Shown: positions 1 through 64,000 of the stretch, piece after piece
Position numbering within the stretch: the first letter of the stretch is position 1
How the letters are laid out: every line of letters begins with the position of its first letter
Assembly (NCBI GenBank): GCA_043745805.1
Contig: JAYTSD010000001.1
Span: forward strand, 1 to 64,000
From: Fibrobacteria bacterium
Lineage (GTDB): Bacteria > Fibrobacterota > Fibrobacteria > UBA11236
Reading direction: 5' to 3'
DNA length: 64,000 nucleotides
The notes under the pieces: model-generated
What the model saw: the letters and a program-made list of their open reading frames with translations, nothing else
Told to the model about the DNA's origin: nothing
The model's database searches: none
Position numbers and translations under genes: made by a program

Positions 1-1516
1 TAAAATCACTCATCCTGCACAAGATACTTTAGTGAATAATGCCTCTTTCATTGTGGAATACGATTCCAATGGAGTAAAGAAAACTAAACCTTATACCTTA
101 GCCGAAGGACGCACCAAGATTGTGATCAAGGCTAATAATGCTGGTAAAATCGGTGGCGACTCCTTGTATATTACTTTAGATTCGCAATCACCTGCGACCG
201 CTAGTTTATCAGCTGCAACTCCCACTCAAAACCCAGCCTGGACTTGGCCTGCGGTTGAAACTAAAGCAAAGTACTCTATAAGATTATTACAAGGCAGCAC
301 ACCTAGGGATCAACAAACCTTAAACAGCGCAGGATATACTCCACCTGGCACAATTACTTTAACCGATGGGGTATGGACATTGTATGTGAAGACTATAGAC
401 TCGGCAGGCAATACCAGCAATGAAGTTTCTTCTCCCGTGACTGTCGATAGAACCAAGCCTCTCTTAGCTATTTTAACTCCTGACGCTGAAGGTCGGGTAA
501 CAGCTGTGGACCCAACAATAACCGGTACTGTTTCAGATAATAGCACCATAACAAAATTGACTTATAGTTTATCACCCAGCGGAAGAAGTGGAAATATCAC
601 TATTCCCACTTCAGGGGCGACGTGGATTTTACCCACATTAGTTTGCGATAGCGGAGTAAAAAATACCATAACCATTCATGCGGAAGATGCGGCAGGGCTA
701 TCATCCATTGATCAAAGCATAGATATTTACAAATGGCCGAATGTGGTGTTTGTGCGTGCTGGAAAAACTGGTAATGGTACTTCTTGGAAGGAGGCTTATG
801 GTTTCTTTGATTCAGTTGCAACAAGCACAAGAGCGCAGGTAGCAGGAGCTCAAGTTTGGATTTCCAAGGGTGTTTATGGGTTGTCATTCGGAAATAAAAC
901 GCTTTACATGGCGGGTGATGGTTTGGTTTTAGGTGGCTTCGCTGCATTAGGTGCGCCATTGGATACTACCATGAGAAACTCAATTACAAATGCTGTAACC
1001 TTAAAAAATTATTTCATTACTTTTTTAGATATTAAAAATCGCTTTGATTTTAAGGGGATTGATTTCCAAAACTTTTCTTCTGAAATCTATTCACAAAATG
1101 ATGGAGTATTTGCAGTTTCGAATTGCAACTTTTATAAAGTTTCTGGTGGAACTGGTGGTGGAGGGCGTTTAATAAATTTAGAAGGAGGTGGAAATGTTGA
1201 AATTACAAATTCCTATTTTTATGGAAATGCAGGAAACATCAGATCAAGAGGAAATGTTACAATTAAGGGCACTTCATTTTCGTACGGTGATCAAGGATCC
1301 ATTCCTGTACTTTATTTTGTTGGGACTCAATTAATAATTGATGGAAGTACATTGGGTTATAGCAAGGATAGCACGGTTCCCGAAATTATCATAGACAGTC
1401 AAGTCAAGCCTACTATCATCAAAAACAGTTATATCCGTGGTGGTCGGGCTGCAATATTAGATAACGGTTACCCCATTGATTGCACCTTTCCAAGTAATAT
1501 TGAACTTATTCCTTAA
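1..1516 (+). CDS. Secreted/surface protein with Ig-like repeats and C-terminal beta-helix (pectin-lyase-like) region; 5'-truncated by window edge
   Basis: Frame is open from base 2; Ig-like motifs (DSAGN, DAAG, PTITGTVSD); VFVRAGKTGNGTSWKEAY followed by Asn/Gly-rich beta-helix-type repeats. Confidence 0.6.
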   Translation, partial: KITHPAQDTLVNNASFIVEYDSNGVKKTKPYTLAEGRTKIVIKANNAGKIGGDSLYITLDSQSPATASLSAATPTQNPAWTWPAVETKAKYSIRLLQGSTPRDQQTLNSAGYTPPGTITLTDGVWTLYVKTIDSAGNTSNEVSSPVTVDRTKPLLAILTPDAEGRVTAVDPTITGTVSDNSTITKLTYSLSPSGRSGNITIPTSGATWILPTLVCDSGVKNTITIHAEDAAGLSSIDQSIDIYKWPNVVFVRAGKTGNGTSWKEAYGFFDSVATSTRAQVAGAQVWISKGVYGLSFGNKTLYMAGDGLVLGGFAALGAPLDTTMRNSITNAVTLKNYFITFLDIKNRFDFKGIDFQNFSSEIYSQNDGVFAVSNCNFYKVSGGTGGGGRLINLEGGGNVEITNSYFYGNAGNIRSRGNVTIKGTSFSYGDQGSIPVLYFVGTQLIIDGSTLGYSKDSTVPEIIIDSQVKPTIIKNSYIRGGRAAILDNGYPIDCTFPSNIELIP

Positions 1517-1594
1517 TTGTGCAAAATCCGGTAAGTTCGACCGGCCGATCTATCGTGACTGGCAGCTTCCATTAATTTACCCTTTGGAAAAACG

Positions 1595-4210
1595 ATGACA
1601 AGAATAAGAGTAACCGAAATTGAATTAGAAGCCGGCATATCCTTACCTTCTTCTGGTGGGCATTATACCATTGTGCTTAAAAGCGATAAGCCTTTAACCC
1701 GCGTGCGTATGGCGGGAATGTTTTTCGATACCAATAAATGTTTTTTATTACCGCAAGCGATGCATGGCATTAAAGAAATTGCGCAACAATACGATTTACA
1801 TCCTGATAGTAATATGTTGATTGTCGGTCATACGGATACTGCGGGTGAGGATGAATCGAATATGACTTTGTCGCTCGAGCGAGCAGAGTCGATGGCGGCT
1901 TTTTTGCAAGACAAAAGCGAAGTATGGGAAGCCTTTTTTCAAGACTCAAACCCCGAAGCAAAGCGTTGGGGTACACATGAAATTCAACTTATGCTTTCGG
2001 CTTTACCTGAAAACGAAGAGCATAAATTTTTAAGTAGCAAGGACATTAGTGGCAAATTTGACGATAAGACAAAAATAGCTGTTAAAGCTTTTCAACATGC
2101 CCACACTATTGCAGACAATGGTGAAGTCGATTCCAAAACTCGCAAAACTTTAATTCAAGCCTATATGGGACTTGATGGAACTTCTTTACCGCATAGTAAT
2201 GATAATGCTATTAAAATTACTACTCATGGTTGCGGGGAAAATTTCCCGAAAGTTAAAACCGGAGATGGCGTGGATAAGGCGGAAAATCGTCGCGTGGAAA
2301 TTTTCTTTTTTGACGGAGAGATTAGGCCTGCACCGGAAGCGAATAAAAAATCGCTCAAGGGATCGAAACCGTATTTGTTCTGGAATGATCAAGTAACAGA
2401 AAATGTGGATTTGGTAGTGGAAAAAGAAATCGTTCAACCCAAAGCTGACATTCCTCCTGAAATCTGGACGGCGTCTAGTTTTGCACGCCAAACTTCTGGT
2501 AATAAGGTGGAGGCCTTGGTTGATGGTGCCGAGGCTATGAAAGCAATTCACACGGCTTTGCTCGGAGCGAAGAACTCTATTCGCATAGCCGATTGGACTA
2601 TGGCAACTCAAGCTCCTTGGAACGAAATCCTCGACAAAGATCCTAACAAAATCCCTGACCTCTCTTTGGTCCGCGATGGTTCGGGTGGCCTTATTACTGG
2701 CCTTTTCGCGACTTTATTGCAATGCGCAAATGCCGGTGTGATCATCAAAATCTTACTTTGGAATCCGAAACATTTCGATTCTGCAGGTAATCATGGGGAG
2801 TCTATACAGAAAAAACTAGAAGGTCTCCATGCGAATATTAAGGTGTCTTTACATGATCCTGGAAGTTACTGGTCTCATCATCAAAAATTTGTGATTGTCG
2901 ATGGCAAGGTGGCTTTTCTTGGCGGAGTTGATTTAGCAGCAGGCCGATGGGACACTCCTGACCATTCCGTGGTCGCGGATAAAAGATGGAGTAGCACGGA
3001 ATTTTATAACCCCTGTTTGGAAAGCACGGGCAATGCTTCGAATAGTCCTCGTATGCCTTGGCATGATGTGCATCTCCGCATCGAAGGCCCCTCAGTGGCG
3101 GATGTAGATGCAATTTTTGCAGGCCGCTGGAACTTTCAAAATAAATATGATACGGTCACTTCCATAGCACCTGCTAAACCGATTCCTGACGCCACCGATT
3201 GGGTACAAATTCATCGCTCGGCAAACTCTGCCTCATGTGGGTTGCCGAAAACCGAACATTCCATTTTAGATATGTATTTGAATTTGATTAAATTATCTCA
3301 GCATCATATTCATATCGAAAATCAATTTTTCACTTCGCATTTTGGAACTTCAACTGTCGAAAATACTATTGCAGATGCCTTGGTAAAACGAATCGGTTTA
3401 GCCATCAAAAATAGTGAGGACTTCCGAGTTACTATTGTGTTGCCTGCGCACCCCGAAGGCCCGCTGAGTTCTTGGGATACACAAGAGACTATGCATTGGC
3501 AATATCAGACATTGATTCGCTCGGGAGCAGGATCCTTCCTCGAGCGTATTCGAGCATTGATTGGCCCTACCGCGAACGCGGAAGATGTTAGAAAAGTAGT
3601 TTCGATTCATTGCTTGCGTAATTATGGTAACCTTGCTGGAAAAGGATGGATTACAGAACAAATTTATGTGCATATCAAATGCATGATAGTAGACGATTCC
3701 TGGGTGGTAATTGGCTCAGCAAATATTAATGATCGCAGTATGTTGGGTAATAGAGATTCTGAAATCGCTGGACTCATAGCGGACGAGAATGAGGTAGATT
3801 CTTTCATGAAAGAAAAGCCTTTTAAAGCACGTGCCTTTGCCAGAAAATTGCGTGTAAAGCTTTGGAAAGAGCATTTAAATATTGACGAATTGGATCTCAA
3901 AGATCCATTCACCGCACAATGGAACAAAATTTCCGGTGATAACACAATAATTTACGAGAGTGTATTTCCCAAAATTCCACGTAACAGTGCACACACGTTA
4001 CCTAATTTTAATGCTCTTAAGGAATTCGATTCCGCACAGGCCTCTAAATTATCCGGAATTAAAGGACATCTTTGTGACTTCCCCTTACAATTTTTGGACA
4101 AAGAAGATCTGGAAGCTAGCGATCCACGGCACCCTGATAAAATGTACACTCTCATACTTCGGCCAAAAGGACGGTTTGGCGAAGTTCCTGTAGCAGAAGA
4201 ATCCGTATGA
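1595..4210 (+). CDS. OmpA-like/peptidoglycan-binding domain fused to phospholipase D (eukaryotic PLD/PldA-like)
   Basis: OmpA motifs IVGHTD..G...N..LS..RA and G.GE..P...NRRVEI split by a PGBD-like insert; two HKD motifs HHQKFVIVD and HIKCMIVD plus PRMPWHD, HIENQFF, GSANINDRS. Confidence 0.85.
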   Translation: MTRIRVTEIELEAGISLPSSGGHYTIVLKSDKPLTRVRMAGMFFDTNKCFLLPQAMHGIKEIAQQYDLHPDSNMLIVGHTDTAGEDESNMTLSLERAESMAAFLQDKSEVWEAFFQDSNPEAKRWGTHEIQLMLSALPENEEHKFLSSKDISGKFDDKTKIAVKAFQHAHTIADNGEVDSKTRKTLIQAYMGLDGTSLPHSNDNAIKITTHGCGENFPKVKTGDGVDKAENRRVEIFFFDGEIRPAPEANKKSLKGSKPYLFWNDQVTENVDLVVEKEIVQPKADIPPEIWTASSFARQTSGNKVEALVDGAEAMKAIHTALLGAKNSIRIADWTMATQAPWNEILDKDPNKIPDLSLVRDGSGGLITGLFATLLQCANAGVIIKILLWNPKHFDSAGNHGESIQKKLEGLHANIKVSLHDPGSYWSHHQKFVIVDGKVAFLGGVDLAAGRWDTPDHSVVADKRWSSTEFYNPCLESTGNASNSPRMPWHDVHLRIEGPSVADVDAIFAGRWNFQNKYDTVTSIAPAKPIPDATDWVQIHRSANSASCGLPKTEHSILDMYLNLIKLSQHHIHIENQFFTSHFGTSTVENTIADALVKRIGLAIKNSEDFRVTIVLPAHPEGPLSSWDTQETMHWQYQTLIRSGAGSFLERIRALIGPTANAEDVRKVVSIHCLRNYGNLAGKGWITEQIYVHIKCMIVDDSWVVIGSANINDRSMLGNRDSEIAGLIADENEVDSFMKEKPFKARAFARKLRVKLWKEHLNIDELDLKDPFTAQWNKISGDNTIIYESVFPKIPRNSAHTLPNFNALKEFDSAQASKLSGIKGHLCDFPLQFLDKEDLEASDPRHPDKMYTLILRPKGRFGEVPVAEESV

Positions 4211-5379
4211 TCTATACCCTAATTTTTCTTGCGACATCTATATTTGCAGGTTCAATAAAGGCATCAAGCGATTCCTTGCCGGCAATATTCTCTTTATTAG
4301 ATTCAGAAGATGGAAGACAAAGTCAACAGGCATTGTCGAAATTGATAAAGCTATCCACGTCATCCAATTGGAAAATGGCTTTACCCTTTCTCACTTTTGG
4401 AACGGAAATGTCACGTCACACTGCATGCAAATTTATCCGTAACACCAAGAATCCAGAATACCTTTCAACTTTTCTAAAACGAATGGAGTCCGAAAAAAGT
4501 GAATGGGTGGGATGGTGTTTGGCGAATGGAATAGGCGAGGCTGCCACTACCGCCGATGTCCCAGCCATTGCGAAAACCTGGAGGAAAACAAAAAATAAAC
4601 AAAATCGTTTTCGACTCATGCAATCCTTCCCTTTAGACTCCACCAATTCAATTGCGGCAGATACCATCGCTTCTTTGCGAAAGACCTTAAAAGACACGAT
4701 GCTATGGGAAGCGCGGTTTGAAGAATCCCGATTACGAAAATATTCGCATACCCTTCAACCTGATTCAATCAATGCTTGGTGGAAAGCCTATTTTGCGTCT
4801 GATATCTATTCTGGGTTTGCGCAATTTATCGATCCAAAATCGGTATGGTTTATGCTAGGTGATACTACTGTGAACATTGCTTCGCGAATCGAATTGCTTG
4901 AGGTTGCAGAAGACTTAACATTCCAGGACACTATACCCTGTGAGACTTGGTTATCCACATTCTCAAAATGGACCGATCTATTAACCCATGCACATAGCTT
5001 GCATCTTTACATTTCCAAATGTAATGAAACACAAAGAGTCATCATACGCAAATTGCTTGTGGATACAAGCGGAAAATATTTGATTAAGGGCGCATCGGAA
5101 ATGGATTTGGGAACATTATGGGACACCGAGAATGCAAATCTCATGTATCGTTATGTCCTTAATCGAGCCGCAACAGAAACATCAGACAGAGAAGCCCTTT
5201 CTGAAGCGTGTCAGACCATGGATGCCTATCTCGAAACAGCCAAGCCGAGCTTGGATTGGTTGCGGGCAAAACAGAAGGAGCATCGACCATACGATGGAAT
5301 TAATTATTCCATGGAAAAGGCAATTTGCCATCGCCCTAATTCCAAAATTAATGACAATGCTTTATGTGGAGAACATTGA
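4207..5379 (+). CDS. Secreted helical (HEAT-like) protein, candidate PLD immunity protein
   Basis: Signal peptide MIYTLIFLATSIFAG; ATGA overlap with the PLD stop; helical repeat character. Function inferred from context. Confidence 0.5.
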   Translation: MIYTLIFLATSIFAGSIKASSDSLPAIFSLLDSEDGRQSQQALSKLIKLSTSSNWKMALPFLTFGTEMSRHTACKFIRNTKNPEYLSTFLKRMESEKSEWVGWCLANGIGEAATTADVPAIAKTWRKTKNKQNRFRLMQSFPLDSTNSIAADTIASLRKTLKDTMLWEARFEESRLRKYSHTLQPDSINAWWKAYFASDIYSGFAQFIDPKSVWFMLGDTTVNIASRIELLEVAEDLTFQDTIPCETWLSTFSKWTDLLTHAHSLHLYISKCNETQRVIIRKLLVDTSGKYLIKGASEMDLGTLWDTENANLMYRYVLNRAATETSDREALSEACQTMDAYLETAKPSLDWLRAKQKEHRPYDGINYSMEKAICHRPNSKINDNALCGEH

Positions 5380-5380
5380 A

Positions 5381-5581
5381 GGTCATTTCCACAGGCTCAG
5401 TGACCGAAGCGCGACAGTCCAGACCGAAGTGCGATAGGGTTGTGACTAAATAACGACGCACTCAGTGAGCGAATTTATACGGACGTTGAGCTTGTCGAAA
5501 CGCCCCAGTTACGGTCACTTCGACAAGCTCAGTGACCGAAGTGAAAGCTCAGTGGCCGCAGAGGGGCATGCTCAGTGACCG
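5381..5581. repeat. REP/REPIN-like cluster (TTCGACAAGCTCAGTGACCG family)
   Basis: Five CTCAGTG(A/G)(C/G)CG copies plus inverted pair TGAGCTTGTCGAA / TTCGACAAGCTCA between convergent genes. Confidence 0.75.
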
Positions 5582-5587
5582 ATTGTA

Positions 5588-6835
5588 TCAGTGTAGGTGA
5601 ACCTCAATACGTGCGGGTATGTTTTTTAGTGCACCGAGCAAATTATTTTGTAATTCCATTACCATTGCTGAAATATTTGCGAGATTATTTTCGGCCTTTT
5701 CTAATTGCCCCAGCAAATCAACAGGATCCTTCGCCACGCTAGCTAACCCATTATCCAATAATTTTCGCGCCAAATTTTCTTGATGGTAAAAAGAGGGACC
5801 AAAGAAAATCCTATTTCCTGCGCATAAAGGTTCCCACAAATTATGACAGCCTTTACCATTCCAGCTTCCGCCGACAAAGGAAACAGAAAATGTGGGACAC
5901 ATTTTCTCGACTTCGCCGATTTTATCAACAATTAAAAATTCAGCATCAGAATTTTGGTTAAAGGTTAAAAAACCAAACGGTTTTAATAAAGCAATGAATT
6001 CGGGAAACTCTTTTTCATAGCGCGGGAAAAAAGTTAGAGAATGCTTTTTCATAAACAAGGGAAGTGTGGGTAACAATAAACGTAACTCTGCTAAATGCAA
6101 AGAAATAAAGGCCAGCTTAGGAAGTTCGCCACCTTCAGTTTTATTGTTGTGAATCTGAGCTTTAAAATCTCGCTTCTCTGTAAGATTCAATAATCCATAA
6201 TGCAAAGCTTTAAAGTCAAAACCTATATCGACTTGTGTATCAGATAAATTACGATAACGAAATTGATCTTCTTGGTTTTGGGTTTGAATCCACTGTATTT
6301 GATTTAATAGTATTCGCGCACTTTTGGGAAAGCAGCGAAAAAGTTTTTCTGCACGCGGAGACATTCGCGCCGAAACCATCCAAACAGAAACTTTATTTTT
6401 GCTACAAGCTTGAATTGTATTGGGCCAAATTTCATTTTCATAAAGCACAAATAAAGTAATGTGGTTTTTACGGATAAAGTTTTCTACAAGTGGATAATGA
6501 TCAAAAGGAGTAATAGACGAATTATTTGGAAAATGATTTTTTAAATAACGCAGTCCAATATCGGTTTGTGCGGTGAGCAAAATGCTTTCCGATTTTAAGT
6601 TTGAATTCAAGGCATGAATAAGTCCTACTAAACCTTTGCATTCCCCCAATGATGCCGCGTGAAACCAAATCTTGGGCGAGGGGTTTTCTTTTAAATTTAA
6701 GTGCAGTCGTTCGCGAATATGCCATGAGGAAGACGGGCGTTTTTTATTTATAGCGAAAAGCGTTCCCCATTGCGTTAAGACTTTTGTAAAAGGGTAGGCG
6801 ATAGTCCATAGCAAACGATAAATCAAAAAAACCAT
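5588..6835 (-). CDS. waaA: 3-deoxy-D-manno-octulosonic acid (Kdo) transferase
   Basis: IWFHAASLGE, ENEIWPN, D.IGE, FVGGSW..GCHNLWEP motifs. Confidence 0.9.
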   Translation of the reverse strand: MVFLIYRLLWTIAYPFTKVLTQWGTLFAINKKRPSSSWHIRERLHLNLKENPSPKIWFHAASLGECKGLVGLIHALNSNLKSESILLTAQTDIGLRYLKNHFPNNSSITPFDHYPLVENFIRKNHITLFVLYENEIWPNTIQACSKNKVSVWMVSARMSPRAEKLFRCFPKSARILLNQIQWIQTQNQEDQFRYRNLSDTQVDIGFDFKALHYGLLNLTEKRDFKAQIHNNKTEGGELPKLAFISLHLAELRLLLPTLPLFMKKHSLTFFPRYEKEFPEFIALLKPFGFLTFNQNSDAEFLIVDKIGEVEKMCPTFSVSFVGGSWNGKGCHNLWEPLCAGNRIFFGPSFYHQENLARKLLDNGLASVAKDPVDLLGQLEKAENNLANISAMVMELQNNLLGALKNIPARIEVHLH

Positions 6836-7417
6836 TTAAGCGGAAATCCAAAATAAAAAAACGAGGGTAAAATTTTTCAAAATATTTCCTCCCTGAGATT
6901 TAAATGCTTGGCGAAAAGGATATGGACTTTTCCAACTTTCACTAAAGGCATTTCGCATGGGCGAAAACCCCAACCAACGCGGCACATTTTTTTTATACAT
7001 CAAATAAATTTCTCCAAAATAGTTTTCTAAAAAATCCTCTTCCATTTTAATAAGAAAAATATGATGGAGTAACATCCATGTTATCAACAACAAACTGATA
7101 AACCAAGGCGTACAATGCACAAAACCGATTAAACCGAGGGCATTTAAAATATTCGCTAAATAAAGCGGATTGCGACTAAAGCTATAAGGTCCTTTTTGAC
7201 ATAAACCTTGTTCGGAAAGCGCGTAATTGTTCGTATGCGCTTCAATATAAAAACCACAAAATAATCTTAAACTGGCGGCTACAATAATAAGCAATAACCA
7301 TAAGGGTTGCAGGCTTGTGTGTACGTGAATGCGAAAAGCCAATAAAATTAAAGCGGGTAAAATTAATCCCCAACCTCGCCAATTAAAATAGCAAGCACTT
7401 AGGTCCGCTTTATTCAT
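6836..7417 (-). CDS. ICMT/PEMT-family membrane methyltransferase, possibly LmtA-like lipid A methyltransferase
   Basis: GPYSFSRNPLY and EEDFL..FGE.Y..YKK.VPRW motifs; lies between msbA-like and waaA. Confidence 0.75.
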   Translation of the reverse strand: MNKADLSACYFNWRGWGLILPALILLAFRIHVHTSLQPLWLLLIIVAASLRLFCGFYIEAHTNNYALSEQGLCQKGPYSFSRNPLYLANILNALGLIGFVHCTPWFISLLLITWMLLHHIFLIKMEEDFLENYFGEIYLMYKKNVPRWLGFSPMRNAFSESWKSPYPFRQAFKSQGGNILKNFTLVFLFWISA

Positions 7418-9153
7418 ACTGCAATAGCCGAAGGTGTAAAGTCTAAAACAATATCCGCCATGGCAATTAATTCGGGTTCATGGGAAACGAGTAATAGTCC
7501 TCGCTGTCCTAGCGAACTATTCTGCATTCTCCATATTTTAATTAGCGCGCGCATAATTTCCGCTCTTTCATTCCCAGGCAGCCAAACCGTAGGTTCATCT
7601 AATAATAGATAGCGCTTGGAAGAGCTAAAAGCGCGCGCTAAGCAAAGTCTTTGTCGCTCACCACCGGATAAAGCCATCGCACCAAGTTGTTGCATTTTCT
7701 CGATAAGCGACTCAATATTTAAAATCTCATTTAAAGCCTTAGGTAACATAGGTGTATCGTAACTTAAACGCTTCCATGCCTCCGGCCAAAACTCCGGGAC
7801 TTGCACGCGTTGTGGCAAGTAGGCAAGGGAAATTTGGTCTTGTTGCATGACTGATTGAGGATAGAGGATTTGACCGCCTTGCGGCATTTCCATACGCGCG
7901 ATTAATTTTAGTAGAGTGCTTTTTCCCGTGCCATTTGGTCCTTGTATAGCCGTGAAGGCTGCACCATCCCATTGTGCATCTAGTCTTGCAAACACGGGTT
8001 TATTTTCGGATCCCATTTCCCAACCATACGAAAATCGTAATTGGGATATTTCAAAACGTTTTTCTTTGGATAAAGTGGGCGTAGGAATTTCAATTAAGTT
8101 TTCTAGGGTAAGTTTTAATTGTTCAATTTCTTTCCAAGCTTTTTCACCTTGCCAATAAATTGGGAATTGTCGCGTAGCTTCGCGTAAAGGGCGATGCAAA
8201 AAAAACAATAAAATCAAAAAGGGGAAAAAATTATTAGCATTATCTTTTCCCAACCAACTTCCCTGCAAGGCAAGTAAAGCAAAGCTTGCGAGTAAAGCAA
8301 AAAAGAACCATTCCATCAGTGGAGGAAAAGCAGCTTGCAAGCGTCCCCATTTTCTTTCTTGTTGGGCAGTAGCGGCTAAAGTTTTTTCTAAGGCCTGACT
8401 TTGCGAAGACCACTCTCCATTACCCAAAATATTTTCCAAGCTATCGCTAAAACCGTTTAAAGCGGCATGCAGTTTTTGCTCAGCTTTGTTCCAAGCCATT
8501 CCGGCGGTATTAAACCAATGTAAACGACCGCGTATCACCAAAAATACCGGTAACACAAAGGCTACTACTAGCGCAGCTAGTTTCCAGGAGAAGAAAAACA
8601 ATAAGGGCAAAAAAATGAGCAATTGCAAAGCGGCACTGGCACCATGAAAAAAGGCAGTGAGACCATGCGAGACCTTAACCCAATTTTCTTTTAAGGTTTT
8701 AATCAAGGCTTCAGCATAAGGGGCGCGATATAAAGGAGCTAGGCGGGATTTCAGTTGTGCGAAAAAGTCTTCTCTAAAAATATCACCAAAGGATTTTAAT
8801 AAGCGCAATTCGGTTTCTATTTGGGCGAATTGTAAAAGCGTTCGCAAAGTAACCAGTCCCAATAATAAAAGTGGGAGACTCAATGAAAAGGAGGGAATTA
8901 AGGTAACATTAAAGTTACTAAGCAAATTACTTGTGGAATTGTTTGCTGAACTATTTACCGAGTGATTGATCAAAACAGTTTTACTGCCTGGCATTCCAAT
9001 TACATTTTTAAGCAGCAATACAAAAATGGCTTCGATCAAACCAGCTCCGGCTCCGAGCATTAGTGGCCACAATAATTTCCAACGATGTTGGCGCATAAAA
9101 GAAAAGATCATGAACAAAAAGGTATTAAGGAAAATGATGCATACTCTTCTCAT
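7414..9153 (-). CDS. ABC exporter, fused permease/ATPase (MsbA-like)
   Basis: N-terminal TM helices; GPNGTGKST, LSGGERQR, LLLDEP, VSHE; start uncertain. Confidence 0.8.
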   Translation of the reverse strand: MRRVCIIFLNTFLFMIFSFMRQHRWKLLWPLMLGAGAGLIEAIFVLLLKNVIGMPGSKTVLINHSVNSSANNSTSNLLSNFNVTLIPSFSLSLPLLLLGLVTLRTLLQFAQIETELRLLKSFGDIFREDFFAQLKSRLAPLYRAPYAEALIKTLKENWVKVSHGLTAFFHGASAALQLLIFLPLLFFFSWKLAALVVAFVLPVFLVIRGRLHWFNTAGMAWNKAEQKLHAALNGFSDSLENILGNGEWSSQSQALEKTLAATAQQERKWGRLQAAFPPLMEWFFFALLASFALLALQGSWLGKDNANNFFPFLILLFFLHRPLREATRQFPIYWQGEKAWKEIEQLKLTLENLIEIPTPTLSKEKRFEISQLRFSYGWEMGSENKPVFARLDAQWDGAAFTAIQGPNGTGKSTLLKLIARMEMPQGGQILYPQSVMQQDQISLAYLPQRVQVPEFWPEAWKRLSYDTPMLPKALNEILNIESLIEKMQQLGAMALSGGERQRLCLARAFSSSKRYLLLDEPTVWLPGNERAEIMRALIKIWRMQNSSLGQRGLLLVSHEPELIAMADIVLDFTPSAIAV

Positions 9154-9285
9154 CAGGCTTTAGAGTTTGCTTACACCGGTTGCTCCGGCAATTGTTTCAA
9201 AATAAAACGAAATTATTTCGGTTTCGTTGGATTTACAGGAAATAAAACGTATTTGTTTCGGATTTAGTTTGTTTATTAGAAAAGC

Positions 9286-9314
9286 TTGCTTTTAAAACCG
9301 TGACATGATATATT
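9286..9314 (+). promoter_or_regulatory. Sigma-70-type promoter for groES
   Basis: TTGCTT-17 nt-TATATT with extended -10 TG, immediately upstream of CIRCE. Confidence 0.6.
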
Positions 9315-9326
9315 TGTCTTCGAATT

Positions 9327-9353
9327 TTAGCACTCACACTTATCGAGTGCTAA
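9327..9353 (+). promoter_or_regulatory. CIRCE element (HrcA operator)
   Basis: Perfect TTAGCACTC-N9-GAGTGCTAA upstream of groES; hrcA in the same cluster. Confidence 0.97.
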
Positions 9354-9379
9354 GTCAATAAACCATAAAGGAGACTCTT

Positions 9380-9664
9380 ATGAGCGTTAAACCCCTCGCA
9401 GATCGAGTTTTAGTAGAAGCACTCGAAGCCGCCGAAAAAACCGCTGGCGGTATTTACATACCAGATAATGCCAAAGAAAAACCCCAGAAAGGCAAAATCA
9501 TCGCCGCTGGCCCAGGTAAAACCTCGGATTCCGGTGCCTTAGTAAAGCCTGAAGTTAAAGTGGGCGATACGGTTTTATACGGTAAATATTCCGGTACTGA
9601 AGTTTCCGTAGACGGTAAAGATTATTTGATCATGCGCGAGAGCGATATTTTAGCCATCATCTAA
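9380..9664 (+). CDS. groES: Co-chaperonin GroES
   Basis: [31 protein letters not shown]. Confidence 0.98.
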
Positions 9665-9676
9665 AAATTTTAATAA

Positions 9677-11353
<1,677 letters not shown>

Positions 11354-11380
11354 ATCATCCGTTACCCCATGGGTTAACGT

Positions 11381-11407
11381 ATCCCCCAGGTTACTGGGGG
11401 ATTTTTA
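11381..11407 (+). terminator. Intrinsic terminator between groEL and hrcA
   Basis: ATCCCCCAG-GTTA-CTGGGGGAT followed by T run. Confidence 0.75.
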
Positions 11408-11431
11408 TGTTTTAAGGAGAGTTAACACGGT

Positions 11432-12466
11432 ATGCTTCCGGCTAAATTAACGACTCGACAAAAGAATGTTTTGGCAGCGATAGTGGACTACTACATCGCA
11501 AAAGCAGAGCCCGTATCGTCTAAGTTCCTCAGTCTTCGTTCTGATTTTCAAGCCAGCAGTGCCACATTACGCAATACTATGGCAGAACTTGAAGATCTTG
11601 GTTATTTAGAACAGCCGCATACTTCTGCAGGTCGCATGCCCACGGATTGGGGATATCGCGTTTATGTCGATCAAGTTTTACAAATCCCAGCTTTATCTCC
11701 GGATGAAATGCACGAAATCGAAAAGGAATTGCAGCCTCCCGATGAAGGGGATTTGCTTTCCAACACGGCAGAGGCGCTTAGCCGTTTTAGCCATTTATTA
11801 GGAGTCGCTTTAACACCGGCTTTGGATAAAGGGCTTTTCAAACATTTAAAGATCGTCACGGTTTCAGAGCATAAAATTTTAATGATAGTGTTTATTTCTG
11901 ATACCATTATTCAAACCATTTTAAATCATCCCTTCCCACAAATCTCCATTTTTAAGCTAGAAGCCATGGCAAATCGTATTAATGACGAATTATCTGGAAA
12001 AAATGTTGCGTTTTTGAACGATTATTTCGAAAACAAAATTAGAATTGCAACACATGAAGAAGAAAAGCTTATATTTCAATTCTATTTGCGTTCCATAACG
12101 AAACTATGGAACGCCGAAAAGGCAGGAAAAATTCAATTTTACGGGTCGGCCCAAATGCTATTGCAGCCGGATTTCGGGAAATCCGAAAATTTACGTGGCA
12201 TTTTGGAACTATTAGGCTCCCAATTTACTTTGGTACACTTTTTGCGTCAGCGTGGAGATACAGAAGGTGTGAAAGTAACTATTGGAGAAGAACATGTGGA
12301 TGGAGAGAAATTCAAAGCTATTTCTACCATCACCGCTTCTTTTGAAATGGGAGAGAGTCATGGCGTCTTGGGCATTATTGGTCCAAAGAGAATGCCATAC
12401 TCCAAATTAATTTCCATCGTGGATTTTACAGCAAAGACTTTAAGTAAAAACTATAGGATTGATTAA
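11432..12466 (+). CDS. hrcA: Heat-inducible transcription repressor HrcA
   Basis: SSATLRN.MA.LE..GYL.QPHTSAGR.PT; GIIGPKRM.Y. Confidence 0.95.
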   Translation: MLPAKLTTRQKNVLAAIVDYYIAKAEPVSSKFLSLRSDFQASSATLRNTMAELEDLGYLEQPHTSAGRMPTDWGYRVYVDQVLQIPALSPDEMHEIEKELQPPDEGDLLSNTAEALSRFSHLLGVALTPALDKGLFKHLKIVTVSEHKILMIVFISDTIIQTILNHPFPQISIFKLEAMANRINDELSGKNVAFLNDYFENKIRIATHEEEKLIFQFYLRSITKLWNAEKAGKIQFYGSAQMLLQPDFGKSENLRGILELLGSQFTLVHFLRQRGDTEGVKVTIGEEHVDGEKFKAISTITASFEMGESHGVLGIIGPKRMPYSKLISIVDFTAKTLSKNYRID

Positions 12467-13035
12467 TGGACTCAACAACAGAAGAAAATACTTTCCCGGA
12501 AGCGGAATTCGAACAAACGGAATCAGAGTTTTCGCAAGAGCAGAATAGTAATACGGCATCAGAAAAAGGAAAAACAAATTCTTCGGTGAATTTTGAACAA
12601 GAATACAATAAGACGAATGATCAATATGTTCGCTTGTATGCCGAGTTCGAAAACTTTCGTAAACGCACAGCGCGTGAAAGCTTTGAGCTAATAGCGAATG
12701 CAAATAGCAAGTTATTAGGAAAATTAACCGATGTGCTAGATAATTTTTATTTGGCTTTTGATCCAAAACATAAAACGGATAAGTTGGAAGATTTTGAAAA
12801 AGGCATTCGTCTTATTTTCAATAAGTTCAAAGATGTTTTAGAAGATGAAGGACTTGAAGCCATTGATCCAGTCGGCGCCGAGTTTGATCCAAATTTACAT
12901 GAAGCCTTAATGCAGCAGCCTAGTGATACTGTTGAAGAAAATAAAATCATCAGCGTTTTTCAAAAAGGCTATAAGGTTAAATCTAAAATCGTGAAGCATG
13001 CCAAAGTGATAGTATCCACTGGCAAAGCAGAATAA
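12466..13035 (+). CDS. grpE: Nucleotide exchange factor GrpE
   Basis: AEFENFRKR, FDPNLHEA, QKGY. Confidence 0.97.
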   Translation: MDSTTEENTFPEAEFEQTESEFSQEQNSNTASEKGKTNSSVNFEQEYNKTNDQYVRLYAEFENFRKRTARESFELIANANSKLLGKLTDVLDNFYLAFDPKHKTDKLEDFEKGIRLIFNKFKDVLEDEGLEAIDPVGAEFDPNLHEALMQQPSDTVEENKIISVFQKGYKVKSKIVKHAKVIVSTGKAE

Positions 13036-13069
13036 CAAAAATTAAAAAAGATCAACAAAGGAAAATACC

Positions 13070-14986
13070 ATGGGTAAGATAATTGGAATTGATTTAGGAA
13101 CCACAAATAGTTGCGTAGCCGTTATGGAAGGTGGTAAACCCACCGTTATTCCTAATGCTGAAGGCGCACGCACTACTCCTTCTATCGTGGCTTTTACAAA
13201 AAATGGCGATCGCTTAGTCGGTCAAGTGGCTAAACGCCAGGCTATTACTAATGCAGAAAAAACCGTGTATTCTATTAAGCGTTTCATGGGTCATATGCGC
13301 AGTGAAGTTTCGCAAGAAGAAAAACGCTTGCCCTATAAAATTGCCGGCGGACCTAATGATCCCGCTTCGGTGGATATTGACGGTAAGAAATTCACACCTC
13401 CGGAAATTTCTGCCATGATTTTGCAAAGTATGAAAAAAATTGCGGAAGATTATTTAGGCGAATCGGTTACCCAAGCGGTGATTACGGTGCCTGCTTATTT
13501 TAATGACTCCCAACGCCAAGCCACTAAGGATGCCGGTAAAATTGCGGGTCTTGAAGTGTTACGCATTGTGAATGAGCCTACGGCTGCGGCCTTGGCTTAT
13601 GGTCTCGATAAAAAGAAAAACGAAACTATTGCCGTATACGATTTAGGTGGCGGTACTTTTGATATTTCCATTTTGGAAATTGGCGATGGTGTTTTTGAAG
13701 TAAAGGCTACCAATGGTGATACCCATTTAGGTGGCGATGATTTTGATCAAGTGATTATGGATTGGATTGCTGAAGAATTCAAAAAAGAAAATAGCATTGA
13801 TTTACGCAATGATAAAATGGCCTTGCAACGCTTAAAAGAAGCGGCCGAAAAAGCCAAAATTGATTTGTCCGGATCCACTAGTACGAATATTAATTTGCCT
13901 TTTATTACAGCAGATGCTTCCGGTCCTAAACATTTGGATATGACTTTATCCTTAGCTAAATTCAACCAACTTACTCAGTCTTTGGTCGATAGATCCATTG
14001 AGCCTTGCGCTAAAGCTTTGAAAGATGCGGGCATTAGCAAAGATCAAATCGACGAAGTGATTTTGGTCGGTGGATCGACGCGTATCCCTGCAATTCAAGA
14101 AAAAGTAAAAGAGTTTTTTGGTAAAGAACCGCATAAAGGTGTGAATCCTGATGAAGTGGTAGCTATTGGTGCCGCAGTACAAGCAGGTGTGCTCGCTGGG
14201 GATAGCGCAGTAAAAGATGTGTTGTTATTAGACGTAACGCCTTTGTCACTGGGTATTGAAACCTTGGGTGGCGTGATGACTAAGCTCATTGAACGCAATA
14301 CCACCATTCCTTCGCGCAAGAGCCAAGTGTTCTCAACGGCGGAAGATAATCAAACCGCGGTATCTATTCATGTCATGCAGGGTGAACGCGAAATGGCTCG
14401 CCATAATCGTACCTTGGGTCGCTTTGAATTAACCGGCATTCCTCCAGCACCTCGTGGCATGCCACAAGTGGAAGTGACTTTTGATATTGATGCTAACGGT
14501 ATCGTGCATGTTTCGGCCAAAGATAAAGCCACCGGTAAAGAACAGAAAATAAAAATCGAAGCTTCTTCCGGATTATCCGATGATGAAATTCACCGCATGG
14601 TTAAAGAAGCCGAAGCGAATTCCGAAACCGATAAAAAGGAAAAGGAAAAAGCGGAAGTGCATAATCAAGCTGAGAACATGATTTACAATACTGAAAAATT
14701 ATTGAAAGAACATGGCGATAAAATTTCAGCCGAAGATAAAACCGCAGTAGAAGAAGCGGTTGCCGAGCTGAAGAAAATCGAAAAATCGGAAAACTTGGAT
14801 GAAGTGAAAGCGGCTATTCAAAAAGTAGAAACGGCTTCGCATAAGCTTTCCGAAGCCATGTACAAAGCGGCTGCGGAAAAAGCCCAAGCGGAACCTACTG
14901 TCAACACCAAAGAAGAAGGTGAAAAAAAGGATAAAGGCGCGAAGGATAATAATGCTGTGGATGCTGACTTCGAGGTTGTGGATTAA
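13070..14986 (+). CDS. dnaK: Chaperone DnaK
   Basis: [24 protein letters not shown]. Confidence 0.99.
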
Positions 14987-16110
14987 TGGCTAAAAGAGAT
15001 TACTATGAAGTTCTCGGCGTCCCTAAAGACGCCGATGTTAGCGCCATCAAGGCGGCTTATAAAAAACTTGCAGTGAAATATCATCCGGACAAAAATCCGG
15101 ATAATAAAGAAGCTGAGGAAAAGTTTAAAGAAGCCGCCGAAGCTTATGGCGTACTTTCGGATGCGCAGAAAAAAGCGCAATTCGATCGTTTTGGACATGC
15201 GGCTGAAGGCGGTGGCGGTCCACAGGGCTTTAGTAATTTCGAAGATATTTTTAGTGCCTTTGGAGATGTGTTTGGCGGCGGCGGTGGTGAATCATTTGGT
15301 TTTGGCCGTCAAGGTGGGCGAGGACGCGCGCGTTCGGGTCCTCCACGCGGACAAGATATTCAAATTGCCATTTCGGTTACCCTTCCTGAGGTTAACACAG
15401 GTGTTACTAAAAAAGTAAAGCTCAAACGCTTTAATGCTTGTAAAACTTGCACTGGCCAAGGCGGCACGGGTAAGCAAAATTGCAGTACTTGCGGCGGTCA
15501 AGGACAAGTTCGTCAAGTGCAAAATTCTATTTTTGGACAAATTGTAAATGTGACCACTTGCCCTGAGTGTGCGGGCATGGGATCGACCATTAAAGTGCGT
15601 TGCAAAGATTGCAATGGTTCCGGTCGATTGCAAGAAGAGGTTACCCTTTCGATTGATATTCCTCCTGGAGTAGATGAAAGTAATTATCTCACCTTACGTG
15701 GCGAAGGCCATCGCGGTCAACAAGGCGGCGGAGCGGGTGATTTAATGGTGGCAATTCAAGAAGCCAAGGATGAAACCTTTGAACGGCGCGGCAGTGACTT
15801 GTATGCTACGGTAGAAGTACCTTATACCACCGTGGCTTTGGGCGGCGAAGTACGCATTAAAACCATTGATGGCGATGTCGATTTAAAAATTCCTGCCGGT
15901 ACACAGAGTGAAAAAATGATGCGCTTAAAAGGCAAGGGTTTGCCCGAAGTCAATAGCAGCGGACGCGGTAGCCACTATGTAAAAGTACACGTGCATACCG
16001 TTACTAGCATGAATGCCAAAGAAATTGAAGTGTTGCGCGAATTGGAGAAATTGCAAGAAACGCATCACCCGAAATCTTTTTTTGAAAAAGCGAAATCCTT
16101 TTTTGTGTAG
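14986..16110 (+). CDS. dnaJ: Chaperone DnaJ
   Basis: HPD J-domain, G/F linker, four CxxCxGxG repeats. Confidence 0.98.
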
Positions 16111-16207
16111 GGTTAATTAAAATTAACCCATAAGTTACGGTAACTTTTATAAAGTATAAAGTAAATATTTTGAAATTCACAGAACCCAAATGTATGAGTA
16201 GGGAAAT

Positions 16208-17644
16208 ATGAAAATTCTCATTCTCGACAGCGATGCGGATCTTAAAAAAGAGATTTTTAATAATTGGTCTTTGGCGAATACTGAAATTATGGAAAGCAGT
16301 GGAGGTCAAGGGGCCATTAAACTGCTGAGCCAAGGTGGTTTTGGCGGCTTATTTCTTTCCACCGAATTTTTGACCATTGATAATTTGGATATTTTGGATT
16401 TAGCCAAAGAGCATAATCCAGGTATAGATATTTTTATTTTGACTACCGTACGCGATACGCAAAAGGCGGAGCAAGCGGTACAACATGGCGCACATTCTTT
16501 TTTAATCAAACCGATTAATGTTAAGCTGGTAGAATCATTGGCCGCCAAAGCTTTATCCCATTCGCTCACCCGCAAAAATGTGCGCTTATTAGAAGAGCAT
16601 TTACTGGAAGATTTATTAGGCTCTTCGCTTTCCATGAAAAAAATCCTGCGCACTTTAACCAAGGTTGCTCCAACTAATAGCACTATTCTTATTTCGGGGG
16701 AAAGCGGCACGGGCAAGGAATTTGTCGCGAATATTATTCATCGTTTAAGCTCCCGTTCCGAAGAAAGTTTTGTGGCAGTGAATTGCGGTGCGATTCCCGA
16801 AAATTTGGTGGAGAGTGAACTTTTTGGATCTCGCAAAGGATCGTATACCGGTTCAGTGGCGGATCGTAAAGGTCTATTTGAAATGGCTGACAAAGGCACT
16901 TTATTTTTGGATGAAGTGGGCGAGTTGTCCTTAACTACTCAAGTGAAGCTGTTACGATTCTTACAAGAAAAAGAAATTCGTCGCGTGGGTGACAATGAAA
17001 ATAAATATGTGGATGTGCGGGTAATTGCGGCCACCAATAAGGATTTGCATAAGGCCATTACGGCTAGTCAATTTCGCGAAGATCTATATTATCGCTTAAG
17101 TATTTTTCACATTACTTTACCGCCCTTGCGCGAAAGAAAAAATTCTATTCCCAATTTGATTCGCACTTTTGTGAAAAAATATAATGCGGCGAATAAAAAA
17201 AATATCAAAGGTATGGCTAAAAATGCAGAAGCTACTTTAATGAATTATGATTATCCGGGAAATATTCGCCAATTAGAAAATATTATAGAACATGCTGTGG
17301 CCTTATGTGAAACCGAACACATTGGCATGGATGATTTGCCTGAATATTTAGTGCATGATGATGCCCCGCCACAATTATTTGCATTACCTAAATCCATGGC
17401 TAAATCCGAAGCACCCAAGGCGGTATTTCAGGAAACGCCCGATTCACTGATGACTTTGGGTGAATTGGAAAAAACTTATATTCAAAAAGCTTTAGAGCTT
17501 TGCAAAGATAATCATACCGAAGCTTCACGACGTTTGGGGATTTCTCGGTCTACTTTATGGCGTAAGCTCAAAGAGCATGGCTTAGAAGCGGCTGCTGCCG
17601 CAGAAGCGGCTCATGCGGCACATGCTGAATCCGTAGCTAAATAA
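16208..17644 (+). CDS. NtrC-family sigma-54 activator with atypical receiver domain
   Basis: GESGTGKE, ESELFG..GSYTGS, FLDE, FREDLYYRL, YPGNIRQL, Fis-type HTH. Confidence 0.9.
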   Translation: MKILILDSDADLKKEIFNNWSLANTEIMESSGGQGAIKLLSQGGFGGLFLSTEFLTIDNLDILDLAKEHNPGIDIFILTTVRDTQKAEQAVQHGAHSFLIKPINVKLVESLAAKALSHSLTRKNVRLLEEHLLEDLLGSSLSMKKILRTLTKVAPTNSTILISGESGTGKEFVANIIHRLSSRSEESFVAVNCGAIPENLVESELFGSRKGSYTGSVADRKGLFEMADKGTLFLDEVGELSLTTQVKLLRFLQEKEIRRVGDNENKYVDVRVIAATNKDLHKAITASQFREDLYYRLSIFHITLPPLRERKNSIPNLIRTFVKKYNAANKKNIKGMAKNAEATLMNYDYPGNIRQLENIIEHAVALCETEHIGMDDLPEYLVHDDAPPQLFALPKSMAKSEAPKAVFQETPDSLMTLGELEKTYIQKALELCKDNHTEASRRLGISRSTLWRKLKEHGLEAAAAAEAAHAAHAESVAK

Positions 17645-17688
17645 ATTCGTAAATTTTAATTACGAATTTATTTACTCATTTTTTTTGT

Positions 17689-17728
17689 AATAAAAAAGCG
17701 AAGTCATCACTCACTTCGCTTTTTTATT
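17689..17728. terminator. Bidirectional intrinsic terminator
   Basis: AATAAAAAAGCGAAGT-8 nt-ACTTCGCTTTTTTATT between convergent genes. Confidence 0.8.
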
Positions 17729-17778
17729 TTAGAAATGAAATTGACCCCTGCGTAAGCGCAGAGGCCAATGGTTAAAGT

Positions 17779-18198
17779 TTATTTGATTTCAATTGACTTG
17801 GCCGAGGCGTCTTGTACTTTAGGTAACCTAACCGTCAATACGCCATTTACATTTTCGGCAGTAATGGCATCGGGTTTTACATGGCGAGGGAGATCAAAGC
17901 TTCGACTAAAAGTACCACTCCGTGATTCACTATAGTAATACTTGCCTTCTTCTTTTTTCTCAATAAGACTTTGTTTTGTGCCACTGACAATTAAACGATT
18001 ATCACGCACTTCAATTTTAATATTCTCCTTCGGTACGCCGGGTAATTCGGCTTTGAGTAAATAAGCATCTTCTACTTCAGCCACATCAATTACCGGAGCA
18101 AATTGCGCGTGCTCGGTGGATGCAGGTCGGCATTCCTTATCGACATCCGTAAAAAATTGATCAAGCCAATTATTGGGATTATAAATTAATGTTTTCAT
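17779..18198 (-). CDS. Small heat shock protein (Hsp20/alpha-crystallin)
   Basis: P.IDV.E, ELPGV, G.FSRSF.LP, NGVLTVRLPK. Confidence 0.93.
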   Translation of the reverse strand: MKTLIYNPNNWLDQFFTDVDKECRPASTEHAQFAPVIDVAEVEDAYLLKAELPGVPKENIKIEVRDNRLIVSGTKQSLIEKKEEGKYYYSESRSGTFSRSFDLPRHVKPDAITAENVNGVLTVRLPKVQDASAKSIEIK

Positions 18199-18233
18199 GT
18201 GAATACTCCTTTTTGGTTATTGGTGTATGAGAA

Positions 18234-18250
18234 AGCGAATGCTATGCCAA
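18234..18250 (-). promoter_or_regulatory. Sigma-54 (-24/-12) promoter of hsp20
   Basis: Minus strand TTGGCATAGCATTCGCT: GG-N10-GC, about 36 nt upstream of the ATG. Confidence 0.65.
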
Positions 18251-18349
18251 GAAAATATCCTGTTTAATTAATTCAAAACGTAAATGGTTTAATGATTTTT
18301 AAAGATATTCGTGACTTGTCTGAGAAAAACAATATAATTTTGCAACGAT

Positions 18350-19249
18350 ATGATGAAACACCGTAACAATTTGCAGCTCGAAATTTCACATTCTAGTTTA
18401 AATAAACTTTTTACCGCTTATCAAATTCCTTTAGGGAAGGAAACATTAATACTTTTTGCTTTGCGTGGATATAGTCCCACAATTAATCCCAACACAAATC
18501 CTCAAGCCAATATTTCGGGATGGGAAAGTTCGTTTTTGCTTGCGCCGCAAGTTTTGGATTATCGTCATATGCATTGCACACTCGGAATTTGGAATCGTAA
18601 AACGGGAAAGGTTTTTGCTTGCCCCGGATCTACCGTTCCATTTGGGGATAATGTAAAATGGGCTGCCGAGCGCAAAGGAAGATTACAAGGCAAAGGGGTA
18701 AATCAATTAGAGCCAGGGTTTTACATTGACCTTACCAAGGGTGAACATTTACAAGGTAAATTAAATGGCCATGCAGCCTTGCGGCAAACTGCCAATCGTT
18801 TTTACCGTCGATCCTTAAAAGGTATTCCTTATGATAGCAAAGACAAATTATATTATGGTAACCCCTATGATAATTTGCATTGTGGCTGGAATATAGATGG
18901 GCTGGCGCCAAAGTATTCAAGTGCAGGATGTTTGGTGGTAGCGGGCAAGCCGCATTGCCAACGACAAGAAAAACCTGAGCCTAATCAAGGGCCTTGGAAA
19001 ACCTTTCATAAATTTCTCTATACTTCGGTGCAAAAATCCTTCCCTTTACTTTTAACAGAAGGAAAAATGGCGGCACAGATTTTAAATGCAGCAAAATCCA
19101 AAGTAAATTTATGCTATGGTTCCGATGGCGAAGTCGTGAAAATATTGCAAAAAAAATTATGTGATGCTGGAGTTTATAAAGGGCCGATACATGGAAAGCT
19201 GGATACCAGAACTTATAAAGCTTGGAATCAGACGGGATTTAAAGTTTAG
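18350..19249 (+). CDS. YkuD-like cysteine enzyme with C-terminal peptidoglycan-binding domain
   Basis: NLHCG...SSAGCLVV His/Cys motif; L.YGSDG..V..LQ.KL...G.Y.GPIHG PGBD. Confidence 0.55.
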   Translation: MMKHRNNLQLEISHSSLNKLFTAYQIPLGKETLILFALRGYSPTINPNTNPQANISGWESSFLLAPQVLDYRHMHCTLGIWNRKTGKVFACPGSTVPFGDNVKWAAERKGRLQGKGVNQLEPGFYIDLTKGEHLQGKLNGHAALRQTANRFYRRSLKGIPYDSKDKLYYGNPYDNLHCGWNIDGLAPKYSSAGCLVVAGKPHCQRQEKPEPNQGPWKTFHKFLYTSVQKSFPLLLTEGKMAAQILNAAKSKVNLCYGSDGEVVKILQKKLCDAGVYKGPIHGKLDTRTYKAWNQTGFKV

Positions 19250-19284
19250 GGATTTTTTTTAGTAACATTAAAGTTACTATTGGT

Positions 19285-20385
19285 TTAAAAGGTATGCTGT
19301 AATTGTGCCACCAGAACATCATTGCCAGAGCGATTAACCATTCCTTCTTCATAAACGCGCGTATATTCCAAAGTAGTTTTTAAATGGGGGTAACTTTGAG
19401 GCGCCGGATTCCAAATCAAACCCAAGGTAAGCATATGCAAAGCATCATCCGGGTTTAAACCGTCGGTATTATCAAAAAATTCATAACGCCACACCGAATG
19501 TAACCAAGGCTTATGTTCTTTCAACCAAGTGGAAGAAAGGCCCCACGTTTTTAATGCGGCAGAATCGGGCGGCACTCGGTAATTACGATTAGAAATAACC
19601 ATGAACTCATTTAAAATATTTAAATGCGGAAAATTAAATTGATGATAAGCCGAGCCATCGAGCAAGGAATTGGTTTTAAACCAATACTGCACTTTATACC
19701 AACCATGCCGTCCAAAAAAGTCTTCCCATTCTTGATTTGCTTGCGCGCCAATATGGCCACCGATGGTACTAAACTGAGAGAATTTATAATCCACCGCATA
19801 ATCAATTCCTAAAACTTGAGCCGGTGGAGCCGCATAATTATTAGGCTCATCATTAATTACGTTTTGGCCGCTGGCATTATGAATAAAAAGTCTTTGTTTA
19901 AGTTCTCCATCCGAAGAAATTTTTTCGGCTTGAATTCCATAATCGCGATAGTGAAAAAGTTTTTTAAAGCCTTGCCAAGCGCGTGCGTAAAGCGGCGTGA
20001 ACAGTGCGTATTGAGTAGTGTCATATTCATCATGAGCGCTATGTAAACCCGCTCCAATAAATTTCCCCAATTTAAATTCATAACCCATCCAGTCTTTTAC
20101 GAGATAAGCATCTTGAATATCGGCCCCATATAAATTGCCTTGCAATACACCATAAAAACTACTGTCAAATTCTAAGGTCGATTTGAGGCGTAAATTGCTG
20201 ACATAAAATCCGCCGCGATTTTGGTTTTTGAGGGTGACATCATAATACTTGGGCCAACCCATGCCATTTTGGCCTAGCGAATAACCCAATTGTACGCCGC
20301 CTTCCCAATGTGGCGTAACTTCGGCTCTAATGAGAGCAGGGAGTAAACAAAGGCTCAGAATAAAGACGAAAAAAAATCTTGGCAA
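19285..20385 (-). CDS. Outer-membrane porin-like beta-barrel
   Basis: Signal peptide, IQDAYL..KLGKF, RDYG, amphipathic strands, C-terminal Phe. Confidence 0.6.
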   Translation of the reverse strand: MPRFFFVFILSLCLLPALIRAEVTPHWEGGVQLGYSLGQNGMGWPKYYDVTLKNQNRGGFYVSNLRLKSTLEFDSSFYGVLQGNLYGADIQDAYLVKDWMGYEFKLGKFIGAGLHSAHDEYDTTQYALFTPLYARAWQGFKKLFHYRDYGIQAEKISSDGELKQRLFIHNASGQNVINDEPNNYAAPPAQVLGIDYAVDYKFSQFSTIGGHIGAQANQEWEDFFGRHGWYKVQYWFKTNSLLDGSAYHQFNFPHLNILNEFMVISNRNYRVPPDSAALKTWGLSSTWLKEHKPWLHSVWRYEFFDNTDGLNPDDALHMLTLGLIWNPAPQSYPHLKTTLEYTRVYEEGMVNRSGNDVLVAQLQHTF

Positions 20386-20465
20386 AAACTTTCCTGGTTT
20401 AACGGGATAAAATTACAATTATTAGACCTGCTAGGTTATGCCTCCAATTAATATCTTTACGCTTC

Positions 20466-21347
20466 ATGATTGCAAGTTCTCTTATGCTTCGTAAACCGTC
20501 TTGGCTTAAGGCTAAAATTCCTGGTGGCCAAGCCTATGCAAAAGTTAAATCCATTGTGGAAACTCATAAGCTAAATACGGTTTGTCAAAGCGCGAGTTGC
20601 CCCAATTTGGGCGAATGTTGGGCAAAAGGGACCGCGACTTTTATGATTTTGGGCAATATATGCACAAGAGGCTGTAAGTTTTGTGATGTGCCTAAAGGTA
20701 AGCCTGGAATTTACGATAAAGAAGAACCAAATCGAGTAGCACAGTCTATAAAACTTATGGATTTGAAGTATGCGGTGATTACTTCCGTAGCGCGGGATGA
20801 TTTACCCGATCAAGGCGCTGAGGTTTGGGCCGAAACCATTCTCAAAGTCCGTGAAGCGGCACCGCAATGTCGCATTGAAGTTTTGATTCCGGATATGCAG
20901 GGCCGTTATGATTTATTGGATATTATTTTTGCTGCCAAGCCGGATATTTTAAATCACAATTTTGAAACCGTGATGCGTTTGCAAAAAGAGGTACGTGGGC
21001 GCGGTAATCTGCGGGATAGCAGCGAGGTTTTGGTTTATGCTAAGAGCAAAGGCTTCGTAACCAAAACCAGTTTGATGTTGGGATTGGGTGAGGAGGACTT
21101 TGAAGTTCAAGAAATCATCCGATATATCGCAAGTTTAAAAGTAGACATATTGACTTTAGGCCAATATTTACAGCCTTCCGCAGAACATTTGCCGGTGAAA
21201 CGTTTTGTAAACCCAGAAGGATTTCAAGCTTTTAAAGAGTATGCACATGAAAATGGGATTCGCATTTGTGTATCGGCTCCCATGGTGCGTAGCTCTTATA
21301 ATGCGGATGCGCAGAGTGCCTCTTTATTCAATGCTGCCACGCATTAA
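20466..21347 (+). CDS. lipA: Lipoyl synthase
   Basis: CQSASCPNLGEC, CTRGCKFC, GQYLQP, VRSSY. Confidence 0.97.
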   Translation: MIASSLMLRKPSWLKAKIPGGQAYAKVKSIVETHKLNTVCQSASCPNLGECWAKGTATFMILGNICTRGCKFCDVPKGKPGIYDKEEPNRVAQSIKLMDLKYAVITSVARDDLPDQGAEVWAETILKVREAAPQCRIEVLIPDMQGRYDLLDIIFAAKPDILNHNFETVMRLQKEVRGRGNLRDSSEVLVYAKSKGFVTKTSLMLGLGEEDFEVQEIIRYIASLKVDILTLGQYLQPSAEHLPVKRFVNPEGFQAFKEYAHENGIRICVSAPMVRSSYNADAQSASLFNAATH

Positions 21348-21466
21348 GTCCTCATTTTTTTTAAAAAAACACAAGGCATACGTCTGCAAAATTTGCTTGG
21401 GTTGTATGGCTACAAAACAACTTCTGCATTATATTAGCAGTATATTTTTAACCCCATTCTGAATTG

Positions 21467-23218
21467 ATGACTAAACCAAACTTGCTAAAAGATTCCGACT
21501 TATTTCAGCCGGGACATTCCTTTGGGAAGTTTTATATCCTGCAACTAATTGGTGAAGGCGGAACCTCTCGCGTCTATAAAGCTATTCAACAACCTATTAA
21601 TCGAGTAGTGGCTTTAAAAGTTCCTAATTTTGCGAATTGCGAAGAGGTTTTAAGTCCCGATGAATTTTTAGCGGAAGCCATGATGATGGCGCGCTTAGAA
21701 CATGCGAATATTATTCGTATTTATGACTTTGGTGTGATAGACGATATCGCTTTTATTTGCATGGAATATATTGAAGGCATCGATATTTTGGAATTGATTC
21801 AACATCATTTCCCTTTGCCTGAAGTTGTGGTGCTCTCGATTGTAGAACAAATCTTAAATGGTTTGCAGGTTGCCCATGCTCAAGGGGTTTTGCATCGCGA
21901 TCTTTCTCCGCAAAATATTTTTGTTTCTACTCAAGGTTTTGTTAAGCTCGGCGATTTTGGCATGGCAGGCAAAAAAATAGCCGCGGATGGAAAATCAAAA
22001 ATTGTAGGAACTCCGGCTTTTCTTTCTCCCGAACATGTTGATAAACTTCCCTGTTACCCTGGCTCCGATTTGTTTAGTATGGCTTCCGTGATTTTTTTCT
22101 TGGGCACAGGAAAATTGTTATTCGATCCAGGAATTAAACATGAACATGTAGAAGATATTTTTCGACAAATTCGCAAGGCTCGTTACAATCCTCCTTTGGA
22201 TCGATTAAAAATTCTTTCCCCCGAATCGGCGCAATTGACCCTTCAGGCTTTAACGGGAGAGGCTACTCCGGCATTGATAGAGTCATTACCTAAGATTTGG
22301 CTGGCATTAGAAGTAAGACAAGAGCCTGTGGCTTGTCTGCGGCATTTTTTGATTAATCGTAAGGGGATATCGCAGCAAGAAATTCGCAAACGATATCTTT
22401 ATTTACGTGAACAAGGCGAGCATAAAGAGGCTATTGAATTATTAGAGAGTGCGATTTCTAAATCGCCTCAAGACATTAGTTTGCAAGAGCTTTTGCTACA
22501 GCCTTGGGCCAAATCAAATAATGCATGGCGAACGGTTGGGATAGACGAACCGGTAACTTCCAAGAAAAATTACTGGGTGCCCTCCAAATTATTATTTAGC
22601 GGCTTAGTTGTTTTAGTTGCTTTGATATTGGCAATGATTTTCGGGTTTTTTATTTTTCACCATAAAACTGAATCTCAACCCTCAGCATTAAAAATCGAAG
22701 TGATGGTTCCTAAAGCTCCAGCTAAAGAAAGCTTGGTGGTGGATCAAGCTATAATCCCCAATAAACCACCCGAAGTGATTAATGAAAATAATACTTCTGA
22801 AGTTACGGAATCTTCAAAATTACCCTCTAAAAAAGAAAAAATGCAAATTGTAAAAAAGGATACGGTCCTTCTTGAAGCTCCTACTCCAAATCACGTCACT
22901 CCATCATTAAGGATTGTAGAGGGCAAAAAGGATAGTGCATTATTGACGGAGAATAATGAAAAAAAGACAGAATTTCCTGCTCGCTTGAAAGTGGAGTCGC
23001 TGGATGGTGTGGACATTGTTTTGAATGATAGCATTCATTTTACTACTCCAAGCATTTCCGAGGGTTGGATTTTACCTGCGGGCCTATTAAAAATTAGCCT
23101 CTCACATGTAAATTTTACCCACCCCATTCGAAGTACGCTTTTTGTTTCTTCCGGTACTATTTATACCTTACAGATAAATGCGAATGGTGGATATAAGGTG
23201 ATTCGAAATAAGCCATGA
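21467..23218 (+). CDS. Membrane-anchored Hanks-type Ser/Thr kinase
   Basis: IGEGG, VALK, HRDLSPQN, DFG, GTPAFLSPE; TPR-like helix pair, TM segment, periplasmic domain. Confidence 0.92.
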   Translation: MTKPNLLKDSDLFQPGHSFGKFYILQLIGEGGTSRVYKAIQQPINRVVALKVPNFANCEEVLSPDEFLAEAMMMARLEHANIIRIYDFGVIDDIAFICMEYIEGIDILELIQHHFPLPEVVVLSIVEQILNGLQVAHAQGVLHRDLSPQNIFVSTQGFVKLGDFGMAGKKIAADGKSKIVGTPAFLSPEHVDKLPCYPGSDLFSMASVIFFLGTGKLLFDPGIKHEHVEDIFRQIRKARYNPPLDRLKILSPESAQLTLQALTGEATPALIESLPKIWLALEVRQEPVACLRHFLINRKGISQQEIRKRYLYLREQGEHKEAIELLESAISKSPQDISLQELLLQPWAKSNNAWRTVGIDEPVTSKKNYWVPSKLLFSGLVVLVALILAMIFGFFIFHHKTESQPSALKIEVMVPKAPAKESLVVDQAIIPNKPPEVINENNTSEVTESSKLPSKKEKMQIVKKDTVLLEAPTPNHVTPSLRIVEGKKDSALLTENNEKKTEFPARLKVESLDGVDIVLNDSIHFTTPSISEGWILPAGLLKISLSHVNFTHPIRSTLFVSSGTIYTLQINANGGYKVIRNKP

Positions 23219-23934
23219 GAAGATTTTTTTTCTTTGCCTTTTTCTTTGTTTTATTTGCCGCCACAATTCCTCTTAGAGCGAATATAAATGCAGCGGTGAA
23301 TGACTTTTATAATATGAATTTTCAAAAATCATGGGATGTTTTGGATTCATTGAAAAATAATGCAAGCCTGTCAAAAACCGATTCTATAGAGATATTTCAG
23401 TATTTGGGAATGAATGCCGCTAAGCTAGGGCAGGACTCCTTAGCCGTAGATCATTTTTATCAACTATTACTGCTTGATAGCCTTTGGCAATTTCCGGAAA
23501 ATGAAGATGAGAGTATTTTAAAAGACTTCAAAGTAGCCAAGGAAAGCTATGAGGAAGAGCAGGATATTAAACCAGAACCTTTAAAATTAACCGCAGCTGA
23601 AGTCGCAAGCCATCCCCTGAAAATCGAAATTTCACCCAGCAAGAATGCTATAAAAATGATAAATTTAGGTGATGGACTAATTCCTTTGGGATTAGGCTGG
23701 GTGGCGAAAAAACGTTTCAAGAGCGGAATAGCTTATGGCCTGCTTGAAGGTGGAGGCGCGCTACTTTCCATATTTGCCTCAATGCGGCAGGATCAAATAG
23801 ATAAGGATAAATACGGAATTATGAATCAATCCGAATTGAACAAAAGTCAACAATGGCAATTTACTCAAAGACTTTCTTTTTCTGTGGCATTGGGGGCCTA
23901 TTTAATTTCCGTTTTAGCAACACTTGGAGAATAG
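23215..23934 (+). CDS. Secreted TPR-like protein with C-terminal hydrophobic helices
   Basis: Signal peptide; DS...FQYLG...A...FYQLLLLD helix pair; ATGA overlap with the kinase. Confidence 0.55.
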   Translation: MRRFFFFAFFFVLFAATIPLRANINAAVNDFYNMNFQKSWDVLDSLKNNASLSKTDSIEIFQYLGMNAAKLGQDSLAVDHFYQLLLLDSLWQFPENEDESILKDFKVAKESYEEEQDIKPEPLKLTAAEVASHPLKIEISPSKNAIKMINLGDGLIPLGLGWVAKKRFKSGIAYGLLEGGGALLSIFASMRQDQIDKDKYGIMNQSELNKSQQWQFTQRLSFSVALGAYLISVLATLGE

Positions 23935-23935
23935 C

Positions 23936-25387
23936 ATGTCACAAGGATCGCCTTTTGCACAATTGATTTTTGAAAATCAAAACATCGAACCTTATACTTT
24001 CAAAAAAATGATCACAACTATTGGTCGTCATGAGAGTAATGATATTTTTCTTGATGAAGCTAAAGTGAGTTCTTTTCACAGTAATATTTTAAGTCGTGAA
24101 GAGGGTTATCATATTCTTGATATGAAAAGCCGCAATGGCACCAAAGTTAATGGTGTTTTGATACAAAACTCCCCCTTGCAGGATGGCGATTTAATAGAGT
24201 TAGGTGATTTACATTTACGTTTTAAAATGCTGGTAAATACCGAATTAAACTCAGTCCCTTTGCAGCGCTTACAACAAAAATTTCAAACCATGGCTTTGCA
24301 AAGTCCCGATTTACGCCAAGAAATGGAAAGTATTTTAATTGAAGTCGCGGAGCAAGAAAAACAAAATCGCGAAAAACTTACGGCATTACAAAAACGCAAT
24401 CAAGAACTAGATGATACGCTACAAAAAATGCGTAATAGTGTGATTAGTGCTCCGGGTGGTGCCATGGAAAAAACGCTGGAATTAGTGCGTAAATTAGCTT
24501 CAGCCGATTTACCCGTATTGATTACAGGTGAAACAGGAACGGGCAAAACCCATTTAGCGCAAATCATACATCAAATAAGTGCGCGTTCTCATAAAGGCTT
24601 TTGTGTGATTGATTGTGCAACCATTCCGGCAAATTTGATCGAGAGCGAATTATTTGGGTACGAAAAAGGGGCCTTCACAGGAGCGAGTAGTCGCAAAATT
24701 GGCAAAGTGGAGAGTCATGCTGGCGGTACTATTTTCTTGGATGAAATTGGCGACTTACCCATGGAATTACAAGGGAAACTGTTACGCTTTGTACAAGAAG
24801 GTCGCTTTGAACGATTGGGCAGCACTGAAACCCAACAAGTAGATGCTCGATTAATTGCAGCCACACATTACAATTTGGAAGATCGTGTACAAGCCGGAAA
24901 ATTTCGTCAGGATCTTTTTTATCGCTTACATGTTTTACCTTTAAAGGTCCCTGCTTTACGTGAACGGCATGAAGATATTCCTGTTTTAGCAAAGTTTTTC
25001 ATTCAAAAGCATTTTGGTCAAGAGGCTTGGCATTTTTCTCCCGATGCACTCGATGCGATGAATCGACACAATTGGCCAGGCAATGTGCGTGAGTTGGAGA
25101 ATCGTTTGCAACGTGCTTGGTTATTTCATGTCGATGGAGTCATGACGGCGAGTGACTTGGGATTAGAATCCCCTACGGTTGCTGCAGCTACCGTGCCGGA
25201 AACTTTTAAATTGGAAAATAAAACGCTAGAACAATATCGCGAAGAGTTTGAAGGCGTTATTCTCAAGCGTTGTTTGCAGTATTACAAAGGCAACATCACT
25301 CGCACCGCAGATCATTTACAAATCTCACGAAATACTTGTAAAAGCATGGTTAAACGTTATAATTTAGCCTTCGATCCCAACGAATAA
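23936..25387 (+). CDS. FHA-domain sigma-54 activator (bEBP)
   Basis: FHA IGR...VSSFH...SRNGT; GETGTGKT, GAFTGA, WPGNVREL, HTH; GGAG RBS favours ATG 23936. Confidence 0.92.
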   Translation: MSQGSPFAQLIFENQNIEPYTFKKMITTIGRHESNDIFLDEAKVSSFHSNILSREEGYHILDMKSRNGTKVNGVLIQNSPLQDGDLIELGDLHLRFKMLVNTELNSVPLQRLQQKFQTMALQSPDLRQEMESILIEVAEQEKQNREKLTALQKRNQELDDTLQKMRNSVISAPGGAMEKTLELVRKLASADLPVLITGETGTGKTHLAQIIHQISARSHKGFCVIDCATIPANLIESELFGYEKGAFTGASSRKIGKVESHAGGTIFLDEIGDLPMELQGKLLRFVQEGRFERLGSTETQQVDARLIAATHYNLEDRVQAGKFRQDLFYRLHVLPLKVPALRERHEDIPVLAKFFIQKHFGQEAWHFSPDALDAMNRHNWPGNVRELENRLQRAWLFHVDGVMTASDLGLESPTVAAATVPETFKLENKTLEQYREEFEGVILKRCLQYYKGNITRTADHLQISRNTCKSMVKRYNLAFDPNE

Positions 25388-26997
25388 TGATTTCGATTTT
25401 CCACCTATTTTTAGTGTCATCGCTATTTTTATTAAATAGTTGTGATTATTTTCACAATATGGTGGGGAATAAAGACGTTGAAAAAAGAACCGTGGCTCTC
25501 ACGGTTAAAGATGCCATTACCGGTGAGGTCCTTGATGGGGCTTATTGTGCGAAGGATAATGAAAGTAATCCGCCGCAATCCAGTGGAAATGGCTTGTTTG
25601 TCTTTACGGATTTGCTTTCGGGTAAAGATACAATAGCATGCACTTATACTGATTACTTAGATGATTCTTTAGTGGTGGATATTCTTGCAGGACAAGACCA
25701 AAATCATGACATGAATTTATTAAGAGATCCAAAAAATTGGTATGCAGAATTGGATTATCAAATTGACTTTAATATTCCTAGCAAACAGAGAGTGCCCGAT
25801 TCATTTAGTTTCAACGCTACCCTTAAAAACCCAAATAACTTATTTAAGTATTCATGGACTTTAAAAAAAAGCAACTCCACTCCACAACAGTACACCAAGT
25901 CAGTTGACCCAATTCTTTTAAAGAAAATCGATGTGGTATACGATTCCATGGAATTGAGTATGTACGCTAAATCGGGAAATAAGGAAGTTTTTTTGGGATC
26001 TAAAACAAAAAAATTGGATTGGGTGGTTAATAAAAAACCAGTTTTATTTTTTAAGCCTGCGAAACTTCCTCCTCTAAAAATTTGTAATACTTACAAGGAA
26101 ATTATCTACGATGCTAAAGATCAAGATTTAGATGGGGAATGTAAAGAAGTTGTTTTTAATACCAGCCCAACTAATAGCCAAACCTTGGGTTCAATTCCTA
26201 ATCAAATAGGAGAATGTGGAGTTAACAAGAAAATTACTTTATCGATCTCTAATTACTCAGAACTTTACCCGAACAGAGAAGAAACTAGTTATCGAGATAC
26301 ATTTGATTTGATAGCGCATGTAAAGGATGACAATGGACAAGATTCTATTTTTCGATTGCCATTAGTGTTTTTTACAAATCGAATACCTGTTATATCTCAG
26401 TACTTTTGGTCTCCAGATTTTGGAGGGGAAGGTAATTATTTTTTGAAAAACAAGGAAATAAATCTCGTTTTACGCATGCAAGACCGTGATACTATTGGGT
26501 ATTTAGATTCTGTTAAAATAGATTGGGGAGATCATTCTAATTCGGGTAGATATTTAAAACTATCTCATGATTCTATAATAACGATACCGCATACATTTCA
26601 GAGTGCCGGCGACTTTAAGGCAATTATCAAGTTGAGTGATGAATGCGGAGAAATTGTAGAAAAAACTCTTAATATTAAGATTCAGGAAAATAGCCCACCG
26701 CAAATACTGGTGAACGGGTTGAATAAAGACTTAAATAAAAAAGAACATTTAGGAGTAACGTTTCGCGCTATAGATGATGATGCGAATACTTACACGGATT
26801 CTGTGACGCAGGCCACCATTGAATGGGGTGATGGAGGAATAACCCCTCTTGATAGTCTTGTGCGTTATCAATTGAACGTTCCTGTAAGGAGGGATCATAT
26901 GTATTCATTTCCCCTAAAATCTACTTATTTAATCCGCATAACTAGTGTAGATACTTATGGTGCATTGGGAATAGATTCTTTGCTTTATACTCCATAG
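25387..26997 (+). CDS. Lipoprotein with carboxypeptidase-regulatory-like and PKD/Ig-like domains
   Basis: Lipobox LLNSC; two (D/E)WGD PKD motifs; TAATG coupling. Confidence 0.65.
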   Translation: MISIFHLFLVSSLFLLNSCDYFHNMVGNKDVEKRTVALTVKDAITGEVLDGAYCAKDNESNPPQSSGNGLFVFTDLLSGKDTIACTYTDYLDDSLVVDILAGQDQNHDMNLLRDPKNWYAELDYQIDFNIPSKQRVPDSFSFNATLKNPNNLFKYSWTLKKSNSTPQQYTKSVDPILLKKIDVVYDSMELSMYAKSGNKEVFLGSKTKKLDWVVNKKPVLFFKPAKLPPLKICNTYKEIIYDAKDQDLDGECKEVVFNTSPTNSQTLGSIPNQIGECGVNKKITLSISNYSELYPNREETSYRDTFDLIAHVKDDNGQDSIFRLPLVFFTNRIPVISQYFWSPDFGGEGNYFLKNKEINLVLRMQDRDTIGYLDSVKIDWGDHSNSGRYLKLSHDSIITIPHTFQSAGDFKAIIKLSDECGEIVEKTLNIKIQENSPPQILVNGLNKDLNKKEHLGVTFRAIDDDANTYTDSVTQATIEWGDGGITPLDSLVRYQLNVPVRRDHMYSFPLKSTYLIRITSVDTYGALGIDSLLYTP

Positions 26998-26999
26998 AT

Positions 27000-27776
27000 T
27001 TAATAATTAAATCTATGGATTTCCTTTTGATCGAGCACTCTGCACTTGCCCAATTCCAATCCCTCCAAAGTTACTCCTCCAATACTTTTACGAATCAGCC
27101 TTTTTACCTTGTAACCCAGTTCATGAAATGATTTTCGGATTTGTCGGTTACGGCCTTCCTGTAAAATAACTTCCGCCCATTTACCTTCCAATGCGGAAAA
27201 TTGTGCGGGGCGAGTTTTTACTCCGGCAATAACTAGACCTTCACTTAAAGTTTGCAAATCATTTGCCAAGGGTTTTTTATCCAACTGGACATGATATGTT
27301 TTGGCAATAGCATGTGCGGGATCAGTTAGTCTATTGGAAAAGGCGCTGTCATTGGTGAATAATAATAAGCCTTCGGAGTCCTTATCTAAACGTCCAATAG
27401 GGAAGATCCATTTATTCTGCCATTCTGAGGGTAATAAGTCATAAACGGTTTGACGATTTAATTCATCGCTTCGGGTGGTAACATATCCCACTGGCTTATA
27501 CATAGCTAAATAGATCTTTTTAAGTGGTTCTTGAGGAGTATCAATAACATTACCTATGGATTTAGGAGAATCTTTTTTCCCATTTTCATTCTCCTCCTCA
27601 TTGGGCAACGATTTTTTTTTAATCGTGTCATCTTTTAAATCCACCCACATTTCGGGATCTAAAATTGTAATCCCATTGACTTCCACTTGGCCGGCCTCAA
27701 TCCATTTTTTTGCTTGCGTCCGAGAACCTAATCCCATTTTGGATAAAGCGCGATTTAAATGCACTCGTTGTCCCAT
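27000..27776 (-). CDS. RsuA/RluB/RluE-family rRNA pseudouridine synthase
   Basis: S4 domain, GRLDKDSEGLLL, EGRNRQIR; start placed at TAATG overlap. Confidence 0.92.
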   Translation of the reverse strand: MGQRVHLNRALSKMGLGSRTQAKKWIEAGQVEVNGITILDPEMWVDLKDDTIKKKSLPNEEENENGKKDSPKSIGNVIDTPQEPLKKIYLAMYKPVGYVTTRSDELNRQTVYDLLPSEWQNKWIFPIGRLDKDSEGLLLFTNDSAFSNRLTDPAHAIAKTYHVQLDKKPLANDLQTLSEGLVIAGVKTRPAQFSALEGKWAEVILQEGRNRQIRKSFHELGYKVKRLIRKSIGGVTLEGLELGKCRVLDQKEIHRFNY

Positions 27777-28495
27777 TAGGAAGGCGTATCCGATGGTAAT
27801 GTCGTGTTCCAGCATTGCAATACATAATTGCGCAAATTTCCTATTCCATCTTTATCTTCGGGTAATTGATGGGTGGGCATGGGAGGGAAAAAATGAATAT
27901 AAACATGCACGCTTGCTTTTTTGGGCTGACGATTTTCTAAGGCCTCACGAGAGTTTTTAATAAGTACAGGTAGGGCTAAAGCATCGGCTAGCAAGGCTAA
28001 ACGAAAGCCGCCATTTTTAACGGGTAAAAATTGACCATTTTTACTGCGCGTGCCTTCAGGGAAAACCACGAGGGGAATGTGCATTTGTTGAGCCGCCAGT
28101 TCTAAGGCTCTATGGGCTGCCGAATTATTTTTTCTATCGATAAATAAACAACCGACTCTTTTCATCCAATAGCTAACCATGGGTATGCGAGATAATTCTT
28201 TTTTGGCAACAAAGCCTAAACTTCTTTCCGATGCGGCTACTAATGCGGGAATATCAATTTGGCTTTGATGATTGCAAAGTAATACGGTTTTACGTCCATC
28301 CTTGGGTAAATGCTCTGCACCTTCTACATGCAGTTCTACTTTATAAAGACGCAAAGTGTATTTTGCCCAAGCTAAATAATTTTTTTGCAAAAAAGCCTCA
28401 CCATGGCTAGGCCTAAAAACATCGAGCAAAACTTGCATGCCTAATTTTCGTAGCATGAAGATTAAGGTCAATAATATATTCACTAACATTAACAA
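27776..28495 (-). CDS. plsC: 1-acyl-sn-glycerol-3-phosphate acyltransferase
   Basis: NHQSQID, FIDR, FPEGTRS. Confidence 0.9.
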   Translation of the reverse strand: MLMLVNILLTLIFMLRKLGMQVLLDVFRPSHGEAFLQKNYLAWAKYTLRLYKVELHVEGAEHLPKDGRKTVLLCNHQSQIDIPALVAASERSLGFVAKKELSRIPMVSYWMKRVGCLFIDRKNNSAAHRALELAAQQMHIPLVVFPEGTRSKNGQFLPVKNGGFRLALLADALALPVLIKNSREALENRQPKKASVHVYIHFFPPMPTHQLPEDKDGIGNLRNYVLQCWNTTLPSDTPS

Positions 28496-30007
28496 CTAAT
28501 CCTTTTTCTTTAACGAAACGATGAAATCAAAGACTTTGAATTTCAGTCGCAACATGCGATTCGGTAAAAATGAACTGGACGATAAAATTTTTGTTTTTCC
28601 ATGTAAGGTTCTGCATTTGCATGAGCAAAGATAAAGTAAAGACATAGCTCGGGTGACACCGACATAAAAAATGCGACGCTCTTCAGCATAATGGCGAACA
28701 TTTTTTTTCTCTCCACGTTCATGGTATGGACATAATCCTTCTTCTAAGCCTACAAAAAATACTACTGGAAATTCCAATCCTTTGGCGGCATGCACGGTGA
28801 GAAAATGAATTTCATTGGCTGCCTCTGATCCCAAATATTTTGTGATTAAATCAAAGTAGAAAGGTCGCAAAGCATGTAAACGATAAAGAATGGCAAAATG
28901 CGTCCAAGCTATTTTTTGTTGAGTATGAAGCAATTGTAATTCCTTAACCATCCATAGCCCTTGTTCCACAGCACGAGGGTGATATTTAAACTGAACGGGC
29001 AACCCCCCTTTTTTTACGGGAATTAATATTTTGTGTAATTCTTTTGTTTTCCCCTGCATGATAGAATTCGCAAAACGAAGAATGGGAGGTGCGGAACGAT
29101 AATTCAACTCCAATTTTTGTATACCTAGATCGGGGAATTTTTTAAGGAGATCTGTAAAATTTTCTTCACCCGCCCCACGAAATCCATAAATTGCTTGATC
29201 ATCATCCCCTACCAAAAATAAATGTGTTTGAGCATTTAATAAGCGATACACAAAAGCCATTTGCTCGGGATTGGTATCTTGAAACTCATCCACTAAAATA
29301 TATTGAAAGCGATTTTGTAATAAAGGCGCTAATGCTTCAATGGCAAAAAGCTTCGTGGCGAAAGTCACCATTTCCCCAAAACTAATTTGTCCGGTGGATT
29401 GTAAAAAGTTTTGATAGTAGCGTTTTAATTTTTGTGCGTCGCTATCGGTTAATTGGAAATCGCTTCCATTTAAACATTGGGAAAGCTCATTCAGTGTAAA
29501 TGGAAACTTTTTTTGCTGTAATTTCAGCCAATGCATTTCGGCGGCTTCCGTGGTAACTTTTGGCGCTTGTGAAAAACCAAGTCTTTGCCAATTGGGAACT
29601 CCTGCATTTGTTTCGAGCAATAATTTCAAAGCAAAGGCATGAAAGGTATGAATAGATAAGAGGTTCGCATTAGGGCTAGATTTTTGCAAAGTGGTTTGCA
29701 TAGCCTTTTTGATACGGCTATGCATTTCCTTCGCGGCGGCTTGCGTAAAGGTTAAAGCGAGAATTTCTTCTGCAGGTACATTTTGGTTTAACAAATAGAG
29801 AACTCTTTTTGTTAACACGGTAGTTTTACCTGTTCCTGCTCCAGCTAGTACTAAAAGATGAGACTTTTTATTCCAGGCAATGGCATTCTGTTGAGAAGGG
29901 TTCGAACCTGTCAGGATTTTTTCCAATGCATCTTTATCAATCCTCTTCGCTTGGTTGCTTTCGAGAGATTGAAAAGATATACTAGCGCTATACTCCTGAT
30001 CTTGCAC
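28496..30007 (-). CDS. UvrD/PcrA-family SF1 helicase, short form
   Basis: AGAGTGKT, VDEFQD, VGDDDQAIYGFRGA, NYRS, TVHAAKGLEF, EERRIFYVGVTRA. Confidence 0.92.
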   Translation of the reverse strand: MQDQEYSASISFQSLESNQAKRIDKDALEKILTGSNPSQQNAIAWNKKSHLLVLAGAGTGKTTVLTKRVLYLLNQNVPAEEILALTFTQAAAKEMHSRIKKAMQTTLQKSSPNANLLSIHTFHAFALKLLLETNAGVPNWQRLGFSQAPKVTTEAAEMHWLKLQQKKFPFTLNELSQCLNGSDFQLTDSDAQKLKRYYQNFLQSTGQISFGEMVTFATKLFAIEALAPLLQNRFQYILVDEFQDTNPEQMAFVYRLLNAQTHLFLVGDDDQAIYGFRGAGEENFTDLLKKFPDLGIQKLELNYRSAPPILRFANSIMQGKTKELHKILIPVKKGGLPVQFKYHPRAVEQGLWMVKELQLLHTQQKIAWTHFAILYRLHALRPFYFDLITKYLGSEAANEIHFLTVHAAKGLEFPVVFFVGLEEGLCPYHERGEKKNVRHYAEERRIFYVGVTRAMSLLYLCSCKCRTLHGKTKILSSSSFLPNRMLRLKFKVFDFIVSLKKKD

Positions 30008-30038
30008 GACTAAAAATTAGTCAAAGCCAAAGGGATTC

Positions 30039-30947
30039 ATGTTCAAAATTTTAGTGGTAGATGATGAGCATATCATTCGGGCAATGTTGGGCGATGCCTT
30101 ACGCCTATTTGGACATGAGGTTTATCTCGCGCACGATGGCTTACAAGCACTGGAAATATTGAGCAAAAATCACTTTGACATGATTCTGTCGGACATTAAC
30201 ATGCCGCATATGACAGGATTTGAATTATTCAAGCAAGTGGAAGAATATTATCCTACGGTCAAGCGGGTTTTGATGACGGCCTATAATTTGGACGATTATA
30301 TGCGTATTGTGAGAGATCATAATATTGGGAATGTGATTGCTAAGTCCGTCCCTATGAATTTTAAAGAAATAAAAAACATGCTGGATGCCTTATTGAACAA
30401 TGCCATTTTTGGTATTGAACGCTATATGGTCGCTCCGTTTTCACAACAAACTTTTGAATTAGTAGAGCCCGAACAAATCGATGATATTTCCGGTTCCATT
30501 GCTAATTTTTATGCGGGCACACCGGTGCATAATAAATTTAAAGTGGCGCTTATTGAATTGATGACGAACGCACTCTTTTATGGGGCACGCAATGAAGTGG
30601 GGGATCGTAAACAAGATTGGGTGCGTGATTTTAAGCTCTCGCCCGAAGATGCCGTGCGTGTTACGGCCAGTTTGGATAAAGAAAAATTTGGGGTATCCAT
30701 TTTAGATCGTGGTGGAAAATTAGATAAGCATACCGTACTTTATTGGCTAGATAGGCAAACGACTAGAGATGAATTAGGATTGCCCTTAGGTGTGCTTGAT
30801 GATCATGGACGAGGCTTTTTTATTACGCGTAAATATGTTGATCGCTTTATTATCAATATCGAAAAGAAGCAACGTTGCGAATGTTGCATTTTTAATTATT
30901 TCGAAGAGAAGGTTGGAAATAAGCCTTTGATTATAAATGAGATATAA
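30039..30947 (+). CDS. Response regulator with C-terminal HATPase (RsbW-like) domain
   Basis: VVDDE, SDINMP; ELMTNA, DRG, GRGFFI. Confidence 0.75.
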   Translation: MFKILVVDDEHIIRAMLGDALRLFGHEVYLAHDGLQALEILSKNHFDMILSDINMPHMTGFELFKQVEEYYPTVKRVLMTAYNLDDYMRIVRDHNIGNVIAKSVPMNFKEIKNMLDALLNNAIFGIERYMVAPFSQQTFELVEPEQIDDISGSIANFYAGTPVHNKFKVALIELMTNALFYGARNEVGDRKQDWVRDFKLSPEDAVRVTASLDKEKFGVSILDRGGKLDKHTVLYWLDRQTTRDELGLPLGVLDDHGRGFFITRKYVDRFIINIEKKQRCECCIFNYFEEKVGNKPLIINEI

Positions 30948-30958
30948 AATCCAGACAT

Positions 30959-30986
30959 AAAAAAAGCAATCCGTTTAAAGGATTGC
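30959..30986 (-). terminator. Intrinsic terminator of rpsU
   Basis: GCAATCC-7 nt-GGATTGC with A tract on the left. Confidence 0.65.
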
Positions 30987-31016
30987 CTTCTTCAACTCAG
31001 AAAGAGTGCGAGTGAC

Positions 31017-31214
31017 TTAAGCTTGAGCTTCTGCCGCGTCTTTCAAATGTTTACGAATAGCCGCATTTTGCTTGCGCTTCTTTTCTTCAGAAGGCTTTTC
31101 GTATCTTTGATTTTTCTTTACATCCGACAAAATGCCGGACTTTTCACAAGTCTTTGTAAACCTTCTTAAGGCTTTTTCAAATGATTCACCGGAACGAACA
31201 ACTACGCCTGTCAT
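31017..31214 (-). CDS. rpsU: 30S ribosomal protein S21
   Basis: ESFEKALRRF, YEKPSE. Confidence 0.95.
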   Translation of the reverse strand: MTGVVVRSGESFEKALRRFTKTCEKSGILSDVKKNQRYEKPSEEKKRKQNAAIRKHLKDAAEAQA

Positions 31215-31426
31215 GTTATATTAATCTCACCCCTTTTCAATTTAGGCAAGCTAAAGGTATCAAGGAGCTAGCCCTATGTCAAGAAATAAATTCTAGGAGG
31301 CTAAAATTTGGCTTTTTATAAATTAAGGTGCGATAAGGGCTTAATATTGATTATAATTGTGAATTATCGATCAGAAACCTCATTTTTCCCTTTTTTTTAA
31401 GTGAATTTTATTTTAGGATATACATT

Positions 31427-32380
31427 GTGGAAAAATTAAGGTTATTTGGGTTCAAATTGTTTCAGGGGGCTCGTTTGTTGAAGTCTATACCATTTTATGC
31501 AATTATTGTTACTGGTTTACTTTTATCTGCTTGTAAAAAGAAAGAAGCACCTGCGGTTATTGAAGAGGTTAATGCTCCTCAAGTATCTGCCGAAGGTAGT
31601 GAAACCGATACCTCGGCTATGCTCAAAGAAGAGCCCGCGCTAAAAGCTTTGGGTGAAAAAGCTGGCCACGATGGCAAATCAAAAAAATCCAAAAAAGAAA
31701 AAGGTAATACCGCTGATATTCCCAAAGCCGCAGACAAGGCTGGGCTTAGTGAAAACGGCCGCATTGCGGTACAAGTAAGTGTATTTAAAAGCAAAAAAAT
31801 GGCAGAAAATTTAATGGCTAAATTGGCTAGTGCCGGCTATCCTGCTTATGTAACGGAAGTGGAAAGTCCCACTCCTGAGCTTGCAGGGACTTATCATCGT
31901 GTGCGTGTAGGCTATTTTGCAAAAATATCCGAAGCCAATACCTTCGGTGAAAATGTTTTAAAGCCTATGGGATACGATTTTTGGGTAGACAATAAATCTC
32001 ATGATAATACGGGTGGAGGTGAAGCACAGGTTTCCGCTCCCGTAGAAGAAAAACCAAAGACGCATACCCGAAGAAAGAAAAAATCTTCTGAAGCAGAGCC
32101 TGCTAGCCCTGCAAGTGATTTTTCTACAACGCCCTCCGCGCCATCTGAGCCTTCTATCCCTGCTGCACCAGCCTCGGAAAGTTGGGGTTCTCCTGCTTCG
32201 GAGCCAGCTACTCCTGCCGCTTCATCGGCCCCTGAAAGTACAACTCCTGCACCATCGGTACCCAGCGAACCAACAAAAGCATTGGAACCTCCTGCTCCCG
32301 CTAATGACAGTTGGGGTGCACCAAAGAGTGAGCCTACCGCTCCCGATACTGGGAAAAGTCCCGGTAAAGATGCTTGGTAA
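31427..32380 (+). CDS. SPOR-domain lipoprotein with Pro/Ser/Ala-rich tail
   Basis: LLLSAC lipobox; VQVSVF...YHRVRVG.F SPOR motif; start uncertain. Confidence 0.75.
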   Translation: MEKLRLFGFKLFQGARLLKSIPFYAIIVTGLLLSACKKKEAPAVIEEVNAPQVSAEGSETDTSAMLKEEPALKALGEKAGHDGKSKKSKKEKGNTADIPKAADKAGLSENGRIAVQVSVFKSKKMAENLMAKLASAGYPAYVTEVESPTPELAGTYHRVRVGYFAKISEANTFGENVLKPMGYDFWVDNKSHDNTGGGEAQVSAPVEEKPKTHTRRKKKSSEAEPASPASDFSTTPSAPSEPSIPAAPASESWGSPASEPATPAASSAPESTTPAPSVPSEPTKALEPPAPANDSWGAPKSEPTAPDTGKSPGKDAW

Positions 32381-33741
32381 AAATAAGACCTTATTCAGTG
32401 CCAGCTAAATCTTCTCAAACCGCGCGTACCGGAATCGATAAAAAAGTACGCATCATCAATTTAGGTTGCTCCAAAAACCAAGTCGATAGCGAAAATATTT
32501 TAGGTGAATTTGGCCGTGCCGGATTTACACGCGCCCATGAAGACGAGGCCCCTCAGGTTACCGTGATCAATACCTGTGGTTTTATTGAGTCCGCCAAAGA
32601 AGAATCCGTACAAGAAATATTGGATACCTTGCAACAAAGAGCCAAGGGTGAAAAAATTGTGGTAGCGGGATGTTTATCCCAACGTTACATGGAAGAATTA
32701 AAAAAAGACATTCCCGAAGTGGATCTTTTTGTGGGAACTTATCATCCCGGCGAAATGCTTGCCAAATTAGGGTTGGATTCTACAAAGCCTTCGGATTGTG
32801 ATTTTGGAGCGGCTCCTCGCACTTTAATGGGTGATGAACCGCATCATGCTTTTTTAAAAATTGCTGAAGGTTGCAATCGTATTTGTGGTTTCTGCGCCAT
32901 ACCCGGTATGCGCGGGAAACAAAGAAGCAAAAGTATTGCCGATATTGTTAAAGAAGCACAAGAGCTACAAAGCTGGGGTATTCAAGAAATTTCTTTGATA
33001 GCGCAAGACCTAACTTATTTTGGGCGTGAACAAGGCGGTAAAGAAACTTTGCAACAATTGTTACATGCCTTATTGCAACATACCGATATTCCTTGGATAC
33101 GTATGATGTATGCCTATCCCGCGTTTGTCGATGATGGATTAATTGATTTAATGGCCTCGGAAAAACGCATTTGTAAGTATTTAGATATTCCTATTCAACA
33201 TGCCAGCGATAATGTTTTAAAGGCTATGCGCCGTAATTATACCCACGCCGATATGCGTCATTTATTTTCGCAGATGCGTAAAGCCATGCCGGAGATTTCT
33301 TTGCGTACCACGGTACTTCTAGGTTACCCTGGGGAAACCGAAAAAGATGTGGACGAGTTACTGGCTTTTATGGAAGAAGTACGCTTTAAGCATTTAGGTG
33401 GTTTTACTTATTCCGATGAAGACGGCACTTATGCTTTTGATCTCAAGGATAAAGTGGAACTAGAAGTGATGGAAGAACGTTTAGAAAGAGTAATGGCTTT
33501 ACAGCAAGAAATTTCTAGCGAAGAAAACCAAAAACGTATTGGTAAAACTCTGGAAGTATTGATTGATGGGGTTGCTGAAGGTGAAGACTATCGTTTTATA
33601 GGCCGCACTCAAGGGGATGCGCCGGAAGTGGATAATCGGGTATTGATTTATGCAGATGGTGATGCCGCTCCAGGGACTTTCCGCCAAGTATTTATTACTG
33701 ACTCTTTGGAATATGATTTAGAAGGTAAGTTGGTTGAATAA
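32374..33741 (+). CDS. rimO: Ribosomal protein S12 methylthiotransferase
   Basis: LGCSKNQVDSE, NTCGFI, CNRICGFC, DAPEVD TRAM domain. Confidence 0.95.
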   Translation: MVKIRPYSVPAKSSQTARTGIDKKVRIINLGCSKNQVDSENILGEFGRAGFTRAHEDEAPQVTVINTCGFIESAKEESVQEILDTLQQRAKGEKIVVAGCLSQRYMEELKKDIPEVDLFVGTYHPGEMLAKLGLDSTKPSDCDFGAAPRTLMGDEPHHAFLKIAEGCNRICGFCAIPGMRGKQRSKSIADIVKEAQELQSWGIQEISLIAQDLTYFGREQGGKETLQQLLHALLQHTDIPWIRMMYAYPAFVDDGLIDLMASEKRICKYLDIPIQHASDNVLKAMRRNYTHADMRHLFSQMRKAMPEISLRTTVLLGYPGETEKDVDELLAFMEEVRFKHLGGFTYSDEDGTYAFDLKDKVELEVMEERLERVMALQQEISSEENQKRIGKTLEVLIDGVAEGEDYRFIGRTQGDAPEVDNRVLIYADGDAAPGTFRQVFITDSLEYDLEGKLVE

Positions 33742-33898
33742 ACCACTTTCTAATTGAGTTCTTTTCTTCTCAAACACATATTTATTTACTGATTAAAATT
33801 TGCTGGTCATTATTTGAACAGAAAGAAATTTTTTTAGGCGATTATTAGCACTTTAAATTCTTGAAGCTATTAAAAACCATTTTTTGGCGTGTAAACAT

Positions 33899-33915
33899 TT
33901 GGCAAAGCTTTTGCT
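33899..33915 (+). promoter_or_regulatory. Sigma-54 (-24/-12) promoter
   Basis: TTGGCAAAGCTTTTGCT: GG-N10-GC with TTGC. Confidence 0.7.
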
Positions 33916-33925
33916 GTACTTAATA

Positions 33926-34032
33926 GTACAGAGAAACTTTAAAGCAACTTACCCGCGCAACGGAATTTCGTCGGTGACCTGAAGGGCCGGCGGAATCAAT
34001 GCGGAGGGACGACACCTAAGTCGTCCCTTTTT
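33926..34032 (+). ncRNA. Candidate structured small RNA
   Basis: No ORF; GC-rich stem TTTCGTCGGT/GCCGGCGGAA with G-U pairs; own terminator; 5' end estimated from the promoter. Confidence 0.55.
34005..34032 (+). terminator. Intrinsic terminator of the candidate sRNA
   Basis: AGGGACGAC-ACCTAA-GTCGTCCCT followed by T run. Confidence 0.8.
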
Positions 34033-34056
34033 CGTTTCCCAGATTTTTTTAGAAGT

Positions 34057-34515
34057 TTAGCGAAGACGTAAAGTGTCGGGACCAGATGATTTTTCGAAAT
34101 GGCAAAGGCATGTATTCGTGCTTAATTGAAAAATGCTTTCATAAGGCTTGTCTTTATAATTTATATGCACATTTAGACTTGCACTGGTTCCATCTATTTT
34201 TCGCACTAAAGAATCATTAAAAATTTGATAACGTCCGACACTATAGCCAGTTGTATCCACCAAATCTAAAGGCGTTTGTGCTTGATTCAAATAAAGTTTA
34301 ACGGTGGCTGAGGTAATCGGATGTTCATCGGTATCAACTAGGTATAAATTAAGTATCCGATAGCCCTTACATTTTGGGCAGTCAGTAGACTCCACATGAA
34401 ATTCACAGGCCCAAAAAAGGCTTCCAAAAACGAGAAAAGAAAGTATTCCGAATAAAATTTTGTTACGCATTTGGGTTAAAGTAACAAAAAAGGAGCTTGA
34501 TATCACTTGTTTCAA
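34057..34515 (-). CDS. Hypothetical Cys-containing lipoprotein
   Basis: LFWAC lipobox; real start probably MRNK. Confidence 0.55.
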   Translation of the reverse strand: MKQVISSSFFVTLTQMRNKILFGILSFLVFGSLFWACEFHVESTDCPKCKGYRILNLYLVDTDEHPITSATVKLYLNQAQTPLDLVDTTGYSVGRYQIFNDSLVRKIDGTSASLNVHINYKDKPYESIFQLSTNTCLCHFEKSSGPDTLRLR

Positions 34516-34588
34516 GGGAAAGCGACAGGGAAATTCCCATTTTCCCCTTTAATTACCTATTTTTCAGCCGCTTATTGACGGGAGAATT

Positions 34589-37500
34589 ATGGGACTATTG
34601 AATTTTTTAAAACCAGCATGGAAGCATAGCAATCCCTCGATACGGGCCGCAGCGATTCAAGGTTTGGCCGAGGATCAGCAAGATATTTTGCTTTCCATAG
34701 CCTTACAAGATAGCGATGTAAATAATCGCAAAGCCGCCTCCAAAAAAATTACTGAAAAAAGTCAATTACAGTCGTTGCTTGCAAAATCGGATGACACTGT
34801 TTTAAAAGAAATAGCCTCCAAAAAAATAAGTGAGCTCTTGACGAGTGCCGCTAAAAATGAATGCAAGAGTGATAGTGATTTACAACAAGCTAAAGAAGCA
34901 TTATCACAAATTACCGAACAAAAATGGTTAGAAGATATTGCGCAATTCGCAAAGTCGGTAGAAATTCGTAAACAAGCCTATTCCAAACTCACGCATGCCA
35001 GCGCCTTTTTTGCTTTAGCCCAAAATGAAGAAAATGCAGATTTAGCCTTAGTCGCCTTTGCCAAGGTAACACGTGTAAATCAATTGGAAAGCTTGAGCAA
35101 AAATGCGAAGAGCGCAATTATACGCAAAGCCGCCAAAGAAAAAATTAAAGATTTAGAAAAGGCGCAAGCCGCCGAAAAGAAAGATGCCATCAACTTAGCC
35201 AAGTTAAATGTACTCATGCAAACTGTAGAAAATATTCGGCAGGTTTTTGAAAAAAATGCATTGATTGATAATTGGAAATCCAGTTTAGAACAATTAGAGG
35301 ATGCCGAAAAAAGTTTACAGCAATTTTTACAAATGGGTTTAGCGCCCACTCCTGAGCAGGCTGCAAGCTTTCGCATCAGTCGGGATTTTATTCGTAATCG
35401 TATGGATAATCACGCAGCGGATTTAATGGCCAAGCAACTGAAACAATTACGTCATCAGGAAATTTTGGTGGAACGCAAAGAGATTTGTAATGCGCTCGAA
35501 GGTTTGGTCAGCGAGGATAGTTTAAATAGCGAAGCCTTATCCGAACTAAAAACCAAATGGCGGGAATTAGGCACTATTGATGGCCCTCAAGAAGAAGAGA
35601 TACAAGCAACATACCGTAACCTCTGTGATAATTTACAAAAAGCCGAATGGCGTCGCCAAAAAACTAAAGAAGAGGCTCTTCGTCGCGTAGAAGAAGATCG
35701 TCAACAAAAAGAACAAGCCATTGTTGAAGCGGAAAAAGTAGAAGGTTATAAACTCAATCAAAGCAAACTCGAAGCTTTGATTGTGCAAGTTGAAGCCACT
35801 TTAGAATTGCATGATATGCGTGAAATGGAAAAGGTTTTTAAAGAGCTTTCCCATACTTGGAAAAATACGGGGCCAGCTCCCGAAGCCGTGCAAACAGGTT
35901 TATTAGATCGTTTCCGTGCGGCACAAGAGCGCTATCGCGAAATTCAAGATTGGTTACGTTGGTCAAACTTGCGTAGTAAGCAAGAAGTATGTGATAAATT
36001 AGAAGCCTTATTAAAAAGTGAAATCGATAAAGGCGTGGTACAAGAATTTAAAGCTCTTTTGGCGGATTGGAAAAGCTTCGGTCCGGTGCCTTGGGATAGT
36101 TCGGAAGCTTTATGGGAACGCTATCATCAAGTTTGCGACAGCTTATATGAAAAAACCCGTGGTTATTTTGCTGAACTCGAAGAAGAACGCGAAGGTAATT
36201 TAAAAAGCAAAGAAGAGCTTTGTGCTAAGGTGGAAGCTTTGGCAGAGTCTACCGAATGGCGTGAAGCCATGGATACGGTTAAAGAAGCGCAAAGTAATTG
36301 GAAAGCGATTGGCGCCGTTCCTCGCGAACAATCCGAAGCTTTATGGACGCGCTTTAAAACGGCATGTGACTTATTCTATGGTCGTCGCGAAAAATATTTT
36401 GGCGAGAGCTTGGTCGCAAAAGTGGCTTTATGCGAGCTAGTAGAATCCTTACAAGATTCTACCGCTTGGAAAATCACTGGGCAAAAAATTAAAGAAGCCC
36501 AAGAACAATGGAAAACTTTAGGTCCTGTAGCCCGTAAAGATTCCGAAACGATTTGGAATCGCTTTCATACGGCTTGCGATAAATTTTATCAAGCGCGCCA
36601 TACTTTCATGGAACAATTGGATAGCGAAAGACCTTTCAATTTAGCGAAGAAAGAAGAGCTTTGCCGCTTAGTGGAAACCATCGATGAATTAGCTACGGAT
36701 GAGGAACGCTATAATTGCATACGCGAAGCGCAAGTGGCTTGGAAAGAAATTGGACCGGTTACTAAAGAGCAGGAACAACCTTTATGGGAACGCTTCCGCA
36801 AACCCTGCGACGCTTTTTTTGAATCGCGTAAAGCCAAATTCTCCGAAGATCAAAGTGCTCGCGAAGAGAATCAAAAATTAAAAGAAGAACTTTGTGTGGA
36901 AGCCGAAAGCTTGATGAATAGTCAAGACTGGAAGAACACTATTGAAAAATATAAAGTGCTGCAAGAAAAATGGAAAGCCATTGGCCAAGCCCCACGCGAA
37001 ATCGACAATGTTTTATGGAAACGTTACCGAACAGCTTGCGATGGTTTCTTTACGAAATTAAAAGCCAATTCGGCACTGATGGAAAAAGAACGCCAATTCA
37101 ATTTGAAGAAAAAAGAAGATTTGTGTTTTGAAGTAGAAGCGATGCTGCATCGTGAATTAACTCCTGAAGAAGCCAAGCGTCGTATGGATTGGCAATTGGA
37201 AAAGCTTTCCAAAAACTTTGGTTATTTCCAAGCCAAAGACGGTCCTATTGATTGGAAAGCCAGTTTTGAAAATGTGAAGGCCATACAAAAAGATTGGAAA
37301 AAAATAGGTCATGTTCCACGCGATAAGAGCGATGCTATTTGGGATAGATTTCACAAAGCCTGCGATGATTTTTTTGAAGAACGTCGCAAAGCCTTGGGAC
37401 TTCCCGAAAGTGATCCTGCCATTAATTTAGAACGTAAATTAGAGATTATTACCGAGGCAGAATCCATTGCCAATGCTGAAAAATCCGAAGAAGGACAAAA

Positions 37501-37642
37501 GCGTATGCGTGACTTACAAAGAAATTGGAAACGTATTGGGCCCGTGCCTCAAGCGCAAAATGAATTTGTGTGGAAACGTTTCCGTACCGCCTGTGATACG
37601 GTATTAGGTGCGGTATCTCAAGTGGAAAATGCAACGGCTTAA
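34589..37642 (+). CDS. DUF349 repeat protein with N-terminal HEAT-like region
   Basis: Repeated W..IGPV......LW.RF..ACD.F units. Confidence 0.85.
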   Translation: MGLLNFLKPAWKHSNPSIRAAAIQGLAEDQQDILLSIALQDSDVNNRKAASKKITEKSQLQSLLAKSDDTVLKEIASKKISELLTSAAKNECKSDSDLQQAKEALSQITEQKWLEDIAQFAKSVEIRKQAYSKLTHASAFFALAQNEENADLALVAFAKVTRVNQLESLSKNAKSAIIRKAAKEKIKDLEKAQAAEKKDAINLAKLNVLMQTVENIRQVFEKNALIDNWKSSLEQLEDAEKSLQQFLQMGLAPTPEQAASFRISRDFIRNRMDNHAADLMAKQLKQLRHQEILVERKEICNALEGLVSEDSLNSEALSELKTKWRELGTIDGPQEEEIQATYRNLCDNLQKAEWRRQKTKEEALRRVEEDRQQKEQAIVEAEKVEGYKLNQSKLEALIVQVEATLELHDMREMEKVFKELSHTWKNTGPAPEAVQTGLLDRFRAAQERYREIQDWLRWSNLRSKQEVCDKLEALLKSEIDKGVVQEFKALLADWKSFGPVPWDSSEALWERYHQVCDSLYEKTRGYFAELEEEREGNLKSKEELCAKVEALAESTEWREAMDTVKEAQSNWKAIGAVPREQSEALWTRFKTACDLFYGRREKYFGESLVAKVALCELVESLQDSTAWKITGQKIKEAQEQWKTLGPVARKDSETIWNRFHTACDKFYQARHTFMEQLDSERPFNLAKKEELCRLVETIDELATDEERYNCIREAQVAWKEIGPVTKEQEQPLWERFRKPCDAFFESRKAKFSEDQSAREENQKLKEELCVEAESLMNSQDWKNTIEKYKVLQEKWKAIGQAPREIDNVLWKRYRTACDGFFTKLKANSALMEKERQFNLKKKEDLCFEVEAMLHRELTPEEAKRRMDWQLEKLSKNFGYFQAKDGPIDWKASFENVKAIQKDWKKIGHVPRDKSDAIWDRFHKACDDFFEERRKALGLPESDPAINLERKLEIITEAESIANAEKSEEGQKRMRDLQRNWKRIGPVPQAQNEFVWKRFRTACDTVLGAVSQVENATA

Positions 37643-37666
37643 AAGCGAGTGCAAGTTTATAGTGAG
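37514..37666 (+). repeat. DUF349 3'-end repeat, copy 1
   Basis: Matches 41764-41917; 37549-37616 identical to 41799-41866 (68 bp). Confidence 0.95.
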
Positions 37667-37688
37667 CATTTTCTTACTATAAACTTTT
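37653..37688 (+). terminator. Terminator hairpin after DUF349 gene
   Basis: AAGTTTATAGTGAG...CTTACTATAAACTT. Confidence 0.6.
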
Positions 37689-37715
37689 GGTTTTCTATTC
37701 CGCTTTTAAAATAAT

Positions 37716-38573
37716 TTAAAACCGTTTAGAAATAATTAATGCGGCCCCATTAATACCGTCGCGTCCATAAATCGGATTTAATTTTAATGCGGCTAATTTT
37801 TGAGAATTATTTTTTGAAAAAAGGTGTGAAGTTAATTCATAAAACCCCGCATTTGCTAAAGGAAGAATTATTGAAGCAATAGTAAGTTCGAGTTGAAGGT
37901 TACTCATAATTTCGCTGGGTGTCGCATCTGGAGAGCTGGATGCACTTGCAGAAAATGGTGCTGAGGCCACAATTCCACCATAATAGGTTGCAGACAATGA
38001 ACCTTTACCTCCCATCAAGTTTCCTACACTATAAACTGCAAGGGGAGATACAATAAATTCAGCTCCTAGACCCAACATGCCTGCGCCAAAACAGTCTCCG
38101 CCACCACAAGTAGCTGAATATGTTCCCCATGCGGCAAGCCCTCCAACGATGTCTCCCGCCAAAGATTCAAGGAAAAATCGCGTTACCGAAAATGAAGAAC
38201 GATTATCTGCTTTGGATTTTTGAATCGGATTAGTCGGTGTAACAGCGGAAACGGAAGAATTAATATTTTGTTTGGGTTCAATCTGCTGAGATTGAGTAGG
38301 CCGTTTCTTTTGATTTGCTTCCACTAAAGGTTGTGCTAATACCTCTTCGGATATAATCTTTTCCACCAAATCCATTTTATAAACGAAAGTATTTCCATCA
38401 CTGGTTTGGATTTTTAAACTTTGGCCTAATTCTTCTTCTAAGATATTGCATTTGATAATACTTCCATTCTTTAAATAAACAATCTGCTTGCCTTCTGTTT
38501 GAGTTAAAAGAAAAAGTAAGCCTAAGAGGAAGGCAAAATTTATTTTATGGTACGCTAGCATGCTAAACATCAA
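37716..38573 (-). CDS. Secreted protein: conserved VYLKNGSII N-domain plus Gly-rich hydrophobic C-domain
   Basis: Signal peptide; N-domain paralogous to 38623..39576. Confidence 0.6.
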   Translation of the reverse strand: MMFSMLAYHKINFAFLLGLLFLLTQTEGKQIVYLKNGSIIKCNILEEELGQSLKIQTSDGNTFVYKMDLVEKIISEEVLAQPLVEANQKKRPTQSQQIEPKQNINSSVSAVTPTNPIQKSKADNRSSFSVTRFFLESLAGDIVGGLAAWGTYSATCGGGDCFGAGMLGLGAEFIVSPLAVYSVGNLMGGKGSLSATYYGGIVASAPFSASASSSPDATPSEIMSNLQLELTIASIILPLANAGFYELTSHLFSKNNSQKLAALKLNPIYGRDGINGAALIISKRF

Positions 38574-38622
38574 TGACTCCGATACGGATTAAGTTATAAG
38601 TGAGTATTCGGTTTATTTTATT

Positions 38623-39576
38623 TTAAAATCCGACCCCGGTTTGAATCGCAAATCTAGGAGAAACAAATTCAATAGAAAAGGACTGTGATTCCGTGGAGGT
38701 CTTTATTGAATTTTTAATATTAATACGAGAAACACTATAGCTTCCCTCAAGACTCAGTTTAATGGACTTCCTTGGGATAGAAAAAATCAATCCACCGCCC
38801 GTACCCCAAAAAAAACCTCCCGCTGAAGTTATAGTTTGCCCTACTTCAGTAGCATTTACTCCAGTATTAGGTCCCGGAAAAAAAAGGTCATAACCTAAAT
38901 TAATTAAGAGAAATGGAAAAAATCCACGTAATAATTCTGTGGATAGTCTTGCTGAACCAAAAAGGGGTAAGATGTTGCCTAAATCATCTAGATCGTCAGA
39001 ATCTGGATGCTCAAATTTTATTGTTGTGAAATAACTTGCACCCAAACCTAATGCTAAATGGGAGATAACAGGCGCCTCCACAGACGCCTGAATGGAAAAA
39101 TTTTTATCTAGGTTAGCTTTGCCCTTATAATTCCTAAGGGTATCACCACAGGTTGAGCAAGTATAATCGACATAAGTACCATTTACTGTGCTCGTCATTG
39201 CAGCAGGAAAGTTGTACCCCGCTTTGATATAATAGGTAAAAAGCCGCTTTGAATTTTTGGGTGCCTCTTCGGTCGCTGGCGTTGCTACCAAAGTAGTAGT
39301 ATTACTAATAGGTGGGTTAATTTGAATTGGAGCTAATACTGGTTGTTCTTCTTCAAATAATATTTTTTTCACCATGTCCATTTTATAGACAAAAAGACTT
39401 CCATCACTGCTTTGGATTTTCAAACTTTGATTTGGAATTTGTTCAAGTATCACACCTTTAATGATGCTTCCGTCTTTTAAGTAAACGACCTCCTTACTTT
39501 CTGCGGAATTCATAAGGAAAAATAACCCCAAAAGGAAACATATTTTTTTAGGGTTAAATATTATGTTTGACATCAT
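38623..39576 (-). CDS. Secreted protein: conserved VYLKDGSII N-domain plus outer-membrane beta-barrel
   Basis: Signal peptide; amphipathic strands ending GVGF. Confidence 0.65.
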   Translation of the reverse strand: MMSNIIFNPKKICFLLGLFFLMNSAESKEVVYLKDGSIIKGVILEQIPNQSLKIQSSDGSLFVYKMDMVKKILFEEEQPVLAPIQINPPISNTTTLVATPATEEAPKNSKRLFTYYIKAGYNFPAAMTSTVNGTYVDYTCSTCGDTLRNYKGKANLDKNFSIQASVEAPVISHLALGLGASYFTTIKFEHPDSDDLDDLGNILPLFGSARLSTELLRGFFPFLLINLGYDLFFPGPNTGVNATEVGQTITSAGGFFWGTGGGLIFSIPRKSIKLSLEGSYSVSRINIKNSIKTSTESQSFSIEFVSPRFAIQTGVGF

Positions 39577-39661
39577 TGACTCCGATTGGGATTAAGTTAA
39601 AAGTTAATTAATTGATATTATTAAATACACTATTTGGTTATTGTAAGGAAACTCGGTTATG

Positions 39662-40011
39662 TTAGATGCAAAAACCATCATAGGTAATTGTAGGCGTGTC
39701 TAAACCTTGGATACATCTATTAAGTGGACTCTTAGTAATGGGATTTTTCTTTCCCATGCAATCCGAATCCTTGTAACAGCTAAATCCACACGTATAACGG
39801 CCCGCTCCTAAATGCAGGGCTTCAGTACCGCAAAAACATTTATTTGTTATTGGCGCCCGGCATATCCGACATCAGTGCATGTTGGTGCCGTAGCAATTGG
39901 TTTAGTTGGAGTTTTTGTGGTGGCTTCTTCAACAGGTCCACTGGATTCACAACTTATACTTAATAGCATATAAGCAAGTATAAGTGTCCTAGCTATTTGA
40001 ATACTAAGCAT
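39662..40011 (-). pseudogene. Frameshifted Cys-rich lipoprotein (absent from ORF track)
   Basis: RBS plus MLSIQIARTLILAYMLLSISC lipobox ORF stops at 39847; a Cys-rich continuation (NKCFCG...TCGFSCYKDSDC...RCIQG) runs in another frame. Confidence 0.55.
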
Positions 40012-40074
40012 TTAATTTCCTATTTTTTAAATGGATTAATTGAAAGATAGTGGTATTCGTGGGTAACCTTTTTT

Positions 40075-41367
40075 CTACTTACCACAGGGGAGTATGGATT
40101 TTGTGAATGTGAAACCGATACCAACATTCACACTGACAATGTCTGACTTTAAGATATTACCGTCTAGCCACCATTGCCCAAAAAGAGGTGTTGGGCGATT
40201 GTTAATAGTTGTACTGCATTGGAAGTTAAAGCAGGTATAACTATTTGATGACGTTATGTATCGGATAAAACCATCGGAATCCAGTTCATAAATTGTTGTA
40301 TAATCAGAATGACTACCCGACTCAGCATCAATATTTTCGACCTTCTTATAATTACCTGCCACATTGCACTCAGCTGTAGTCATGGTTTTAGAGTAGGGAC
40401 AGTTTAAGATGTGGCTGCCCCACGAGTAATATCTGTCAAATGTAGAGCGTGTAAAGACACGACAACTTGCCCCGAATGCGATCTTGAGATTAAAAGATTG
40501 TGCGATTCCAGAAGTCGGGATCAGCTTTAGTGATTCACCATGAACCTCCCAAGTGCCTTTGACAGACCAGTTTTTGTACCTCATCTCTTCATAGGTATAT
40601 AACGGTGGGCCATTAAATAAAATCCCTGTTTCATCATTTGCATTCTTAAAATTATTTACTGTACTGTAATCACTTGTATATTGTTTTGAGACTAGCCAAG
40701 ATGGATGAGTAACAACCACAGGCAATGCCATAAGGACTATGTCACCCAAATTTTGATTTAAATCAGAAGTAATACCAACTTTTTTGGTAATGAATCCAAG
40801 TTTTGAGAAAGTTAATGAGTCAGCGTAAATAACAGTACTCTTTTTTAAGTCTTTAAATAAATCGGTAGAAAGAATATCACGATCTTGATCTATTTCAGGT
40901 TTAGAAACTGCAAGCCTATGAATCATAGATTGTGATCCCCAAATTATTTTTACAAAATAAATTCCTTGAGCATTTTTTTTCATTAAACTTGGAATGGAGA
41001 GAGAGTATTGCCCGAGTTCCATGTTTCGATTGAAAATTGTTTCCAGTTTGACGCCACTGATAGTATAAAGATCAATGCGAAGTGATTCCTTTGAAAATGC
41101 TTTAAATTGCAGGGTGTTTCCATATATTTTTATTTCAGAATGCTTTTCAGGGTTGTTTTTTAGGAAGCTTGGAACCGTTATAAAAGAAAAAGTACCCAAT
41201 ATTGAGGTAGTAGTAGAAACATTTTGGGATTGAACCTTAACTGTTACTCCTGCAATTGGACTTAATAGGGTATCGACTAAACGCCCCGATAATTCACCGC
41301 TATCGGACATGGCGACTCCAATTGTTATTAGTATAAAGTGCGCAATAAATTTTAATTTGACTGGCAT
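40075..41367 (-). CDS. Secreted protein: carboxypeptidase-regulatory-like domain with CTD-like insert and lipocalin-like C-terminal domains
   Basis: Signal peptide; LSGRLVD...PIAGVTV; LYTISG.KL...GIYFV; AAGGGG RBS favours ATG 41367. Confidence 0.55.
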   Translation of the reverse strand: MPVKLKFIAHFILITIGVAMSDSGELSGRLVDTLLSPIAGVTVKVQSQNVSTTTSILGTFSFITVPSFLKNNPEKHSEIKIYGNTLQFKAFSKESLRIDLYTISGVKLETIFNRNMELGQYSLSIPSLMKKNAQGIYFVKIIWGSQSMIHRLAVSKPEIDQDRDILSTDLFKDLKKSTVIYADSLTFSKLGFITKKVGITSDLNQNLGDIVLMALPVVVTHPSWLVSKQYTSDYSTVNNFKNANDETGILFNGPPLYTYEEMRYKNWSVKGTWEVHGESLKLIPTSGIAQSFNLKIAFGASCRVFTRSTFDRYYSWGSHILNCPYSKTMTTAECNVAGNYKKVENIDAESGSHSDYTTIYELDSDGFIRYITSSNSYTCFNFQCSTTINNRPTPLFGQWWLDGNILKSDIVSVNVGIGFTFTKSILPCGK

Positions 41368-41436
41368 AATTAGTTTTCCCCTTGTACTCGTCAATCAAAA
41401 AAAATGACCGAGTTAAGAAAAAAACAATTTTTGCAA

Positions 41437-41485
41437 ATCTTGTAAACTGACATTTCGCTGACAAGCATTTTAGGGGAAGCAAAAG
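41437..41485 (-). promoter_or_regulatory. 49-bp upstream element, copy 1 (TGTCA-N6-TGTCA direct repeat)
   Basis: 48/49 identical to 45684-45732. Confidence 0.8.
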
Positions 41486-41497
41486 GAGAGGGAAGTA

Positions 41498-41775
41498 CTA
41501 ACGTTTTATAAACCTCATCGATTTATGAAAATCATCAGCTTTAAAATCCATTATATATGACCCTTTAGATAGCCCGTCCGACCGTAAAGAGTAATACCCT
41601 ACATCGCGCATTTCATCAATTAAGGTTCTAGCGAGTTTTCCGCGTATGTCAATTAACTTAGCGGTTACATACATTCTTTTGGCTAAACCAAATTGCAATA
41701 TGCCATCGCCATTTTTCCCCATAGTTTGCAGAAAAAATTCCTTGGGTAAAAGTGTGTGCGTATTTGCAAATGAAT
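41498..41775 (-). pseudogene. Orphan C-terminal sorting-domain-like remnant
   Basis: IDIRGKLARTL...GLSKGSYIM pattern typical of secreted-protein CTDs; frame runs upstream into the DUF349 copy with no signal peptide. Confidence 0.55.
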
Positions 41776-41917
41776 TGGAAATGTATTGGACCAGTGCTTC
41801 AAGCGCAAAATGAATTTGTGTGGAAACGTTTCCGTACCGCCTGTGATACGGTATTAGGTGCGGTATTTCAAGAAGAGAATTGTTTAACTTAAGTTAAAAA
41901 TCAAGTTTTATAGTTAG
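41764..41917 (+). repeat. DUF349 3'-end repeat, copy 2
   Basis: Encodes NWKCIGPVLQAQNEFVWKRFRTACDTVLGAVFQEENCLT* with the stop exactly 4250 bp after the gene's stop; left terminator arm partly retained. Confidence 0.95.
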
Positions 41918-41983
41918 TGTCGTGGAGTTCAATTAATTGTATTAAAGGGATGGTCCCCAAGATTGCGAATTCTACTTCTTTCA

Positions 41984-43189
41984 TCACGGATCCAAACCTA
42001 GGTCAACGTACTTGAAACCGTATTTTGGATCAGTCAAGTAAATCAAGGTGTCGAAGGACCAATAGCTTCCGGTGGTGATATTTTTGAAATAGACATTTGC
42101 ATTAGAGTAAGCGTGATACATTCCAAAATTGTACTGGACCGAATCGGCGGGAAGGCTCCAAGCCAGGGTTTGTTGGTCGGTAAGTCCGGAATCGAGAACG
42201 ATTTTATTCACGGGGGTGGCGGAACGATTTCGAGCCAGTAAAATAAAATAGCTTGAGTTGCTGATCAAGGTCGAGGAATACGTCGCCGGTTGCCCAAGCA
42301 CAATGGTGTCCTTCCAAGTGACAATATTTCCCGAGGCGGCGGCAGCGAAGATGAGGCGGGTTGGACGACTCTTCAGATCCAGCATAAAGCTATCTGCAGG
42401 GGAAATGGAGGGTACATAGGTGTTACTCCCCGCATAAACGGTGGTGGTGAGATAGGCACCGGTATGGTTAATGAGTTTGAAATGAAAACCTAGGTCATCT
42501 TCATCCAAAGTCTCTTCGCGTATGCCAGAAAGGATTAGCTGAGCCAATATCGAGTCGAGCTGATTGTGGACTTCGATTTTGAGATTCACTATTGCATGGG
42601 AATCCCCGTTATAATTATCCGTATGTGCGTCCAAAGCGGAATTACCTGCTATCCGAAACAGAGGAGCGCTGCCCCCGTCCAGCCATTGGGTTCGCCCCTG
42701 GACTTGGTAGAAATATTTCAAGGACACGGAGTCTTGGTCCAAATTCGTGTTCACATCTGTTCTCACATCGAATTTACCGTTGTACATGTCGCCGTCATGG
42801 TCCACTGTGTTGAGGATTTGAGCCGTCAATGTATACGTGGCGGGAATCTTGTTCTTTTGAATGTTAGTGGTGGCGCTTCCATTGTAATTCAGCACGATAT
42901 CATACACCAAGATATTTCCTTTGTATCCTTTGATCGAAAACGTGGTCGGACCTCCCGCATAACCTGGCGCAGCCAGATTCACCAGTTGTTGCAATGATTT
43001 CAGAGAGTCGTCAAACCAGGTTGTAGGATTACCTTGCGCGTCCAAATGTTGGATTTGTACTCGGTGCATAGAAAGCAAAACGGTGTCGACATTTAAGTTA
43101 ACGCGATTGGATTTGCTGTCGTTGATATTACATGCGCACAGAAGCCAAAATGCTAACCAAACCAAAAGGGACAGAAACATTTTTTTCAC
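41984..43189 (-). CDS. Surface lipoprotein, beta-rich
   Basis: GTG start overlapping the upstream stop with GGAG RBS; LLCAC lipobox. Confidence 0.6.
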   Translation of the reverse strand: MKKMFLSLLVWLAFWLLCACNINDSKSNRVNLNVDTVLLSMHRVQIQHLDAQGNPTTWFDDSLKSLQQLVNLAAPGYAGGPTTFSIKGYKGNILVYDIVLNYNGSATTNIQKNKIPATYTLTAQILNTVDHDGDMYNGKFDVRTDVNTNLDQDSVSLKYFYQVQGRTQWLDGGSAPLFRIAGNSALDAHTDNYNGDSHAIVNLKIEVHNQLDSILAQLILSGIREETLDEDDLGFHFKLINHTGAYLTTTVYAGSNTYVPSISPADSFMLDLKSRPTRLIFAAAASGNIVTWKDTIVLGQPATYSSTLISNSSYFILLARNRSATPVNKIVLDSGLTDQQTLAWSLPADSVQYNFGMYHAYSNANVYFKNITTGSYWSFDTLIYLTDPKYGFKYVDLGLDP

Positions 43190-43899
43190 GGGGTCACTCC
43201 CACTGTGGAACGTGCGTCGATGGTATAAATCTGCGAAGATGATTTTGGCTGCATCAAGAAATAGGTGGCAATGCCTGTACCGATTACCGCAGTGCCGACT
43301 GCGGTCCAAACGAGAATCTTGGTTGTGGATAGGTAGGGTGACTGGGCGATTTCTGCGGGCGGAATTTTAGCGGTGGAAGTCTGTACTGTGCTTGGGCGAA
43401 CGCCGTTGCGCGCATAGTATTCCTCTTTGACCTTGTCGAAAAGTCGATCTATCTCGTCGCTCACGTACATGTCGATGAGCTTTATGGCCGGCTCTAGATC
43501 CAACAGCCGGTACATGTAATACTTGCCTTTTTCCCGCGTCCCCGGAGCGGCCGAATACACGACAGCCAAATGCTTTGCGATGAATACGCTGTCCGCGTGT
43601 TGGTAAACCGGGTTGGCCTTGGTGAAGGCTTCAATGGCACTGATAACGCTTTCGAACTCACCATTGTTATAGGTATTGTGGATGCCTTTTTGATCAAGCG
43701 CACCGCTTGCGGGTTGAGCCCACACCGAGATACCCAATCCAATCAAAACCAGTAAGAATACGGAGAACAGGTTTTTTGAATCTTTCCGTCCACTTCCTTT
43801 CATTTCGTTGCATCGGACCTTGTTCACAGGTGTTGTCGATTTTTCTAATTGATTCATAATGGGATTTTTCTTCCACTTAGGTATTTCCACCATCATCAT
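43186..43899 (-). CDS. Secreted TPR-like protein with C-terminal TM helix
   Basis: YNNGEF...DSVFIAKHLAVVY...YRLLDLEP, similar pattern to 23215..23934; start uncertain. Confidence 0.6.
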   Translation of the reverse strand: MMMVEIPKWKKNPIMNQLEKSTTPVNKVRCNEMKGSGRKDSKNLFSVFLLVLIGLGISVWAQPASGALDQKGIHNTYNNGEFESVISAIEAFTKANPVYQHADSVFIAKHLAVVYSAAPGTREKGKYYMYRLLDLEPAIKLIDMYVSDEIDRLFDKVKEEYYARNGVRPSTVQTSTAKIPPAEIAQSPYLSTTKILVWTAVGTAVIGTGIATYFLMQPKSSSQIYTIDARSTVGVTP

Positions 43900-43955
43900 T
43901 TCTCCTTTTTCCTATATCGGAAAAGTGGAAGTCTCGGCTCAACTCTTGGATTTAT

Positions 43956-44717
43956 TTATTTAACTATCAAATATCCAGTACTGCTTTTGTCATCAACGAC
44001 AATACTGTCCTGACCATTTCCAGAAAATGTTCCAGCTCGGATTTCTTTTTTTAATGGGATCACAGAAATTGTCATGTGGACCCGACTTTTAAGAACAAAT
44101 TTATGGCCTATCGGAGGAGAAATTGCAAACCAGATGCTTGGTATTACTGCACCCAAAATTGAAAATACAGGGACATCCATTGACATAGCATCTATTACTC
44201 CTCCGCTACATATTGTCACAGCTGCAAAGATTAATTGCGTTGTTAGTTTTGAATTTTGCCAATACTTTTCTTTAGAATAATCTATTCCGCCCCAGTCTAC
44301 TGATACAAGCAGCCTTAGGTCTGGTGAAATGGTTGCATTGTTGTTATGTAGATTTTCAGATCGGGGAAATTGTTCGTCTAGGATAAGTTCACGAGAGACT
44401 GGGGACATTTCCACAAGTACGCCTTCTTCAGCTGCCTTCGCTTCTACTGCCCCAGCGATATAATCGAGTAAATCTTTATTGGAATGCGGGAAAACCCCAT
44501 TTATTTCTATCCTCGCTTTTTTCCCAGCGTAGTTACGAAATTCAATTTTTTTACATGTTTCGGAAATGGCTTGCCTCGCCGCGTTTGAAATAAGCTCCTG
44601 TTGTATCGGGAGTCTTGGTGAAATAATTTCCATTGAGGTAGGCATGAGCTGCTTGTTTGTTGCGCATGCAGAAAACATGATAAGTGTGATCGATAAAATG
44701 ATGAATAAATTTTTCAT
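43956..44717 (-). CDS. Hypothetical lipoprotein with hydrophobic hairpin
   Basis: FSAC lipobox. Confidence 0.6.
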   Translation of the reverse strand: MKNLFIILSITLIMFSACATNKQLMPTSMEIISPRLPIQQELISNAARQAISETCKKIEFRNYAGKKARIEINGVFPHSNKDLLDYIAGAVEAKAAEEGVLVEMSPVSRELILDEQFPRSENLHNNNATISPDLRLLVSVDWGGIDYSKEKYWQNSKLTTQLIFAAVTICSGGVIDAMSMDVPVFSILGAVIPSIWFAISPPIGHKFVLKSRVHMTISVIPLKKEIRAGTFSGNGQDSIVVDDKSSTGYLIVK

Positions 44718-44731
44718 TTGTATCCTATTTA

Positions 44732-45277
44732 TTAATTGTTATCGGACAAAAGACAAATTTCATTTTTGAGGAAAAGACGCCGCCTGCCATTCAAAAAATA
44801 ATTTGATTTTTTGAACATAATTTGAGAAAATCTATTTTCGACTGGGAGCGGTTTAATTGAAGTCACCAAACTCAATTGTTGAATTTCATTCGGCGTCGGT
44901 TTGAAGTTCCATGCACATAACCCAGTCCTTACGCCATTTGTGACCGAGGTGTTCCGTTGAGCGAATAAGATTAGGGTGTCGTCTTTAAAAAAATGGACAT
45001 CGCATGCACTCTCTTCTATCAACCCACCAGCTGTACCTGCATTTAAAATTGCAAGGCTTTTTACACCTAACGGCGTTTTGCTGAAATCCCTAATTATTTT
45101 GAATTCCGTTTGATCCCAATCTGTCCCCCTATGGAGGTCACCTACCACTCCATATACTGTGACATCGAATAGGTCGCGTCTTTCGAGCAAAGTAATTCCA
45201 TAATTTGTGCATTGGCAAGCCCCAGCGAGTTTAACAGCAAGGTACGTTGTTAAAGAAATCACAAAAATTAATTTCAT
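44732..45277 (-). CDS. Secreted TIMP/NTR-like protein
   Basis: Signal peptide ending AGA then CQC; later SAC..F and GLC. Confidence 0.5.
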   Translation of the reverse strand: MKLIFVISLTTYLAVKLAGACQCTNYGITLLERRDLFDVTVYGVVGDLHRGTDWDQTEFKIIRDFSKTPLGVKSLAILNAGTAGGLIEESACDVHFFKDDTLILFAQRNTSVTNGVRTGLCAWNFKPTPNEIQQLSLVTSIKPLPVENRFSQIMFKKSNYFLNGRRRLFLKNEICLLSDNN

Positions 45278-45348
45278 ATTTTTCCCTTTGATGGTGATTA
45301 AATTACTGATTAAAAATTTAAAGTATTTTCAGTTTTTGTTTAACAAAA

Positions 45349-45570
45349 TTAAAGACCGCATGGCGATAAAGATTTTTTAAAACTAAAGCCGCTTCCAATG
45401 TTTATAGAAACTACATCCGAGGTTAAAACACTCCCACTGAGCCACCATCCTCCGTATACAGGGACACTTTCGCCACTTAGGGCTTTGCACGATATTCCAT
45501 AACAAGTGTTTTGAGCTATGGAAATTTGTAAAGCAATCAAAATAATCGCAGAAGCCAATGCTGTTCTCAT
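45349..45570 (-). pseudogene. Internally deleted paralog of 40075..41367 (signal peptide fused to last ~50 aa)
   Basis: GGWWLSGSVLTSDVVSINIGSGFSFKKSLSPCG aligns with GQWWLDGNILKSDIVSVNVGIGFTFTKSILPCG. Confidence 0.7.
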
Positions 45571-45683
45571 AAATACTCTCCTGATACACAACAAGATTCG
45601 TCGCCAAAAAGAATGGCAAAAAGCGATTCTTTAGCGAACCCAATGATTCCAATATGTGTTTATGAAAGAAGCAATTCTTTTAC

Positions 45684-45732
45684 ATCTTGTAAGCTGACAT
45701 TTCGCTGACAAGCATTTTAGGGGAAGCAAAAG
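45684..45732 (-). promoter_or_regulatory. 49-bp upstream element, copy 2
   Basis: 48/49 identical to 41437-41485. Confidence 0.8.
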
Positions 45733-45820
45733 TCGGAAGAAGATCGTGTCGAAAGTCGAGCAATACCTTTCACAATCATTCGTTACAACAAGCACTTTGC
45801 GATTAATTCCCTTTTAAAAT

Positions 45821-45859
45821 GGTATTAGGTCGTTTCGAAAATGAAAATAGTTTGACTTC
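45821..45859 (+). repeat. DUF349 3'-end repeat, degenerate copy 3
   Basis: GGTATTAGGT then TTTCGAAAATGAAAATAGTTTGACTT; reads VLGRFENENSLT versus VLGAVFQEENCLT in copy 2. Confidence 0.5.
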
Positions 45860-47246
45860 AAAATATTTCTTGAAACTCCACCGGACAATTACTTTTAAAA
45901 CTAAACTCGCCGATTCCGGTTTTTTCTAAACGAACAAGACTTGTGGCTTCTGCAAGTTTATCCCGCAGACGATTCCAACGCGTTTCAAAACTGGAATTTT
46001 TCGTATTGGAAAAAATATCTTGATCATATTTGAAAGAGCGGAAATCAAAAGTTGTCTGACCTTTTTCATTTGCCAATAAAATTTTTCTCAGTATCTTTGC
46101 GGGTACCCCAGATATTAAGGTTTTACCATTGAGTAAAATAGCTTGCGCTTCGGAATGATATTCAAAAATTATTCGAAAAGCCACTTGTTCTAGGAGATGT
46201 AAATGGATACGTTCGACGGATTTCAAAACGCCAAGTTCCTCAGCAATCAAATCGTCCACTAATGAGTCGATTCGTCCATGGATTTTACCCGCCTTTTTCC
46301 ATCGAAACCCTTCGATATGTGTTGGTGCTTCATAACCGCAGGCAGGGAACAAAACAATGCGCTGTCGCAATGGACAGTAATACTCTTTTTCTATTACAAT
46401 TATTTCGCTATCAGGTACTTTTACTTTTTTAAGTTCAGGAAGCAAGAACGCGCAATGATCGTGGAGTCGCTTTTTGCGTCCAAAGGGTTTGCCTGCAATG
46501 AAAAAAATATCGCCGACCAAATGATGATCTACTTGCCAAAGTATTTCTTTAAGTTTGCGCATATCGGCTATAGGAAAGGATTCATCAATAGGAGTTCCTC
46601 CTAATGCGCGTGGATAGCGGCAAATAATTTGCGCACCAAATAAATGATAATCCGAAGGATAAAGCCCAGAAAATTTTTTATCCGGAATATATAAAACCCA
46701 GGCGGTTGTGAATCCTTGGTTTTTCTCTACGCGAATGGCCCTATTGATGCATCCAGGAATATAGCGTTCTGAAACCAAAGCCATAGCCTTGAAAAGGAAA
46801 TCACGGGGATCGGCAGCGCGTAAAAGTAAAGGCAAGGCAGGCTTTAACCAATGTAGTAGTAGTTTTCCAGGAATTACGGATCCTCGATTAACGCGAAGAC
46901 ACATTTTATCCACAATGCCAAGTATATTGGCTGATTTCCACACAGTAAATTGCTCCAAGCAATCCATAGTTGTTTGAACAAAATCCAGAGGAAATGTTCC
47001 ATTTTCTTGCCACAATCTTTGGTAAAGTTCTTCTTCTTTGATTCGCCCATCAGCACTGAGATCTGAAATACGAGCCTTCCAGAATTCTCTGACTGACTCT
47101 AAATCGAATTCTGTAAGCATTACTGAATAAAGTGCTTTTAAGTAGAGGTTGGATATATTCGGATTAAAAATAGCTGGTCGAGTTGGATCTTTGTAATCTG
47201 CAATTATTTTAGGTGAAATCGAAGTAAGAGAATCTAATACTGGCAT
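45858..47246 (-). CDS. Putative regulator with C-terminal OmpR-like winged helix
   Basis: LNG..LISGVPAKILRKIL...FETRWNRLRDKL...LEKTGIGEF; N-terminal region unassigned. Confidence 0.55.
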   Translation of the reverse strand: MPVLDSLTSISPKIIADYKDPTRPAIFNPNISNLYLKALYSVMLTEFDLESVREFWKARISDLSADGRIKEEELYQRLWQENGTFPLDFVQTTMDCLEQFTVWKSANILGIVDKMCLRVNRGSVIPGKLLLHWLKPALPLLLRAADPRDFLFKAMALVSERYIPGCINRAIRVEKNQGFTTAWVLYIPDKKFSGLYPSDYHLFGAQIICRYPRALGGTPIDESFPIADMRKLKEILWQVDHHLVGDIFFIAGKPFGRKKRLHDHCAFLLPELKKVKVPDSEIIVIEKEYYCPLRQRIVLFPACGYEAPTHIEGFRWKKAGKIHGRIDSLVDDLIAEELGVLKSVERIHLHLLEQVAFRIIFEYHSEAQAILLNGKTLISGVPAKILRKILLANEKGQTTFDFRSFKYDQDIFSNTKNSSFETRWNRLRDKLAEATSLVRLEKTGIGEFSFKSNCPVEFQEIF

Positions 47247-47390
47247 TTGATTTTCCTCAAATAGGATGCATTAGATTTTTTTAATTATCGATTTTCCGTT
47301 TTCCAGAAGAATCAAATTTTTTATTGATTAAGTAATGCCGCCCAATACATTTAATGTATTACTTAATTGGATTTCTTTGTAGTGCGCCGG

Positions 47391-48524
47391 CTATTCTGCT
47401 TTTAAAATAATATTCGTGATTTCCGAGGGAACGCCTAAGCGCAGAGGTGGCCCCCAAAATCCGGTTCCGGCATTAACGTAAACCCACATTTGTTTATGCA
47501 AGTTTAAGCTTTTGTGATAAGGATTAAACCATCCTACTAATAAACTAATAGGAAAAAACTGACCCCAATGCGTATGCCCGCAAAGCATTATATCAAAGCC
47601 TGCTTCTTCTACGGTGAAGCAACTTTTGGGCTGATGAGCCAACATAATTTTTAGAGCCGCTTGATATTCGATAGGCGGTGCGGCTAATTTTGCATCAGGT
47701 TTTTGATCGGGAAAGAAGCGCGTGCAAGTATGATCGGGAATACCGGCTACCCAAATATTTTTTTCGGGAAGAGAAATTATTTTTCCGGCATTATGGAAAT
47801 GTGTGATTCCTAATTCCCGAACTTTTTTTTCCCATTGATCGCCTTTCCAATAATATTCATGATTACCGGTTACATAATAGACACCATCTCGTGCGTGCAG
47901 TTTTCGCAAAGGCTCTAATTCATCAGTTAATTGCGAAGCTTCGCCATCGCCCATATCACCAGTTAAAGCAATAAAATCAGGTTTTAAAGCTAAGGTTTTT
48001 TGCACCACATTTTCCACATACTTTTTACCAATCATCGGTCCTACATGTAAATCACTGATTTGTACAATGCGATATCCATCCTGAGATTTGGGCCAATCTT
48101 TCAGAGTGATTTCCACGTTACGTATAATAGGGCCTACTAATGCAGTGCGCATGCCCCATAAATTGGCGATAAAACAAAGGCTAAAAGTTATACCATTGAT
48201 TAAGGGGATATGGGAATATAAAGAAATGGTTTTTCCCGACAGATAATAAGTAGCTACAACAATTAAATCTTTAGCTGCGGTACCGAAAAATAAATGTGTC
48301 ATTAAGCCTAAAGCAAAATAAGTCAGAAAAAGTAAAAGCGGGCTTTTTTCAAATTGTTCTTTTTTAAACCAGCGTAAAAATTGAATCGCAAAACCGAGTA
48401 TAAAAAATACTAGGAGGATATTTTGAGCGAGGGGTGGGAGTTTTGCGCTGAGAACTAAATGTCGCCAAACATAGATCCAAACGCTGCTTAAAATGAAGAG
48501 TATAAGGGAAAAGAAAATCGCCAT
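47391..48524 (-). CDS. Membrane-anchored metallophosphoesterase (YkuE-like)
   Basis: SDLHVG, TGD, GNHE, AHQP, GHTHWGQ. Confidence 0.92.
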   Translation of the reverse strand: MAIFFSLILFILSSVWIYVWRHLVLSAKLPPLAQNILLVFFILGFAIQFLRWFKKEQFEKSPLLLFLTYFALGLMTHLFFGTAAKDLIVVATYYLSGKTISLYSHIPLINGITFSLCFIANLWGMRTALVGPIIRNVEITLKDWPKSQDGYRIVQISDLHVGPMIGKKYVENVVQKTLALKPDFIALTGDMGDGEASQLTDELEPLRKLHARDGVYYVTGNHEYYWKGDQWEKKVRELGITHFHNAGKIISLPEKNIWVAGIPDHTCTRFFPDQKPDAKLAAPPIEYQAALKIMLAHQPKSCFTVEEAGFDIMLCGHTHWGQFFPISLLVGWFNPYHKSLNLHKQMWVYVNAGTGFWGPPLRLGVPSEITNIILKAE

Positions 48525-48561
48525 AAAACTATCCCGAAACTTTCTGCAAGCTAGTTTAAAG

Positions 48562-49989
48562 CTAGCCCATTAAATGCTGAATATAATTATACGCCCAAGG
48601 GGTAACTCCCAAAACCAACATGGCAAGGGTGAGAACAATTAAGCACCAACGTTGGAGAAAGTTGATTTCTAGAGGAAGCACTTCACCTTCGGGCTGGGTA
48701 ATATAAGCCGCCTTTACAATAAGCATATAGTAGTAAAAGGAAAGTACCGAATTTGCCGCGGCAATGAATACTAACAGATAATGTCCTGAGCTTGCAGCTG
48801 AGGAGAATAATAAAAACTTGCCCAAAAATCCTGCAAGAGGAGGAATGCCGGCGAGGGAAAACATGCTTAACATTAGCACTGCTGCTAATCCTGGGCTTTG
48901 CACACTTAAGCCATGTAAGGAAGAAAATGTTTCGGTACGTTTTTGTCCAATAATAGACATGACAAAAAATACTGCAAAATTTCCGGCGGCATAGACGTAT
49001 AAATAATAGGTGGAAGAACTTAAAGCGCTATGACGATCTCCTAAAAAGGCAAGTAGTATGTAACCCGCTTGGGCAATAGAAGAATAGGCGATGAAGCGGC
49101 GAAAATCATTTTGTTTTAATGCGCCTAAATTCCCTAGTAACATACCGATTACGGAAAGCATACAAAGCATGGGAGCAAGTGTTTGTCGCATGGGTTCTAA
49201 GGGGCCACAGATTAATAAAGTTAAGGCGGCGATGGCGGCAGTTTTTGAAGCCGTAGAGATAAATGCGGTAACTGGTGTTGGTGCGCCTTGATAAACATCA
49301 GGAGCCCACATGTGAAAGGGCGGGATAGCCAGTTTAAAGCCTAGCCCTGCGAAAATAAATAATAGCCCTAAACCTAAATAGGGATGAGGAGCTGGATCTA
49401 ACGCTACGGCATTTAAGGCAGCGAAATGGAGGGAACCGACTTCGCCATAAACAAAGGATATTCCAAATAAAAGCAAAGCCGTGGTAAGGCTACCCATGAA
49501 TATGTATTTCATGGATGCTTCGGAGCCTTCGGTATCGCGCGCAAAGGCCGTGAGTATATATAAAGGAATAGTGGCTAATTCTAAACCCACAAAAAAAGTA
49601 AGCCATTCACGGGAGGATAATAAAGCGAACATACCCGCTAAACAAAAAAGAAGGATGGATAAAAATTCCCCTGGCCGAGTTAGCGTACCGCGTTTGTTAC
49701 CCCCTTCTCGGAAATAAGATTTGGAAAGTGCTACTGTGAATAATCCAATTAAGGCGAGTAATTGTTTAATTCCTAAAGTCCAAGGTGTGCAGCGATAATT
49801 ACCCCAATAGAGTACGCCAATATCTTTAGGTAAAAGACAAAGCCAAATGAATACAGCTATTAATCCTAGGCTCGCAATGCGAAAAGTGGCGCCTGGCCAA
49901 ATTTTGGAAGGAAATAAATCTACGATTAAAACCGCGAATGCTAAAAGCACCAACAGTATATCGGGCATTATTAAGAAAGTAAAATTCAT
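48562..49989 (-). CDS. nuoN: NADH-quinone oxidoreductase subunit N
   Basis: EASMKY, FK....PFHMWAPDVYQGAP, SLAGIPP. Confidence 0.93.
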   Translation of the reverse strand: MNFTFLIMPDILLVLLAFAVLIVDLFPSKIWPGATFRIASLGLIAVFIWLCLLPKDIGVLYWGNYRCTPWTLGIKQLLALIGLFTVALSKSYFREGGNKRGTLTRPGEFLSILLFCLAGMFALLSSREWLTFFVGLELATIPLYILTAFARDTEGSEASMKYIFMGSLTTALLLFGISFVYGEVGSLHFAALNAVALDPAPHPYLGLGLLFIFAGLGFKLAIPPFHMWAPDVYQGAPTPVTAFISTASKTAAIAALTLLICGPLEPMRQTLAPMLCMLSVIGMLLGNLGALKQNDFRRFIAYSSIAQAGYILLAFLGDRHSALSSSTYYLYVYAAGNFAVFFVMSIIGQKRTETFSSLHGLSVQSPGLAAVLMLSMFSLAGIPPLAGFLGKFLLFSSAASSGHYLLVFIAAANSVLSFYYYMLIVKAAYITQPEGEVLPLEINFLQRWCLIVLTLAMLVLGVTPWAYNYIQHLMG

Positions 49990-49992
49990 GGC

Positions 49993-51504
49993 CTACCGTT
50001 GTAAGTTTTGTAAAATAGGTTGGATAGCTTGCTCTACAATATGACTAATCCATCCGGGATAAATGCCCATGGCCACAATGCAAAAAAGCAAAATAAGCAC
50101 TGGGATTTTTTCTACCCAAACCGCATCAGTAAATCCCTCGCTATGGCCGTGTGGTGGACCATTGAGAATGCCATTGATGCCGCGTAAAATATATACCGCC
50201 GTCACAATTATAGAGAGCACACAAAGCGCGGTGCAAATGCGATATAAAGGATGGGCATTGCCAAAGGCTCCCAAGAATAAAGTAAACTCGGCGGCAAAGC
50301 CTCCAAGACCTGGTAAACCAAGGCCTGCTAAACCAGTTATGATAAAAGCTACGCCAATAAAAGGAATGGTTTTCATTAAGCCACCCATTGCGGGAATTTG
50401 GCGTGTATGCGTGCGTTGATAAATCATGCCAATAAGACAAAAGAACAAAGAGGTGAGTAATCCATGGGCTACCATTTGCATTACCGCGCCTTGTAATGAA
50501 AGAGAAGTCAAGGCCGCAAAACCAAATAGCACTAGCCCACAATGCGATACCGAAGAAAAGGCATTTAAGTATTTTAAATCGGTTTGTTTCAGCGCGACAA
50601 AAGCGCCATATACCACATTTAAAGTAGCGAGAATTAAAAATACATCCATCCAAATATGTGCGCCTTCGGGCAATAAATACATAGCAATGCGTATACAACC
50701 GTAACCGCCGAGTTTCATGTGTACGCCCGCTAAAAACATTGATATAGCTGTGGGTGCAGAAGAATGACCATCCGGCGACCAAGTATGAAAAGGAAAGATT
50801 GCGCCAAGTATTCCAAATCCCAAAAACAAAGTAGGAAAGCCCCAATACTGAAAAGTGATATTGTATTTCACTTGGGCGAGCTCTAAAATATTCCAACTTT
50901 GCAATCCCGATTCATAATACAAACCAAATAATCCTGCAAAGATTAAAGCAGAAGCCGCGAGTAACATGAGATTTAATTTCATGGCCGCATATTCTTTGCG
51001 TCCGCTGCCAAATATTCCAATGAGTAAATAAGTGGGAATTAAAGTGATTTCATTGAAAAGGAAAAAGGTGAACAAATCGAAGGAAATAAAACTTCCAAAT
51101 ACGCCCGCAATTAAAATTTGCAAATAGATAAAAAATTCTTTACTTCTTTCCGTGATATTCCAACTCACCAAAACGCCGCAAAGCACAATGATACCTGCGA
51201 GTAGCATCATTAATAAAGATATACCATCAATGCCCACAAAGTATTGAATATGTAATGGCGGGAACCATTCCACTTTTTGGGAAAAATGCAAAGTAGTGAT
51301 TTTGCTAGTAGGATCAAAAGCTTCTGGGTTAGAGATGGCGATAAAGCGAATACTTAAATAAATAAGTAAACCCATGTTTAGTAAGGCAGAAATTAGGCTG
51401 ATACGGCGTGGCCATAAGGCTTTGCCAGGGGGTGTTAGAATTAGCAATAATGCCGTGAATAAGGGTAAAACCCAAGTGGCACTCAGTAAATAGGCTTCGC
51501 TCAA
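49993..51504 (-). CDS. nuoM: NADH-quinone oxidoreductase subunit M
   Basis: GIDGIS, PFHTW.PD.H, MKLGGYG; TTG start overlapping the nuoL stop with GGAGG RBS. Confidence 0.93.
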   Translation of the reverse strand: MSEAYLLSATWVLPLFTALLLILTPPGKALWPRRISLISALLNMGLLIYLSIRFIAISNPEAFDPTSKITTLHFSQKVEWFPPLHIQYFVGIDGISLLMMLLAGIIVLCGVLVSWNITERSKEFFIYLQILIAGVFGSFISFDLFTFFLFNEITLIPTYLLIGIFGSGRKEYAAMKLNLMLLAASALIFAGLFGLYYESGLQSWNILELAQVKYNITFQYWGFPTLFLGFGILGAIFPFHTWSPDGHSSAPTAISMFLAGVHMKLGGYGCIRIAMYLLPEGAHIWMDVFLILATLNVVYGAFVALKQTDLKYLNAFSSVSHCGLVLFGFAALTSLSLQGAVMQMVAHGLLTSLFFCLIGMIYQRTHTRQIPAMGGLMKTIPFIGVAFIITGLAGLGLPGLGGFAAEFTLFLGAFGNAHPLYRICTALCVLSIIVTAVYILRGINGILNGPPHGHSEGFTDAVWVEKIPVLILLFCIVAMGIYPGWISHIVEQAIQPILQNLQR

Positions 51505-53522
51505 AATGGCAAACCTCCAAAACGATATAAGCAATAAATTCCGATAATAGTCATTCCCAAATACAATTGCGTTCTTCCGGTTTGGCAAAAACGCATGATG
51601 GCACCGCCCAAGCGAAAGCTATGCGCGAAGAGATCTAAAACACCATCTACAATATGATCTTCTATCCAGTGTAAGGGTGCAGCCATGCGGCGAAATACCC
51701 AATCATGAGTGATATATAAATACAATTCATCGATATAAAATTTATTACGAATCCATCCATAAACGCCGCTTTTAGCTAATGCAGGAGGCGCAATACGTTG
51801 CGGGCGAGCATATTTAACGAAAGCGATGAGTATGCCTAATATACCTGCACAGGAAGCAACATAAGGTAACCAAGGTGTTTCGGGTAACTTTTCCATTACC
51901 GACATTGCAGGAGTAAAGTGCTCTGGAAAAAAATGATGGGCAAGTATTCCACTTAAAATACTGGGGATAGCCAACAGTATCATCGGTAAGCTCATAAATT
52001 TGTCTTCATGCATTTTATGCGCAGAATGATGTTCCGCTTCCTGGGCATGATGTTTCTTTTTATGTGAGGAGGCTGGGCCATGAAAGATTAAGAAAAAATA
52101 GCGAAACATATAAAAAGCGGTGAGGCCACCCGTAGTGAGTGCTAAAACAAATCCGGGATAATCTCCACTTTGCCAAGTGCTTAATAAAATGGCATCCTTG
52201 GAGAAAAATCCCGATAGCGGCCAAATGCCCGCAATGGCTAAACAGGCGATTAACGTGGTCCAATAAGTGATGGGCAAATCTTTGCGCAATCCGCCGAAGT
52301 CGCGTATGTCCTGGCTATGCACGGCATGAATGAGCATACCAGCCGAAAGGAAAAGTAAGCATTTGAAAAAAGCATGATTGAAAATATGAAATACCGCCGC
52401 GCTATAGCCTAAAGCATTTACTGTTTCCGGTAACTTTGCAGTTCCTAACGCGAATAGCATTAATCCTAATTGTGATAAAGTGGAAAAAGCTAGAATGCGT
52501 TTTAAATCAATTTGAGTGCAGGCTATGATGGCTGCGAATAATGCTGTAAATAAACCCAGTGCTTCGATAAAATGTAAGGTGATATCGGAAGCGGCAAAAA
52601 GCGGGAATAATCGCGCGGTCAAGAATACACCGGCTACCACCATGGTAGCAGAATGAATGATGGAGGATACGGGTGTAGGGCCTTCCATGGCATCCGGCAA
52701 CCAAACATGTAAAGGAAACATTGCACTTTTGCCCCAGCCTCCGGTAAAAATTAGCAGTGTGGTTAAGGTGAGAAGATTAATGCCACCGAGCCAAGTAATA
52801 GGATGATTCAAAGAATTTGCTGTTAATGGCCCATTCAAAATTTCAAAATTTAAACTATGTGCGGTATTGCCTATAATCAAAATGCCAAAAAGAAAAAAGG
52901 CATCGGCGAAGCGCGTGACAATAAATGCTTTTTTACTAGCAGCCACTGCTTCAGGTTTGGTATACCAAAATCCAATTAGTAAATAGGAGGCCGTTCCTAC
53001 TAATTCCCAAAACACAAAAGTTTGCAATAAATTTCCGGCAGTAACTAGACCCAACATGGTGAAACTAAAAAAAGGCAGCAAGGCAAAAAAACGTCCGGCA
53101 CTTTTATCTTCGCGCATATACCCGATGGAATAAAATAAAACCAAGGTGGAGATACAGCAAATCACTACGATCATCATTACCGAAAGTGCATCCCAATAAA
53201 ATGAAAAATGCGCACTCCAATCGATAGCCTGCGACCAATCACGCAATGGAAGCCAAGTGAAATCTCCACTAATTAAAGTTTTAAATGGATACAGTTGGGG
53301 CTTTTCTAGGACTTCCACAAAAAAAGTATGCGCTAAATAAATAGCCAATAAAGTGGCTATGCCCATTAAGCTCACCGAAAGCGTTGCAGCAGCTTTCCAA
53401 CTTTTCTTTCCTAATCCCAAACCATTAATTAAAAAGGCCAAGAGCGGCAAAAGCAAAATCAAATATGCATGTTGAAAAATCCACAACTTGTCCGCCATTA
53501 ACTCAGTCACAGGTTCAGCCAT
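51501..53522 (-). CDS. nuoL: NADH-quinone oxidoreductase subunit L
   Basis: KSAMFPLHVWLPDAMEGPTPVS, HAFFK. Confidence 0.95.
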   Translation of the reverse strand: MAEPVTELMADKLWIFQHAYLILLLPLLAFLINGLGLGKKSWKAAATLSVSLMGIATLLAIYLAHTFFVEVLEKPQLYPFKTLISGDFTWLPLRDWSQAIDWSAHFSFYWDALSVMMIVVICCISTLVLFYSIGYMREDKSAGRFFALLPFFSFTMLGLVTAGNLLQTFVFWELVGTASYLLIGFWYTKPEAVAASKKAFIVTRFADAFFLFGILIIGNTAHSLNFEILNGPLTANSLNHPITWLGGINLLTLTTLLIFTGGWGKSAMFPLHVWLPDAMEGPTPVSSIIHSATMVVAGVFLTARLFPLFAASDITLHFIEALGLFTALFAAIIACTQIDLKRILAFSTLSQLGLMLFALGTAKLPETVNALGYSAAVFHIFNHAFFKCLLFLSAGMLIHAVHSQDIRDFGGLRKDLPITYWTTLIACLAIAGIWPLSGFFSKDAILLSTWQSGDYPGFVLALTTGGLTAFYMFRYFFLIFHGPASSHKKKHHAQEAEHHSAHKMHEDKFMSLPMILLAIPSILSGILAHHFFPEHFTPAMSVMEKLPETPWLPYVASCAGILGILIAFVKYARPQRIAPPALAKSGVYGWIRNKFYIDELYLYITHDWVFRRMAAPLHWIEDHIVDGVLDLFAHSFRLGGAIMRFCQTGRTQLYLGMTIIGIYCLYRFGGLPF

Positions 53523-53820
53523 GTAATTCATCCATGCTTTCAATATCCAAACGATGTTCTTGTTTATAAAGCGAAACTACAATACCTAAGGCCACAGCCA
53601 TTTCGCTGGAAGATACCGCAATGATAAAAGCTGAAAAAATTGATCCGGCAGCCGCATCACCCGCGTGAAAATGCGCAAAGGCAATGAAATTAATTAATGC
53701 AGCGTTGAGCAATAGTTCAATGGACATGAGCATGCCAATAATATGTCTTCTCGTGAAGAGACCATAAAGGCCCAAACAAAACAGTGCTGCCGATAAAATT
53801 AAGCAATGGCCTAAACTCAT
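53515..53820 (-). CDS. nuoK: NADH-quinone oxidoreductase subunit K
   Basis: SIELLLNA, E.AVALG. Confidence 0.92.
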   Translation of the reverse strand: MSLGHCLILSAALFCLGLYGLFTRRHIIGMLMSIELLLNAALINFIAFAHFHAGDAAAGSIFSAFIIAVSSSEMAVALGIVVSLYKQEHRLDIESMDELHG

Positions 53821-54347
53821 GGAGCATTTCCTTTTTGTGCTTTATCATTCACATTGCGTGCTAAAGTAATGGCACCGATGAGGGCTGCTAATAAAAGCAA
53901 AGAAATCCATTCGAATGGAACTAAGAATCCTTCAGAGCCAGCGGAAAGTAAGCGTATGCCTAAATCTTGTAAGGAAGTGGTCGTACCCTCTGTATTACTT
54001 TGATAGGACTTTGCAAAAGGCGCGATACGCGAATACAAAAAAGCGAAAAACCCCATGGCTAAAATGGACGCCCCTAAGGTTTTTAATTTTCCTGGGGATA
54101 TTGATTCTTCTCCTAGTTTATGCGTGAGTAAAACGGCATAGAGTATAAATATCACCACACCACCGATATAAACCAATACCTGCGCAATGGCGATGAACTC
54201 GGCTTTGAGCATGAGAAATAATCCTGCGGTGGTAAACAAGGTGGCCATTAAAGCTAATGCCGCATGCAATAAATTTTTTAAGGTTACGGTTAAAAAACCA
54301 GCACCTACAATGCATCCTGCTAACAAATAAAATAAAACGTCTTGCAT
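53817..54347 (-). CDS. nuoJ: NADH-quinone oxidoreductase subunit J
   Basis: AEFIA..QVLVY.GG, PFE.ISLLLL. Confidence 0.92.
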   Translation of the reverse strand: MQDVLFYLLAGCIVGAGFLTVTLKNLLHAALALMATLFTTAGLFLMLKAEFIAIAQVLVYIGGVVIFILYAVLLTHKLGEESISPGKLKTLGASILAMGFFAFLYSRIAPFAKSYQSNTEGTTTSLQDLGIRLLSAGSEGFLVPFEWISLLLLAALIGAITLARNVNDKAQKGNAP

Positions 54348-54883
54348 TATCGACCGTCTTTTTTATTAAGAATTAAATCCAATTGCGATCTCTCATAAGC
54401 CGCCATTTCAAATTCAGGACCCATATGAATGGCATCGAAAGGGCAAGCTTCTATACATAAGTTGCATAGCGTACATTGCGATAAGCGATACACAAATTGC
54501 CCGAGCACTTTTTTGCTGGCAATATTTTTAGTCATATGAATGCTAATGGTTCCATTCGGGCAAGCTTTTTCACAAAGAGTACAGCCCGTACATTTATGCT
54601 CCCCTTCGGCATCGTGAGGCATAATCACTTGACCACGAAAGCGATCGGCCATTTTTAAAGTCAGGCGATTCTCGGGATATTCGCGCGTGACCACTTTTTT
54701 CGGGTTAAAGAGGTAACCGAAGGTTACCGCCATGCCTTGAAATAAAGAGGGAATCCCCGTAAAAATTCTTTTCCAGTAACCCTTTGAATTTGTAGGTAAC
54801 TCTTTAGTTGCGGTAGCTGATACTTGCTTATTCCCTTCGGCATAAGCAAAAGCTCCTAATGAAATTTTTGGCGTTTCATTCAT
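54347..54883 (-). CDS. nuoI: NADH-quinone oxidoreductase subunit I
   Basis: Two CxxCxxCxxxCP motifs; ATGA overlap with nuoH. Confidence 0.93.
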   Translation of the reverse strand: MNETPKISLGAFAYAEGNKQVSATATKELPTNSKGYWKRIFTGIPSLFQGMAVTFGYLFNPKKVVTREYPENRLTLKMADRFRGQVIMPHDAEGEHKCTGCTLCEKACPNGTISIHMTKNIASKKVLGQFVYRLSQCTLCNLCIEACPFDAIHMGPEFEMAAYERSQLDLILNKKDGR

Positions 54884-55974
54884 GGAAATATCCATCCCAA
54901 ACTAAGCAAACCCGCTCCGAATAATAAATTGACTAAGGTCGCAGGCAATAAAAATTTCCATTCTAAAGCCATGAGCTGATCCACACGCAACCGTGGGAAA
55001 GTCCAGCGAAACCACATATATAAAAAGATAATCGCATAACTTTTGACCATAAACCAAATAAAGCCGGGTATAAAATCCAATAAATGATCCAGCGGGGCAA
55101 AACCAAAATGCGGGGCTAAAAATCCACCTAAAAAGAGTGTAGCGCCTATGCCTGCGGAAATAAACATATTGATAAATTCGGCGAGGAAAAACATGGAAAA
55201 AGAAATACCTGCATATTCGGTATGAAAGCCTGCGGTTAATTCACTTTCAGCTTCCGACATATCGAAAGGTCCGCGATTAAGTTCCGCGGTAGAAGAAATA
55301 AGAAAAAATACAAAGGCTGCTAATCCAGCAACCGGGGCTTTGAAAATCCACCAATCCAGCACGGTTCCACTTTGTGAAAGAACAATTTGATGTAAAGAGG
55401 CTGTGCCACTCATGAGCACAATAAATAACATGCCTAATACTAAAGACACTTCATAAGAAATCATTTGTGCGCCTGCACGCATCGCGCCTAATAGCGAATA
55501 CTTATTATTAGAAGCCCAACCGCCGAGTAATATGCCAAATATACCCAAACCCGATACCGCACTGACATAAAGTAAACCATTATCCAAATCAATAACCTGC
55601 AAGTTACTGTCAAAAGGCAAAATGATCAGTACTAAAAAGGAAGCGGTCATAGGTAATAAAGGTGCTAGGTAATAAGTAAAGACATCGACACCCTTCGGTT
55701 TTAAACCTTCTTTGAGTAGTAGTTTAATGGCATCGGCTACCGCTTGCAATAATCCAAAAGGCCCGACGCGTGTGGGGCCAAGACGCGCTTGAAAATGTGC
55801 ACAAACTTTGCGTTCCAACCAAATCAAAGCAAAAGCACTTATCGTGACAAAAGTCACTAAACTAATAATAGCAATTAAGGCATTGGCAAAAAAATCCCAA
55901 GGCGCAGGTAATACGCTGCGTATCCAATCGCCAAGGGGATGATGAGTAGGGTAAACTAAAGGGGTGACGCTCAT
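54880..55974 (-). CDS. nuoH: NADH-quinone oxidoreductase subunit H
   Basis: ERK...Q.RLGP.RVG, AQMISYE, PFD..EAESEL. Confidence 0.95.
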   Translation of the reverse strand: MSVTPLVYPTHHPLGDWIRSVLPAPWDFFANALIAIISLVTFVTISAFALIWLERKVCAHFQARLGPTRVGPFGLLQAVADAIKLLLKEGLKPKGVDVFTYYLAPLLPMTASFLVLIILPFDSNLQVIDLDNGLLYVSAVSGLGIFGILLGGWASNNKYSLLGAMRAGAQMISYEVSLVLGMLFIVLMSGTASLHQIVLSQSGTVLDWWIFKAPVAGLAAFVFFLISSTAELNRGPFDMSEAESELTAGFHTEYAGISFSMFFLAEFINMFISAGIGATLFLGGFLAPHFGFAPLDHLLDFIPGFIWFMVKSYAIIFLYMWFRWTFPRLRVDQLMALEWKFLLPATLVNLLFGAGLLSLGWIFP

Positions 55975-57116
55975 CGATCAATATCCGGTATGACCAAATC
56001 CAAAGTGGAAATGATAGTGACCAAGTCGGCAATTTTAAAACCTGCGGCCATTTCATTAATAGCACAGAGATTACTCATATTCGGCGAACGACTTTTAATG
56101 CGATAAGGTTTAAAGGTATTTTCCGAAACAATATAAGTGCCGAAAGATCCGCGTGCGGCTTCTACTTGCGCCCAGTATTGACCTTTAGGCAATTTATAAT
56201 TGGGTTTTTCTTTGGCGCGATAAGGCCCTTCGGGAAAAGTCTTCACTGCTTGTTCCAAAATCTTTACGCTCTCACGCATTTCATCAATACGTACTTGATA
56301 ACGATCAAAGCAATCGCCGGTTTTACCGAGCGGAACATTAAAATCAAAACGTGAATAAATAGAATAAGGATCATTTTTGCGTACATCATAATTCACGCCG
56401 GAAGCCCTAGCGACAGGGCCGGTGCAACCATAGTTAATCGCTTGTTCGCGTGTGAGTATGCCTATGCCTGCGGTACGTTCGCGCATAATCATATTATGCG
56501 AAAGCAAGGTGTCGTATTCCTCAATGGATTTTTTCATCCCTTCAATAATTTCTTTGACCTGTGGAATAAAGCCTTCGTGTACATCTTCACTGGAACCGCC
56601 AGGACGAAAATAATTCATGGTGAGACGTGCACCACAAAGCTCTTCAAAAAGCCGCGTGATTTTTTCGCGATCTTTAAAGCCATATAAAAAAGCCGTGACG
56701 GCACCGAGATCCATACCAAAAACACCCCACCATAATAAATGGCTTTGCAAGCGTTGTAATTCCGAAACCATCACGCGAATATATTCGCCACGTTCTGGTA
56801 CACCAATGCCCATGGCCTTTTCAATGGCTAAGCACACACATAAATTATTCATGTGACTACTGAGATAATCCATACGATCGGTCAAATGAATGTATTGCAC
56901 ATAAGTTTCATTTTCACCCATTTTTTCAATGGCGCGATGAATATATCCCAAATGAGGCACTACTTCTAAAACGGTTTCGCCATCGAGTCGTAAGACTAAA
57001 CGCAATACACCATGGGTACTCGGATGTTGCGGACCCATATTTAAAAAATATTCTTGAGTATTACCTTCTCCCGTTTCACGTGGAGCAAAGCCAGCTGGCT
57101 GCATTTTTAATTCCAT
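55971..57116 (-). CDS. nuoD: NADH-quinone oxidoreductase subunit D
   Basis: NMGPQHPSTHGVLRL, GYIHR, C-terminal IDR; no Ni-binding CxxC. Confidence 0.95.
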   Translation of the reverse strand: MELKMQPAGFAPRETGEGNTQEYFLNMGPQHPSTHGVLRLVLRLDGETVLEVVPHLGYIHRAIEKMGENETYVQYIHLTDRMDYLSSHMNNLCVCLAIEKAMGIGVPERGEYIRVMVSELQRLQSHLLWWGVFGMDLGAVTAFLYGFKDREKITRLFEELCGARLTMNYFRPGGSSEDVHEGFIPQVKEIIEGMKKSIEEYDTLLSHNMIMRERTAGIGILTREQAINYGCTGPVARASGVNYDVRKNDPYSIYSRFDFNVPLGKTGDCFDRYQVRIDEMRESVKILEQAVKTFPEGPYRAKEKPNYKLPKGQYWAQVEAARGSFGTYIVSENTFKPYRIKSRSPNMSNLCAINEMAAGFKIADLVTIISTLDLVIPDIDR

Positions 57117-57166
57117 TTAAATAGTCTCATTCATACAGCTAATTAATATGCCTACTCGTATCCTCA

Positions 57167-58390
57167 TTAATAGGGCCTCTTGACCACGCGCGTGACGTCT
57201 TCAAAATCTTTACGCAATGGATGGCCTACAAAATGATCTTCTAAAAATAGGCGACGTAAATCGGGGTGCCCTTTAAAACGAATGCCAAAAAAATCATAGA
57301 CTTCGCGTTCATGCCAATTAGCCGTTTTGTAAATAAAAGCTAAGGTGTCAATTTCCGGGTGCAAGTTATGCGGTAAGCTGCAACGCACAAAAATTTTGTG
57401 CCCATGATCAATGGATAATAAATGCACCACCACATCAAAATGATCTTTCCAATCTATGGCGGTGAGCTCAAACAAAAAATCCATGCGTAAAGCATTGTGG
57501 TTTTTTAAAAAATTAATAAAAGGAATATATTGTTCGGAAGCAACCTGCAAATCTAAAACTTTATCCGTATTAATTTCGGCTAATTTTCCATCGCTGACTT
57601 CGTCCATGCCATATACTTTAAGGTCGGGAAATTTTTCCTTCGCAAGATTATACATATCGGTTGGACTTAAGCCAATAGGTGGAGGTAACACCCTTGGTAC
57701 TTCTTCAAATTTGGGAGGAACAATGCGCTTGGCAATAAAGCCTTTAAATTCAGGATTTTCTAATTTGAATTTTTCCTGCGCTTCTTTTAAACCTTCTTGT
57801 TTAATTTTTTCGGCAGCGTCCCAAGCCTCGGCACTTTTACTGTGTAAGTCGCTAATCGGTTCATGATAGAGTGGGCGTGGTGTAAGTGGACGACGCAAGC
57901 TGCCGGTTTTAATCAAAGCTTGCAATTGCATAATGCCATATAATAAAGCTTCGGGACGTGGAGGACAGCCGGGAATATATACATCCACAGGAATTAATCG
58001 ATCCGCCCCTTTGACTACGGAATAACTATCATAATAAAAAGGACCGCCCGAAATGGTGCAAGCTCCCATGGCAATCACATATTTTGGTCCAGGCATTTGC
58101 TCGTATAAAGTGGTCAAACGCGATCCCATTTTTTCGACTATGGTTCCGGCGAGTACAATTAGATCGGCTTGCCTTGGAGTGGCGCGAGCTACTTCTAAAC
58201 CAAAGCGTGCCCAATCATTGTCGGAAGCGCCAGTGGCCATCATTTCAATGGCGCAGCAAGAAGTGCCGAATACCAATGGCCATAAGGAATTGGCGCGAGC
58301 CCAATTCACTACATAATCAACAGCATTGACCAATTTATCGCCGCCGGGCAAAGGGTCCAGTAGGCCAGGTAACTCCTCCATTACTCCCAT
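57167..58390 (-). CDS. nuoBC: Fused NADH-quinone oxidoreductase subunits B/C
   Basis: SCCAIEM and PGCPPRPE (NuoB); ANWHERE.YD and GHPLRKDF (NuoC). Confidence 0.93.
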
Positions 58391-58767
58391 TCAAGCACCT
58401 TTTTTCTCCAAGCGAATAGTAATCCAAAACTCAGTATAAAAATAAAAATTGCTAGCTCCACCCATATTTGGCCGAGGGATAGGGAAGGAATATGTCCAAG
58501 TTTAATTTCGCGAAAAAGTTTTACCGTGGGGAAGAGGAATAACGCTTCGACATCGAATACCATAAATAGTAATGCGAATAAATAATAGCCGACTTTAAAT
58601 TGAATACGTGCTGTGCCAAAAACCTTTTCTCCACTTTCATAAGCTTCGAATTTGTCTTTCGCATTCGGAAATTTTGGAGCTAAGATTGCCGAGGCAATGA
58701 GCGCTCCACCCACGAATAGTGGGCCGAGTATGGCGAAAATGGCTATAAGTGCATAATGTGTTTCCAA
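58381..58767 (-). CDS. nuoA: NADH-quinone oxidoreductase subunit A
   Basis: YESG, FDVE..FLFP; TTG start with GGGGAGG RBS lying in the queD 3' end. Confidence 0.92.
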
Positions 58768-58768
58768 T

Positions 58769-59134
58769 TTACCCTCCCCTGTATTCGCTACGCGCGGTAC
58801 AAGTTTCATGCAAAATGATAGCACTCAATAAAGGCAATTGCGGCTTAAGTTTCCCCCAAATCCATTTACAGATGATTTCTGAGGTGGGATTATCCAAGCC
58901 GGGTACATCTTCATTGAGATAACGATGATCAAGCTGATCGCGAATGGGGCCAAAAGCTTTTTTCATTTCGGCAAAATCCATCACCCATCCGGTGTCAGGA
59001 TCTAGTGGGCCGGTAACCTGCACTTCACATTTAAAACTGTGTCCATGGAGTCGTCCGCATTTATGTCCCAAACTAACCTTGGGTAAAAAATGGGCGCTTT
59101 CGAAGGTGAATGATTTCACTAAAGTCATTTGCAT
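58769..59134 (-). CDS. queD: 6-carboxy-5,6,7,8-tetrahydropterin synthase
   Basis: [30 protein letters not shown]. Confidence 0.95.
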
Positions 59135-59234
59135 CGAATAAATTTAACAAAAGCTCCGAGAATACCATCCCAGAGTTTTGTATGATTTTTTTTAGCAAGT
59201 TTATCTTGGCTATTTATTGCGAGTAAACCGTGCT

Positions 59235-60038
59235 TTAGAGATGCCAAGCGAACATTAATCGTGTGTTCCAGCGTTCATATTCCTCTAAATCGAGGTTCAT
59301 ATCCTTTTTAGGTGAACCTATTTGTGGCAATATGGATAGGCTAACCCACCATTGTTCTCCTGCAAAGGACAAAGCAGGGCCAGCGAATAGGGCGGAATGT
59401 TCTAATTCACCGTCCACCATAATATTATGCTGACGACATTCGGCGCCTAAGCCAATTTTATTATGGATTAGGTAACTTAAGCCCAAATCGGTTTCTAATT
59501 CTACTTCATCTTCCCATTTAACTTTGAGTAGCTCATCGTGGGGTTGGAAATTTTGTTCGGCCACTAAATTGACGGCCACTAAAAAATTATCAAAAGTTTT
59601 ATCAGCAATTATTTTGCCTTCATAGGCCAATTCTTGCGGCCCTAAACCTAATTCGGCATATAGCGCTAATCCCATTATATCCGCTGAAGGATCAAGGAGC
59701 TTGAGCTTCCATTCGGAAGAAATACTAGGAGGATCGTTTTCAGTAATAATTTTGCCAGTTTCCCAATGGGTATTGCCGCCAAAATTAAGGTATAAAGATG
59801 TTTGCAAATAAGGGATTAAGCCCATTTCAAATTCTAGTCTTTGATTCATTCCCGAAAAATAATCTTCTTTGCCCGTTTTCCAGGTATTGGACGTTTCAAT
59901 TTCTTTTTGACCTGGTGCTAAAACTGCGCTTTCATAGGTATAGGTGAAGTGGCGAGTATTTGCTGAAGCTAATAAGGGTAAGCTTAAGAGGGCAGCGGAA
60001 AAGAGAGGATATTTTTTTGTATAAAACGATAATAGCAT
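59235..60038 (-). CDS. Outer-membrane beta-barrel protein, possibly metal-uptake related
   Basis: Signal peptide; FTYTYE...G..EIE start; amphipathic strands; Fur-like box upstream. Confidence 0.55.
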   Translation of the reverse strand: MLLSFYTKKYPLFSAALLSLPLLASANTRHFTYTYESAVLAPGQKEIETSNTWKTGKEDYFSGMNQRLEFEMGLIPYLQTSLYLNFGGNTHWETGKIITENDPPSISSEWKLKLLDPSADIMGLALYAELGLGPQELAYEGKIIADKTFDNFLVAVNLVAEQNFQPHDELLKVKWEDEVELETDLGLSYLIHNKIGLGAECRQHNIMVDGELEHSALFAGPALSFAGEQWWVSLSILPQIGSPKKDMNLDLEEYERWNTRLMFAWHL

Positions 60039-60055
60039 AGATTCTCCTGATAATT

Positions 60056-60070
60056 TGAGATTTAGTCTCA
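60056..60070. promoter_or_regulatory. Fur-family 7-1-7 box
   Basis: TGAGATT-T-AGTCTCA, 17 nt upstream of the barrel gene start. Confidence 0.5.
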
Positions 60071-60299
60071 GTCTTAGATTATAGTTTAGGAAAGTAATGG
60101 GGGCATGTCAATGATTTAGAATTATCAAAAAGACTAGTGGCTTAGTGATGATATCAAAATGATAGGGTTTAAATCAGATAATCGATGATTTAATGGGCTG
60201 GGTATACTAAGTTTTGTGCGGTTTCCATTTTTAAAAGTAATGACTTGCATTCTTTTTTTGAATAGTAATATCATTACCCTCTAACCGAAGGGAAGCGGT

Positions 60300-60788
60300 A
60301 TGGCGCATAAAATTTATAGTTCTGACTTTTATCTAGCGATTTTAAGTGGTTTTTTTATTTTAGGTTGCGCTTCGCAATCCGCTAATGAAAAAAATATTTA
60401 TTTGCGTTACAGTCAAAAAAATCAAAATGAAGCGCATTATTTTTTAGATGGGGAAGAGATTGAGCCCGTTTCGGAAAGCGCAGAGGCTTTGCATACAGAA
60501 AAAAAATCCTCGCAAAACATTTTGGCATTTTCTTTTCCAAAGAATTTTAAAAAAGAAAAGAATCAGTACTGCACATTTACAGTAGCCGTTGCCGGATATG
60601 GAAAAAAAGATTTTTTACTGAATCTTGAATCTAAACGTGCCTCTTCTCCAAAAGCCTTTGATTTAATGCTGACTATTCGTGAGAATAAAACTTTGGATAT
60701 TTATTTAAATATTCCTTATGGATCGAATGAAAGTAATTTAACCACCTTAAATTTTGGTGGAGAAAAAAAGGTCGCGCATGTGGAATAA
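60300..60788 (+). CDS. Hypothetical lipoprotein
   Basis: ILGC lipobox. Confidence 0.6.
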   Translation: MAHKIYSSDFYLAILSGFFILGCASQSANEKNIYLRYSQKNQNEAHYFLDGEEIEPVSESAEALHTEKKSSQNILAFSFPKNFKKEKNQYCTFTVAVAGYGKKDFLLNLESKRASSPKAFDLMLTIRENKTLDIYLNIPYGSNESNLTTLNFGGEKKVAHVE

Positions 60789-61221
60789 GTTGCGGCAAGT
60801 TTTATTGCCAAAAGAAAGCATGCTGTGCCAAGTGCTGGGATTATTTGCCATGTTGCTTTTATTGTGTTTCACAGGCTGTGCCAAGCTATTTCGACCGCAT
60901 TATGCGGATGAATCGGGCTCTGGAATCAATGTGATATTGCGCGCCGAAGATAAAGATGCACGTATACAAATTAATGGCAAGGCGATTATTGGGACTTTAA
61001 TTTACGATGGCGAAAAAAAAGCATCATCCTATTATGTTTATCATTTTCCCCTAACTGAAAAATTTTCGACGGTGAATATTACGGTCCAAAAGGGATCTGT
61101 TTCTAAAATCTTTTCGGTAGAAAGAAAAGCAGCCTCCGGAAGCTGGAGTAATACACCGTTTGTTTTCGTAGACAAATTGACCGGCTCGCTTTATTCCTAT
61201 GATGATATTGTTGTGCCTTAA
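60778..61221 (+). CDS. Hypothetical lipoprotein
   Basis: FTGC lipobox; C-terminal VD.LTGS.Y; start uncertain. Confidence 0.55.
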   Translation: MWNKLRQVLLPKESMLCQVLGLFAMLLLLCFTGCAKLFRPHYADESGSGINVILRAEDKDARIQINGKAIIGTLIYDGEKKASSYYVYHFPLTEKFSTVNITVQKGSVSKIFSVERKAASGSWSNTPFVFVDKLTGSLYSYDDIVVP

Positions 61222-61252
61222 GGTTACTTCGTTACTTGGGCATTTTATCATT

Positions 61253-62167
61253 TCAAAAAATCAACCCATTGGCTTCTAAATATTTCTGTTCTTGTGGAAT
61301 ATTGGAGCTTAAGATTCTTTTTGCGGTAGGAAATTGATTTTTAAAAAAGGTAATTTGTTTTTTTGCGTATTTACGGGTTTGTTGCTGAATCAGATGGACT
61401 GCTTTTTCTAGGGGTAATTTTCCTGTTACAGTATCCGCTAATTCTTTATAGCCAATAGCTTGTAAGCCTGGGCTTTCCCAATCCAAATTTTGTTTGAGAA
61501 GCTGTTGGATTTCATCAAGCCAACCGGTCTTGAGCATTTGCTTGGTGCGTTGATCGATGCGGTTATAAAGTGCGTCTCGCTCTTCATCTATCCATAGTAA
61601 AGGCACAGACGCATACTCATTCGCAATATGTTTTTGGCTGGCAAAAGCCGTATAACTTTGGCCGGTGATTAAAAAATTTTCCCAGAGTTTGCGTATACGA
61701 AAGCCATCATGCGGATGCACCTTGGCGGCGGCGAGTGGATCTAATTGCAACATTTCGGCATGCAGGATGGCCAAACCTTTTTGCGCCACGCGCTCTTCCA
61801 CTTCTGCTTTGATAGCCAGCGGTGTTTCGCCTCGAGTTTGCATAGCAGGATAAAGCCATTCTTTAAGATAAAGACCACTGCCACCTACGACAATAAAATT
61901 TGTTTGGGGATTTTCATTTAAAATTTTTTCTGTGGTTAAAGCAAATTCGCGGGGTGAAAAGGTTTGCGTTATTGGCAAGCAAGAAACTAAATAATGTGGA
62001 ATTAAGACTTGTTCTTCTGGGCTTGGGGAGTTTACGCCAATATGTAAATCGGCATACATTTGCCGAGAGTCCGCAGAAATAATCGTAAACTCATTTCGAC
62101 GGGCAAGATTTAGCGCAAAAGCAGATTTTCCTACCGCCGTGGCCCCACAAATAATCGCCTTCAACAT
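61253..62167 (-). CDS. miaA: tRNA dimethylallyltransferase
   Basis: GATAVGKS, ISADSRQ.Y, VGGSGLY, AIGYKE, YAKKQ.T. Confidence 0.95.
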   Translation of the reverse strand: MLKAIICGATAVGKSAFALNLARRNEFTIISADSRQMYADLHIGVNSPSPEEQVLIPHYLVSCLPITQTFSPREFALTTEKILNENPQTNFIVVGGSGLYLKEWLYPAMQTRGETPLAIKAEVEERVAQKGLAILHAEMLQLDPLAAAKVHPHDGFRIRKLWENFLITGQSYTAFASQKHIANEYASVPLLWIDEERDALYNRIDQRTKQMLKTGWLDEIQQLLKQNLDWESPGLQAIGYKELADTVTGKLPLEKAVHLIQQQTRKYAKKQITFFKNQFPTAKRILSSNIPQEQKYLEANGLIF

Positions 62168-62193
62168 GAAACTAATTTATTATTTTGGCCGGC

Positions 62194-63300
62194 ATGCGTG
62201 TATTGAAGTTGACTCTGTTTTTTATGCTTATCACGGGAGCCATAATTATTGCTGGTAAATGGCTGCCCCATTTATTTATTCCTCATTCTGCCAAAAGCCT
62301 TAATTCTATTGATTCTTTGGGCCAAACTGATAGTGTGGCTATGCTTAAAGATTCCACAAAAGGAAAATGGGCTTCCAAATTAGCTTTCCCTTTAATCCGA
62401 GCCTATAAATTAAATCCTAAAACCTTGCATAAACGTTACAGTTTTTGGGAATTAGCTTTGCCGAAAGGCAAACCGATTCATGAATATGCTTTAGAATTAG
62501 AAAAACTTTGTCGTAGCAAACAAATTAAGGTGATTAAAGGCGTGGAATTACTGCCACGTGATAAACAAGTCGAATACACTTTGGAAAGCGAAGGTGATAC
62601 TTTACGTTTACGCTTAAACTTGAATCAAAATGTATTAGCAGGATCTGCCAAGCTCGCGATTGTTTGGGTGGGTTTGGATTCCTTATCGCCAGCGCAAAGA
62701 GAAGCTTTGATCGAAAGTCCTTGGGAAAAAACCTTGCTACTCAATGCGTTGGAGGATGCTATCAAAGACTGGAATCCTTTGCCGGAACAAAATGAAATCT
62801 TTTTGGAATTGCCCATGGAACCGTCAAATTATGCACAGGCACATAATATTCAAGCGGGACTTTTTATTCATCATAATGAAAAGGAAATCAATAAAACCCT
62901 GGATCAATTGCTGGATGTGGTTCCCAAGGCCAAAGGCTTTGGCAGCAAATGGGGCGATAGAGCAGTCGAAAACCAGCCTTTATTGGAAAAATTTTTTGCT
63001 TATATCGCGCCACGACATTTGGTATTTTTGGATTTGACCGGATCGCAACGTAGTCTGGTGGGGAGTTTGGCGGGGGCGCATGGAGCCTTTTGTAAGGTAA
63101 CGCCGGTGTTTCGCGATAGCTTGCATTTAGAGGCAGAGTTGAACAAAAAAATCATTACCGCACAAAAAAATGGCGATGCTATTTTGGTGATAGCTTATTC
63201 TCCTTTTGTGGCGAGAAGTTTTAGTCAATGGCTACAAACCAATAAAAATGATTTACAAGCAAAAGGTTTAGAGCTAGTAAAGGTCTCCAGTCTCTTTTGA
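62194..63300 (+). CDS. Divergent polysaccharide deacetylase (YibQ-like), membrane-anchored
   Basis: LPMEP motif, P.AKG, L.FLD pattern; N-terminal TM. Confidence 0.65.
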   Translation: MRVLKLTLFFMLITGAIIIAGKWLPHLFIPHSAKSLNSIDSLGQTDSVAMLKDSTKGKWASKLAFPLIRAYKLNPKTLHKRYSFWELALPKGKPIHEYALELEKLCRSKQIKVIKGVELLPRDKQVEYTLESEGDTLRLRLNLNQNVLAGSAKLAIVWVGLDSLSPAQREALIESPWEKTLLLNALEDAIKDWNPLPEQNEIFLELPMEPSNYAQAHNIQAGLFIHHNEKEINKTLDQLLDVVPKAKGFGSKWGDRAVENQPLLEKFFAYIAPRHLVFLDLTGSQRSLVGSLAGAHGAFCKVTPVFRDSLHLEAELNKKIITAQKNGDAILVIAYSPFVARSFSQWLQTNKNDLQAKGLELVKVSSLF

Positions 63301-63334
63301 ATTGCTACTTTTAAAACCATACTGAGGAGAGCCA

Positions 63335-64000
63335 ATGCCAAAACTCGGCGTGAATATTGATCATATTGCCACCTTACGGGAAGCCCGTAAAATTCGTGAA
63401 CCCGATCCGGTTGCTGCCGCTGCACTTTGTGAACTGGCCGGTGCGCATGGGATCACAGTACATTTGCGCGAAGATAGACGCCATATTCAAGAACGGGATG
63501 TGCGATTGCTTCGGCAAACGGTGACCACGCATTTGAATTTGGAAATGGCGGCCACACCGGATATGTTGCAATTCGCTATCGATGTATTACCCGATATGGT
63601 AACCTTGGTGCCGGAAAAGCGTGAAGAGCTCACTACCGAAGGAGGCTTGGATGTGCGCGGTAAACTGGAAGAGATTACTAAAATCACCAATTCTTTACGC
63701 AAACACAAAGTGGAAGTCTCCGTATTTATTGATCCTGATTTAAGCCAAGTGAAAGCCGCCTTACGCGCGGGTGTGCGCTTTATTGAATTGCATACGGGTA
63801 ATTATTGCACCGCTTTTGATTTTGGAGAGGGAAATGAATGGGAAGAAGAACTCAATAAAATTATCGATATGACACAGTTTGCTCGCAAGAATGATATTTA
63901 TGTGAATGCGGGTCATGGATTAAATTATCGTAATGTGAGGCCGGTCGCGGAAATCAAAGGCATTGAAGAATTTAATATTGGCCATGCTATTATCAGTCGC
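63335..64000 (+). CDS. pdxJ: Pyridoxine 5'-phosphate synthase, 3'-truncated by window edge (absent from ORF track)
   Basis: [54 protein letters not shown]. Confidence 0.97.

Follow-up and report, generated by a model that had tools for sequence, protein, structure and literature searches.

A split, predicted peptidoglycan-binding module joined to a Tle5-like phospholipase D and its overlapping downstream gene: a candidate effector-immunity pair in an uncultured Fibrobacterota bacterium

The gene pair and its genomic surroundings

The window analyzed, a 64-kb stretch of DNA (64,000 nucleotides) from an uncultured member of the Fibrobacterota, carries near its start two genes on the forward strand that overlap by the tetranucleotide ATGA (4207-4210), as read directly in the DNA. 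The first gene (1595..4210, + strand), defined from the ORF list, its translation, Pfam domains and N-terminal hydrophobicity, encodes the 871-aa protein P0001. The second (4207..5379, + strand), defined from the ORF list, translation and hydrophobicity, encodes P0002, a candidate immunity protein of 390 aa. P0001 begins with a head module (residues 1-280; 1595..2434, + strand), delimited by its AlphaFold2 model, a head search and identity to the paralogue P0006, which comprises short N-terminal strands, a split OmpA-like domain with its insert, and a C-terminal strand and helix. A two-HKD phospholipase D (PLD) region follows (residues ~297-840; 2483..4114, + strand). No hydrophobic stretch occurs in the first 40 residues of P0001 (best 11-aa Kyte-Doolittle window, 0.71), confirming the absence of a signal peptide reported in an earlier note on this DNA, nor was any N-terminal trafficking domain recognised by Pfam or NCBIfam.

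The pair is surrounded by housekeeping genes, namely kdtA (5588-6835), a PEMT-like methyltransferase gene (6836-7417) and an ABC transporter gene (7414-9153), all three convergent to it, together with groES/EL and dnaK. Only a repeat-rich spacer of 208 nt separates P0002 from kdtA, and no orphan toxin or immunity cassettes occur there. Neither mobile-element genes nor tRNAs are present in the window. Also, Pfam assigned none of the ORFs in the window to T6SS, eCIS, VgrG, PAAR, Hcp or Rhs families, and the 16 ORFs without any family gave the same result at E<=0.05, so that the linkage to vgrG or a T6SS locus by which Tle5-type effectors are recognised is not seen within these 64 kb. Both genes can be regarded as probable accessory genes, since no relative exceeds 44% identity over the PLD of P0001 in a collection of 5.8 billion proteins and P0002 has only two homologues.

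An OmpA-like fold interrupted by a PGB1 insert

The Pfam OmpA profile (PF00691) matches residues 43-108 of P0001 (E 1.2e-9, 38.9 bits against a cut-off of 27.2) over profile positions 1-67 of 98 only, and PG_binding_1 (PF01471; PGB1) matches residues 146-186 (nt 2030-2152; E 2.7e-7, 31.1 bits against a cut-off of 23; profile positions 18-57 of 57). AlphaFold2 yielded a confident model of residues 1-280 (pLDDT 87, pTM 0.85), with helices at 108-194 and strands at 208-212 and 233-239. Foldseek recovered 11 matches to this model at E<=1e-3, those listed all being OmpA-like domains, including the peptidoglycan-binding domains 3td3, 5u1h, 6jfw, TagL (5m38) and Pal. Because targets of ~120 residues align to the head over ~205 columns, the OmpA-like fold is truly split by an insert of ~100 aa, an arrangement proposed in the earlier note and upheld by Pfam, AlphaFold2 and Foldseek alike. 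Its first part spans residues 41-108 (1715..1918, + strand) and contains a GHTD...LSLERA motif with D81 and R96, as judged from Pfam, OmpA-like matches in the PDB and conservation. The helical insert follows at residues ~105-205 (1907..2209, + strand; Pfam, model and Foldseek), and the second part at residues 206-240 (TTHGCGENFP...NRRVEIFFF; 2210..2314, + strand) was placed by the model strands, the conservation of R232 and the OmpA-type NCBIfam matches, which include a second stretch beyond the insert.

Among 301 head segments, D81 is kept in 291, and R96 and R232 in all. We take the conserved Asp and Arg (D81, R96) to correspond to the pair which, in the A. baumannii OmpA-like domain, contacts diaminopimelate in the stem peptide; P0001 carries intact predicted peptidoglycan-binding motifs. 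The beta-alpha-beta-alpha-beta-beta fold (target-normalised TM-score 0.6-0.8) and the Asp/Arg pair are common to the OmpA C-domain, Pal, OprF, TagL and the long form of TssL. However, these anchors reach the periplasm by means of a signal peptide, lipobox or membrane helices, none of which P0001 has, and their folds differ from that of P0001 where the latter is broken by the PGB1-containing insert.

The phospholipase D region

The region, delimited by Pfam PLDc/PLDc_2, PDB matches and motifs, contains two HxKxxxxD motifs in one chain, the hallmark of the PLD superfamily, both intact in the translation (H429-x-K431-x4-D436, nt 2879-2902, and H693-x-K695-x4-D700, nt 3671-3694). PLDc and PLDc_2 each match P0001 in two stretches (PLDc, 57 bits against a cut-off of 21.9). 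Also present are the PRMPWHD (485-491), IENQFF (574-579) and GSANINDRS (707-715) motifs, and all these positions are invariant or nearly so in 23 PLD relatives, in agreement with the intact two-HKD enzyme described in the earlier note.

The best matches among solved structures are eukaryotic PLD1/PLD2, with human PLD1 (6u8z) at E 5e-68 over residues 355-840 and 6ohm at E 5.2e-68. The PldA (Tle5a) structure of Pseudomonas aeruginosa (7V53; PMC9550806) matches in four stretches at E 3.2e-43. Thus P0001 combines dual HKD motifs with a sequence relation to Tle5/PldA, yet human PLD1/2 score higher, which counts against an antibacterial reading. P0001 has the PRMPWHD, IENQFF and GSANINDRS motifs in common with PLD1/PLD2 but differs from them in lacking a PX/PH region, in its bacterial context with an overlapping downstream gene, and in belonging to a separate clade. 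Its nearest PLD relatives have an N-terminal LysM in place of the module (P0003, E 4.6e-5; P0004, E 2.3e-7).

The downstream protein P0002

P0002 starts with an export segment (residues 1-19, nt 4207-4263) whose hydrophobic stretch at residues 5-15 (score 2.17) is followed by IKA/SS. The coupled gene with an export signal claimed in the earlier note therefore stands as regards the overlap and the hydrophobic segment, but cleavage is uncertain, as no basic residue precedes the segment and it may instead be a signal anchor. Cys is invariant at six positions across the three homologues of the P0002 alignment, which suits an exported protein. The structural model is all-helical and of moderate quality (pLDDT 67). 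HEAT_2 matches P0002 below threshold (17.8 bits, cut-off 27.7), Atlas HEAT clusters score 0.92-0.93, a recognition below the usual level, and the ARM/HEAT matches that Foldseek found with the pLDDT-67 model have E>=2e-3 and TM 0.2-0.36. No sequence relation to Tli5a (PA3488) was found by sequence comparison, and no fold relation by a fold search with the same model. Our best reading is that P0002, rich in Cys and built of helical repeats, may represent a new family or fold class of periplasmic immunity proteins.

Distribution and partners of the module

A search with the OmpA/PGB1 module (~240 aa) retrieved 4347 representative proteins at E<=1e-3, a number that falls to 519 at the stricter E<=1e-30, mostly from Myxococcota and Fibrobacterota; the 519 are representative clusters at 50% identity and thereby a lower bound for the family. 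The module occurs with Het-C, lysozyme, arginine deiminase, subtilase, PAAR, parts of VgrG and many unknown tails. Scanning of 55 proteins with an N-terminal head revealed Het-C in 15, CarboxypepD_reg in 9, arginine deiminase in 1 and PLD in none, and scanning of 60 proteins in which the module lies internally, C-terminally or in tandem revealed PAAR, a VgrG OB domain and subtilase once each. Precomputed Pfam assignments added one VgrG-OB/gp5 fusion and one PAAR-calpain fusion, for a total of four VgrG/PAAR fusions. Of the 120 proteins listed, P0001 alone joins the head to a PLD.

The same contig encodes a paralogue, P0006, whose residues 1-277 are 69% identical to the head of P0001 and whose tail is unrelated. 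In a quick head tree the two heads are sisters (SH-aLRT 100) nested among carriers of Het-C. Close relatives thus combine a conserved region with unrelated toxin tails (P0001/P0006; Het-C, PAD, lysozyme), as in polymorphic toxins. One situation that the earlier note had named as contrary to its proposal, a head that never occurs apart from PLD and sits in housekeeping surroundings, is clearly not what is found, the many unrelated tails including that of P0006. Comparison (tail swapping, the paralogue and the partner table) supports the proposed polymorphic toxin family with a wall-binding module.

In 204 proteins the module is N-terminal with a tail in 56, N-terminal alone in 31, C-terminal in 35, internal in 82 and repeated in 40. 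Such varied placement is more in keeping with an anchor than with a signal for loading. Of the earlier idea of a head acting as carrier or wall anchor, the anchor part fits, but the module is not specifically a head, being found N-terminal, internal, C-terminal and in tandem. We consider the chances of a wall-anchoring role to be about even, and a role as a loading handle to be doubtful. Module-bearing proteins rarely have signal peptides: a hydrophobic N-terminus occurs in 5 of 77 complete module proteins versus 147 of 661 other proteins from the same 76 loci.

Exported proteins, of kinds such as lipoproteins, LprI and DUF7738, are often encoded downstream of head-toxin genes. Half of the N-terminal-head genes with a tail of at least 270 aa (6/12) are followed by a same-strand gene for a protein with a signal or lipoprotein N-terminus, and in one locus (L005) the exported protein is encoded by the second gene downstream. 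DUF7738 is encoded after Het-C in three loci (L003, L004, L005), and a split pair consisting of a head gene and then a separate PLD gene (L011) precedes the gene of a 157-aa exported protein. In another Fibrobacterota case, the gene for the lysozyme inhibitor LprI comes directly after one whose product matches the OmpA-like head in part and ends in a lysozyme tail. The toxin-immunity layout suggested in the earlier note therefore finds support in the comparison.

A candidate effector-immunity pair

Taken together, P0001 and P0002 are best interpreted as an antibacterial effector of the polymorphic-toxin type and its immunity protein, the effector being a periplasm-acting, Tle5-like PLD, a reading to which we assign a probability of roughly 60% from sequence and predicted structure. 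That they form a toxin-immunity pair of some kind is rather likely. The reading builds on the domain anatomy, the intact catalytic and peptidoglycan-binding motifs, the tail swapping, the scarcity of signal peptides and the downstream exported proteins; toxicity, a periplasmic site of action, binding by P0002 and the delivery route are inferred. P0001 would be synthesized in the cytoplasm without a Sec signal and exported by a Sec-independent route into the periplasm of a neighbouring Gram-negative cell, most likely carried by, or together with, the spike of a contractile-injection or T6SS-type machine, a step that we only infer. The OmpA-like/PGB1 module would bind peptidoglycan there and hold the enzyme between the two membranes, where the two-HKD PLD would cut membrane phospholipids to phosphatidic acid. 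P0002, exported to the periplasm of the producer itself, would bind and block PLD arriving from sister cells.

The closest known system is PldA (Tle5a) with Tli5a/PA3488 of P. aeruginosa, described as an H2-T6SS effector pair in which PA3488 has 376 aa and a 19-aa signal peptide (PMC9550806). As in P0001, PldA is a two-HKD, eukaryote-type PLD, and each is followed by a gene whose product has an export segment and is of comparable length (390 aa for P0002). However, P0001 has no adjacent vgrG or T6SS gene in the window and differs in its N-terminal part, the OmpA/PGB1 module, and PA3488, described in the same source as having beta strands and long helices, contrasts with the all-helical P0002 model. 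If the reading holds, PLD toxins of the Tle5/PldA type would extend beyond the Proteobacteria into the Fibrobacterota, and P0002 would represent a new immunity fold class for eukaryote-type PLD that could reveal a new way of blocking such enzymes. The composite module would serve as an interchangeable targeting unit for toxins with PLD, Het-C, lysozyme, arginine deiminase or unknown tails. Searches with it could be a practical way to discover new toxin and immunity families in the genomes of Myxococcota and Fibrobacterota.

Delivery and alternative interpretations

Delivery by a machine of the T6SS or CIS type is possible, with chances that we put somewhat short of even. The T6SS link drawn in the earlier note turned out to be weak, given the window and the finding of VgrG within 10 kb in only 3 of 76 related loci (Pfam on a subset of the neighbouring genes). 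A link to spike proteins is favoured by the four VgrG/PAAR fusions, by VgrG with Rhs/Imm49 islands adjoining head genes in L006, L056 and L066, and by Acinetobacter VgrGs that carry LysM and Het-C (PMC6838775). The lack of T6SS/eCIS genes in the window and the scarcity of nearby VgrG would suit a toxin-immunity pair released without a contractile machine, by lysis, vesicles or a route specific to the family. A conserved partner in many related loci consists of an Nt domain and two beta-sandwich units, fused to the head genes or encoded just upstream (Nt domain in 19/76 loci, CarboxypepD_reg-like units in 45/76), and could be an export handle; also, a conserved FHA-SLT lytic transglycosylase gene adjoins head genes in two Fibrobacterota loci. 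However, no Nt/beta-sandwich partner is encoded in the window, which also weighs against the main reading, four of the module proteins carry PAAR or VgrG parts, and the neighbour scans, which covered a subset of genes, revealed no candidate machine, making such a route improbable. A broader and speculative view, which we regard as unlikely, is that the split module is the signature of an extensive and so far undescribed superfamily, comprising 519 or more clusters, whose members in Myxococcota and Fibrobacterota target the envelope independently of Sec, often accompanied by the Nt and two beta-sandwich partner, with module or partner serving as the handle of a delivery route other than the classical T6SS, and with head-PLD/P0002 as one cargo-immunity set with a new phospholipase immunity family. 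The several hundred module-bearing proteins without signal peptides raise the question of how they exit the cell.

Alternatively, P0001 could be a housekeeping envelope enzyme, a PLD or transphosphatidylase that remodels membrane lipids while attached to the peptidoglycan of the cell that makes it, with P0002 as its periplasmic regulator or partner. The envelope and lipid genes nearby (kdtA, PEMT-like, ABC transporter) and a window free of secretion machines and mobile elements agree with this, as do weak NCBIfam matches to cardiolipin synthase, yet these reach only 49 bits, far under the cut-off of 290, and the neighbouring lipid genes are convergent and so belong to a different operon. Furthermore, P0001 lacks the signal peptide or membrane helix that would open the Sec route to its own wall, has no orthologue above the 44% ceiling in the 5.8 billion proteins searched, and shares its head with proteins whose tails are unrelated, including one from its own genome, all of which renders this explanation quite improbable.

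A similarly small chance is given to an effector whose targets are protists or fungi, with cross-kingdom activity like PldA and PldB, a head serving only export or surface display, and P0002 as a chaperone. The likeness to PLD1/2, which extends to 35-36% identity between the PLD part and dictyostelid PLD1, points in this direction, and LysM, carried by the nearest relatives, is listed as chitin-binding in eukaryotes too (PMC6838775). However, a careful tree places the PLD with nine others in a clade (support 100/99) that contains no named eukaryote and lies apart from the dictyostelid and fungal clades. Also, the predicted peptidoglycan-binding residues are conserved, an exported Cys-rich partner is expected of periplasmic immunity rather than of a cytoplasmic chaperone, and the related head proteins with lysozyme and LprI represent a purely antibacterial pair.

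Finally, it is very improbable that the module is a second toxin sequestering peptidoglycan precursors, as proposed for the C-terminal OmpA of PVC-delivered toxins by Zhang, Aravind and co-workers in 2012 (PMC3482391), for although many family members are little but module, some in tandem, its partners include evident enzymatic toxins (PLD, Het-C, lysozyme), the nearest PLDs have LysM where P0001 has the module, and a single immunity-like gene lies downstream.

In that survey, OmpA, PGB1 and LysM are noted on toxin polypeptides, and OmpA, always at the extreme C-terminus, is put forward as the toxin (Tox-OmpA), whereas the composite module of P0001 is N-terminal to the toxin. The P0001 family resembles the polymorphic toxin systems described there in its swapped C-terminal toxins and downstream candidate immunity gene, but P0001 lacks a known trafficking domain, and orphan toxin cassettes are likewise missing. 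The antibacterial pair proposed here also recalls the "evolved" VgrGs of Acinetobacter, described as carrying C-terminal LysM and Het-C, with LysM also on T6SS cargo (PMC6838775). Both join a peptidoglycan-binding module to Het-C on a Sec-independent effector (OmpA/PGB1 with Het-C in 15/55 here), but the Acinetobacter proteins use LysM, whereas the P0001 family uses an OmpA-like fold into which PGB1 is inserted and is usually not part of a spike fusion (4 VgrG/PAAR cases).

A phospholipase D on a split OmpA-like head

The gene at 1595-4210 on the forward strand encodes, by ORF translation, P0001, a protein of 871 aa that is most likely a periplasm-acting antibacterial phospholipase D (PLD) of the Tle5 kind, carried on an exchangeable peptidoglycan-binding module and accompanied by a candidate immunity protein of a new family. 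Its N-terminus is devoid of a hydrophobic stretch (score 0.71), in agreement with the lack of a signal peptide claimed in the earlier note. Pfam assigns residues 43-108 to OmpA (over the first two thirds of the profile alone) and residues 146-186 to PG_binding_1 (PGB1), and recognises two PLD active-site motifs. The AlphaFold2 model of residues 1-280, referred to here as the head, is confident (pLDDT 87, pTM 0.85) and presents OmpA-like strands and helices at 35-40, 55-68, 73-78 and 86-104, followed by four helices at 108-194 and then by the last two strands (208-212 and 233-239). Foldseek matched this model to the OmpA-like peptidoglycan-binding domains of A. baumannii OmpA, OprF, PA0833, Pal and TagL, in alignments that span some 205 columns, the targets being about 120 residues long; the proposed splitting of the OmpA domain by a PGB1 insert is therefore real.

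The catalytic part is an intact two-HKD PLD, as had been proposed, and the PRMPWHD, IENQFF and GSANINDRS motifs can all be read in its sequence; these and the HKD motifs lie on columns that are invariant, or nearly so, in an alignment of 23 relatives. The closest solved structures are human PLD1 and PLD2 (E 5e-68), and next to these P. aeruginosa PldA (7v53, E 3.2e-43), whose structure is reported in the portion of PMC9550806 consulted. In a careful tree, the P0001 PLD is sister (support 95/93) to five metagenomic PLDs, inside a 10-member clade (support 100/99) that holds no named eukaryote.

The candidate immunity protein

The next gene (4207-5379, forward strand; ORF translation of 390 aa) encodes P0002, the candidate immunity protein, and the ATGA overlap with the PLD gene described previously is present in the DNA. 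Only two homologues, at 44-45% identity, were found among 5.8 billion proteins; a hydrophobic start is also present in the full-length one, and the three sequences have six invariant Cys residues in common. The invariant Cys and the hydrophobic start would suit an exported, disulfide-bonded protein. P0002 matches no NCBIfam family and, either as single sequence or as profile, no PDB sequence. Its model is all-helical and of moderate confidence (pLDDT 67), with no Foldseek match at E ≤ 1e-3; a Pfam HEAT_2 match falls below its cut-off, and leads to HEAT/ARM solenoids in Atlas and Foldseek are weak. Comparison by sequence and profile found no relation to PA3488 (Tli5a), the immunity protein of PldA, which is described in the consulted portion of PMC9550806 as a 376-aa protein with a 19-aa signal peptide and a fold of beta strands and long helices, unlike the all-helical model of P0002.

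The head as a mobile module

A search with residues 1-280 among 1.84 billion proteins recovered 4347 representatives at E ≤ 1e-3, 519 of which match at E ≤ 1e-30. Among 204 module-bearing proteins the module is internal in 82, C-terminal in 35, N-terminal with a tail longer than 150 aa in 56 and N-terminal alone in 31, and 40 proteins, counted across these placement classes, bear more than one copy. The tabulation of partner domains suggested in the earlier note revealed many unrelated tails and no PLD (0/55 N-terminal-head proteins, by Pfam); the tails comprise Het-C (15), CarboxypepD_reg (9) and one arginine deiminase, and many match no Pfam family. The other module proteins (n=60, Pfam) include one PAAR, one VgrG OB domain and one subtilase, and precomputed Pfam assignments add a further VgrG-OB/gp5 fusion and a PAAR-calpain fusion. 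P0001 is the sole head-PLD fusion among the 120 proteins listed. By these sequence comparisons, the head belongs to a large family and behaves as a mobile module. Searches of the openly accessible literature turned up no toxin described as bearing an OmpA/PGB1 composite module at its N-terminus.

Exchange of the tail is illustrated by the paralogue P0006, which is encoded outside the window on its 225-kb contig and is likewise exactly 871 aa long. Over residues 1-277 its head shares 69% identity with that of P0001, and its tail of 590 aa is unrelated, which supports the suggestion of a polymorphic toxin family; in a quick head tree, both heads are sisters (SH-aLRT 100) nested among Het-C carriers. 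Displacement of the tail in this manner is typical of polymorphic toxins. The P0006 tail has no Pfam family and no PDB match outside the head, and in Atlas it hits unnamed clusters only, with scores of at most 0.88. It is rich in Gly/Ala/Ile stretches, from which it could be membrane-active.

As to the role of the module, three facts favour a putative wall anchor over a loading signal. The module is not bound to one place in the protein and often occurs in several copies. On the nearest PLD relatives, the head is replaced by an N-terminal LysM (P0003 and P0004, and weakly P0005, among the PLDs of the clade described above). Of 301 head segments, 291 retain the Asp of the GHTD...LSxxRA motif and all 301 its Arg. 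From structural work on OmpA-like domains, these two residues are presumably the ones that bind the stem peptide. A published parallel is found in Acinetobacter, where, according to the part of PMC6838775 consulted, VgrGs carry LysM plus Het-C, and vgrG genes frequently have LysM cargo as neighbours. PGB1 and LysM were also noted as adhesion parts of toxins by Zhang et al. 2012 (PMC3482391); in the consulted portion of that work OmpA is observed at the extreme C-termini of toxins only, and is proposed to be a toxin itself.

Related loci

Using a 9-sequence head alignment (A2) as query and one genome per species, 76 related loci were recovered, mostly from Polyangiaceae and other Myxococcota MAGs, together with five Fibrobacterota loci from genomes other than that of the window. 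Several genomes have three to four loci each and several loci have two to three head genes. Among the complete module proteins obtained by simple in-house gene calling, 5 of 77 start with a hydrophobic N-terminus, compared with 147 of 661 other proteins of the same loci, and by eye only one of these five looks like a signal peptide. Twelve N-terminal-head genes have tails of at least 270 aa, and in 6 of these cases the next gene on the same strand has a signal or lipoprotein N-terminus (L003, L004, L008, L015, L069 and L074); in L005 such a gene is the second downstream.

Some neighbouring pairs can be named. Het-C is followed by DUF7738 in L003, L004 and L005, and in L008 a head-only gene overlaps that of a PT-TG pre-toxin protein. 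In a Fibrobacterota MAG (L009:669-3445), a phage lysozyme forms the C-terminal tail of a 785-aa protein whose match to the OmpA-like head is partial; the next gene encodes LprI, a lysozyme inhibitor of 130 aa that has a signal peptide. Cell-wall toxin and immunity protein form a clear pair here. At L011:9857-13771, a head-only gene (445 aa) has a separate two-HKD PLD gene 17 nt downstream, whose 699-aa product belongs to another subfamily (24% identity to P0001, E 5e-28), and an overlapping gene for a 157-aa exported protein comes after it; this locus is a split version of the P0001-P0002 arrangement.

Delivery

The weak point of this reading of P0001 is the delivery step. The PAAR and VgrG fusions and the few VgrG/Rhs neighbourhoods would point to a contractile-injection spike. 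VgrG occurs within 10 kb of a head gene in 3 of the 76 related loci, accompanied by DUF6531/RHS in L006 and by RHS, Imm49 and DUF7691 in L066; the neighbour Pfam scan covered part of the neighbours, so that such counts are lower bounds for families lacking a local seed. The T6SS or eCIS loci that the earlier note proposed to look for are not borne out in the 64-kb window, where no ORF belongs to such families, the 16 family-less ORFs having been rechecked at E ≤ 0.05. A gene for such a spike appears neither in the window nor in most related loci. No description of a T6SS in Fibrobacterota was found in the openly accessible literature.

A delivery route as yet undescribed is conceivable because many related loci carry a conserved partner, either fused to the head protein or in a gene directly preceding that of the head; the six-frame ORFs of the window lack this partner. 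Of the 76 loci, 19 show its conserved Nt domain of about 110 aa and 45 its beta-sandwich units, which are CarboxypepD_reg-like; in Polyangiaceae loci the two come together. Genes directly 5' of N-terminal-head genes often overlap them and encode two such units (L002:6803-7711, L005:4961-5878, L054:8952-9941, L032:8940-9932, L044:1-831, L010:4430-5419, L007:3202-4050, L038:8067-9923 and L074:8476-9774), and in internal-head proteins the Nt and beta-sandwich parts are fused to the N-terminus. The partner may be an adaptor or export handle, which leaves room for a route new to description. In two Fibrobacterota loci a conserved protein with FHA and SLT lytic transglycosylase domains is encoded convergently to the head genes (L001:3572-5194 and L002:12265-13953); it may be the wall-opening part of an export device.

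Genomic surroundings

By gene content the window is ordinary chromosome. Its DnaK is 83-86% identical to those of Fibrobacterota MAGs, and 10 of the 11 DnaK matches with an organism name are Fibrobacter-type. Downstream of P0002 lie, convergently, kdtA, a PEMT-like gene and an ABC transporter, and further on groES/EL, hrcA-grpE-dnaK-dnaJ, regulators and an 11-subunit nuo operon; no tRNA was found in the window. Just upstream of the PLD gene, a 5'-open ORF (2-1516, forward strand) encodes an Ig-like domain of the Big_13 family, and its C-terminal part, rich in Gly and Asn, is probably a beta-helix. It was considered as part of the PLD system and discarded, given that no link was found and that similar genes do not recur next to head genes.

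Within the 208-nt spacer that separates P0002 from kdtA lie, at 5389-5582, all five copies of a GCTCAGTGACCGA-like 13-mer present in the window, where 0.53 copies are expected by chance and five were reached in 0/100 shuffles. A 20-nt inverted repeat in this spacer (5480-5499 / 5519-5538) may be a terminator acting in both directions. On the reverse strand, eight consecutive ORFs of 181-462 aa (37716-47246) match no Pfam family at E ≤ 1e-4; one of them (40075-41394) has weak matches, both below cut-off, to CarboxypepD_reg and to the T9SS sorting domain Por_Secre_tail. The G+C content is 0.47 at 42-44 kb, versus about 0.40 elsewhere. The nuo operon (48562-58824, reverse strand), without NuoE/F/G-type genes, is that of an 11-subunit complex I of the kind that has no NADH-oxidising module, and one of its ORFs (57167-58390) fuses the 20-kDa (NuoB-type) and 30-kDa (NuoC-type) domains.

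Follow-up and report, generated by a model that had tools for sequence, protein, structure and literature searches.

Introduction

Circular DNA that integrates by a Campbell-type crossover leaves direct repeats around the insert, which are hybrid and are identical at the crossover; the same crossover reverses the integration. Integrons and CALINs are additive, single-orientation arrays with attC sites, in which each cassette is mostly a single promoterless gene. Accretion at a target gene's 3′ end has been described for CIMEs and tandem islands of the ICESt1/ICESt3 type (PMC5704250). Homology-facilitated illegitimate recombination (HFIR) joins DNA through homology at one end and through an illegitimate joint with few shared bases at the other (PMC3240628).

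Here we describe a locus of a Fibrobacteria bacterium, analysed within a stretch of 64,000 nt (the 64-kb window), in which two ~4-kb blocks of exported-protein genes are stacked 3′ of a DUF349 gene, with a copy of the DUF349 gene end between them that resembles a scar of ordinary recombination rather than a novel type of cassette system. The locus is a further instance of a known phenomenon, a gene-end duplication flanking an integrase-free islet. What is new here is that the left end of the copied gene tail (T2) adjoins an orphan, 5′-truncated remnant of a putative T9SS sorting domain at 41748–41752. The reading that we favor, at about even confidence, is that the interval is a chromosomal gene-gain hotspot, and that its newest addition is a 4,250-bp unit gained via a Campbell-type crossover in the core of the gene-tail repeat (T).

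Like CIMEs as presented in the account cited above, the locus has no integrase, its direct repeats include the end of a protein gene, and an internal repeat lies between stacked blocks; the target gene (DUF349) is intact, the stops of its two tail copies are in register, and integration and transfer genes of its own are absent. Unlike the CIMEs of that account, it has no cognate ICE, IME or integrase in the 64-kb window, gene fragments meet in an illegitimate joint at its far end, homology continues past the putative crossover core on the side where it is not needed, and the blocks, at 4.25 kb, are very small, with exported-protein genes as their only cargo. As in Campbell-type integration, each repeat is a hybrid between two diverged sequences, and the repeats are identical over a 68-nt segment where the crossover would lie; the homology here spans only ~150 nt, 68 nt of them in one identical run. 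The likeness to HFIR lies in foreign genes brought beside a conserved anchor gene, with one homologous and one illegitimate end. In HFIR, however, recipient DNA is normally replaced and the anchor is not duplicated, and a perfectly identical core is explained only with a later conversion event. The locus shares with integrons and CALINs an additive array of single orientation without an adjoining recombinase, but lacks attC (inverted-repeat search, 34–50 kb) and intI (64-kb window); its units are multigene with their own upstream element, and its repeat is a piece of the neighbouring gene.

Organization of the interval

The interval is 8.2 kb long and lies between two convergent genes. Core genes flank it: miaB-like and DUF349 genes at one border, a metallophosphoesterase gene and the nuo operon at the opposite border. 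The two bordering genes are:

34589–37642, plus strand: DUF349 gene, 1017 aa, seven DUF349 domains (Pfam PF03993, E 8e-132)
45858–47246, minus strand: 462-aa gene, "winged-helix" (wHTH) in the initial annotation, without a family match

Direct repeats of the DUF349 tail enclose block A (37617–41798), and block B follows it. All full-length ORFs of the interval (8/8) are on the minus strand and each has an N-terminal hydrophobic stretch in a crude hydropathy scan, in agreement with the initial annotation of the cargo as minus-strand genes, nearly all of them for exported proteins or lipoproteins. Lipobox-like cysteines are present in B253, B181 and (by eye) B441. Each unit comprises three to five genes plus a conserved upstream element, U. 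The spacing of the units is 4250 nt for the T pair and 4247 nt for the U pair, and T lies 3898 nt from U in block A, against 3895 nt in block B. No 31-mer of the window recurs outside the T and U cores. The near-equal block lengths are unexplained by the insertion reading.

The DUF349 gene tail and its copy

The repeated tail and its surroundings comprise the following features:

37497–37666, plus strand: T1, functional DUF349 tail with stop and left terminator arm (core 37549–37616)
37653–37686, plus strand: DUF349 intrinsic-terminator hairpin, then a T run (13-bp stem, −20.9 kcal/mol)
41748–41917, plus strand: T2, displaced DUF349 pseudo-tail with half a terminator (core 41799–41866)

The repeat search paired 37514–37630 with 41764–41880 (91% over 117 nt, spacing 4250), and gapped blastn aligned 37497–37666 with 41748–41917 (81% over 171 columns, E 2e-38). 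Within these, 37549–37616 and 41799–41866 are identical at 68/68 positions, including a perfect 12-nt palindrome, GGAAACGTTTCC, at 37572–37583. Flank identity is ~78% on the left and ~58% on the right as far as the stop; mismatches number 0/68 in the core versus about 32/~101 in the flanks (Fisher p 8e-9, from approximate counts). The TAA stops, at 37640–37642 in T1 and 41890–41892 in T2, are in the same register. The initial annotation had reported that the tail recurs after 4250 nt with an identical core of 68 nt, diverged flanks, a stop in register and half a terminator, and each of these points is confirmed.

The DUF349 ORF is intact. Its orthologues are at most 58% identical and are all from Fibrobacterota-type MAGs or metagenomes; the T1 residues WKRIGPVPQAQ equal their consensus. 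The homology of T2 to DUF349 reaches 51 nt left of the core, and this left flank carries a 1-nt deletion (frameshift). T2 also has K→C and P→L changes at conserved positions, at which T1 matches the 40 orthologue tails inspected. Given the frameshift and the non-consensus residues, T2 is a true pseudo-tail rather than a strain allele misjoined by the assembler: a decaying copy, not a second live gene. The terminator fold of T1 is well beyond chance (z −3.8, equalled by 0/200 shuffles); T2 keeps the left arm alone, and its fold is not significant.

Block A and the joint at its far end

Block A and its far end contain:

37716–38573, minus strand: A285, exported protein (hydrophobic N-terminus; weak NF047433 match below cut-off)
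38623–39576, minus strand: A317, exported protein, paralogue of A285 (hydrophobic N-terminus; protein comparison)
39662–40011, minus strand: probable frameshifted small lipoprotein gene (54-aa ORF containing LLSISC, followed in a different frame by a Cys-rich ORF)
40075–41394, minus strand: A439, block A lead gene (signal peptide, CarboxypepD_reg-like region, internal T9SS-CTD-like domain)
41498–41752, minus strand: orphan, 5′-truncated remnant of a putative T9SS type-A sorting domain (CTD) (74-aa ORF at 41498–41722 plus 10 homologous codons)
41748–41752, no strand: illegitimate joint, where the CTD remnant (minus) meets the T2 tail (plus) and both homologies end

A285 and A317 are 52% identical over 91 aa, the shared part being the N-terminal domain of each. 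The 54-aa ORF of the frameshifted lipoprotein gene is a called protein in a second public source. In A439, the T9SS-CTD-like domain occupies residues 92–161 (purpose-built CTD profile, E 1.9e-7) and is followed by about 278 aa, of which the final 52 resemble B81 of block B. The protein looks like a fusion. Among 5.8 billion proteins, no homologue of A439 beyond itself was found.

The tblastn homology of the CTD remnant spans 41510–41752, and among 109 representative hits, counting the query, there are 87 in which the best match ends at most 12 aa from the C-terminus. The 74-aa ORF matches TIGR04183 at E 0.014 and 15.4 bits, below the cut-off of 23; TIGR04183 was found at the aligned place in 2 of the 15 homologues of this ORF that were scanned. 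Sequence shared at the junction with T2 amounts to at most 5 nt. Two gene 3′ ends are here joined head to head, the mark of an illegitimate joint. It fits a circular or tandem intermediate with a truncated tail, of which it would be the closure point.

Block B and the U elements

The genes of block B and the two upstream elements are:

41413–41485, no strand: U1, conserved element upstream of A439 (repeat search)
41984–43309, minus strand: B441, lipoprotein-like, GC3 0.54 (weak NF038116 match below cut-off)
43186–43899, minus strand: B237, exported, C-terminal hydrophobic segment, GC3 0.58 (hydropathy and composition)
43956–44717, minus strand: B253, lipoprotein, FSAC lipobox (ORF and hydropathy)
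44732–45277, minus strand: B181, exported or lipoprotein, AGAC (ORF and hydropathy)
45349–45594, minus strand: B81, short block B lead gene (signal peptide and the 52-aa domain of the A439 C-terminus)
45660–45732, no strand: U2, second copy of the upstream element (repeat search)

B441 probably starts at 43180 (MFLSLL..), and a 73-aa form of B81 is a called protein in the second public source. GC3 is 0.54–0.58 in B441 and B237 versus 0.26–0.43 in the other 53 ORFs. Block B is a composite, with a high-GC foreign patch consisting of these two genes.

Between the proteins of the two blocks, only the A439/B81 pair falls below E 0.05 (A439 387–438 vs B81 30–80, 46% identity, E 1e-16). The paralogous lead gene of the initial annotation is therefore real for the C-terminal 52 aa and not for the rest of the gene. 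Weak similarity is collinear at the lead-gene C-termini (40081–40174 vs 45355–45448) and between 39556–39640 and 45263–45342 (E 0.02). Gene boundaries of blocks A and B show no correspondence at the 4250-nt offset.

The upstream element proposed as common to both blocks is present as U1 and U2, which are 89% identical over 73 nt at a spacing of 4247. The U core is 48 nt with one mismatch, and U includes a 39-nt exact repeat. The core has two matches in the window, a number reached in 0/100 shuffles. U1 contains CTGACAT-TTCG-CTGACAA, with an 11-nt period. The sequences to the right of U1 (the CTD remnant) and of U2 are unrelated (score 9, equalled by 761/1000 shuffles). No second locus with T or U was found in the 64-kb window.

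A possible third tail copy

At the far border of the interval is one further feature:

45821–45858, plus strand: possible relic of a third DUF349 tail (T3), abutting the stop of the wHTH-like gene (alignment)

In a comparison of T2 with 45733–45900, 41850–41890 aligns with 45821–45858 at a score of 16, equalled by 6/1000 shuffles and 11/1492 genomic windows (5/1422 with the DUF349 gene excluded). In a restricted test against 45800–45860, the score was equalled by 0/2000 shuffles for the last 60 nt of T2 and 9/2000 for the T1 tail. T3 is nearer to the right flank of T2 than to that of T1, and lacks most of the T core. Homology is likely but not secure, because the best alignment of T1 to this region uses a different register (37674–37732 vs 45783–45840). 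Of the earlier claim of a third copy, similarity above chance is upheld; the match is short and has to compete with the T1 register. Being above chance, T3 is compatible with an earlier insertion and with former adjacency of the DUF349 and wHTH-like genes.

The C-terminal ~100 aa of the 462-aa protein are common to proteins of other phyla, and OmpR-type DNA-binding domains appear among its weak fold matches only. Full-length homologues (at most 34% identity) were located at nine loci, none of which (0/9) has DUF349 or a cargo gene within 10 kb.

Searches for mobility genes and sites

A Pfam scan detected no recombinase domain in the 56 ORFs of the 64-kb window, as the initial annotation had stated. 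Also absent were transposases from the interval and the window, tRNA genes from the window, and domains of integration or transfer genes from blocks A and B. None of ten inverted-repeat pairs in 34–50 kb is at a cassette boundary, no attC-like repeat was found, and the block boundaries have neither arm-type nor inverted repeats. Rfam yielded no RNA family at E ≤ 1 except a weak rimP match inside A317, and no phage or plasmid similarity was found for the locus. The closest relatives found have 34% identity for the wHTH-like protein and 58% for DUF349. An integron-like system, as first suggested, is not supported, in view of the lack of any attC-like repeat, recombinase or Rfam element here and of a cassette end that is an illegitimate joint and not a dedicated site.

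Assembly check

Since the T and U cores are the sole repeated 31-mers, the unitig lengths predicted at k = 31 are 3890 nt for block A and 3887 nt for block B. In the second public source, which we take to assemble with k = 31, A439 is on a 3890-nt contig and B237 is on a 3887-nt contig. This match confirms the blocks and repeat boundaries, not the block order across the repeats.

An assembly artefact, with the 68-nt and 39-nt exact repeats linking up two co-existing strain alleles, or a chromosome and a 4.25-kb circle, is highly improbable. The contig is from a metagenome-type assembly and the k = 31 graph is ambiguous, in that A-then-B, B-then-A and chromosome-plus-circle share unitigs. However, the joint between CTD remnant and T2, sharing at most 5 nt, is beyond any k-mer assembler; T2 is frameshifted and degenerate, and so does not belong to a live allele; and both blocks and both repeat boundaries are reproduced to the base in the second source. 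Moreover, a 68-nt repeat is below ordinary read length, so that pairing across it is normally resolved.

Discussion

The bracketing of block A, the identical core and the diverged flanks are the expected result of a core crossover with DNA that brought along a DUF349 tail. The proposal of the initial annotation that insertion by core crossover restored DUF349 accordingly suits block A, with its 68/68 core, diverged flanks and kept register, but the status of a cassette system does not follow. The incoming DNA would have carried A285, A317, and A439 with its U promoter element, a truncated T9SS-CTD gene end and a truncated DUF349 tail joined illegitimately to that gene end. The most likely donor is a circularised segment of a related strain's homologous locus. 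A single, Campbell-type crossover with the chromosomal DUF349 tail in the 68-nt identity would have rebuilt an intact DUF349 gene, with new last eight codons and terminator, and displaced the older tail, leaving it as a hybrid pseudo-tail, T2, between the new block A and the older block B. Recombination may have depended on host functions (RecA-type) or on an enzyme encoded elsewhere, and not by the unit. Block B may have entered likewise, leaving T3 as a relic, and T-core or U-core recombination could delete either block again. Crossover in U, or homology-facilitated illegitimate recombination followed by gene conversion, would be alternative routes to the same structure.

Several observations count against insertion. 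The T-to-U distances match closely despite unrelated cargo, which a one-off event does not predict, and two patches of near-identity (the T and U cores) with the same layout suggest regularity beyond accident. Counting against a crossover in T specifically, the DUF349 tail before insertion, represented by the right flank of T2, has no recognisable terminator.

A rival reading is that of dedicated mobile cassettes, resembling CIME-type tandem accretion, Xer-dependent modules or the integron-like array first suggested. T would be an att-like site in the DUF349 3′ end, at which a site-specific recombinase from another part of the genome would insert tandem units of exported-protein genes with promoters. 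Two certain and one probable T copies have the same orientation and are DUF349-proximal in each block, the palindrome lies within the identical core, both blocks share a layout with U at the far end, unit lengths are nearly equal, and T2 keeps the stop codon register. Integrase-less tandem accretion at a gene-3′-end att site is also documented, in the account of ICESt1/ICESt3-type elements (PMC5704250). We nevertheless consider such cassettes unlikely. On its far side, unit A ends in an illegitimate joint between gene fragments and not in a defined site; the 51 nt of DUF349 homology left of the core in T2 are needless for an attP and would not be retained by selection for gene restoration; T3 is without most of the core; the 64-kb window contains no recombinase and no second T or U locus; and arm-type and inverted repeats are lacking from the boundaries. 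A local tandem duplication, in which a ~4.25-kb unit from DUF349 tail to U was copied, its cargo turned over and gene conversion kept the T and U cores alone identical, is unlikely. It predicts the near-equal period of the two independent repeat pairs and the sharp left boundary of T2, as at a duplication joint, and the weaker similarities are collinear. Simple tandem duplication requires homology throughout both units, however, and only T, U and the 52-aa lead-gene end are shared: the cargo is otherwise unrelated, gene boundaries mismatch, B441 and B237 are compositionally foreign, and the unrelated sequences right of U1 and U2 indicate that the joint is no simple end-to-start junction. A swap of cargo with length kept within 3 nt would be a further coincidence. 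Quite improbable, finally, is a bolder version in which, in an uncultivated Fibrobacterota lineage, size-matched ~4.25-kb, promoter-bearing surface-protein units, ending in a DUF349 tail and U, are added and removed by core crossovers without an integrase. Their lengths, near-identical in spite of unrelated cargo, would reflect a size-constrained vehicle or circle, and U, with direct repeats at 11-nt spacing, would perhaps be read by the adjacent wHTH-like protein, so that each new unit joins one regulon.

On the insertion reading, annotators should take the 74-aa ORF and T2 for scars, not genes. If the bolder version were true, the locus would be a cassette system of regular design, its units matched in size and sharing an operator, and would matter more. 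If the insertion reading is true, the locus, in a phylum whose gene flux is scarcely described, is a clean, datable case of surface-protein genes having a core-gene 3′ end as their landing pad, and stacking of such genes needs no element-encoded recombinase.

Genomic setting

The window is part of the chromosome of an uncultivated bacterium of the Fibrobacterota type. The interval of interest is bounded by core genes, with a miaB-like gene and a DUF349 gene on the left and a metallophosphoesterase gene and an 11-gene nuo operon on the right. A protein search with the DUF349 protein returned 819 matches, the best orthologues at 58% identity. The wHTH-like (putative winged-helix) protein at the right edge of the interval has four relatives among 5.8 billion proteins, at no more than 35% identity, one of them named Fibrobacteria.

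Features of the interval and its edges
34589-37642 (+), DUF349 gene
37497-37666, T1, the tail of the DUF349 gene
block A: A285, A317 and A439 (lead gene; 40075-41394, -)
41413-41485, U1, element upstream of the block A lead gene
41498-41722 (-), 74-aa ORF between U1 and T2, the CTD remnant (an orphan, 5'-truncated piece of a probable T9SS sorting domain)
41748-41917, T2, displaced second copy of the tail
block B: B441, B237, B253, B181 and B81 (lead gene)
45660-45732, U2, element upstream of the block B lead gene
45821-45858, possible relic of a third tail
45858-47246 (-), wHTH-like gene (462 aa)

No tRNA genes were found in the 64 kb. Pfam scans of the 56 ORFs of the window (13 + 43) identified no integrase, transposase or other recombinase domain, in agreement with the initial annotation. 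Neither block gives a blastn match in plasmids, the region 37497-45400 has no blastn match in phages, and none of 11 proteins has a PHROG hit. Titles and abstracts yielded nothing relevant in the literature that pairs DUF349 with a genomic island.

A 152-aa lipoprotein-like gene at 34057-34515 (-) is divergent from DUF349 and weakly resembles the A439 N-terminus (27% over 79 aa, E 0.19); thus, exported-protein genes occur on both sides of DUF349. Within the nuo operon, a single 407-aa ORF (57167-58390, -) carries both the 20-kDa (NuoB) and 30-kDa (NuoC) domains and is an apparent NuoB-NuoC fusion. Domains of NuoE, NuoF and NuoG were not seen within the window.

Repeated gene end and upstream element

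T1 and T2, spaced 4250 nt apart, share 81% identity over 171 gapped columns (E 2e-38); in the central 117 nt the figure is 91%. A core (37549-37616 and 41799-41866) is identical at 68 of 68 positions, whereas some 32 of ~101 flank positions are mismatched (Fisher p 8e-9, based on approximate counts). TAA ends both copies alike in an unchanged register, and the last eight codons encode SQVENATA in T1 and FQEENCLT in T2. After T1 come a 13-bp hairpin and a T run (-20.9 kcal/mol; none of 200 shuffles folds equally well), whereas T2 retains just the left arm and does not fold significantly. All that had been noted previously of this repeat (the spacing, the identical core with diverged flanks, the stop in register and the half terminator) was thus reproduced. 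The T2 left flank has a 1-nt deletion relative to T1 and reads WKCIGPVLQAQ where T1 and 40 inspected orthologue tails have WK/RRIGPVPRAQ-like sequence. The deletion and these departing residues mark T2 as a decaying pseudo-tail. A perfect 12-nt palindrome, GGAAACGTTTCC, occurs at 37572-37583 (= 41822-41833) within the identical T core (codons W-K-R-F), and may be a chance product of codon choice.

The upstream element, also reported previously as common to both blocks, is 73 nt long and 89% identical between U1 and U2, with 47 of 48 positions shared in its core. The core pattern has two matches in the window, a number reached by none of 100 shuffles. It contains CTGACAT-TTCG-CTGACAA (41447-41465 and 45694-45712), two 7-nt direct repeats with an 11-nt period, as in the architecture of OmpR/PhoB-type binding sites. 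The spacers that follow U1 and U2 show no homology (761 of 1000 shuffles score as well). No known RNA was identified in T or U. The T and U cores are the sole repeated 31-mers anywhere in the window, and the T/U repeats are confirmed as beyond chance.

From these repeated 31-mers, block A (37587-41476) is expected to form a unitig of 3890 nt and block B (41837-45723) one of 3887 nt. A second public source, presumably assembled with k=31, places A439 on a contig of 3890 nt and B237 on one of 3887 nt. This confirms, at single-base precision, the two blocks (which differ in length by 3 nt) and the two repeat boundaries. The matching unitigs do not confirm the order of the blocks: block A first, block B first, and a chromosome with a separate circle all fit a k=31 graph equally well. 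Misjoining of two strain alleles was rejected, since a k-mer assembler cannot connect sequences that share at most 5 bases where they meet, and T2 does not terminate a live gene.

Genes carried by the two blocks

All eight full-length ORFs of the interval are on the minus strand and all eight have an N-terminal hydrophobic stretch, as called by a crude hydropathy scan rather than a trained predictor. This bears out the earlier description of minus-strand genes that nearly all encode exported proteins or lipoproteins. Lipobox-like motifs occur in B253 and B181, and LLCAC was recognized by eye in B441. A285 and A317 are paralogous over their first ~90 residues (52% identity). The lead genes had been called paralogues; this holds for a 52-aa C-terminal domain common to A439 and B81 (46% identity, E 1e-16) but not for the remainder, and blocks A and B have nothing further in common at the DNA or protein level.

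The GC3 values of B441 (0.54) and B237 (0.58) lie outside the range of the other 53 window ORFs (0.26-0.43); thus, we conclude that block B is a composite with a recently acquired part. The high-GC patch spans ~42100-43750, directly beside T2, and no T copy or other repeat was found at its right edge (near 43900-43955).

A439 has no homologue except itself among 5.8 billion sequences. A segment resembling a T9SS sorting domain lies mid-protein (residues 92-161), after a CarboxypepD_reg-like region; it scores E 1.9e-7 with its own profile and E 4e-4, under cut-off, with TIGR04183. A439 seems to be a small secreted protein fused with a downstream ORF. In the 498-nt gap of block A (39577-40074), a 54-aa ORF (39847-40011, -) with a lipoprotein-type signal (LLSISC) is followed in a different frame by a Cys-rich ORF (39662-39871, -). 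The two are probably one frameshifted small lipoprotein gene.

A joint between two truncated genes

A search of 1.84 billion representatives with the 74-aa ORF gave 109 matches, itself included. In 87 of the 109, in proteins of 65 to >2600 aa, the best match ends 12 or fewer residues from the C-terminus. TIGR04183, the T9SS type-A sorting domain, was found at the aligned place in 2 of 15 homologues scanned; the ORF itself scores E 0.014 with this model, under cut-off. In tblastn with eight homologues, homology runs from 41510 to 41752 and ends ten codons past the ATG. The ORF is not an independent gene. The DUF349 homology of T2 begins at 41748. Two 5'-truncated gene ends on opposite strands therefore stand head to head within 5 nt, and since the end of one and the start of the other all but coincide, the junction is an illegitimate joint.

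Right edge of the interval

A degenerate third tail had been proposed at the stop of the wHTH-like gene. In the alignment on which this was based (T2 against 45733-45900), 41850-41890 pairs with 45821-45858 at a score of 16. A score as high came from 6 of 1000 dinucleotide shuffles and from 11 of 1492 genomic windows (5 of 1422 when the DUF349 gene, which is internally repetitive, was left out). A restricted comparison of the last 60 nt of T2 with the 61 nt next to the wHTH-like stop scored higher than all 2000 shuffles; for the T1 tail, 9 of 2000 shuffles equalled the score. Over the last 15 nt of the relic, counted by hand, 12 positions are shared with T2 and 8 with T1. Against this, the best local alignment of T1 is in a different register (37674-37732 with 45783-45840; 1 of 1000 shuffles), and the relic is without most of the T core. 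A relic of a third DUF349 tail is probable, not certain.

The wHTH-like protein has no Pfam or NCBIfam match even at E<=10 and no PDB sequence match. Its AlphaFold model (mean pLDDT 68.8) has no Foldseek match at E<=0.001; weak fold matches include OmpR-family DNA-binding domains (4b09_B, 4u88_B) and H-NOX domains. The winged-helix label in the initial annotation is thus plausible but not established.

A profile search of genome contigs, using a 5-sequence alignment of this protein, gave 41 loci, nine with full-length homologues (24-34% identity). Searched by tblastn with 13 window proteins, the 41 loci matched the wHTH-like protein and nothing else. No DUF349, cargo gene, phosphoesterase or nuoN was found within 10 kb in the nine full-length loci, and the neighbours in two loci examined (L002 and L007) are unrelated. 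The wHTH-like, DUF349 and A439 queries found no strain-level relatives in the protein collections searched. Synteny is not conserved at 24-34% identity, and the comparison neither supports nor refutes former adjacency of DUF349 and the wHTH-like gene. In three loci from Fibrobacter-type MAGs the wHTH-like gene is present as two paralogues in divergent, head-to-head orientation.

Paired wHTH-like genes
L003, 82-1416 (-) and 2025-3317 (+)
L004, 8270-9562 (-) and 10001-11302 (+)
L005, 8233-9525 (-) and 10001-11293 (+)

Proposed origin of the stacked blocks

The most likely explanation is insertion of a circularised DNA with a DUF349 tail by a single crossover. A molecule carrying this tail, block A, U1 and the CTD remnant would have closed on itself at the illegitimate joint and, within the 68 identical nt, recombined with the chromosomal tail of DUF349. 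The resulting repeats would be hybrids that match at the crossover segment and differ on either side of it, as observed, and DUF349 would be restored with a donor-derived end and terminator. Its likeliest source is the homologous, variable locus in a related strain, since the molecule included U as well as a lead gene that shares the C-terminal domain. The recombining enzyme is not encoded in the unit; a ~150-nt homology with 68 identical bases would be enough for host homologous recombination. The same map would also result from a crossover in U, the 4247-nt insert then containing T2 and block B. Homology-facilitated illegitimate recombination followed by conversion of the core, as outlined in an excerpt of PMC3240628, is a further possibility. 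Plain tandem duplication was rejected, as the two blocks carry unrelated cargo and the sequences following U1 and U2 are likewise unrelated, and hidden collinear homology of the blocks was rejected at the DNA or protein level.

A dedicated cassette process, mobilised in trans, seems unlikely, yet several features favor it. The blocks are laid out alike, they share two short near-identical patches (the T and U cores), and, although their content is unrelated, T and U lie 3898 nt apart in block A and 3895 nt apart in block B. Such a match is expected roughly once in a thousand if lengths are free over a few kilobases, and is predicted neither by single-crossover insertion nor by the successive cassette insertion proposed previously. 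The nearest documented kind of element, according to excerpts of PMC5704250, is the integrase-less CIME, which accretes in tandem at an att site that takes in the target gene's end; repeats including a gene end and a lack of integration genes are found here as well. The third feature of that family is a cognate integrase or parent element. Integrase-free stacking, in which ~4.25-kb promoter-bearing surface-protein units are added and removed by crossovers in the T and U cores, is more doubtful still, and we found no evidence for the self-contained, integron-like array that had been suggested. Of the proposed succession of insertions, there is good support for one that duplicated the tail, and a previous one, perhaps of block B, is plausible. 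Because of the illegitimate joint, the evidence argues that the latest unit, at least, was accidental in origin.
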